From: Asterionella formosa
Lineage: Eukaryota
DNA: 44,633 bases
Assembly: GCA_002256025.1 (NCBI GenBank)
Contig: NKIB01014337.1
Location: forward strand, 1 to 44,633
Direction of reading: 5' to 3'
Below, piece by piece: positions 1-44,633 of the stretch. A program made the position numbers and the translations under genes. Below the pieces are notes generated by a model, which saw nothing but the letters and a program-made list of their open reading frames with translations, searched no databases and had not been told where the DNA came from. The number at the start of each line of letters is the position of its first letter. Position 1 is the first letter of the stretch.

Positions 1-151
1 CCCCCCCCCCCCCCAGAGGGCCTTAGACCTGCTTGTTGTCTGCCTCGCCACCCGGAACCCAAGGGACTTCATAAACAAAGGAGGTGGAGAATGCGGGAAT
101 CGAACCTGCCACTTTGCTTGGAAGGTGAGCTAGCCAACTAAGCTATTTCCC
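1..151 (-). mobile_element. tRNA-derived SINE, family 1 (3' part cut by window edge)
   Basis: Minus strand reads GGGAAAT-AGCTTAGTTGGCTAGCT...GCAGGTTCGATTCCCGC-ATTCTCCA: Pol III A and B boxes, acceptor/D/T arms, no proper anticodon arm. The following body is nearly identical to 15521-15597. Confidence 0.85.
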
Positions 152-449
152 GATAATTTCCCAGTATATGTGCCGAACACTGGGCAACTCAGTGTAGAAT
201 TATTTGAGCGACAAGATATCATACTATGCCAGCCAGAGACATGAAAATATTTGAAAGTATACATTACTGTATGTTCATATGAAACAAAAAATGATTGTTT
301 TATATGACCAATAGGAATTGCAGACACATGGCCAAAATTTTGCTAAAATTTTGAAAGTATAAATTACTTAATGATCATGTAAATCAAAATATGACGGTTT
401 TATTTAATCAATATGCATTACTTTGATATCTTCTGTACACTTTACTATA

Positions 450-725
450 GACCAATACAGGGTCGACCTTGAATTGCAAAAAATCATCTTGTATTGGAAC
501 TCATACCCTTTTATTAGGACTTGACTTAGTACAGCCGAAACCCAATCAGGGGTGACCTTCGATTGCAAAATTGAGCCCCCTTGTATTAGGAAGTAAACAG
601 AGGCCAATACATGGAATACCTTGTATTGGATGATGTTCTCACTGCAAATAAAGTAGGACCTTGAATTGGAGTGAAACCTAGCCTGCAAATGTTTTCACCT
701 TGTATTGGACTTGACATACCGACCT
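450..725. repeat. Cluster of CTTGTATT(A)GGA / CCAATACA and GACCTTGAATTG motifs, probably a transposon subterminal region
   Basis: The motif recurs about 6 times in both orientations within 280 bp. Confidence 0.5.
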
Positions 726-1064
726 TTCGTTAACATCATGCCAAAAAAGGTTTTTTTACAGAAATAAATCAAGGAGTTGTCTATATCTAAATGCAGCTAT
801 TCGAAGCGAATTGACGAAAATCGCCAATCAACAGGTTCAAGCACCACTTCGTCGAACAACCAACTTGTTTCACTCAAAGCATCAAATGTCATATAAAAGA
901 AGCGCCCCAACAGCAATGCCATATACGAAATCAAGGAAAAGATTTCTTTCACAAAGCCCTGTTGTCGGTAGATTTCTACGTCTGTAAATAAAAAACCGTT
1001 AGGCCTAACAGTTTTGCTGTAAGACCCACTGCCCCAAAAATTCTCAGTATGACAGACCATTTTT

Positions 1065-1140
1065 TGATTGATCATACAAAAAAATTGAGTGATCATACAA
1101 AAATACTGATTGATCATACAAAAAAACTGATTGATTGATT
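1065..1140. repeat. ~21-bp tandem repeat (TGATTGATCATACAAAAAAA) x3-4
   Basis: Read directly; a related motif occurs at 4324-4337. Confidence 0.8.
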
Positions 1141-1699
1141 AATATTATAGCATTGATCTTACGTATGCTTAGCATAGATCACATGCATATTTTGTAATAT
1201 CTAATCGATTGCATTTGTAACATTAATAACGAATCACATTTAGTGCACACTCATCATATATATGCTTATGATCAATACAGCACTCTCACTCTTATTATCA
1301 ACCAACGTTTTGGTGTTCGATCTAAAGATAGTAATCGTGAGATCAAATCAGTTATTCATTCGGTCTAACCTTTGGAATGCTAATATCAAATAGAATTTTT
1401 AGCTTTCGATCTAACGTTCATTACTCAAACCTATTATCATGTTTGATCAATGATGCACACAAATCGAATTAAATGGATTGCTATTTAATACTCAAATATT
1501 CTACTTCTGGTCACCCATACTTTCCACTGTGCGTCCTCTATCAGAATGAGCACACAGTGGTCTTCAATACCTTAATTTTCACTTCCGGTAGCTATGTTTA
1601 GATCATTGCCTTTTCAAAATGAAATGAGAGAGTAAACGAAATTGATGATGTTTTAATCGAGCCTCTACCATTGCGAATGGCAGCAAGCCACATTCTCCA

Positions 1700-2311
1700 A
1701 TGTTCTTATACGACTTTCCTGTAAGAGATAATAATAACAATGTTAGCAAAACTGTTGCATCAAGTAAGCAAGGCAGCCATCTAAACGTATATACTTTCCT
1801 GAGTGTTCGCGGTAAATTTCTATTTAACAGCACCCTGAACAATTTTCAGTATCTGGATGAAGATACTGATATTCCTGAACAGTTCCTTGACGCCACTACC
1901 TATGAAGAATTTTTTTGATTGGCTGATCTGCAAAAGGGACGCAATAACCTTAATGGAAACAGTTCATGCCGAGTCAATGGGTTGACGTTTTGCTGGAATG
2001 ATGAGACACTGAAGTACTACAGGGAGCTTCTTGTTGATATTGAACAACAGAACGTAATCGAAAAGGAACGAGTATCAAACAGTGAAGGTAAGCCAGACAT
2101 TGAAGGTAGGCAAGACTATTTTCGTTTTCAAGAGTTGACAACGCATGACTGGGATATTTACAATCAGAAGCAAAAAAAGTTTGTAAGGAATGATCCCATA
2201 CATTCGGATACATCCAAGATCGTAAATTCTACCAACCTCCTTGACTTTGAAGAAGAGGATGAGGAACTTGGCGATAGTAGTTGGCGGCCATTCAAACATT
2301 TCACAAAATAA
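1700..2311 (+). pseudogene. Unknown, probably TE-borne protein with one in-frame TGA
   Basis: ORFs 1700-1918 and 1919-2311 are contiguous in one frame. The product has an acidic C-terminus and a 'CWNDETLKYYRELL' segment. Confidence 0.45.
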
Positions 2312-2610
2312 AACATGTTATCTTATAAATAGTAATTAATAGCGTTCAATTACATATAAAACATTCCTTATCTGAACCTTCAATCACAAATTTCATAAAT
2401 TAGTCCATCCTGTTCCATCATGTTGCACTAAGAACGACGAAAACTTTTGACTACGACCACCACAACAGTGCCTCCAACCAAAAACCCAGAAACTGAACAA
2501 GAACTTAGATGGTTTGAATGGCTGGAGTCACTTAGAAAAGATGTCGAAAGTAGTATGAGCATAAACTAAGTAAAATTACTAGGCACCAACATCTATGAAT
2601 AAAATTTCCA

Positions 2611-2923
2611 CATTCCCATCTTTCCCTTGTTTCAATACCCGGTTGGAACATGACGTGACGGTACCTATTACTACACCGGTACTGTGAAACTTTAGGTTTG
2701 CCCTACCTGCATTCCCTTTTTCCCCTTCTCTCAATAGCCGGTCGGAACATGACGTGGTGGCTACAGTGAAACTGTACCTATTACTACGCTTGTACTGTGA
2801 AACTGTAAGTTTGCCCTACCAGCATTCCCTTCTTCCCCTTGTTTCAATACCCGGTCGCAACATGACATGGCTACAGTGAAACTGTATCTATTACAATGCT
2901 GGTACTGTGAAACTGTAGGTTTG
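2611..2923. repeat. ~100-113-bp tandem repeat x3
   Basis: Units start at 2611, 2710 and 2823 (CATTCCC...CCGGTCGGAACATGAC...GTACTGTGAAACTGTAGGTTTG). Related inverted units lie at ~6381-6567. Confidence 0.9.
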
Positions 2924-3334
2924 AAACGCCCCAATAACGGAGAAGTTTATAAACATCATTGGACTCATTTCGACAACCATTAATGCTGTACGACATTGGA
3001 ATCAGCTATTGATTGAATAAAGGTTCTGGTACCCTCATAAATATTTTACACTTCTTTGGAGTGGCGAGAACATATGTGTGGGACAAGCTACACTACGTAT
3101 ATATAAGCTATATAAATATAGTAGTGGTCACTTTGTGGAAATTATATGTGTGGCAATGGGGTTAGGCTGTCCTATGTAGTGCCTCTGATGTTGCCGATAA
3201 AGAGATTTCTTAAAACAATGGGATAGTACAATGTTATTAAGCAAAGTTACAATTGTTATTTCGAACCCCCTGCTATTCAAGGTTCATGTGATGCTACTAT
3301 TTCCTGAATGAAATGAAGCTACTTCCTGATTAGT

Positions 3335-3720
3335 AATGTTGCGGCTCTAATTCTGCAGCATACAAACGTGCTCGCCAATAGCTAGTCAATGAGAATGGAA
3401 GACCCATGATTAAGGCCATGAGCAACAACCTACGCCGCCATCTGGTCCATCTTCACTTTGATCCACATCTCATCTTGAAGAACGGATTCGAAATACGGAT
3501 CGATGTTCGCAATGGGCGAATTATGATCAAAAGGTACTATCTTCTTGATTTCGGTTGGAATTGGAACCGGGTATGGCCTTCAATGCATCGTTCTCCAATT
3601 CTGTCGTATAAATTGACCAAAGCTTTCGATTTCGAGTAACAAACAAACAATCAAACTTCGCCAGCATAATTCCCCATCAATATCGAGACCATATCATTCG
3701 TTATAAGACTGTGATCATCG
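3335..3720 (-). pseudogene. Paralog fragment of the N-terminal domain of the 41.6-43.5 kb dioxygenase gene
   Basis: Translates across a frameshift as NYAGEV*LFVCYSKSKAL...KKIVPFD...YFESVLQDEMWIKVKMDQMAA*VVAHGLNH, matching NYAGEIGQFVCYTKAKAL...KKIVPWD...YFKSVLEDEVWIKIKIDQIAAQFAAHGLNH of ORF 42811-43362. Confidence 0.85.
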
Positions 3721-4032
3721 TTGTCCCCGCAAGAAGGTAGCTTGTAAGGGATTCAACGAACGCACATGGCTTGTAAGAAATTCGATTACTGATATGCGAA
3801 TGGAGAGATAATGACGAATACTACCGGTACAAGAATTGGATCAAAGCATGTACCGGTAGAGCATTCAAATCGGAATGGCAACAAGGAATGCACCGTTGTT
3901 GCACAGAATTCATTCTAATAGCATCGTTTGGTACAAGGTTACATACACGTAAGGTGATCTGTGTCAAGTCATAACCTTCGCAAAAACAATAATTGATCAA
4001 TGAGCAACAGCTATTGATCAATCAAACAATGT

Positions 4033-4390
4033 ATCAATATATCAAAGCATTTGGTTAGCATAATAGTTTTGATAAATAATATATATGACTTCTATCTACT
4101 ATGTGTAACCTGACGTGTGTAAGAAAATAATCTGACAAACAAATTTGATTGACCACACCAACACGGTCATTGATACATCAAAATTATCATCAACATAACA
4201 CAACATTTGATCAATATATCAACAATTTGGTTAACCGATTAGATTTGGTAACTTATGCATACGAATTCTTATATACGCATAACCTAGCTAACGTGTGTAT
4301 GCTAGTAACCTAACGTATGAGTTTGATTGATCATACAGACACTCCCATTGATATATCAAAATTATCATCGACATGTCAAAATATTTGAAT
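4033..4390. repeat. Diverged ~180-bp tandem duplication
   Basis: ATCAATATATCAA...TTTGGTTA...ACGTGTGTA...TTTGATTGA...CATTGATA(C/T)ATCAAAATTATCATC occurs twice. Confidence 0.75.
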
Positions 4391-5060
4391 AATCAATCAG
4401 TTTTTTAACGTGTGCTGGCTGAGTAAAACGTTTGATCTAATGGAAAATCTATTCACAGATGTATTCATATGTACTAGTTATCGACTGGATCAGTAATCAT
4501 AAACAAAAGAGTCATTTTGAAAATGTCAATGGACTATTAATTGATATTACTTAAATAGAGAGTCAAAAATTTTTGCTTTGGCCTACAGATTACCGTAGTG
4601 TAGAGTGTTGCATACTGTGAAAGTGCCAAATCTGTTTGTATCACCATTGTTCTAAATTGCGCATCTATAAATGACATGAAAAATTGCGCCTTTGGCAACT
4701 TCCCCTTTTGTTGTAAATATTAGTGTTATTAAAATAATTCTTTTACGATTGTTTTGTCTATGTCATTTTCTTACATGTATCAGTCAGCAAATTCTAGTTG
4801 TTTTCAGCGGGTTCTGAATGTAGAAAGAGATGATTCCTATTTGTATTCCAAAGCTACATCTAAGCCGTGTATTACTACATGAAGTGACCATCACGTAAAT
4901 TAGCCTAGTTGATTTTGAATTGATCACATGAATTGGTTGAATACATCAAAATGCTTACTTGAATACATCTATTATTATCTGAATACATCACATTAATTAT
5001 TTGATCAGAGTATCATGCATGCATTCCTGATCATCACTATATTACGTGATCACCTTCACA

Positions 5061-5153
5061 TAATTATTTGAAATACTTCACGTAATTATTTGAAATACTT
5101 CACGTAATTATTTGAAATACTTCACATAATTATTTGAAATACTTCACTTAATT
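5061..5153. repeat. 22-bp tandem repeat TAATTATTTGAAATACTTCACG x4
   Basis: Units at 5061, 5083, 5105 and 5127, with degenerate TTCACGTAAT copies on both sides. Confidence 0.95.
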
Positions 5154-6578
5154 CTGTAATTTAGTTCACATTGCCTTATAATTTTATTCACGTAATTCTA
5201 TAATATAGTTCACGTAATGTTTTAAATTTGTTTACGTAATTTAAAAGTACAATCAAATATGTTGATTTCTAATTCAACTGCCGGTATTTCACATTACATG
5301 GGAAACAAATCTCGATATGCAATCAAACAAAGCAGTACTTTCAGAATGGCATCTTCAGTCTTGAGAAGGCAGGCATCATGAGATGTCTGTAAGGACAATG
5401 CAAGACAAACAGAAACCGTTCATTCTGAATGAAAAGATTATTCATTCTTGAAAAGGCATCATGGTGCGAAATCGCAACAGGAATGTATCACACTGGCTTC
5501 CTCCTTGTCCTTGAAATGACTTCTTCATTGACCTGCAAAGATTTACAAAAGAACAGTGTGTCAGTAATTCATTTAATAGAACTAGCAACAGCAGAAAGCA
5601 ACACACACATGTGCTATTCAACTGTTTCACGGAGCAGTCAAATTGACAGCAGAACACCGGCATTAGCCAGCCACCAGGCAGCACCGCAACTCACTGATGC
5701 ATTAAAAAAGATGCTCCTGTTGTGAAATGGACGGCTAAAATGTAAAATAAAAAACATTTGATTTCTCGCTCGCTTTGCTGATACAATTATGAAAACTGAA
5801 GATTAAGCTCACCTTGAAGGCCTCCATTGCGGGTCTCCATATTGTGTCATTTCATCTGCTATCACTCATACTTTCCAAAGAACACTGCTTTTCTGAAAAG
5901 GCCTGTTCAAATGTCAAATGAACGTTGAAAACAAAAGCATGACATATCATGAGTTATCCCTTGCTTGGTAATATAATAGCAAAAACAGCAAGCAAATAAA
6001 TCTTACCTTAAAAGCATCAATTGCTTACGATCTCAATGTTGTGTCATTCCACCTTCTATTGTTTCAACAAACAATATGTGAGTTCTTGGCTGATGTAAAT
6101 GGTGAGGCGCTGAAAAGCTAGAAGGGGATGCTGCTTTTAAGGGTCGTCCCCATGTTGAAAACAGTGGTGGTTAAATGTTGTCTTTATGAATTCAGAGGGT
6201 CAAAAATCCTGGCGCAGCCATGACTTCATCTTTGTACCAACAGAACCTACAATCTACATGAAAAAACCTGGCGCAGTCTTACTTCGTCGAGAAAAATTTT
6301 GATGCTACAAGTGTGACCTTAAACAAATATCGGTATGACAAGAAGGAGAGGACACAGCCAGTGGTTACTCTTAATATATTCACAGTACGAACGCCAGATT
6401 CTATTGTAATAAGGGGAATACGGGAAGCAATGCTGGTAGTGCAAACCTACAGTTCCACAGTATGCACGTAGAAATGAGTACAGTTTCTCAGTACGAACGA
6501 AATAATTCCTATTGTAAGAAGAAGGGAAAGACGGAAATACTGGTAGGGCAAACCTACAGTCTTACACTTGAAACGATG

Positions 6579-6800
6579 ACCTGGTACCTACCAGCCAGGA
6601 GTACCTGGTGGTACCATACAGTATACAGTATAGCTATTTGTTAGTATGTCTGAGCGCAACGTCAAAAGACCCAAGGTACAAGGTACCAGGTAACAGGTAC
6701 TCCCCTGTTACTAGCCCTGGTACCGGTAGTATGTATCATAGTAGCCCTGAGTAGGCCTTGTATACCGGTACCTGGTCCCAGGTACCAGGTACCATACCTA
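6579..6800. repeat. Cluster of GGTACC / TACCAGGTA / TACCGGTA / TACAGTA palindromic motifs
   Basis: Read directly; similar clusters occur at 24366-24385, 26847-26890, 27149-27375 and 43581-43702. Confidence 0.85.
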
Positions 6801-8047
6801 CTATTCATTAGCTGAGGTCAACACACTCAGCGTCACGATGCCATTCCAGACATATTCACAATACACCAGGTATGTTATCCATATATTTTGTATCTTCAGA
6901 ATTCATACGAAATATAGTTTATGTAAAAGAATAAGAGAATTCATATTGGATGCTGACAATATCGATGGTAAGGATGATTGTTGATATGCTTCATGCACCC
7001 ACTTGCCGACAACCACATCACTTCGATTTTCTCCATCAATTCACGCCCAATAGCACTCCGAAGATTTGCAGTCGATAACACGCACTAATTCGAATAGATA
7101 TTTAGTTTAGCATTTCAAATTCAACATTAAATGTTTCATTCCGTACCTGTTTTGTCCTCATTAGGGTTTGTTGTTGCTTGCATCCTCACAAATCATGTCG
7201 CGATATTTCTCGAGATCCATTTCGTTCCGTTTTTCTCAATCAATTCAGGGCAGATTGCATTCAAACAATTTGTAGTGAAGTCTTCTTTCGCAATGATTTA
7301 TCCTCTAAAAAATTCATCTTGAACTTTTAAAATGTTTTGTTGTAAAATCAACTAGTCCTGCCTTGGAAATAACTGTATGATTGTGAACCACCAGCCATCA
7401 CATGAAACCACGATAAGTAATCTTGTTCAGCAAAACAGTAAATATTATTTACGTGAAGTGCACAACCATAAACTGTACCTGTTAGCATGAATTAAGACAC
7501 CACAAATATCCTTACTATTTCACAAAGGAATCTGCCTGTCGTAAATGAATTAGCCACGAGAGCAGGGTCTTAGTTGAACTTTGAAATGAATTATTTGAAA
7601 CATCAACTAATTCAGTCTCGAGTTCAAAGTTTTTTGTGAAATCTTCACATGAAACCGTTAAAAGTAACCTTTTCTCCGGGAAGAGTGGCATTAATTCATG
7701 TGAAGTACCACATAATTAACACTCCTACGTAGAAAAAATTTCGAAAAGTGGCGTATTTCGCGGCTTAGATGTAGAAGATGGTCGGTTTGCTGAATCGTTT
7801 CATCAGTCAGCAAATCCGAGTCGTGTTCTGAGACTGATTCTGCCAATCATCATCGATCAATAATAGTAATGTTTTCCTAAATTACTTAAGGAATATATTT
7901 TTCATCAACAGCTGGCCTATCTCGGCTGGCAGGCATGGGATGGATCACTGGGAGTGAGTCGAAACTGAAAAGGTGCACATAAAATGTGCGCCACCACCTT
8001 CTAGATGACAAGTTCTTCATGTGTATACTGGCATGTTATACATTAGT

Positions 8048-8235
8048 AAATTTGATTTTGTACTGCTGCAGTAGGGGGTCAATGATTCATCATCTCTGTC
8101 TTGACCATGATGAACTGACCAGACTCATTATCTCCACGAATATTGACATTGAATCATTCCTATTTTGCACATATATCTAGCCTAACATGGACAAGATAAT
8201 TGTTCAATTTTTTCTTTGCTATCAACAACAAAAGC
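8048..8235 (+). pseudogene. Fragment of TE accessory 'ORF-A' (copy 1 of 3)
   Basis: Nucleotide similarity to 22806-23150 and to the reverse complement of 39140-39395; translates as YCCSRGSMIHHLCLDHDE...TNIDIESFLF. Confidence 0.7.
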
Positions 8236-8456
8236 ATATCATACTTTGGTTGCTCCAAACATCATGTTCAAATTTTATTGATATTATATGTTACAATCAT
8301 TCTCATGTGTTTGATGCTTGTTTTACCATCACCAATGCCACATGATATGCATCTGTAAAAACTGTTAGGCCTACCAGTAACACATTTGCTCTTTTGTTGA
8401 CTGCTCCAAAATTATCACAGTGTGTCATTAAAATTAATGCACCACATATTTTCGGT

Positions 8457-8509
8457 TATCAGTGACAACAGAAATGATACTCACCTGAATTTGTCTGTTG
8501 TCACTGATA
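8457..8509. repeat. Perfect 16-bp inverted repeat with 21-nt spacer
   Basis: TATCAGTGACAACAGA (8457-8472) / TCTGTTGTCACTGATA (8494-8509). Confidence 0.85.
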
Positions 8510-9150
8510 CCATTTTTGGACTCCCAAAAACAATATCAATTTGGAATCGAAGGTACTAGCTAGGTTGAAAAAATCTAGGATGATTTGAGTTAGGGTAAAC
8601 AGCATTCCACCAATGTACATGTCGTCAATATTATACAGAACATACAATTAATAAGGTGGAATGGAATATTTGGAAAGGTAAAAGTTCTATGTAATGAACT
8701 TTTCACAGGCATGTCGTTGCCATTGGAGCTGCCGACAATGTAAGTAAAACAATATTCTATATGTGTTATGAAGTAAAAAATGATTGAATGATCAGGAACA
8801 GACCATGATCATTACTTGCTTAGCTATCTGTTTGAAAGTTTGGACAAAAGATCCAGGATCTAACTGATCTGAAATAAGTGGAGTTGAATTCATTGTTAAT
8901 CGATTTCTAGTTTTATAAGCTCACAATAAATAAGGAAGCAAAACGTTGCTGTCTACATTTGACTTGTCTAAAAAGAAAGACTATATCATACAGTGTGTAC
9001 AAACGTCTACTGCTACTGGTGTAAGGAATTTCACACTAGGTACTGTATTTATACCGTCAAGTTACTGTAACTGATACCATGTTTTGACATATCGGTACCA
9101 ACAACTGTCATTCTTCGCAACCCGGAAATGATACATGATAAGAACGACTT

Positions 9151-9322
9151 TGAAGACACGACTGAGGGTGGCGGCTGCCTGCGAGTATTCCTGTGTTCGA
9201 GGATTGGGAGGCGCGAGTAGGTTTACCTAACGAGCGGCGGCGGTTCTCGGGCCACCCAGCCTCGAACACATGTACCGGTATACTCGCAGGCATGAGACCA
9301 CCTCGGGCGTGTATTGCCTTCA
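9151..9322 (+). ncRNA. Long GC-rich hairpin; candidate structured RNA or APC1 5' UTR element
   Basis: Nested helices 9156-9171/9298-9312, 9176-9188/9280-9292 (13 bp perfect), 9192-9202/9260-9270 (11 bp perfect) and 9204-9217/9246-9259, including U-G wobble pairs on the + strand. Confidence 0.5.
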
Positions 9323-9384
9323 GCACGACCATCAAGAGGAAAAGCATACCAACCTCAACTCTTATTTCAGACTTGGACAACACC

Positions 9385-12300
9385 ATGACCTCTCAATCAG
9401 CTCCCTTACAATGTATTCCCCTTTTCGAGTACAGCAAGTCAGAGTACACCGACGAAAATGTACTGCAGCGCTTGTTCACTGCTTCGACAAATCCTGATGT
9501 GAAATCTGTGGACGCTGAAATCGAGACTTTACTAGTGAAAGGTCCTGCTGGGGCGAGACACGTCGTAATAAAAGGATCAAATACTGTTCATCTCTCCCTA
9601 CAGTTGATGAATAGTGATTTCGCTGACAAACTGGACCATGTGCGAGATTCATTGCTGTGCTGGACTTCGTTCGCGTCTCAACCAGATATCAAGCTTCTTT
9701 GTGTACTAACCACCCCCACTTTGGTATGTATCTTTGATATTTATGGGCAAGATTCCATTGCTGGTGGCGAAGGGCATCATATTTTCCTTCCTTGTGAGGC
9801 TAGATCCATCTTCTCCCTTCCAACTGGAGGATTTCTGATTCAGAGAAAAGGAACTCCCGAAGATACTATTGCTGACGAGGAGTTCATGTTGCAAGACCAT
9901 CCCACACTGGAAAGTGCCCCGATTACTTCACTTTTTTCCGTAGAAGATGCACTGGATCCTGCTTTGCCGGTCACGATCAGTGAAAATCATTGTGTTGACG
10001 TTATGGAAAAAATCCTTTGGGTCGGCGAAGCTCGTTGGCTTTCAAGCAATGTAATTGAGACTATATGCGTGAGCTACCATGCCCAATTGGAACGACATGC
10101 ATTATGGTCCATCCAATCTGCTCCTACCCCACCTTCTACTCGGCCTCTTTGGGAGTTGTCGGCAAATAGTCGGGTTGAAGTGGTGACTGATACAGCGCTT
10201 CTAGAAGATAGGGAAGATCCAATGTATTCGCCACACGTGACGAGAAATGAAGCACTTGCAGACGCGCTTGGAGTGGCCAGACGAAGTCGACCAGTTTTGT
10301 CCCAGGAAGGAATAGATATTCCATCAAATCCGTTGCATCCATCAATGTGTTTGCACCTTATTTACGAAACACCAAGGAAGCAATCAGAAGCAGAAAAAAC
10401 CTTTTTGGTGACCTCACTTGATGGAAACTTACCTATTTTGTGCATGTTTGGAAATGACGAACTCCACCTATATACACTGGGCATTTCAGAGCGCTCGGCT
10501 GTGTTTGTCAGTGGTATCACTTTTCTCCCATGTCTCTCTGCTGAACCCATTAATTCATTTCCACTCCCAACTGGCAAACTCGCAACTGATATTCTTGTGG
10601 TGACAATGGATAGACAACTAGAGCTGTTTTTTGGAAACTTGTCCGTTGCATCTTGCTCTTTGTTTCAAAAACAGAGAATAATATCTGTGGAACGCTCCGT
10701 TGGTAATCGAGCAGACGGCGTCGATGAACATGGTAACGCACTTCGATTCAGTCTATTGGGTCACTTCGACTCAAACACACTTTCAGAGAAAGTTTTGGTT
10801 GCGATTGAGACGGCGTTCTCGTCTGTTGGACAACTCGAAATCGCTCGTAGAATACGAGTAGATTGTCTGCGAATCGCGACAAAGCTGAATCTTTCAGATG
10901 ATGCTGGATGGGAAGTGGTTTCAAGAATTCTTGCACTTCTTTCTGCAACGAATATGACTACACAAGCAGTTGCCTCTTCATTTGAATTTTATGTGCCACA
11001 TGCTAATGATGAACAGTCGTTATGGGAACGAGTGAGGAACTCAGACTTTCATGCAAACTATAGCAGGCACTATGAGGTCCTGGTCTCTGCCAATGACGAC
11101 GATACACTGACATCAAGGGTGTGCACCTTTGATTTGGATCTTTCTATTTTTAAGCTGGCAAAGGTCTCAAAGGTCTCAAAAACAATAAATCCATCGATCG
11201 GAAAACTCATCTTCGATACCATGCATCTTCTTTACGAAGAATCTGTTCTGTACAATTCTTTGAAATGGCAAAGAAGCATTGGAGAATTTCTCATTTCATT
11301 TTGTCTCGTAGTACATGATAAAGCGACTATGTCTCAGTTTTTAAATCACTATTACGACGATTTGGGTCCAAGTTTTTCAAGTGCTGTCCGGCCAAATCCC
11401 TTTTTTCCTCCAGAAGAAGTGATTTTCCGAACGGACATGACTACATTTACTGAGCCTCCTTGTTTATGTTCCTCGATTGAGCAGCTTATCAAACATGGGT
11501 TGAGTGGGTTGCACCTTGATCCTTTCTTCTGCGAAAAGCCGGCCGACATTCTCGTGAGCGACGCTTTCGAAAAGTTTCGGGTCGTGCGAGGAGCGTTTTC
11601 TGCTCTTTTCAACAGATCTGTAGATTACAATAAACGCGTGACGCAGACTGTGAAGGTGCTTGTCCAGGAAGGTTTCCGCGATTTCCGTTCCTTGGTTGAC
11701 CACTTCCCTGTTTGGATTTCATTGCCGCTTGTTGAAGCCTTGTTTTATTGTAGACGCGTTCCGGACGTTTTGATTCAATCAAGTGGTTCTTCGCAACTAC
11801 CAGTATGGCGTTTGATAGGTCGAGAAGATGTGAAGCAGCAAGTTAGCACTGGGAAAATGGAAAATAAAGGCAACAGCGCTTCTACTTGTCAATGTTCAAT
11901 CAATCAAGCGATTGACGAGGATCATGATGGAATCGAAGCAATAGAGCATGAGTTTCAAATGTTGTTTCCTCACGACAATCGCCTACATGAAGTAGGAAAA
12001 CTACTTCGATCCTCTCGACCAACGTTGCTGAAAATTCATCGGGCCATCGAAGTCTCAGACCATGAATTTGAGCGAATGAAACAAGAAAGGCTTTTAATCC
12101 TTTGTCGCAGAGTTCAGGCGTTGCCACTTGGACGGGGAATGTTCACCCTTGGAACTTTGGAACCAATCCCATCAGAGCCACTCCAAGTACCGAAGCTGTG
12201 TCTTTCCGGAAAGGTACCTCCAAATAATGCAACGTTGGTCCTCGACACAGAAGTCCTCACTTGCCCAAAGAATATGACAGTTTGGCCCGAATTTCATAAT

Positions 12301-13154
12301 GGAGTTGCAGCAGGTTTGCGACTACCCCTTGCATGGAATGATGGCGTTGGGAAAGCGCCACTGATCAGCAGGGCCTGGGTCGTGTCAAACCGCGATGCAG
12401 CCAGGTATACTCAGCCACAAAGAACTCAATCGAACAGTCAATCCAGCAACGAAGGCAGAGAAGCAGATAAACAGCCGATACATGCTCACGGGGGGCTGTT
12501 AATGGCACTTGGTCTTCGGGGGCACCTGTCTGCTCTCTCTATGACAGACATCTATGAGTATCTTACACAAGGCTCCGTGACCACTTCCGTTGGAATTTTA
12601 CTAGGCATGGCAGCAACAAAACGAGGTTCTTGCGATCCGGCTGTATCTAAAATGCTTTGTCTCCATATTCCGTCGCTTCTTCCTGCGTCATTTGCATCAA
12701 TTGACGTATCAGGTCCTGCCCATACTGCTGCCGTCACTGGTATCGGGTTACTCTATCAAGGATCGGCACACCGTTTAATGACTGAGTTCCTTCTCAACGA
12801 GATGGGAAGACGTCCAAGCCATGATGCAAATACTTCGGACCGAGAAGCTTACGCGTTGTCATGTGGACTTGCCCTTGGAATGGTCAATCTAGCTCGTGAT
12901 GATGCCAACGAGACTCTTGGTGGGGGAAATGCCGGGCTGGCCGATCTTGACATTGAGTTGCGATTAGCCCGATATGTCTTGGGAGGAATAAATGTCATAG
13001 GCGAGAAGCACCGACATGATGCCTTTGACGGGAATATTCCATTTAGCAATGACGGAGAAAGAAGTTCTCGGATTCACGAAGGGGACACTATCAACAACGA
13101 TGTAACGGCACCGGGAGCAACCCTTGCATTGGGCTTAATGTATTTGAAGAGCGG
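9385..13154 (+). CDS. APC1: Anaphase-promoting complex subunit 1, exon 1
   Basis: APC1 motifs FPHDNRLHEVGKLLRSS, ALPLGRGMFT, WPEFHNGVAAGL, HGGLLMALGLRGHL, REAYALSCGLALG and TAPGATLALGLMYLKSG. Likely ATG at 9385 (CACCATGA); alternative ATG at 9292. Confidence 0.95.
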
Positions 13155-13217
13155 GTAAGGTCGTGATTTACTCATTTTGTTCAATTTACCGTTGTCCTAA
13201 TCTTTTTTCTTTTTCAG
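13155..13217 (+). other. 63-nt GT-AG intron of APC1
   Basis: GTAAG donor, CTAAT branch site, pyrimidine tract and CAG. Splicing restores KSG-NNAVASSLALPDTHFLLEYVRPDFL. Confidence 0.95.
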
Positions 13218-14673
13218 GAATAATGCAGTTGCATCCAGCCTCGCCCTTCCAGACACTCATTTTCTTTTGGAGTATGTTCGCCCTGACTTTTTGATGTTGA
13301 GGGTCATAGCCCGATCAATGATATTATGGGATGAGGTTGAACCAACTATTGAATGGATAAACCAGCAGATTCCATCTGCGATCAGAGAATCCTTTAAGCA
13401 ACTGAACGAGGTTGCGTTAAAGGAAAGTGGGATTGTCGCCGTTGGACCAGACACTGACATGGCTGATGAAAGGACAAGGTCTGACCATGTAGTATTTCTA
13501 GAGCCAGACATTGACAAGAATGCTGTTCGGCAAATCCATGCTTTTGTCACAGCCGGAGCCTGTTTTGGGATTGGGCTTCGATTTGCTGGAACTGGACATC
13601 AGGCTGCAGCAAATGCAATTATTGACGTTATTTTGGCTTTCACTGCTCTTCGTGATGGAAGAAACCCTGCAACAATTGCGCTTCGGCCTGAGCTCTCTAT
13701 TTTAGAGATGTGCCTTGGCCTCTGTGCAATATCAGTGTCTCTTGTGATGGCAGGAACTGGCGATCTTGACACCTTTCGGCACCTGAAAATCCTTCGATGG
13801 AAGTGTAATGAAGATGTCAAGTATGGTAACCACATGAGTTACAATGCTTCAATCGGATTGCTCTTCCTTGGTGGAGGGAAACAGACAGTGGGTCAATGCA
13901 ATGGCGACATAGCTGCTCTCGTTGTAGCATTCTTTCCACGCTTCCCTGCAAAGACATCAGATAATCATTATCATTTACAAGCACTTCGACACTTTTATGC
14001 TTTGGCAGCCAAAGAAAAAATCATACAAACAATTGATATTGATACTGGACGTAGCGTTTCTGTACCTATTTTGGTTCAATACAGGGATTCGACGGCCTTG
14101 AAAAGTATGGACACTCCCTGCCTACTCCTTAACTCCAACGAAACAGTTTCACAAATCCGTGTTATGTCAAATTACTACTATTCTTCACATATTGATTTCG
14201 ACAATGAGACGAGACGAGGAACAACGATATTTGTGAAGAAGCAATTTGAGGGGTTCGTCCCGAGAAACCCAACAGTACAATTTTCTTCTGTGCTTGTTCA
14301 AAATTTTGTGAGGGAGGAGTCAAATAAGTTTGGTTCTCATTCTATTATTAAGTGGTTTCGTCAACACCTTGGGGATGATCAGGCGTTAGCACATGAGACC
14401 ACTGAGAAAATTATGGTTTATGCCGAGCTGATACGTTGCCTGCAGTCAAATTCATTATCACCAAGAGCACTATGGGGCTTTCGGCTCGTCAAAGCATATT
14501 ATGCAAGCAACAATCAAAGTGACAGTTTGATAAATCATCATGAATTTGCCAGATTGATTGAGAAACTTGAAGGAAAACTGAAGGAAACACAGAAGATCGA
14601 ACTCTTGAGTCTTTCTGCTTGGTTTGAATCAGGGAACAAAGTGTATTGCTGTGATCCAGCAGTTGAGTTGTAG
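13218..14673 (+). CDS. APC1: Anaphase-promoting complex subunit 1, exon 2 (spliced protein ~1741 aa)
   Basis: Motifs EYVRPDFLMLR, GACFGIGLRFAGT, VMAGTGDL, YGNHM...IGLLFLGGG and DNHYHLQALRHFY. Confidence 0.95.
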
Positions 14674-15454
14674 AAAAAATATATGAAGGAATTCTTTTCA
14701 TTTTTCTGAACAAAATACTTTGTATCATTCTAGAGAGCAGGTCCCCAGTCCCTTAACAATACAATAAATTGTGCCATTTCTGACCTAGCAACTTTTGTGA
14801 TGAAATGTAGTTGTATTTCCAGGAAATAGTTTGCCAGAATCTTGAGGATTGCCCATACTGGGTCTTACCTCCTTAAGCCTGTAACCAGCAGGACAGATAG
14901 AGGGGTGTATAGTGAACTATGGAGTTGACTATTATTAGAGGAGTAACACAGATATGGTATGGGGAACTAGGACTCCATGGGGACGAACTCAGGCTCTTGT
15001 TCTCATTCCACCTTGAGTGTCAAAATTCTGTACCTGCAGGTGAGTTAGAAAAGGAAATGAGACAACACTTTCCATTGTTTTGATATATCCTTTGCATCCT
15101 CTGTCATGATATTCACAAAATTAGATCATCTAATACTTAACTAGCATGTTGCTGCACATGGCCTTTGATTCAATCACAAGTGCATGCAACAGGTTGACCG
15201 GTATAATCAAACTTCCCACAATGGCATTGTTCACCAGCTTCTCAGACAGAGTTAATTTTGCTGCCTCAACTGTCATGATGATGAACTTCAGCTGTTTTCT
15301 GCCACCAATATAGCCAACAATTATAATATCAAATGAACAGCTAACAGTTGTCCCTCTGCAATCCATTCCTGAAATCACACATGACTTGCTTCTCTCTCAA
15401 TTGTTTTGAATTTGACTTTAACCCATGAACCAAGAAATATTAATAGGTATTTCA

Positions 15455-15674
15455 GGGGAATAGATTAGTTGGTTAGCTCACCTGCCTTCCGAGGTGACAG
15501 GTTTGATTCCCGCATTCTCCAACTGCTTTGTTTATGTAGTCCCTTGGGTTCCGGGTGGTGAGGCAGACAAAAAGCGGGTCTAAGGCCCTCTGGGGGGCCA
15601 AGTGCGACTTCACAACCTCCACAATTGTCTAGTTCTTTAACAATAGCATACTATAAAATTTACTTAATAATTTT
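15455..15674 (+). mobile_element. Full-length tRNA-derived SINE, family 1 (220 bp), with 17-bp TSD
   Basis: A box (TAGATTAGTTGG) and B box (GGTTTGATTCC), AT-rich tail. Flanked by TATTAATAGGTATTTCA (15438-15454) and TATCAACAGGTATTTCA (15675-15691). Confidence 0.88.
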
Positions 15675-15707
15675 TATCAACAGGTATTTCAAGATAATCA
15701 TTTCTAC

Positions 15708-17619
15708 AGCAATTCCCACTCCAGCTATCGTCTTGCCATTCGGGTACTTTTAAGTAATTTTTAGGCTCTAAGTAATTTCTTAAGTAATTTTTATTTAAGG
15801 GCAATATTGGGCACATCGAATTTTTCGGCAATAAAATTGCCGATTTTAGCATGACAACCAGAATAACGGTAATATGCATAGAGATGGTACAACAAGCGTA
15901 AAACACACAAGAATGATTGTAACATGCAACATCAATGAAAATTGAACATGATGTTTGGAGCAACCAAAGTATGAAATGCGATGTAATAAGTAGCATCAAA
16001 TGAGAAATAGAAAAAATTGTTTTGGGTTAGAAATGAAATAAAAAATAAGAGAGTCCCAATGGAGACGTATGCATTGTGACATTGTAGTACTTACACAGGC
16101 AATTGAATTTCCATCACCACACAATCGAAGACCGAAAGAAGAGGAAAAAAGCTCAACCCAATGTTGACCTGCATCGTTATGTAGTGTAGATGGTCTGGTT
16201 GCTGCAACCATACACATCGCTGTAGGAGCCTGACACCAGTAGCAGTATTTCCGCCACAGTCATTCCTCTCCGCCCACCAAACAAGCAACCCTGATCATTC
16301 CATTCTGAGCAAGCGTGATCGCCACGCTGTTCCAGCACTATTGACTCTCTCTAGCTGAGTATTCATGTAGCTTCTGATACAAACTTGTAGTAGTAGAAAT
16401 GTAGCAAAGCGCGTTAGTACAAGAAAAGCATTGCTTGGCGGCAATATTGACATCCTTGTCAACGACTATACAAATCAACAAATATGATCAACAACGGCAC
16501 AATACCACATCTTCAATGAGTAGTCATTGATAAATGCATTGGTTCTTATGTAGATATATGCAATCGAAACAAAACGACAGTGCGTAATGACAAACAACGA
16601 TGGAAGCGATCAAAACAAAGCACGGAAGCAATCAAATCGGAAAGTCGGCCCGTTAAATACGATCTACAATCCACATTCAGTATTTCACTGTTGTACTCAC
16701 CGATGCGCTTTAACTAGCATAACAAGCAGCAGATGATGGGATCAAAGAAAGACGAACGTTGCCTATTGCAAGCCCGAATAGAGCAAATGCAGGCAAGATA
16801 GAGTGAGAACTATATTTGTGAGGACGAAATCGGGCATATGGTACGTAATATCAATGAATATGTGAACGATATAATTCAACATTTCAGGTCTCGTAAAAAT
16901 AATACCGAGTCTACAGAGATAATATTATTACGTGTTCAAAGTAAGCATTAAAGTATAGCTTAAACCATGCATGGTTGTTTTAGTACCACGTACGTATGTA
17001 GACTAGATGACTGCTGGTACCGGTAGAATATCCGTTAAACATCATCACATACATGACCGGAGCAAAAACTTGCCACCAACATCAGATGTATCGATATCAT
17101 CGTTCGTCCGACGAAAAATGGACAATGCGACTACATGAATGCCTCGAGAAGACAAGCAATCCAACAATCAACCGCATCCGTTAGGCAAAGAATCGCTACT
17201 GGCGTCATTGCGGAACTGATTTCGCTTCAAACCGGTCATGATGGACGACGATTGGCATGGTGAAAGGTGAATTGCCGGAGTCCACTTGTCAGGAGACGAA
17301 CGAAAACGAGGTGAATTCTAGATATAAATTATCAAAATCTGGTTAGTATATAAAATGGTTTCCTTAAGTAGACCCCTTGCCGATTTCGGCAATCCCAGGA
17401 CTGGAAAACCGAGGGGCAATTGGAGTCTGTTGTCTTGCCAAAATACGAACATATGTAATAACCAAAATATATTTTAATGATGGGCAATATTGGACCTTTG
17501 GCAATTTTCGAGGTGAAGATAGGAAATATACAAAATATATTTTATATGATGGGCAATAGTAGGCTAAAATTGACACTAGGTAAGCGAATGACACGACGAT
17601 AGCTAGAGCGGGAATTGCC
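15708..17619. mobile_element. Non-autonomous TIR element (1.9 kb)
   Basis: Left end GCAATTCCCACTCCAGCTATCGTCTTGCCATTCG versus right end (reverse complement) GCAATTCCCGCTCTAGCTATCGTCGTGTCATTCG; weaker similarity extends to ~55 bp. Possible imperfect 5-bp TSD TCTAC/TCAAC. Confidence 0.8.
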
Positions 17620-17802
17620 TCAACAATAGTACCCTTCTTGGCGGCTACTTGCTTTCAGTATCACCTGTGATGGTCTTACAGTATTTATGTTACTTAGGTC
17701 ATGACCATTTCCCAAACTTGCTGGTGCTACTCATTGTGGACTAGCAAGGTCTACTCAAGTGTTTCTAGTATAGGGGTACACACTAAATTTAACAATACAT
17801 TG

Positions 17803-18195
17803 AGAAATGGCTGACTGCAGTTGGTTAGCATGTTGCTTTTGATCTGATGTTATGAGGTTCTATTCCCGCAATTTTTTGAGAAGCAATTGTTGGGTTCGAC
17901 TCCCACACTCCTTACCATCCCACACCGTCTTGCCTGGTGTGCAAAAAATAGTGGGTTACCTCCCTTCAAGCAGCTTGTGCCGCCTTCCTAGGCGTTCGGA
18001 GTTTCCCCTAATGCTGCGGCTACGACAATCATCTTTTGTGAAGGCGGTTGGTTGGGAGACTCACCTACGCTAACAAAACTAGGGATAAACAGGTCTTGTT
18101 AGCAGGCAGCACAATGAACACTTGCCTTGAAAAAGGGGCATAGGAATGGGCTATAAAACAGATTATCATTTTAAATTTGACTAAGCATATACTGG
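17803..18195 (+). mobile_element. Putative tRNA-headed SINE, family 2
   Basis: A-box-like CAGTTGGTTAGC and two B-box/T-arm motifs (GGTTCTATTCCCGC; TGGGTTCGACTCCCA at 17891-17905). The body 17953-18195 recurs inverted at 21909-22135. Confidence 0.55.
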
Positions 18196-18588
18196 CTGCG
18201 CTGCTAGACTATACTTACTTCTTAGATTGTTAACATCAGTTAATCTCTCAGGGCGAAAACATTTTTTTCAATTTCCAGCGACTGAAGTGCCAAGCAGCTT
18301 ATTTTTAGGAAGGATTACATAGAAAACACAACATATTTCTAAATGAGTGTTGGCTTACTAGAAAAAATCCATTTTTATGAGTTATATAGACGTGAGTATA
18401 GACTCTTACTTGCAAATCGAATTATGTGGATCTAAATCAGGTAATCAAAACTAATTGAGCATACATATAGTCAATGTGTGTATGCACATATTGCCAAATG
18501 ATGTTTAATATTGGCCAGCCACTCAAATATTTGCAGGAAACCAAATAAAACATGTCAAAAATAAAATGGTAATTAAATGTTCAAAGTA

Positions 18589-18775
18589 TGTTAAAGCTAA
18601 CCAATAATAGCACTTGTGCCCACTTGAATGGACATAATTAGTACTGGTTTTATTTGTCCATATGGAAAAACGGGACTTGTCTCTTCATCAACCTTGGACC
18701 TGGAACCCTGGTAGGGACTACATAAGAGAAAAACACGTGGAGAATATAGGAATCCAACCCGCCATCTCACTTTCA
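18589..18775 (-). mobile_element. Degenerate SINE family 1, variant-body subfamily
   Basis: Shares the T arm and ATTCTCCAC...TATGTAGTCCCT...GGTTC with family 1; its body matches 19868-19985. Confidence 0.65.
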
Positions 18776-19689
18776 TAATTATAGCATAATAGAATAACTG
18801 TCATTCCATACATTTTCTATGGCTGTCACATTTACATGGACCATACAGCCAGATATTTAATGGTTCTAAATATTTGGAATCGAATGCTCGCCCATCTTGC
18901 CCAGCAGGTATGGCACAATAACAGGGGAAGAACTTGAAATTCAAAAAAGTGTGTTTCCCGAACCTTCCAGGTAGATGGTTGCATGCCATACCTTCAGTTT
19001 CTTTGTTTCTGTAGACTGGGAAGTTAAGGACAGTACCAGCAAGTACGTGCACATACTTGGCACAGAGCGATCAACAGCAGGAGGTGTGTGCGTCATCCCT
19101 AAAAACTCGATATTCTTGCTGGGTGTTGAATTGGAAATCCAAGCGTTTTGTTGAATCACAATTGCCATTTAACTGCTGAAATGGACATCATCACTGTCTC
19201 CCCATCAGGTACAGCGATCAGGCTACCCCATTATTAGGCCCTGAATCGCAAAACCCTTACTACCCAAACAGTTTTGTAACCCTTTTTTCTTGCCACTTTG
19301 TCATCTTGTTTGGCAGCTCACCTCAACAGCTCCTGTTTCTTTCCTACCCACTGCAGCGGCCTTCCACACTCATTTCAAGCCCTTTTTACCTCCGGCACAC
19401 ATTCTCCACACCTTCCTGAAAGGTCCGGTAGTAGTGCACGTTTCGACGCACTCCCAATGATTTGTCCCATGCCTACCGGAAGGGTTCGGCTGGCTTTCCA
19501 TTCCAAACTCTCTAAAGTAACTTTCTATGCCGTTAAATCATCTTTCATTTAATCCAAGACATCTTATGATCATTGAAATCATGTTCAACTACTTCTACAT
19601 GTGATAGTATTCAGGAACTGGAAGATGGATTAATTATAGAGTTTACAAATCGCTCCTCAGCAAGAACTTCTAGCTGTATTCAAAATTCG

Positions 19690-19850
19690 TTGTCAGCAAT
19701 TTCTAGTCATTATCAGCAAATTCTAGTCGCTGTCAGAAAATTTCTAGTCATATTATGTACAGGAATCAACAACTGGATCAGTAACTACTCGTAAACAAAA
19801 GAGTCATTTTGAATATATCAATGGACTTTTAATTGATATTGTTAAATAGA
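19690..19850. repeat. Fragment of the 20-bp-repeat element family
   Basis: Three TGTCAGCAAATTCTAGTC units (reverse complement of the 27431 array), followed by ~80 bp shared with 4484-4560. Confidence 0.75.
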
Positions 19851-19867
19851 TAATGAAACCGAATTTG

Positions 19868-20074
19868 TGTTAAAGCTATCCAATAATCGCACCCATGCCC
19901 ACTTCAATGGAAACAATTAGTACAGGTTTTATTCGTCTGCAAGATACAATGGGACCTTTCTCTTTATCAGAATCAGCCCCAGAACCCAAGGGACTACATA
20001 AAATAAAGACAGGTGGAGAATGCAGTAATCGAACCCGCCTCCTCATGAGGTTTGCTAACCAATTAAGCCATTAC
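19868..20074 (-). mobile_element. SINE family 1, variant-body subfamily
   Basis: Minus strand TGGCTTAATTGGTTAGC...GCGGGTTCGATTACTGCATTCTCCACCT...TATGTAGTCCCTTGGGTTC; body shared with 18589-18700. Confidence 0.75.
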
Positions 20075-20104
20075 ATTACCATAGTGCATGCCAAAACGAT
20101 AGGT

Positions 20105-22720
20105 TTATAATGGAGAGTTTTGCGTCTCATGACTTGAGGGCATTCAAAATGTTCCACTTGGCTGCTGCTTAAACTGTTGCTGCGTGTTTCTCCAAGTGCA
20201 CACTAGTATGGCAGATATTTCTACAGCGGATGGTAAATGTTAACGCCCAGAAGCAGCCATCAAAGACAGAAAATCAAAATTATGTTGGCCAAACCAATCT
20301 GAACCCACCCAACAACAAAAAGCTGATTGGAAAGCAGCATTGTTGAAATATGTGATTAAAACTGCATCCAAAGAGACACTAATTCTTCATCAAAGATTAG
20401 GAAAATGGGTCAGCACCCCTCTAGTCCAATCCTGGAAGTTCTACTATGTTAAAACAAACAAACAATTGTGGAGAAGATTAGAAAGAAGATGGTTTCTTGT
20501 GGCAGAATCGAGGTTATCCACTACTGTTTCGTCTATTGGATCGGTCACAATGAAAAAGCTTCCGGTCACAGCATGTCCATCATGTGATGTGGACACAGAT
20601 TGGAGAATGACGCAAGCAAAAAACTGAATAATTAAGCAGCTCCTCCTTAACCAATGGGGCAGGAATTTAATAGCCACATTGCAACATTCTTTCCATCATA
20701 CAAGAGAATCTTTTAACATGTACAACTGTCGCCAGTGGGATCCCAGAGGCTGATTGGGCATTTAAGGCCGCTCGGGTTACCGTGTTTCATGGCGATGGAT
20801 GGGTCCTTCAAAGAGCTTTGAACAAAGCAAAAGCGGTTGATGTACTAGCCCGATTTAGGCCGGCTAGCTATTTAGCACACTGGATATCCACACCAATGGT
20901 TGAATTCCTATATGGTCTACCACCTGATACCTCGTGGATTAAAATAAAGGCAGTCTGGCGATTGAAGTCAAAAGTCCATAGGGAGAATTTCAACTCTCCC
21001 TGGCTACGACCTCTACATCCAATGGGGCAATCCAATCCTTTCCAATTAAGAAGATATTGATGTTCCTACCTACCCATCATGCTGAAATCTGTACAGTAGA
21101 GGCCATCAATCAAATTTTTCTGGCTTCCAAGGCGTGGGAAGCAATGAACTCAATATATGGCAAACAAGTAATTCGCTCCTTCTCATTCTTAGTATGCTTA
21201 GAAAATCAAAATTAATAAAAGAATAGAAAAGCGCATGCGAATTCAGAATCGGAGCAAAAGTGGCTAGGGGAGAAGCAGAAGGCAGTAGTCAGAGTTTCAT
21301 GATCAGAGTGAAAGGGAGTCGGGAGACATGAATCAAGAGCATTGATTCAATAGAAAAGGGGAAGATGGTGTAACCGCACAGAATGTAGAAGCATAAAATC
21401 TTTTCTAGGCATAGTAATAATGTTACAACCCATTTCAACCTATTTTCAACAGTGATTTCGATTAGAATTACCATCATGTTAATATTAATATATTATGAAA
21501 TAATGCACATCATAGGATAATGGTTTGATAACTATATGGTGTTTTTTAAGGTGCACTTGAAATGATCATAAATAAGTATCATCAGCATCTGGCAAAAATT
21601 CTGTCCCTGTTAGCATGCGATACCTGTGATCGTAAAAATTTGATACTTTCTATTTGCAGATGTAGCAATGCCAACGAAAAGTTTTTTGTCTTCGGAATGA
21701 TGCTTAATATTGTGAGGCATTGGTAAAGCGTAAAACACATAAATCATACATACTCAGTGGTAATCCATCGTGCCCTCATTGTTCTATGACGGAGACAAAT
21801 GAACATTTTTTTCTTTGCAAACACAAGAAAATCGAATATAGCAGAACAAATCACTTCACTACAATACGGTCCACAATGGGGAACTACAAAGTGGGAAAAA
21901 ATTTCTCTCCAGTTTGACTAGCTAGATTAAAAGTTAGTATGTTTCATAGCCCATTCGTGCTCCCCTCTTCGAAGGCAACTATTTCATTGTGCTACCTGCC
22001 GACAAGACCTAGGCTTCCCTACTAGTTTTAGAGTAGATGAGTCCCCAACCACCTTTCGCGAAAGTTGATTGTCTTAGCCGCAGCGTTAGGGGAAACTCCG
22101 ACCGCTAGGAAGGCGGCACAAGCTGCGCTGAAAGGTTATCTGACCAAACAATGGTGTAACGCGATGAGAAGCTCACAGGAAGATCCAACCCCCACTCCAG
22201 AAGCATGTCGGCAGTTGTCCAAACTCGCAATAACTCAAATATGCTCTCTGGTACTAAGAGCATGGGGGGAAAGGAACGAGAGCTTGCATTCGGAATACAA
22301 TTCCAGGATAATCCGGGCATATGCCCAACAAGGGGAAGACATGCACTAGGGATCACCACTTATTTGTAAAAGCAACTCTCCCAAATGCTGACTGCGAGAC
22401 TTTTCAAGAAGAAAAGATTCTTAGAGAGAGCAGAGTACATTATAGATCAATCAAAGGATTTTGCAAAAACAGGACAAAAATCATTACATGAGTATTTCAA
22501 CACTATTTCGTCACAGCAGAAAGCCTACAAACCTATCATAACAGCACCAAGACGAACAATCTAACGCACTAAGACACAATCAAAAACTTCACTCAGGTAC
22601 ATTCGCTGAAATTACGCACACATCGCTCCAAGAACAGTATGCACAACACCTTACATGGGCCATGGAGCGCAATGAAGACAAACCTAAAAATAGACCAGTA
22701 CTAATGCGCTATAAAAATGA
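20105..22720 (+). mobile_element. Degenerate 3' half of a non-LTR retrotransposon (LINE) ORF2, interrupted by insertions
   Basis: Post-RT motifs in the expected order: LNCCCVFLQVHTSMADISTADG (~20169), WPNQSEP, LGKW...WKFYY, CCHC knuckle CPHCSMTETNEHFFLC (~21771), GYLTKQW and WGERNESLH. The RT domain is not present. Confidence 0.75.
21909..22135 (-). mobile_element. 5'-truncated copy of the family-2 repeat inserted in the LINE
   Basis: Reverse complement aligns to 17953-18195. LINE-like coding sequence stops before it and resumes (LKGYLTKQW) right after it. Confidence 0.75.
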
Positions 22721-22805
22721 TTAATATATATTTTTCACTGGTACCTAGTACTTATATATATAGCAGTATATTATACATGCTTGAAAAAAATACTGCCAGC
22801 AAATA

Positions 22806-23150
22806 AATTTGATTTTGTATTGTTGTAGTACGGGGTTGATGATTCAACATCTCTGTCTTGACCATGAAAGACTTATTGGACTGAATATCTCATTTTTGTA
22901 CTGCTGGAGAAGGGGGTTGAAGATTCAACATCTCTGTCTTGAGCATAAAGAACTTATTGGACTGAATTTTAACGAAAAGAGACAATGAACCATTCCTATC
23001 TCGTATGTATATCTCGCCTAACATAGAAAAGAAGGTATTCGTACAATAATAACTTATTTGCATTAACATCGACAACAAAAAATTGAAACCGCTGCCTTCT
23101 AGAAGTTTTCTTGGTTGCCATTTGTTCAATTTTGAAGACATAAGCAAAGT
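22806..23150 (+). pseudogene. Fragment of TE accessory 'ORF-A' (copy 2) with internal ~80-bp tandem duplication
   Basis: GATTCAACATCTCTGTCTTGA...ACTTATTGGACTGAAT occurs twice; homologous to 8048-8235 and 39140-39395. Confidence 0.7.
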
Positions 23151-25079
23151 AGAGACACTATTGAATCCGTTGTAGCTCGCTTGATAACTAATACTAAATC
23201 ATAATTTATATTTTCACATAAATGTGAAACGATGAGCAAAACGATCGATGGTGGATGGTTTTTTCAGTGTTGTTATTCGAGGTCACTTTCAAGAAGTGAT
23301 GTATTATCTACTTGTTCCACCTAAAAACTTGAGTCAACGTTTAACAACTACTTTTTCCAACTAAAATTATCGAAGAATGTTTCTTAAATAACTTTATTGT
23401 AGTCGATAGAACAGGAATAGCTATCATTTAATCAGTTCTGAAGTAGCGCCTAGAACATACAGTTATGGAGATCTAGCTAAGCCATTTAATTTTACCCATT
23501 TTGACTAATAACGTTTTCATCTGGTACATATTTTTAATCTATACATGAAGATTTTTTACCCCCGAACCGTGTTTTATTTTACTCGATTTTTACCTCAAAT
23601 ATTTTTCATTTTTTTCCTGATACTATAATTACCAGTACCAGCTACCTGGGTTTAAGTGCCCATCATAACAGTAGTATATTCGTCTAGAATTTGTTCTGAC
23701 CTCGCAAATCAATCACTTCAATTTCTCATCTGTCTGGTGGTCCTCCTCTTGTTTCAACTCATTTCACAGGTGATTGCGGCGATTTCATGAAAAAAGCTCG
23801 TACGTACTGTTTCTGGTAGTCCTCACGTCGAGAGGTCGCAGCTGATGTTCTCCAGTTAGGTAAAAGAGTAAGCACAATGATGTTGTTGTATATTTTGTAC
23901 TGACAAAAAATCTGTTCAGAAAATAAATGAATCTATCGACGGAAATACTTTCTGATACCTGTATACATGTATAAAGGATGATGCCAGCTGAATGGAGTAA
24001 AAGTTAATTTAGTTCTTTCATTTCATTTCTTGTTGACAGCAACCTTCAGGACTAAATATGGAAGTAACGCAATCACGATGATTATTGGTTAGTATATAAA
24101 TCGCTGTGTTCAAATATAGCATATTTAGTCCAAACGTGAATTTACTCTATTTTACATTGACTCTCAGTTTTTATGTGGTGTCACCATTAATTTCAAATGT
24201 TGTGACACTACATACATATTTCCTGCAGCTATCAAGGTTTCTTGGTATCCCAATCTTTTATGCAGTTGCCTTAAATAGAATAGTAGAGTAGTAATGCAGC
24301 TGAGAGTAGTTCTCATTTTGATTGTTCCAATCAATATGATATTTGTTTACAGTGCTGGTACTCTCAACCTGGTACCACCAGGTAGCTATGATTTGCACAG
24401 TATTCTTCTCATTATGTAGTGAATTGCGATTGAGGCAAATTTTCATTTACATATACTTCTATATGCATACCAGTAGCAAAGAATTATATTTATATTTTCT
24501 TTTTCAGCGAAAAGAAAACATTGCCTGGAAGACAATTGTCATACCATGCCATATACTTTGGCGATGGTCAGTTGACAGTGCTCCTGCTTGACTATTATTT
24601 ACGTACCTAAATCTATCTACATCAGGGTTCGTCTGCAATCGTACATCAGGTACTGTTTCCATGGAGATACCTACAAACATACATGATTATATCTACCGGT
24701 AATACATACCAGTTTCGTGTAGCACTGTCAGAGTTCGTGTTTTTTAAAGGTTCTCACCTTGAGCCAGTTTTAGCCCCATGTACTTGTGGATGGCTAACTA
24801 ACGCGACTAAAGGCCAGCATGCTAAGACGACTGCTCCACAATTAGAGTCTTTGAACCGTGGAAATGTAAATTCAAAATTAGCAGGCGTCAGGGGTTCTCA
24901 TCGCTTGTTTTCAGCAAGGACTTTAACTTGCATGCTCGTGGTCAACCATAAAATGATGTGTTTGTTGTCACAGTTTCAATGCACGTCATTTCTAATATTT
25001 TGTGGTTTTCAATTTTCTCCTCCGATGCATTGATAAAGCCATTTCTTTTGCGTATTACTATCGATACAGAGCGAAATCA

Positions 25080-26507
25080 ATGGATAAGAACGAACGAAAG
25101 CGTTCGGCAGGTAATGCCGCCAGTTCCCACAATCACCCATCAATATTCGCCTCTGGAATGCCGGAAGGAGTCGAGTATCCCTCGGCAGCGGTTGGTGAGC
25201 AGTCATGTCATAGTTCCGACGATAGTGATTCGTCTTCGCAAGACGAGATTAAAGGAAGAGTAGACAACGAGAGTGAAAGAAAGAAGAAACGACACCGAGT
25301 CGATAACCAAGGGGTCGTGACCGAGTCCGAACAAAGTGAGAGTAATCATAACGGTGATACCGGTCATGGCCAAGTGCAAGCCATTGCAGGCCATCCGAAC
25401 CAGCTGAATGTGCAACTACAGGCGAATCAAGCGTTCCCTACACACCAGGCAGTCGCTCCTTTAGGTTTTTCTTCCCAGGCTGATGTAGCGATTCTTCAGA
25501 ACCTTCCCCAGCACGCCATTGTAGGCCAACTTCCCGTTTATCCGCAAGCGATTGCCCCATTGAACCCAGTGAACTACTTTCCCCTTTTACAGATGCCTCC
25601 TTTTCAAGGGCAAGACTTTCAGCAGCAAACGGTTAATTTATTGGCGAATCCTATGGTCGTAGCAGCTGCTGCGCAAGCGCTAATGTACTCGCAAGCCTAC
25701 GGGCTAGTTTCGAACCCTGCTACCTATGGATACCACATAATAGGCCATGGAGCTCAGCAAGGCCAAATCCCACTTCGTGCAAACCCATCCTTAAGTACGC
25801 AATATATGCATGGGTTCCCAGGGCAGCATCAAGTTATCATGGCACCAACTACGGCAGCAAACATGTCAGGGGGTTACAGTGCAGGCCAAGCACGTAGTAT
25901 GGGAGCTGGTGTGATGAATTCCATCGAGCTCCAAAGTGTTGGCCAAGTGGGATCGGGTACAATACAAAGTAACCCGCTGGCTCAAGCGAATTTATACCAA
26001 CAAACGACCACTTCAATGCAAGAAGTACGGAGGAAACGTGGACCTCTCCTCTACACATCCATTGATGACGACGTTTTGGCAGAGAATCAGATTCTAGTAA
26101 GAAAGCAAATCGAGTTTTTCGAAGCCGAGCTTGAAGATGTGGAGACAATCACGTCTGGGCGAAGGCGACCGATAGCGTTGGGCCAAGTTGGTATTCAATG
26201 CAGACATTGTGCGCATCTACCCCTGCGACAACGGAAGAAAGCCGCAGTCTACTATCCATCTAAAGTGAACAGTATATACCAAGCTGCTCAGAACATGAAC
26301 GTCAGCCACCTTTCTGATTCATGCCAGCATATTGATGAAATCACGAAAAATGCACTGATTTCGTTTCTTGACAACAGATCTAGCCAGTCTCACGGCGGGA
26401 AACAATACTGGGCATCTTCAGCGAAGACGCAAGGGATTTATGAAACTGAGGCTGATGGCTTGCGATACTCACGTCCGGAAGGACAACAACAGAACCCTGG
26501 AAGCTAA
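25080..26507 (+). CDS. Diatom-type uncharacterised protein (475 aa) with Q/P-rich region and C-terminal Cys/His domain; putative transcription regulator
   Basis: Intact long ORF with first ATG at 25080, NLS-like RKKKRHR, and the domain QILVRKQIEFFEA...GRRRPIALGQVGIQCRHC...YYP...IYQAAQN...HL...C...GGKQYW. Confidence 0.88.
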   Translation: MDKNERKRSAGNAASSHNHPSIFASGMPEGVEYPSAAVGEQSCHSSDDSDSSSQDEIKGRVDNESERKKKRHRVDNQGVVTESEQSESNHNGDTGHGQVQAIAGHPNQLNVQLQANQAFPTHQAVAPLGFSSQADVAILQNLPQHAIVGQLPVYPQAIAPLNPVNYFPLLQMPPFQGQDFQQQTVNLLANPMVVAAAAQALMYSQAYGLVSNPATYGYHIIGHGAQQGQIPLRANPSLSTQYMHGFPGQHQVIMAPTTAANMSGGYSAGQARSMGAGVMNSIELQSVGQVGSGTIQSNPLAQANLYQQTTTSMQEVRRKRGPLLYTSIDDDVLAENQILVRKQIEFFEAELEDVETITSGRRRPIALGQVGIQCRHCAHLPLRQRKKAAVYYPSKVNSIYQAAQNMNVSHLSDSCQHIDEITKNALISFLDNRSSQSHGGKQYWASSAKTQGIYETEADGLRYSRPEGQQQNPGS

Positions 26508-27148
26508 TTAGGCTTCTGCGACTAGCAATATTTAAAGGGATAAGCAGGAATAGCATATTACGACAAGTATGCCGCCTGAGCAGTCAAATTTGAGGATGCC
26601 TCGAGCTATTTTGTACCCTTGGAATGAATTATGTATCATAAGTTGTCGATTGACCGTACCCTGATACCCCGCTCTTAGCAGTACGATACACCGGTAGGAG
26701 CAATCTCCCTGATGTATTCTGTTCGTAGTCTACAAAACTAGGACCGCCCTATGCTGCATTTCAGGTTGTGTTACATAAAATATATTTACATATCTAGATC
26801 ACAATTTCGTTAACAAACGTGGCCATGGTGCTATTCTTTGGATTCGACTACCTGGTACCAAGGTACCTGGAACCTTGGACCAGGTACCGTATCCTATAAT
26901 CATGCATGATGGTAATACTGTTAGATATATCTAACCAAAGGAAAAAATACGCATGCGCCCAGGTGCCACGCATGCTTCAAAAATCTGACGTTTTCGTGAA
27001 TCGATTGTCGCGTTAGGGATGCCTTAAGTAAAAAACGAGCAGAGCAAGGCACAACCTGCTCAAAACATCAGCGACCAGTGCGTATATTAACGTATATTTA
27101 ACATCCCAATTTTCCCAAAACACTCAGAAGAGTGCATGTATAAATATA

Positions 27149-27375
27149 TGTACCGGTATATACATGGATGATGTACCAGGTATGGTACCTTGTACATTTA
27201 CCTGGTACCTGGTACCAGGTACCATACCGGGAGACAGATGAATACCGGTACAAGATACCAGGTACCTGGTAGTGTAGGACGGTTCATACATCGATGTACG
27301 TACATGATTTAAAATACCGGTAATATGCATCGGTATGCATTATGCACTGCTGGGATCAGGTACTCGTACCAGGTT
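27149..27375. repeat. GGTACC/TACCGGTA palindromic cluster
   Basis: Includes the perfect 22-bp palindrome TGGTACCTGGTACCAGGTACCA (27203-27224). Confidence 0.85.
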
Positions 27376-27430
27376 CTCCTCTGTAATACCAAGCAAGTTG
27401 CGGAATAGGAATCCGACCTTTCTACATTTA

Positions 27431-27642
27431 GATCTTGCTGACAATGACTAGAATTGGGTGACAACAACTAGATTTTGCTGACTACAACTAGAACTTGCTG
27501 ACAATGACTACGATATGCTGACAGCAACTAGAATTCGCTGACAATTACTAGAACTTGCTTGCTGACTACCACAAAAATTTGCGGACTACACGAAGAATTT
27601 TTGGACTACAACTAGGATTTGCAGACAGCCACTAAATTTGCG
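27431..27642. repeat. 20-bp tandem array (GAAYTTGCTGACAAYRACTA), ~10 degenerate units
   Basis: Exact 20-bp phase from 27431 to 27550, decaying afterwards; no unique spacers. Confidence 0.92.
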
Positions 27643-27941
27643 AATAAGAATAGATTTTCTGAATGACCATTATGTCTATCAATTATAAACATGAACAAAC
27701 ACAACCACTACCCCCTGATTGCCTCACCAATACTACATATAAGCATGCTGGTATGAAACATAATATCAAGTTCCAAAAAACCACATTTGTTGGTACTACA
27801 TTGATGACTTCACAAGTTGCTGGTACAATCAATCAATTCTCAGTTTGCTGATGAATAAACTTTTTCAAATCTTTTAGCTTTAACTAGTCATGTTATTGTT
27901 ATAGTCGTCATAGTATTTGTTGCAGAGCTACTTCAAAAGTT

Positions 27942-28852
27942 TCAGTTAAAATAGCGGACATAATATTTAGGTCCACAAATGACGATATCGTAATCAATTC
28001 TAATTGCGTCACACTTGATATCAAACGTCATTGTGAGAAATGCAGCTTCTCCATTTTGGCTTTTCTCAATGAGCCTATAAATCGTCTTATTGAAATTGAT
28101 TGAGTGTACCGATGATTGTAGAGTGGAGCAAAATGAGAGATCCCCTTTGGAATGATCCTCTAACATTTTTGGCTGGTCATGAATAAAGTTTGCCGTTAAA
28201 GGCTTCCTGTGGTCAAAGAATGGTTTATCACCACTATTGATGCACTCTGAATTGCTGTTGTGTGCCGTGAAACCACCACGAAGTAGATTGAAACTGTTCA
28301 ATTCAATTCTTTTCAGCCATGCAATTGAAACTTTCTTCTCCTTGTATGTGTCGATCCACTTAAAAATCATCAAATCGCGAAGGATTGGAAATGGAATTAG
28401 ATGTATCCAGGGACTTCTCTTATACGCCTCAAAGTCTTCACTTATTCTCCTCTTGTTTTTGTCGTATTTCTTGAACTTTCCTCTGTGTTTTTTTACCCAG
28501 GCATTCCAGGCATGATAAGAGCACATACCAAATGTAAATTCGGCATTTGACTTAACTTTCTTGACAGCCCTGCGACAAGCTAAAGTATAATCAGTAATTT
28601 TCTGAATGATGAAGGAATGCGGGTTCGGTTCCCAGTACCAAGGATTGTTGTCAAGGGGAAGAGTAAAATGGTCAGTGCATGCTGAATTGTTGCCTGCAGG
28701 TGACAATGGCAGGAAGGACAAATTACTGGGCTCAACCCCTTTTTCCCAGAAGAAGAAATACTATCATCTGACAAACTATCTCCTAAACTCTGCAAGACGC
28801 TTTCATCCTCCTCAGAGGATTAATTGTGAGATGAAAGGGAAGAACTAGACAT
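27942..28852 (-). pseudogene. MULE/Mutator transposase-derived gene (C-terminal catalytic half)
   Basis: ITDYTLACRRAVKKVKSNAEFTFGMCSYH (second D plus CxxH signature) and GFTAHNSNSECIN (catalytic E). Compared with the 39645 copy, it has a TAA at codon 11 and a 1-nt deletion near 28742. Confidence 0.72.
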
Positions 28853-29547
28853 TTCGTATTTGTGGACTCTTTACAAAAAGGACATTGGCAAATAAAAACT
28901 ATCATATTCCCATGATGCATCATAGGATTGTGATCATCTGATCATGATTTTCCGTTATATCATCTAATAATTTTGATAAATCCCCTTGTAATTTAAATAG
29001 TAACCCTTTTGACTACATATATTTAATTTTTATATCTATTGTTTCTATTAGATTCCTGTATTCGAATTTCTTGGTAGGATAATGTACCAGCTGAAGTAAT
29101 GTAATTTGGCTCGTCATTTCCATCCGTCATCACTCTAATTTTTGCAACAACAACGTAATACTAGCAATGACAAGTGGAATGATTATTTACGATGACATCT
29201 TCAATTGTTGGTCAAGTGATCATTATATCTTTGATTAATTGTCATGTGCAGTGAACCTTTGTTCATAATCATTCAATTAAGAATGGTTCCGCATGCAGCG
29301 CAAATAGTAAATCCGTTTTGTCGACCACCAGCATGACAATCTCGCAAATCAAATTGTAAACAAACACATTCTACTTGTTCTTGTTGACATTTTCAATTCT
29401 CACATGATACTACATCTGCTATTGACATTCAGCATAGAAGGAGGTACGAAAATTTAACAGACTGCTATCCACATAGTTATAGTTATAGAATGATTCTGAT
29501 TACAATTTCTCTTTTCATATCGCTTGTTTCCGCATTTCGCATACTGC

Positions 29548-30073
29548 ACTTGTATTTACTATTGAATTTGTCTGCATCTTTGATACCATCAAGAGAGCGA
29601 CAGCAAATGGCTCTCTTCATTGTTGTTTGCTCATGGAAAACCCGCCCGTTATCGGTATCATCAACAATAGAGTGACGAATGTCCTTCATCATTATCATTG
29701 TGGTTTGCTGTAGGAACAATTTGATATCCGTATCGTCATTTGCTTGTTGGGACTGTCTGTTGCTCAAACCTGCTTAGCGTGTGCATACACACACTGTCGA
29801 CTTGTTTTTATTGGTATGTTGTTCTTGTATTCACTGTTGAACTTGTCCACATCTTTGCTACTACCATCAATAGAGCGACAAATGGCTCTCTTCATTGTTG
29901 TTTGCTCCTGTAATAGTCGGTGTCCGTGTCATCATCAATAGAGAGACAAGTGTCCTTCATCATTGCGGTTTGCCGCTGGAAAGATTGGTACCCATATCGT
30001 CATTCGCTCATTGGAACCATTGTCCGTTGCCTCGAACCTGCTTAGCGTGTGTGTACGTACACTGTCAACTTGT
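29548..30073. repeat. Diverged ~260-bp tandem duplication
   Basis: Units ~29548-29805 and ~29824-30073 share CAAATGGCTCTCTTCATTGTTGTTTGCTC and AACCTGCTTAGCGTGTG. Confidence 0.9.
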
Positions 30074-30846
30074 GTAGTACTAAATTACAGCAGTGACTTA
30101 GCTACTAAAGTGCGTGTTATACTGTAATATCATACTCCGTAGTACAATGCAGAATACAGTTCCCAATCAACATTGAATGATTGATAAGATAATAATGTGA
30201 TATCACGATAAGGTTACTTCAATGCATACATCACCAAAATATGAAATGTAATATTGAATGACGTTTATCACATAGCTATGATACATTGATCATAGAACTA
30301 TGATGATTTCTTAAAATGTTTATGATGTATTTTTAACCAAAATATGATTATGTGAAGAAAATACAATGATAACAAAATAAGATAAAATATGTACGCAAGT
30401 ATTATCAATACATCATAGAAAATCAATCAATCAATTATAAAGTATATTACATAATATATATATTCAACTTTAAATGTTTACAGTAAAAGCCAAAAGTTAA
30501 TATGATAGTATTATGTTGTGAATAGGATCTAATTATACAGATGCATTGATATGTACATCACCATAATATGATTTGTGATATGGATTGATGCATATCACAT
30601 ACCGGTATCCTCCACAACCAGCCATCATGTTCATCGTTGTGTCGTTTTTCCTGGTTATAGCTATATATACCGGCATATGTATTGTGTAAAAAAGCGAAGC
30701 ATCCATATTACACTGTGCTGTGTTCAACAATTACTACACTCAGTTACCATCACATCAGTTGCACCTCCACAAGCGCCGAAAAAATCTCCGCGTTTCCCTT
30801 CCACTGTTATACATCATAGTCTTCTGGCCCTTTGAAAACTTTCCAA

Positions 30847-31284
30847 ATGGCATTTCATGGATTTCATGGAAAGGATCAGTCACACAAGAAACGTGACTCA
30901 CTTCCGTTGTTTACACTACACGACTTTATGTTTTCGGAAAAGAAGATGAATAAAGTTATGAAATCAATCGAAGATTGCTTTGAATACACTCACAGATCAG
31001 ATGAATTTGAACAGATTCATAACACTCCAGAAAAAATAATGAAGTATGCCGATTCAATAGTGTCAGAGATTGAAAAGAAGGAAAGATTGCTTTCGAAAAG
31101 GAAACTCAAACAGTTGTTCTTTGCGGATGAAGACTCTAATTCCTATAGAGTCACAGTTCCATCTATGTCGAGAGGAATGAGTGTTTGTGTTCGTGATAAA
31201 ATCTTCATTTGTCGTTCAAGTCATCATATGTCTTCGATGAATCATCACCTACATTGCACAGTATGGTCGTATGCAATCCGTTAA
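30847..31284 (+). pseudogene. Unidentified coding remnant
   Basis: ~145-codon charged, helical-looking ORF downstream of an AT-rich subterminal-like block; no family recognised. Confidence 0.3.
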
Positions 31285-33796
31285 GAGCTTGAAAAGAAAT
31301 CCAATGAAAACGAAATGGCTGATCACACAAGACGAATATTTCCGGCCGGTCTGCCACCAGAGCATCAATCAGTGTTACAACCTCAATCATAGCTAAACAA
31401 AATCCATTATAGAACAGCACAATCTACTTCTCCGCAACATCGTCTCTCTAACAAGAACGTAATACATCTACAATTGAAACGCAGCATAGCAGGCGATATG
31501 CATAAAGAAGCATTAGACTGTGCCGTCTATTTATAGTAACAGAGTGATTCTGGTTTCGTAATTTTCATGTTTCATCAGATTTCCTTTGTCATCGTACTAT
31601 TTCCTTACCTTTGAAGACAGGAGCTTATTCTTTGATGTATCTGGAATATTTCAATTGATGGCAGCAGTTGGATTTAGACACAGACCTCGACAAAAGCACT
31701 AGTACATGTTCATAAAAAGCAAGACACTTTGACCTATCTCCCACCAGCCAGTCTATAATGCAAAAATGCAAGAAGCAAGCACAAGTTGAATGCCCATTTA
31801 TGGATTCAAGTTTCAGTAGTGCAACAATGTAAAATATTAGAAACCGGAAGTCACATTTCATCTAATTACGGTTTTCATTAGCTATACTAGCTAGTATTGA
31901 TTGAGAGGAAGCAATGGTAGAATGCCAAACGGGCGGGGGCAAACACAGAGAATCCTACTAATTTTTCTCCCCAATGATCCCAGACCCTTCTTGAATGTCA
32001 CTTGCTACAGAAAATGGAAAACAGCCGCCATGATCTGTTGATTGTGGCTGTATGGTGCCACTAAGGACCAAAACCTCCAGAAATCTCAATGAGTTGTTGC
32101 TTGTTTCTTGATTTGAATGCAAAAGGGATCAAAACCAGTAGAAAAATCAAAAGGGAACGAAAAAATTCTCTGCAAACATCAGGACAATTGTGAAAGAGAA
32201 AGAAGTAAAGGGATAATTGCTTCTGGTCTTGCGGGAACAAGAATGGATTGACCCAAACAATGATGACAAATAGGTACCTACCGGAAAAGGAAGCAATGCT
32301 TTCGGCATCATCAATCTATACACAAGCCTGCGCCACCTGACGTCAATATAGCTACCTCGACTTCATCAATGAAGAAGTCAATGGGTGGAGCGTGTGAGGA
32401 AAATCGGAGTTGAGGTTTTCTTGACGCCAACGTGGACCTGCTTGGCTAAACTCCTTGCAGATGAAGGTATTGAAAAACTTTGCCTGTGAAGCCAAAGGAC
32501 AAAGAAAAATCTATGACAAGGGTGGTGAGATAGTGTTTAGGAGGTGGAGCAAAAGTTATCATAGCTGAACGCATTCGAAACTTGTATAGACAATAAATGG
32601 TGGCATACCATCATGGAGGGGGGAGCATAACCTTGGCTGCTCTTAGCTGACAGTTGCCAAGTCAAGTACAAACACAACAAGGGCGCACAAAAGACAGTCC
32701 AATTTTAATGGACTGACTGATACTTAGTTGTGAGACTCACCATTCTGCAATGGGGTGGACTTTGATCATTGCTTCGTTCGAAGCACAAACAGTTCGAATG
32801 CTGTCCAGTGAAACAGCCAATGAAAACAATTTTGGCGAAAAAGCGCAGAACAGATCAAGAGATTTCATAGGAATTACAATGACAGGGCATATATGATGCA
32901 CTGCTCTTTTTGTAGACTATATTTGATCATTTCCATATTTCATGCTATACAGGTGCATGGATGACTCCTCCCAGCCTTTCATTAGATATGCAGCCATGCT
33001 GCGATAATTCTGCAGGACCTATAGTACGATTGGTAGTCTGGTGGTCATCATTTCCGCATTGTATATACCAGTAGGATTCATGTAGTATGCATGCATGCTG
33101 TGATAATTCTTACAAGACATAAAAATTTGGTAGCTTGGGGGTTATCACTTCCGTACTGTATACAGGGGGGGAAGGGGGGGGTTGCATGATCTTTAATCAA
33201 TAAATTTTGATTTGTTTATCCTGTACCTTTGATCATATCATATTGATCATATGATAAACGGTGTCGTTGATGAGAAAATGAAAGATCAAAATTTATTTTC
33301 AAGAATCCGGATTAATTGATCTTAAAAATATGATCAAATGATCCTAAACACATGAGCATATTCAGTTTTCCGCTGCACTATTGTGGTATTTCCATGATAG
33401 AAGTAATTCCCAGCAAGTATACAGTACTACCGGTAGGCCATATGAGGAATTTTGGTCAATATGTCTATATACATAAATGTATGGTTTCAACCATTTGAAA
33501 AATTGGTGATGACTCCCGTTTATTAAGGGGCTTAATTAAATGAGCCACTGACTTGTAGGTACAAGAATTGACACAAAACAAATTGAAAAAATTCAACAGG
33601 TTGTGGAAAACTATGAACTCATCGTGCATTGTATATATTTGAATTAGGTATAATCAAAATTAATATTAGTATACACAGGATTTGCTTTATAATGAGCGTG
33701 TTTAAAACTATACAAATGTTCAACTATATATACAGTTAAACTTCTCACAAATCTATATGTATATTTATTAATGGCTGAAACATTTGAAATCATGTT

Positions 33797-34138
33797 TTCA
33801 TGTTCCTTTTCATGCATACAATTTACTCCTGAAATGAAGGATCATCACACATGATGACGCGGAAAACGAAAGTGATAATACAGCACAATGATACTTGCGG
33901 CTTAGAAGAGAAGGGCGGAATCAATTGATGGTAACAAGTCAAGAGCAAATGCCTTTCATGTTCCTTGTCATGCATACACTTCCTGAAATGTAGGATCTCA
34001 AGCAACACATGATGCGAAAAACTGAAGTGACAATACAGCACGATGATACACCATGCAGCTAAGAATGAGTGAATATGATGGAGAAGGGCGGAATCAACAA
34101 GCTGTGCATAGCATCACGGTTTGTCAAGAGCAAATGCC
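33797..34138. repeat. Diverged ~160-180-bp tandem duplication
   Basis: TTCATGTTCCTT-TCATGCATACA...GAGAAGGGCGGAATCAA...GTCAAGAGCAAATGCC occurs twice. Confidence 0.88.
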
Positions 34139-34199
34139 AGGATGATCAATTGCTGGGATTAAAAATACGGAATGACTCATCCCCTTTCAGTGACTCAAT

Positions 34200-34730
34200 A
34201 GCTCCTCTTTTTGATTTAGTGGCTGGCCAACCATCAATGTGGACAAAAGAAATCGGTAAGTGCTATCAGCCATCTTTGGATCAATCCGCAACTGTTAGAA
34301 AAACTGACACATATGTGTTGCTTCTTTCAGGATAATGATAGACAAACAGTATTTGTAAGTTACAAACAGCAGTGTTGGAGCCCATTTATTGATCGATACT
34401 TTGCTTCTCATTCAATCTTCAACTGACACATTCTTTTACAGAAATATGCATCAGTTGTTACTTCCTCAATTTGTGGTAAGTGAAGATAGAAGCGAAATGC
34501 ATGTTGTTGTGTAAGCAAAACATGAACAGCTAACAATGAATTGTTGCTTCTCTTTTTTAGTATGGCTGATTGGAACAACGAAACCGATTCAATAGAAATA
34601 GGAAATGCATGAATGCAAACTCAGATCCGTCAGGAGTAAATGGAACAAAGCAAGCAGGGGAACAACGGCAAGGCAACCAGTACAACAACCTTCAGAATTG
34701 GATTGGGGGGAAGTGGAAGTGAAAGCTGAA
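34200..34730 (+). pseudogene. Intron-rich gene remnant with two micro-exons
   Basis: Three GTAAGT...CTRAC...YAG introns at 34256-34330, 34355-34441 and 34476-34560; no clean spliced ORF. Confidence 0.5.
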
Positions 34731-35170
34731 GCACCAATCATTGCGATGCGAGCATTGTAGAACATTCTGTAGCCACTCAACATATAGAAACATAAACCAT
34801 TCTTAAATATAGTTATAAATTTCGATCAATTTCATTGTATTTTAGTAGACAGTGATATTGATGAGAATTACAATCATGCTATGATAGATGTATGACAAAC
34901 AAAGTATACACATCATTGGTATTATAACTAAGATAGTATCATCATACTTCAAACTCGGTGAAAGTTTACTGCATGATCATAGTTATATGATACATTGATC
35001 ATATTTTTGATCGAAAAACTCTCATATATGTAAAAATCCTGTGCCACTAAGCGTACGATACCCTTGATCCTATATTCATGATAGTTTTTATTTACAGACA
35101 GTTGGAGAAAATAATTTTGCCGGAACTGTGTAGGAACTTGATCCATATCCTTTCTCCCAGTTCACTTCGA

Positions 35171-38100
35171 TTAATCACTATTCCATTTCGGATGGCATCT
35201 GAAAATAGTAGTTTGGCCGGGAACGGTACTTTCAATTTTAACATGATAATAAAAGTCAATCCTTACAATGGAAACAGGCCCAACCCCATCTTCAATACTT
35301 TTTATTCTTGCTATTTCAATTGCTGAATTCGCAATGCTCTTTACGTAGTTGTCCCCCTTCGGTAAATCAGGATGAACCAATTGAGACAAGGGTGCATCCT
35401 TACTCCGTGATACATGCCCAATCTTATTAGGGACACCTGCTATAGTCCATAGACCACTTGATGATGAAGCAGAGAATTGAACTTTAACAGGAAGGGATGG
35501 TGAATGGATCTTGGTAGGCGATATTCCCAAATTATCAGGCGACGTACTAGGCAACACCATCCTTGTATCCGGAATCATTCCTTCGAAATCAATTTCTGTT
35601 GAAATACCCTCAGTTACATTGATATGTACTTTACTGATCTTCTTATGTTTATTTTCTGTATGTAATGAATCACTTGCAAAAACAATTTTTCGTGGCAAGG
35701 AAAACTGCCTTGTTTCCTCATATGACCTTGTTAAAATGTCATGCTTTAATCGATGTAATTGGCTGTTCATTGACACGCTTACTGGGTCACGCGTTTCAAT
35801 TTGTCTTTCAAAAAAGACTCCAAATATCCACCAAAGAAATTAAGAGGAGATCCAAACTTCCTAATCAGATGAGGGTAATGTTTCATTCCATGAAATCTTG
35901 CCATTCGTAAGCCAATTTGAGATATCATTTCCCGTTGGGGACCAATCATAATCTTAGTAACTGACATAAATCTCTAAACCCTTTCCTCTAAAATATCAAT
36001 ACATGTTGATGTATACTGCGGTATGAATAAAGTGTCATTGATAGATATACATAACCATAACAGCAATGTGAAATCCTTTTCTAGGTGCATGTTCTCTGAA
36101 CCCATCATTCCACCCATTGAAAAAATGGTTAACAGACATAATCCGGGAATTTCTTGCCCTGACATTTTTGACAAAGCTGTCATCCTAGATCTGTATGACA
36201 ATTTTGTAATATCACGATCGTTTTGCCTTTCCAAATGTCTATTGATATGACATATCTAGCACTTTGTTCGAAGTATCGTTTCGAAAATACATTTCTGGTG
36301 CTGGTACAAGTGTTGGGTCTTGATTTTTGCCAGTGTAGATATTTGTGGTAACTGGTGCGTGTGTCCTTTTTGGTCTTTGCCCGTTTCTTCGGTTGCTCTT
36401 GATCAAGAAAAGCAGAGTCTGTTGTTTCAGTGCTACGTTTTTGATCAGGGATGTTCTCTGGAATATCTGGTGACTTTCTTTGTTTAAAAAACATGTCCAT
36501 TCTTCAGGGAAAGTCCGATAATTGTGCAATGATTCCAAAATGTACTTAAACATTCCAAGTAGTACTAATTGATGAAGAACCACAGATGGAGTTGCACCAA
36601 ATAATCCTTCTAAGTCACCACCAAAAAAATCATTTATTAGTGCAGGCATAATAGGATCATGCGATATAACCACATGGCACCACTCGTTTGCTGTTGCGTA
36701 TTTGCCATCAGATTGGGAGACACAATACTCAGGTGGGATACATGGTAATTTTCCATCGGGATACGCATTTTTGTCAAGAAATTTGTTTAAAAAATTTTTA
36801 ACATCTGACACTTTACGACGTTCACATCCAATATCAGGATTATCAGCATCTTCAGTTGAAACCAGGCAAAAGCGACAAACATATCGTCGATATAATCCAT
36901 TACCACCCCTGAAACCACAAACTTTGTTGTGCTCTTCTGTACCACCAATGATCATTCCAATCTGGAAATAAACTTTTGTCATACCAAGACCATGAACCCA
37001 AATATCGCATGACTTGTTTGGATCTTCGAAAGGCAACAATAGAAATCCTGTAACAGAATGGTATGACTTGAGTCTGCATAAGGACAAGTTGTCACCAGAT
37101 AACTTATTATTCATTTGTTTTTCCAGATCACTGACTTCAATGTCTGGCAAAAGAGATACCAATTGCCATCCATCAACGTTTTTCCTTCCTTCTTACATTA
37201 AGTTTAACATTTTCAACAAAAACGGATGCTCGGAATGTTTCATTTGTTTATCAATAGGTGAACCATTACTGAAACGGCTTGGGCAACAAATACACACCCT
37301 GTCTTCAACACTCCATTTTTTGATCCAGGAAAATTGTTGAACGCATTTTCAAACCAAGTCGCGGAAGTTACTTCGTGATATATGCGTTCTCCACAAGTTG
37401 TAAGTTTGGTTTGTTGGTGACATACAAAATGTTGCATGATATCGGAATCCCGTAGCAATTCTGCCATGAGCTGTACTGGTTCGAAATATTGGAGTGTCCG
37501 TGGGATGATCATGTTTGAATTGTTATCAATCTGTATTTATTTGGTCAACAGTTGAACACCAGCTTATGTTGGTGGAAATGAAGCATCCATGCGTTTCTTC
37601 AAAGTCTAGTGGGATGGAGCTTGACACCTTCCATCAAAATATTTCATTGCTTTTGCCTTGAACAGCCATTTCATTAGATGATCAAAGTAAACTGGCTGGT
37701 GGAAGTTAATTCTCGTTAAGGAATACCATGAGTTCTAATTATATTGGATGCATGTTTAGAGAATGTTTACTTGGAATTTGAAATTGAGGAGGCAGGGGCA
37801 TTTCCATTGCATTTTCAGGGAGAAAGCCGGTGTGATCCTTGAAAATCTGAATATTGCATCGTTTCTGAATTCAATCCTTGGAGATTTTTTAGTCTCAATT
37901 GTTCGTCTTGTTGTGACTGAATATTGTTATAAACTGAATCGTCGCTGTCGTCATGACATAGATGCTTGTGGCCACTTGATTCAAGGATAGGACACATAAT
38001 CTCTTTTTGTTGTCTACTCTCCCTAAATGCTGCAGCAGTTACACTGTCATTAACTTCTTTTCTTGAATGATTCGATGCACTACCGCAATACATAGTTTCA

Positions 38101-38276
38101 TTATGTATTCCAGGAACTCGATGTTCTTGCATGCAATGTCGACAGTGACCATATGCATAAAAAGCATGGTTGCTACAATTTCGATTGTGAGACTCAGATG
38201 CGGATTTGCTCTTCCAAAATTTGTAGTTACACAGATAACACCATTTCAATGTCCGCAAAGACATTGCGAATTTCAA
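35171..38276 (-). pseudogene. Plavaka-type (CMC-related) DNA transposase with multiple stops and frameshifts
   Basis: Ordered motifs RIYHEVTSATWF, KHSEHPF...W, IIGGTEEHNKVCG...CRFCLV...ADNP, GATPSVVLHQLVLLGMFKY, RQNDR...KMSGQE, FHGMKHYPHLIRKFGSPLNF...LESFLK and FRCHP. Cys/His-rich N-terminal segment at 38276-38140. Confidence 0.82.
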
Positions 38277-38329
38277 ATGATGACCAAGTCAGGATATGAA
38301 CAGGATAGAATGAAAACGAATTAATAATA

Positions 38330-39395
38330 ATAAATTTGGTATCACTCCAAACATGTTGTGCTGGACGATTCTTTTGTGAAAGTGCAGTGTAGATTTCCTT
38401 ATTATAAACGAGTAAATCATCAGTCTCCATTTATCAGTGCGATCATTTGAAACTTAACTTTCTTCCCTCACACTTTTTTTGATAAGTTGTTTCCCACCAA
38501 TGTCGACAAAATCAGTGGAATGACAATTATCCTCGTTCTCTGATATTTCATGCGTATCTGGATTGAAACCCAATTATTTTTGTTGCAATCGGAAATTTCC
38601 TTTCAGCACGACCAAGAAGCAAAACACTTCTGTACCGGCATTGATCAGCAAACCAACAAAACGTGATTGCAATTCACACTGTGCCCGAAGACTGAGTTGA
38701 AATTTTGTCACACCAGATTTGTCTCCTGTTAAAAATGGTTCTCCATGGCTTGTAAAATACAGAAAGAATACATTTTTTGCATAAAAGTGTCGGAAAATGC
38801 ATAAACCGTCAGTCAGGGGAGTTCGTGATCATTTCCGCAATGCGAAGTTTTTATTCGCGTAAAGAACAAGCAGTCTATTGTTGAATGGCTTAAAGTATGG
38901 CTGTAGTAAGCTGTCAAATGACCTAATCAAAATTCCATAGAAATATGAACCATGACAATTAGTGTGTACATGAAAGTCACTACAAAATTGACATAGAGGA
39001 ATTTGTTGCATCTTGAAAATGTTGTACCCTCTCCGAGAATACTGTCGCTCAGGTTTTCTCGTCTATTTCTACAAAAACATAGAAAACCTTATCTAGTCAA
39101 AGTTATCAAGCTAATCACCGCAAATTCAAAACTGTTTGCGTTTTTGGTCATATCTTCAAAACTGAGCAAATGACGACCAGAAACAACTTCCAGCGCCGAT
39201 TTTAACTTTTTGTTGTCAATACTAGTGCAAAAAGTTTTATTATTCAACGACAATCTCGTCTATGATAGTCTACATACACCTGCGAAATAGGAATTTCTCA
39301 TTGTCAATATTCGTGAAGATATTCAAACCCATAATTTCGTCATGGTCAAGATGGAGTTGCTGTCTCATCGACCCCATACCACAGGCAGCTGTACA
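38330..39395 (-). pseudogene. TE accessory 'ORF-A' (longest copy), directly upstream of and co-oriented with the transposase
   Basis: GSMRQQLHLDHDEIMGLNIFTNIDNEKFLF...IDNKKLK; homologous to 8048-8235 and 22806-23150. The 3' extent is approximate. Confidence 0.5.
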
Positions 39396-39644
39396 AACAC
39401 ACATGCAAGTACTGGTAGAACATAACCAGTATTATGTATGCAAGCATACCGGTATATAATATGCATCACTATATACATGTGTTGTACCAGCAGTTGGAAT
39501 TCACATGTAATCCTGTAGTAGGTCTGTCATTACTAGCTACTTGGCAATAGAAGTCCACATCATACATCATGTTGGCATTATATTTGGAATTGTCATGTGT
39601 ATCCATGAATTACTTTTTGTCAAAAGTCGCTCCACAAATACGAA

Positions 39645-40015
39645 ATGTCTAGTTCTTCCAACTCATCTCACAATTCATCCTCCTCTGAGGAGGATGATAG
39701 CATCTTGCAGAGTTCAGGAGATAGTTTGTCAGAAGATAGTGCTTTGTCTTTGGGGAAAAAAGGGGTAGATCCCATTAACTTTTCGATCCTACCATTGTCA
39801 CCTGCAGGCTACCACACTCCAGCACGCACTGACAATTTTCCTCTTCCCCTTGGCGACACTCTTTGGTGCTGGGAACCGGACTCACCAGACTTTGTCATAC
39901 AGACAATGACTGATTATACATTGGCTTGTCGCAAGGCTGTCAAGAAGATTTGGCCAAATGCCGAATTTACATTTGGTATGTGCTCTTATCATGCGGCCTG
40001 GAATGCATTTGTTTT
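39645..40015 (+). pseudogene. MULE transposase-derived gene, 3'-truncated second copy
   Basis: MTDYTLACRKAVKKIWPNAEFTFGMCSYH; collinear with 28852-28495; homology ends after WNA. Confidence 0.72.
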
Positions 40016-40029
40016 GGTATTGAATAATC

Positions 40030-40577
40030 CCCGAATTACAAAGGGACATTTACAGGAATGGAAGAATGTGCATCTAATCCTCTGTAACTCTAATGCCATC
40101 AGCTCTAAGGTATGGACGATCTTTTGATAATCACATGAGACTCCCGCCACCTCCAAAATTCCGTTTTCCCAAATCGCAAAGGAAACCTTCAACCTCCCGA
40201 ATCTTGACATCTATAGCAAAATAATTATTCAACCACACCTCGACTTTTGTTTCATTTGGTGGATTGACGAAAACACCGTCATCAAGTGCTTAAAAAGCCT
40301 CGCTTTCCAAGATAGTACCAGGCTCTTCTGTGACATTTCCCATTCCACCTTCGATTTCTTCGATATCACAGCTGCTGAAGTCATCCTCATCACCCTCTTC
40401 AAATTTAGGCTGTTTTTCGATACCAGAACTGTCAGTACTATCACTGTCGCTATGACTGTGACTGTGATTGTGACTGTCATCTTCGTCAGCCACTTCTTTG
40501 TTTTCGTCTGAGATATCTTCCATCCCAGTGGTTTTCAAACCACCGGGTTGGGATGTAAACAAGTTTCGTCTCAACAT
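40030..40577 (-). pseudogene. Acidic low-complexity protein remnant
   Basis: ORF 40290-40577 is D/E/S-rich, and the frame stays protein-like past its stop codon. Confidence 0.35.
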
Positions 40578-40991
40578 GGAGGAGCGTCTATAATTTAAGT
40601 TAACATACCCAGTATAGTTTTCTCCTCTATATCAACCCAAGAATTCCTTGCTTGGCGGTATATCAATGTGGGTACCAGTACATCGCTAGTAAAATAATTT
40701 ATTACGGTAATACGCCTGCCTTTTTTTGCTTTTTTTATGTCGCTGCATGTGTAGAAAATGCTCAGTAGTATTTCCACATAATTAAACCACAACGATCAAT
40801 CTCAATGTGGGTACCGGTATTGAAACCCGTATACGGGACATCCTTTGTGCTGTTCGAACATAACTACAGTCATGGCGGCTGATGGAGTCGCTTTGTACGA
40901 AAACAAACGTCATAGACTGGTGTCATTGTTCAAATCGTTTTTACGCACCGGTATTGCGTAAAAACGGCATGCGCTCAAATTTTCGGCTAGT

Positions 40992-41475
40992 TTGAGCTGC
41001 GTTGCGGCGAAACTTGATGTACCAAAGAATTCAATAGATGTTGTTGGCGCCAAGGCAATTGTAGAGGCTGTCAAGGTCAATGCTGAATTGACTACAGTTG
41101 GTTTCGATTTTAATTCTATTGGTCTTGATGGCGCAGAGGCCATCAACACAGGTCATCAAGGTCGATACTGTTGTGACTACACTTGATCTCAATGCCAATT
41201 CAATTGGTGATGATGATGCGAAGGCCGTTACCAACCCATCGAGGTCAATATCAACACAGGCCTTCAAGGCCGATACTGTCATGACTACACTTGATCTCAA
41301 TACCAATTCAATTGGTGATGATGGTGTGAAGGCCACTACCCCCTCATGGTCAATACTGGATTGACTGACTTCGCTTTATTTCTGAGGCAATTAAATTCAC
41401 GTCAATGCCAATTCAATTGGTGTTGATGACGCCAATTGAATTGTAGATGCTCTCAAGAAGGTCAATCCTTGCCTG
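40992..41475 (+). pseudogene. RI-like (28-aa) leucine-rich-repeat gene fragment
   Basis: About five repeats of the type TTLDLNxNSIGDDGAKAIxxAxKxN, split by frameshifts and stops. Confidence 0.85.
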
Positions 41476-41575
41476 TCTTAACATCTTGACAATGTTTTAT
41501 ACCAATTGTAGTGCAACTGGTATTGATTTACTAATTGAATAACTTACTTTTAACTAATGATTATTAAATATAAAT

Positions 41576-43456
41576 TTACCGTCCTTCTTTTCCATAAGAA
41601 TCAAGCAAAAATGAAACTAGAGATGGAGGAATACGATTCTTTCCATAGGCCTTTGTGTTAATGGCATTCCCAGCTCGTTTCCTGATCGCAACTGAGTTTT
41701 TCTCGGGAGTGGAACCAGGGGACAAGTACATATGAAGTCTCAAAGCTCCATTGGTGAGGTGATTGTCCATAGCACCTGCATGAACTGTATCATCCCGCAT
41801 TAAAAATATGTACTTGAAAGGAATGCGAAGTAACATCGCATGTTGATTCTCTGCTGCTTTCACTTTTCGATCTAAGTCAAAGTTCCAGTCGAATGACTCT
41901 CCATCCCAGAAATTTATGGAGAACCCACGAGAACAAAGGGAGATATCCAATCACCAAGGAAGGCACATGTCAACATCATTGATTACCAGCTCTGTATTCT
42001 GGTAGTCAAAATGTGGCTCTTGATGAACCGTTGACAAATTGACATTAGTGTGCAATAATGTACAGGTATGTGGTATATCTTTGCTGACATTGGTTGCGTT
42101 ACTTGCTACAAATGGGGGCTGCATAACAGAACCGGGAATGACCATTGACAACATTTTCCAAAAGTGGTTCACATTGTCATGTGAGGATGTGGGGTCCGAG
42201 ATCTTCATTTTGTCAGTGAATGGGCCATATGCAACCAAAGATATTGTCCCGCCTGTCATCTGCCTGAAGGATTCGGCAAGGATCCTCTTTGTCCGGAAAG
42301 AGGCCCTGATAAGCGACCAAGTCGCCTGATCTGTACCAACTTGACCCATAATCTGCTATTGGCCTATGTCCAGGAAAGGACAGTTTTTGATCGAAAAAAG
42401 AATACCTTATCAGGTGGAACACCAGAAATCTGGGGCATTGTATCATCTTCCATGATATAAGACACAGCTTTCATGGCTTCAGCAATTTTTTCAAGAAAGA
42501 AGCAGAGATCATCAATGCGGCGACATTTGAATGAGGGACAGGAATTGTCTTCGAAGAAATTCATAGCCGCTTCACGTTTGCGAGGTGTAATGACAAGTAC
42601 ATGCCATCCCATGTCACCTTCTTTCCGCCCTTTTTTTGATAACTGATAATGACCTGATTTTCTCCACTCTTTACAACATGATGGGAAGTAGTTAATCCAC
42701 ATCCAACACCACATTCTTGTTGGATCCGAGGTGACCTTGTGGGAAAAAGCGAAGTAACTTATGGTCCGAGTTCTCCTTATTTTTATCTAGCAACACTCCA
42801 AGTTTCCACTTCATGAAAAAAGATTAGCGTTTTCACGAAGTGGGACTGGAACAATTGAGATGTCTTTCCCAAGTCGGGTGGCAGTTAAGCTTTTCGAGAT
42901 GACCATTGTCGGTTTTTGGTAAAAAATGTTGTATGAATATGTTGTATGTGGGTGAGCAGCAACATGGAATACCACATCACTATTACTATTATGCTCGTCT
43001 GAAGCAAGTGTTGCGGCTAATGCGCGATCGCTTACTTCTGTAAACTCAAGTTGTGCAGCATTCAGACAATCACGAAAATAATCAAGAAGAATGGGCGACT
43101 CGTGATTTAGACCATGAGCAGCAAACTGTGCGGCAATCTGATCAATCTTGATCTTAATCCAGACTTCATCCTCCAAAACGGATTTGAAGTATTCAGGTAA
43201 AGGAGAAGAATTGTCCCAAGGAACGATTTTCTTGATTTCGGAAGGCTTCCGGGCATGGTCGAGAACTGATTTATTGGAGACCCTGTTGTACACATTGAAC
43301 AACGCTTTGGCCTTCGTGTAGCATACAAACTGGCCAATTTCGCCAGCATAATTAACCTTCAATACGGAAACTCGATCACTCCTCTCCAGAGAAAGGTCTT
43401 CATCTTCGTTCCAATCAGACAGCAGGGGATATATTGTGGTTGCTTCATTTGAACCC
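41576..43456 (-). pseudogene. Multi-domain protein with C-terminal 2OG-Fe(II) dioxygenase (DSBH) domain
   Basis: HQEPHFD (HxD, 42005-42013), VHAG (distal His, 41774-41785) and RLH (41732-41740). An in-frame TGA at 41951-41953 joins ORFs 41951-42349 and 41576-41950. ORFs 42364-42714 and 42811-43362 share a frame upstream. Putative intron at 43457-43512. Confidence 0.72.
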
Positions 43457-43580
43457 CTAGCTCGAGGTAGGGTTAAAAAAATAATATTGAGTCAGAGTAA
43501 TCAAACACATACTTTTCACATATAAATCAAATTGGTTAACGCTCAACGGAGCTTTCACCAATACTCTAAGCATTCAACCC

Positions 43581-43702
43581 TGTACCTGTGGTACCAGGTA
43601 GTTTCCCTAGGTACCGGTAACAGGTACCAAGTACCAGTGCCAGTGGTACCTGATACCATCAGAGTGCATATCGGCACCTTGCTGTAACTTCACGTACCGG
43701 TA
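43581..43702. repeat. GGTACC/TACCGGTA palindromic cluster
   Basis: Read directly from the sequence. Confidence 0.8.
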
Positions 43703-43990
43703 TGGGGATGATAATATACGGGAGTTTCAGAACCGAACGCATCCCCTATTAACCAGGTACTGAGTCCTGAGTATGCTCGATTTTGTGTAGATTGTGTATA
43801 GAAAACCATAGATCCTATATACCACGGAATTATGTTCAAGGAATAAAATTTACCGGTAATACACATTACTGGTACATATTAATATTGATACTCGTTGTCA
43901 CACCATGCTCAATGCATCGTTCTTGGTTTCAAAAAAGCAGTCAGAATTCATTTGACCAGTGGATATTAATGACAAATTTTTTAACACACT

Positions 43991-44080
43991 GACGGAGAAA
44001 GAACGAAAAGACCGCAAAAGAACGCGAAATTCGCATAAGTTCGCAAAAGACGTCAAAAGACCGCAAAAGAACGGGAAAAC
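43991..44080. repeat. Degenerate 10-bp tandem repeat (GACCGCAAAA-like) x~9
   Basis: Read directly from the sequence. Confidence 0.7.
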
Positions 44081-44179
44081 CCGGATCTACGACGGTACTT
44101 TGGGAAAACGTGATGCGAGGTCGATTTTAGATAAAACACCGTTTTTGTACGTGACTTTTCGTACTTTGGAGTTTCTGTC

Positions 44180-44316
44180 AACTCCCTGGTGAGAAACTGC
44201 AGAAAGGAACTTCGGTTTTTAACTATGCTAAAAACACTCGAAAATTCAGGGGAAATCTGTTTATTTGGTTTAGTAGAAAAACCGAAGTTCCTTTCTGCAG
44301 TTGCTCGCCAGAAGTT
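44180..44316. mobile_element. MITE-like foldback (~137 bp)
   Basis: Perfect 26-bp IR AACTGCAGAAAGGAACTTCGGTTTTT (44195-44220 / 44277-44302), extending imperfectly outward; no clear TSD. Confidence 0.6.
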
Positions 44317-44505
44317 ATATACTGATGCTATTTCAAAGTTACCTATGTATCTAGATTGCCTTCAGACCCAGCCAACTTTGAGCTATCATCATCCAAAAAT
44401 TCGACAAAATCGGCCTTTTCTACTGTTGCCAAATATCGGAATCAGAATTACTATTAGCCAAAACATCATCATTGGAATAGTTGTCGTGTGCCTGAATTTT
44501 TAGTC

Positions 44506-44633
44506 CTACATCTAAGACGCGAAATACGCCACTTTTCGAAATTTCGTCTACGTATGAGTGTTAATTATGTGGTACTTCACATGCATTAATGCCACTCTTC
44601 ACGTAAAAAAGATTACTTTTAACGGTTTCATGT
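44506..44633 (-). mobile_element. Terminus of a second, inverted copy of the 4854-7774 element (runs off the window)
   Basis: Reverse complement of 7647-7774 with scattered substitutions; similarity begins exactly at the TIR end CTACATCTAAG. Confidence 0.88.

Follow-up and report, generated by a model that had tools for sequence, protein, structure and literature searches.

A decayed Plavaka-type transposon copy and a neighbouring oxygenase-like pseudogene in an Asterionella formosa contig

Does the interval 35171–43512 of this contig hold one large transposon with an oxygenase gene as cargo, or a series of unrelated pieces that have come to lie side by side? Within the window, the whole 44,633 nt stretch analysed here, a Plavaka transposase, a coding-like sequence termed ORF-A and an oxygenase-like gene all occupy the minus strand of one 8.3-kb segment. 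A first-pass annotation had read them as a single Plavaka element at about 35–43.5 kb, comprising the local transposase, ORF-A and a putative anti-silencing dioxygenase. Dioxygenase-carrying Plavaka elements are known in fungi, as described in PMC12730594, and this speaks for the single-element model. The model is nonetheless highly improbable on the evidence given below, and the interval is probably not one transposon but a patchwork of decayed repeats, five or more in number and unrelated to one another, a dead oxygenase-like gene included.

Composition of the interval

The patchwork would lie in transposon-rich DNA of a eukaryotic (algal) genome; the public sequencing runs that contain window sequence are labelled as algae and freshwater metagenomes. 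Its proposed order is a Plavaka copy (35099–38761), pieces of other repeats (38762–40124), a leucine-rich-repeat (LRR) fragment (40873–41435), the oxygenase-like gene (41576–42906) and ORF-A (42910–43491). The features of the region are as follows.

35099..38761, minus strand: truncated, frameshifted Plavaka-type (CMCT) DNA transposon of a very abundant family (tblastn and contig loose ends)
35180–37837, minus strand: transposase-homologous part of the Plavaka copy (tblastn of the PF18759-bearing proteins P0002–P0004)
38762..39500, no strand given: abundant repeat that shows no relation to the transposase (further copies in the window at 8047–8208 and 22804–23148; X22 contig starts)
39511..40124, plus strand: fragment of a repeated ORF, the ‘MULE-derived gene’ of the first-pass annotation (paralog at 28494–28923, minus strand, tblastn 61–67 % identity)
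40873..41435, plus strand: RNI-type LRR fragment with repeats of about 85–108 nt (LRR_6; repeat families D3 and D10)
41576..42906, minus strand: pseudogene from a multi-copy 2OG/Fe(II)-oxygenase-like family that lacks annotation (sequence homologs; fold of the relative P0030)
42910..43491, minus strand: ORF-A, a separate repeated coding-like sequence (in-window paralog at 3334–3740, minus strand; 23 homologs)
44506..44633, plus strand: 5′ terminus, beginning CTACATCTAAG, of the element type found on contig L001 (matches 7647–7774 in reverse complement at 93 %)

The minus-strand Plavaka transposase is genuine. A 317-aa ORF at 36242–37192 matches three proteins (E 4.6e-74 to 2.1e-64, 45–53 % identity), all three of which carry PF18759, and membership of this family is established through these homologs (E ≤ 2.1e-64), which jointly span 35180–37837; the direct Pfam score of the window sequence is sub-threshold (PF18759 E 0.011, 15.5 bits against a cut-off of 26.3). 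The alignment to the Plavaka family, which belongs to the CMCT group with EnSpm/CACTA, consists of six tblastn segments of 45–66 % identity each in frames −2, −3, −2, −1, −3 and −2. Since the footprint shifts frame five times, the reading frame is broken. Residues 172–1073 of the 1219 in P0002 are covered, while 1–171 and 1074–1219 are missing. Thus, unlike a functional member of the family, this copy is dead (at least five frameshifts), truncated at both ends and devoid of a definable TIR or TSD, no inverted repeat having been found to bracket 35099–38761.

Contigs from public runs, matched at 80 % likeness, show where the Plavaka family parts from the window; the loose ends reported are the best-supported ones. 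At 38753, 94 X1 and two X20 contigs leave the window with a mutual agreement of 0.9, so the Plavaka family there continues with different sequence. At 35099, 57 X1 contigs leave with diverse continuations (agreement 0.38). A single X1 contig joins 35098 to 38762, and X22 contigs begin at 38762. Because other copies run past both breaks or differ there, 35099–38761 is a fragment, and the MULE-like piece, the LRR fragment and the oxygenase-like gene therefore lie outside it. Variant contigs per single site, countable to 128 and reflecting a depth that is not a copy number, amount to 85–114 in the Plavaka part and 12–29 in the oxygenase part.

These breaks, at 35099 and at about 38753–38762, contradict the proposal of one large element with the dioxygenase as cargo of the neighbouring Plavaka, and a single cargo-carrying element over the interval is rejected, as the oxygenase lies beyond them. 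Further points against it are that the 2.8 kb in between contains opposite-strand pieces of other repeats, and that repeat analysis of the window found no shared termini bracketing the interval. The caveat attached to the original proposal, that adjacency may be mere nesting, is on the basis of the Plavaka breaks the better reading.

The fragment at 39511–40124 had been labelled MULE-derived, a label that finds no support: no MULE/Mutator family match was obtained in Pfam, and neither 39609–40124 nor 39511–39765 has any Pfam family at E ≤ 10. Its resemblance to MULE motifs is at most putative, and its best Atlas score is 0.76. For the 272-aa paralog of this piece the sole hit at E ≤ 10 was DUF3425, dismissed as unrelated (E 0.11; 13 bits, with a cut-off of 27.1). 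The LRR fragment, by comparison with its gathering cut-off, is as claimed: LRR_6 (PF13516) scores E 5.9e-8 and 32.6 bits against 23.4, with two repeats in 41092–41364.

ORF-A is likewise borne out, with its paralog at 3334–3740. Its open reading frame, 42814–43491, encodes 226 aa, and its 23 short homologs (42–87 % identity) are all without a Pfam family. It had been stated that three of the genes have paralogs elsewhere in the window. This holds for two of the five named items, the MULE-like piece and ORF-A, but not for the oxygenase or the Plavaka transposase, for which no in-window paralog was found. A third in-window repeat does exist (39092–39456, matching 8047–8208 and 22804–23148), yet it is not among the genes that had been named.

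The oxygenase-like gene and its family

The minus-strand gene with a putative HxD…H…R triad is present as described, with HFD at 42005–42013, VHAG at 41774–41785 and RLH at 41732–41740. In-frame stops at 42811–42813, 42787–42789 and 41951–41953 interrupt the copy, as does a frameshift at about 42364–42400; the copy would do nothing today. Its homologs number 46 proteins at E ≤ 1e-3 and 24 at E ≤ 1e-10, many of them fragments of 53–180 aa at 50–89 % identity, and the gene is multi-copy. Intact relatives span about 300–670 aa, most of them 380–550, and cluster as near-identical proteins of 404, 484–488 and 553 aa. Within the family the distal H follows the HxD by about 75 residues and the R lies 14 residues past that H. 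The D, distal H, R and final H columns of this putative ligand motif do not vary among 15 full-length relatives, and the first H is a Y in one cluster of relatives (P0041 and P0076). Judged from codon comparison, purifying selection acted on the gene before the window copy died: dN/dS between this copy and that on L001 is 0.193/0.819, or 0.24, over 252 codons.

Sequence databases do not recognize the family. The window copy has no Pfam family at E ≤ 10, no Pfam dioxygenase family (PhyH PF05721, 2OG-FeII_Oxy, Tet_JBP or any other) is found in 45 relatives at E ≤ 1, and 17 of the 18 longer relatives lack any Pfam family at E ≤ 0.01. Neither the window gene nor any of the 45 relatives has a sequence match in the PDB. 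What emerges is a eukaryotic oxygenase-fold family of about 300–670 aa, formerly under purifying selection as far as the codons indicate and without a Pfam family, and for this last reason automatic annotation leaves it blank.

Assignment to the double-stranded β-helix (DSBH) fold 2OG/Fe(II) oxygenase-like proteins is supported by the predicted structure of an intact relative, P0030, about 23–25 % identical to the window copy. Its AlphaFold model has a pLDDT of 69.6 and a pTM of 0.71, whereas a model of the window copy itself was unusable (pLDDT 42). In Foldseek, 72 chains reached E ≤ 1e-3, with FtmOx1 (3.4e-5) and PHYHD1 (3.6e-5) at the top. An independent structure search had GA2ox3 (Z 9.8, 213 residues aligned with rmsd 4.4) and AviO1 (Z 9.5) at its head, all 50 entries listed being 2OG/Fe(II) oxygenases, with Z ≥ 8 in 315 of 1000 chains. 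TM-scores of these matches are low (0.28–0.47), and Z values of 9–10 stand modestly above the tool’s stated background of 7–8. The dioxygenase call thus stands on the fold of P0030 but gains nothing from Pfam or PDB sequence matches.

Among known enzymes, the model resembles PhyH/FtmOx1/AsqJ-type oxygenases (PHYHD1 2opw, FtmOx1 7wsb, AviO1 4xaa; Foldseek E 3.4e-5 to 1.2e-4, Z 9.5–9.8), although GA2ox3 (6ku3) and PHD2 are equally close fold neighbours. As a sequence motif, the HxD…H…R order is common to PhyH-type oxygenases and the present family, and in an Atlas feature search the cluster nearest to P0030 has 51 % PhyH members (score 0.95). In contrast, sequence identity to these structures is 8–16 %, with no Pfam dioxygenase match, and the family has an RxH motif where RxS is usual. 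NgTET1 (5cg8) ranks 21st at Z 8.6, roughly 1 Z below the best value (9.8) and tied with many other oxygenases. The earlier description, more PhyH-like than TET/JBP, is reasonable, but no Pfam dioxygenase model matches.

The ancestral protein would have been an active Fe(II)/2OG hydroxylase. From the modelled fold, a small molecule or protein would be a somewhat likelier substrate than a DNA base. Pfam showed the family to have no domain that binds DNA or chromatin, which is a further point against the single-element model and its anti-silencing enzyme.

Contig L001 and the cargo question

The verdict that gene and transposon are unrelated applies to the Plavaka copy at 35–38 kb and need not hold for Plavaka elements at large, because the gene is paired with another Plavaka on contig L001 and, in the window, a terminus of that type is found at a distance of 1.6 kb. 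On L001 an intact 1006-aa Plavaka ORF (412–3432; PF18759 E 1.2e-10, 41.6 bits against a cut-off of 26.3) precedes an intact 488-aa oxygenase ORF (3724–5190) on the same strand by 292 bp. Its transposase is of another lineage, only 22–25 % identical to the local transposase of the window, and this again tells against the single-element model. The oxygenase could instead be a cargo gene of the L001 lineage, the window copy being a decayed, rearranged piece that lacks the transposase; this is possible, with the balance tilted against it. The layout of such an element would, tentatively, be a 5′ terminus, the 1006-aa transposase, an ORF-A remnant, the oxygenase and possibly more ORFs.

Several observations favour this reading besides the tight pairing. 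The terminal 11-mer of the element (reverse complement, up to two mismatches) is absent between the two L001 genes and elsewhere in the contig, save for a single site, at chance level, within the transposase ORF. A piece of ORF-A lies upstream of the oxygenase gene in L001 and window alike, 43217–43396 being 94 % identical at the DNA level to L001 3534–3710. Like transposon genes, the oxygenase gene exists in multiple copies, often as pseudogenes. The window has termini of the L001 type, which begin CTACATCTAAG with a 3-bp TSD, at 4854, 7774 and 44506, and the stretch 7647–7774, which 44506..44633 matches, continues into a match with L001 22–247. Fungal Plavaka and other DNA transposons carry dioxygenases, according to PMC12730594.

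Against this, the transposase is present at only one of nine loci related to the oxygenase gene, so that the linkage proposed between oxygenase homologs and Plavaka is seen in the intact L001 pair but not at the other eight. Contig L002, 97.9 % identical to L001 over the oxygenase gene, switches to another repeat 23 bp ahead of the start codon. The window shares with L001 and L002 just the gene (42908–41551, 68–69 % identity) and the 180-bp ORF-A piece. No L001-type transposase lies upstream of the window gene (43500–44633), and the terminus at 44506 points out of the window, away from the gene. L001 carries neither element terminus, so that its pair is at most putatively enclosed by TIRs, and its end is an 82-nt direct repeat of 5145–5226, so the downstream path may be an assembly loop. 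In the window, the gene is not enclosed by the termini of a transposase-encoding element, because it lies outside both the Plavaka copy and the 44506 terminus.

Kojima (2025; PMC12730594), with Iyer et al. cited there, describes TET/JBP-carrying fungal DNA transposons, including PlavakaB of Agaricus bisporus and Gymnopus confluens, with termini CATCA..TGATG (2–3 bp TSD) or TGT..ACA (2 bp TSD) and Plavaka transposases with catalytic DDE, C(2)C and H(3–4)H motifs. The likeness consists of a Plavaka transposase beside a same-strand 2OG-oxygenase-fold gene on L001, in a multi-copy family. The differences are that the present oxygenase is not recognizably TET/JBP (no Pfam match; NgTET1 tied at Z 8.6), that the host is an alga, that the neighbouring Plavaka copy of the window is unrelated to the gene, that the L001 pair is known by adjacency and not as a TIR/TSD-enclosed unit, and that the termini are CTACATCTAAG with a 3-bp TSD. 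Literature searches on Plavaka and dioxygenase, Plavaka and diatoms, and diatom DNA transposons or CACTA and 2-oxoglutarate returned fungal work only.

Capture of the oxygenase family by a transposon is thus plausible, if doubtful, and is drawn from the single contig L001. Such an element, which can be put forward only hesitantly, would be an algal Plavaka-lineage transposon with a PhyH-like Fe(II)/2OG oxygenase as second gene and termini beginning CTACATCTAAGCCG with a 3-bp target duplication. If the L001 pair is one mobile element, a Plavaka with a dioxygenase would for the first time be seen outside fungi, and for the first time with an enzyme other than TET, and the fungal transposon–TET/JBP link would extend to another eukaryotic group and enzyme class. 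Recruitment of oxidative enzymes by DNA transposons on more than one occasion, perhaps as a means against host silencing, would then be suggested, and the substrate of the enzyme would become a concrete question of transposon–host conflict. The window itself, read as a patchwork, is ordinary transposon debris and one dead gene.

The family would have spread in the alga by riding a transposon or by segmental duplication. An ordinary host multigene family expanded in the latter way, with all transposon neighbours, that on L001 included, coincidental, is conceivable but somewhat unlikely. The many fragmentary, stop-ridden copies in several samples and the intact L001 transposase tightly upstream in the same orientation count against it, and further repeats keep appearing inside or beside the copies, at points that vary (P0005, L002), which suggests that the copies lie in mobile DNA. 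On the other side, a distant relative, intact and 498 aa long (L006), is surrounded by ordinary genes of the cell, for a kinase, an AAA ATPase, pyruvate kinase and a peptidase, an observation that also weighs against cargo of the L001 type. The near-identical size clusters are as in normal genes, the dN/dS ratio fits a host gene, and between subfamilies homology ends at the gene borders. Adjacency of oxygenase and LRR piece recurs in at least one further copy, as a duplicated segment would show: protein P0024 joins 41773–41621 to 41348–40959 and 40938–40873. Likewise, contigs from a poly(A) RNA library cover parts of the oxygenase gene at 86–94 % likeness.

Make-up of the 35–43.5 kb interval

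The window DNA is eukaryotic, with a GC content of 31–50 %, and the public runs containing this stretch are labelled as algae and freshwater metagenomes. The interval was surveyed as stop-to-stop ORFs, with a Pfam scan of 11 ORFs in 35–43.5 kb. Its parts are the following.

35099–38761, minus strand: fragment of a Plavaka copy, right break approximate
40873–41435, plus strand: LRR fragment, found next to the oxygenase 3′ end also in another copy (protein P0024)
41576–42906, minus strand: oxygenase-like pseudogene
42814–43491: ORF-A

Significant similarity was returned for the LRR fragment (LRR_6 at 41092–41364, E 5.9e-8). Sub-threshold matches were a further LRR_6 hit at 40962–41186 (E 0.027) and a Plavaka hit at 37240–37536 (E 0.011), and a DUF530 match was insignificant (E 0.19). 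The scan was empty for ORF-A, the ‘MULE’ ORF and both ‘dioxygenase’ halves, and no Rfam families were found in 34000–44633. The ‘MULE’ label of the first-pass annotation is unsupported, as its ORF has no Pfam match and the ESM Atlas yielded no usable lead.

The same annotation placed a Plavaka transposase on the minus strand, and here homologs bearing PF18759 agree with it. The 317-aa ORF at 36242–37192 matches three proteins of 614–1219 aa (E 4.6e-74 to 2.1e-64), each of which has a precomputed PF18759 annotation. Their tblastn footprint, 35180–37837 on the minus strand, corresponds to residues 172–1073 of the 1219-aa homolog P0002 and proceeds through frames −2, −3, −2, −1, −3 and −2. The transposase remnant is thus genuine, with at least five frameshifts and with both protein ends gone.

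Borders were mapped with Logan contigs from two DNA and two RNA runs, placed on 34000–44633 at 80 % likeness. Repetition is extreme here: DNA run X1 alone contributes 170,604 contigs. Ninety-four X1 contigs and two from RNA run X20 track the window to 38753 and then enter a common divergent sequence (agreement 0.9), with a 9-nt gap followed by 8 more matching window letters, and from our own reading of these loose ends the right break lies at about 38761. Contigs of another repeat, from the poly(A) RNA run X22, begin at 38762. At 35099, 57 X1 contigs end with diverse continuations (agreement 0.38), and one X1 contig joins 35098 to 38762 across 28 other letters. Given these two breaks, the Plavaka copy is a fragment at 35099–38761; the MULE-like, LRR and oxygenase parts lie outside it and are not a continuation of its family.

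Single-site variant contigs number 85–114 in the Plavaka part versus 12–29 in the oxygenase part (counted up to 128). Summed X1 depth is about 1–1.7 million over 34000–38600 versus about 30–120 thousand over 39700–43200, a 10–30-fold separation that fits different abundances, although depth is not copy number. X22 contigs are absent over 36130–37549, inside the Plavaka copy, an absence that is not evidence of silence. Summed X22 depth is highest by far at the LRR fragment (7262 at 41100–41454); this peak probably comes from expressed relatives of the LRR gene and not from the window fragment itself.

ORF-A has 23 short homologs at 42–87 % identity, none annotated, and an in-window paralog at 3334–3740. 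Its core (43217–43396) is 94 % identical to 3534–3710 of L001, a contig locus on which that segment lies between a transposase gene and an oxygenase gene. ORF-A is a separate repeat. The interval had been read as one Plavaka element carrying a 2OG-Fe(II) dioxygenase as cargo, with a possible anti-silencing role; a single element of this kind at 35–43.5 kb does not hold, as the Plavaka copy ends at about 38761, before the other parts. The window cluster is a nesting of unrelated repeats.

The oxygenase-like pseudogene and its family

Homology to the intact ORFs of loci L001 and L002 runs from 42908 to 41551 at 68–69 % DNA identity, with the likely start codon a Met at 42906. Measured against the intact L001 ORF, the pseudogene is interrupted by in-frame stops at 42811–42813 and 42787–42789, a frameshift at about 42364–42400, and a TGA at 41951–41953 in a column that is G, S or A in relatives. 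The motifs first reported for it are present (HFD at 42005–42013, VHAG at 41774–41785, RLH at 41732–41740), and in the R-G-D-x-x-H motif it has D for the nearly invariant G of the family. The dN/dS ratio is 0.24 for the window copy versus L001 (252 codons) and 0.40 for L001 versus L002, the latter from 17 differences. The window thus preserves a dead copy from an oxygenase-fold family that is new and lacks annotation. A variant of the gene lacking 102 nt (42023–42126) occurs in contigs of DNA run X3 and of the RNA libraries X20 and X22; it is a deletion among copies, not an intron.

Exhaustive phmmer against 1.84 billion representatives gave 46 proteins at E≤1e-3, 24 of them at ≤1e-10 and 5 at ≤1e-30. 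Most are fragments (53–180 aa, 50–89 % identity) and about a dozen are full-length (301–669 aa, 20–38 % identity). The protein P0037 (1565 aa, E 4e-7) looks like a repeat protein with a chance match and was left out of the alignments. Conserved columns comprise Q, the D of HxD, PW, G, W, P, R-x-D-x-x-H-x-G and G-A-x-R-x-H. No dioxygenase Pfam family matched any of the 45 aligned relatives at E≤1; likewise, the window copy had no Pfam match at E≤10 and none among PDB sequences, and a family profile built on alignment A1 retrieved a single irrelevant match (E 0.6) from the PDB sequences. Neither the oxygenase alignment nor the L001 transposase had a match among viral contigs, and a pattern scan of prokaryote genomes was also empty; each used few short patterns and is weak evidence of absence.

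An AlphaFold model of the window pseudogene, with X at the stop, reached pLDDT 42 and was discarded. The intact 404-aa relative P0030, modelled from a 45-sequence alignment, reached pLDDT 69.6 and pTM 0.71. Foldseek matched this model to 72 PDB chains at E≤1e-3 (TM-scores 0.28–0.47), led by FtmOx1 (3.4e-5) and PHYHD1 (3.6e-5) and then AviO1, SnoN, PHD2 and P4H. A Foldseek-independent search gave 34 chains at Z≥8, among them GA2ox3 (Z 9.8), AviO1 (9.5), EvdO2 (9.1) and NgTET1 (8.6), and in a repeat structure search all 50 entries listed were 2OG/Fe(II) oxygenases. The nearest ESM Atlas cluster to P0030 is 51 % PhyH-bearing (score 0.95, 163 shared features), which is a lead only. At the level of predicted fold the dioxygenase call is supported for this intact relative: the model indicates a divergent 2OG/Fe(II)-oxygenase fold, nearest to the PhyH/FtmOx1 and prolyl-hydroxylase groups, and the modelled family is not demonstrably TET/JBP.

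An intact 498-aa distant relative is encoded at 8903–10396 of L006, a 34.9-kb contig. Genes for a protein kinase, an AAA_16 ATPase, pyruvate kinase and an M3 peptidase lie within 10 kb on either side, an ordinary gene neighbourhood; some members of the family are thus normal cellular genes.

Linkage to transposases

A metagenome scan gave nine loci; with the L001 transposase and three transposases of P0002 type as tblastn queries, L001 alone (1/9) gave a match. This 8552-bp contig has an intact 1006-aa ORF at 412–3432, a Plavaka transposase (PF18759 E 1.2e-10, 41.6 bits) with only 22–25 % identity to the window Plavaka copy. An intact 488-aa oxygenase ORF (3724–5190) follows on the same strand, 292 bp downstream, and shares 67 % identity with the window gene across 283 residues. 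Identity between L002 and L001 is 97.9 % over a stretch that starts 23 bp before the start codon and runs to the L002 end; farther upstream L002 has a different repeat, equivalent to window 30671–31161 (91 %). L003 tracks L001 downstream of the gene, with a 724-bp gap relative to L001 (5699–6422) that has GT..AG-like ends and an ambiguous junction and is either an intron or a deletion. No transposase was found by tblastn at the distant-relative loci L005–L008. The evidence for a transposase link thus comes from a single contig, and travel of the oxygenase family on a Plavaka-lineage transposon is plausible but less likely than not.

The 30671–31161 repeat (L002 1–497) adjoins the oxygenase gene in L002, and protein P0005 fuses an oxygenase fragment with window 30720–30779; judged from these junctions, the repeat seems to land repeatedly in or beside oxygenase copies. 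In L001 an 82-nt direct repeat (99 %) of 5145–5226, which covers the oxygenase 3′ end, recurs at the contig end (8471–8552), either as a partial second copy or as an assembly loop. Three L001 downstream ORFs (204, 194 and 261 aa) have no Pfam family, and because of that repeat their order is uncertain.

L001-type termini and other elements of the window

L001 22–247 matches window 7663–7445 at 82 %. This repeat extends to 7774, and 7647–7774 matches the reverse complement of 44506–44633 (93 %). Similarity between the two terminus copies breaks off at one shared base, and the sequence from there opens with CTACATCTAAG. The terminal 11-mer is also present at 4854 (plus strand) and has four window matches at ≤1 mismatch versus 0.73 expected. 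The segment 4854–7774 is bounded by imperfect inverted repeats of about 14–22 nt and by a 3-bp duplication, AAG. It is a 2921-bp non-autonomous DNA transposon with termini beginning CTACATCTAAGCCG and CMCT-like features. The 330 subterminal nt on its right side align at 82 % with sequence that precedes the L001 Plavaka transposase, and 22-nt subterminal tandem repeats lie at 5012–5231.

According to Kojima 2025 (PMC12730594), CMCT-group target site duplications are 2–5 bp, a range that takes in the AAG of the window element, and 11 DNA-transposon lineages of fungi, PlavakaB among them, carry TET/JBP genes. It was the one relevant study that literature searches on Plavaka dioxygenases and on Plavaka and other DNA transposons in diatoms brought up.

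The 44506 terminus points right, out of the window and away from the oxygenase gene, which lies 1.6 kb on the other side. In L001 no reverse-complement terminus was found at ≤2 mismatches, save one chance-level site, and therefore no element end is seen between transposase and oxygenase; this does not prove that the two genes lie within a single element. The distance from ORF-A to an L001-type terminus is about 1.0–1.1 kb at both 3.7/4.85 kb and 43.5/44.5 kb; as a meaningful link this spacing was rejected as coincidence because the intervening DNA is non-homologous.

Tandem arrays of 20–21-nt units, a type of array that DNA transposons have near their ends, are present at 27414–27634 and 1065–1148. 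The terminal 11-mer recurs with one mismatch at 27733–27743. On the plus strand, 9166–14670 contains two long ORFs, of 1330 and 490 aa, which match APC1 and PC_rep weakly; this is probably the host gene for anaphase-promoting-complex subunit 1, and no other clear cellular gene was seen in the window.
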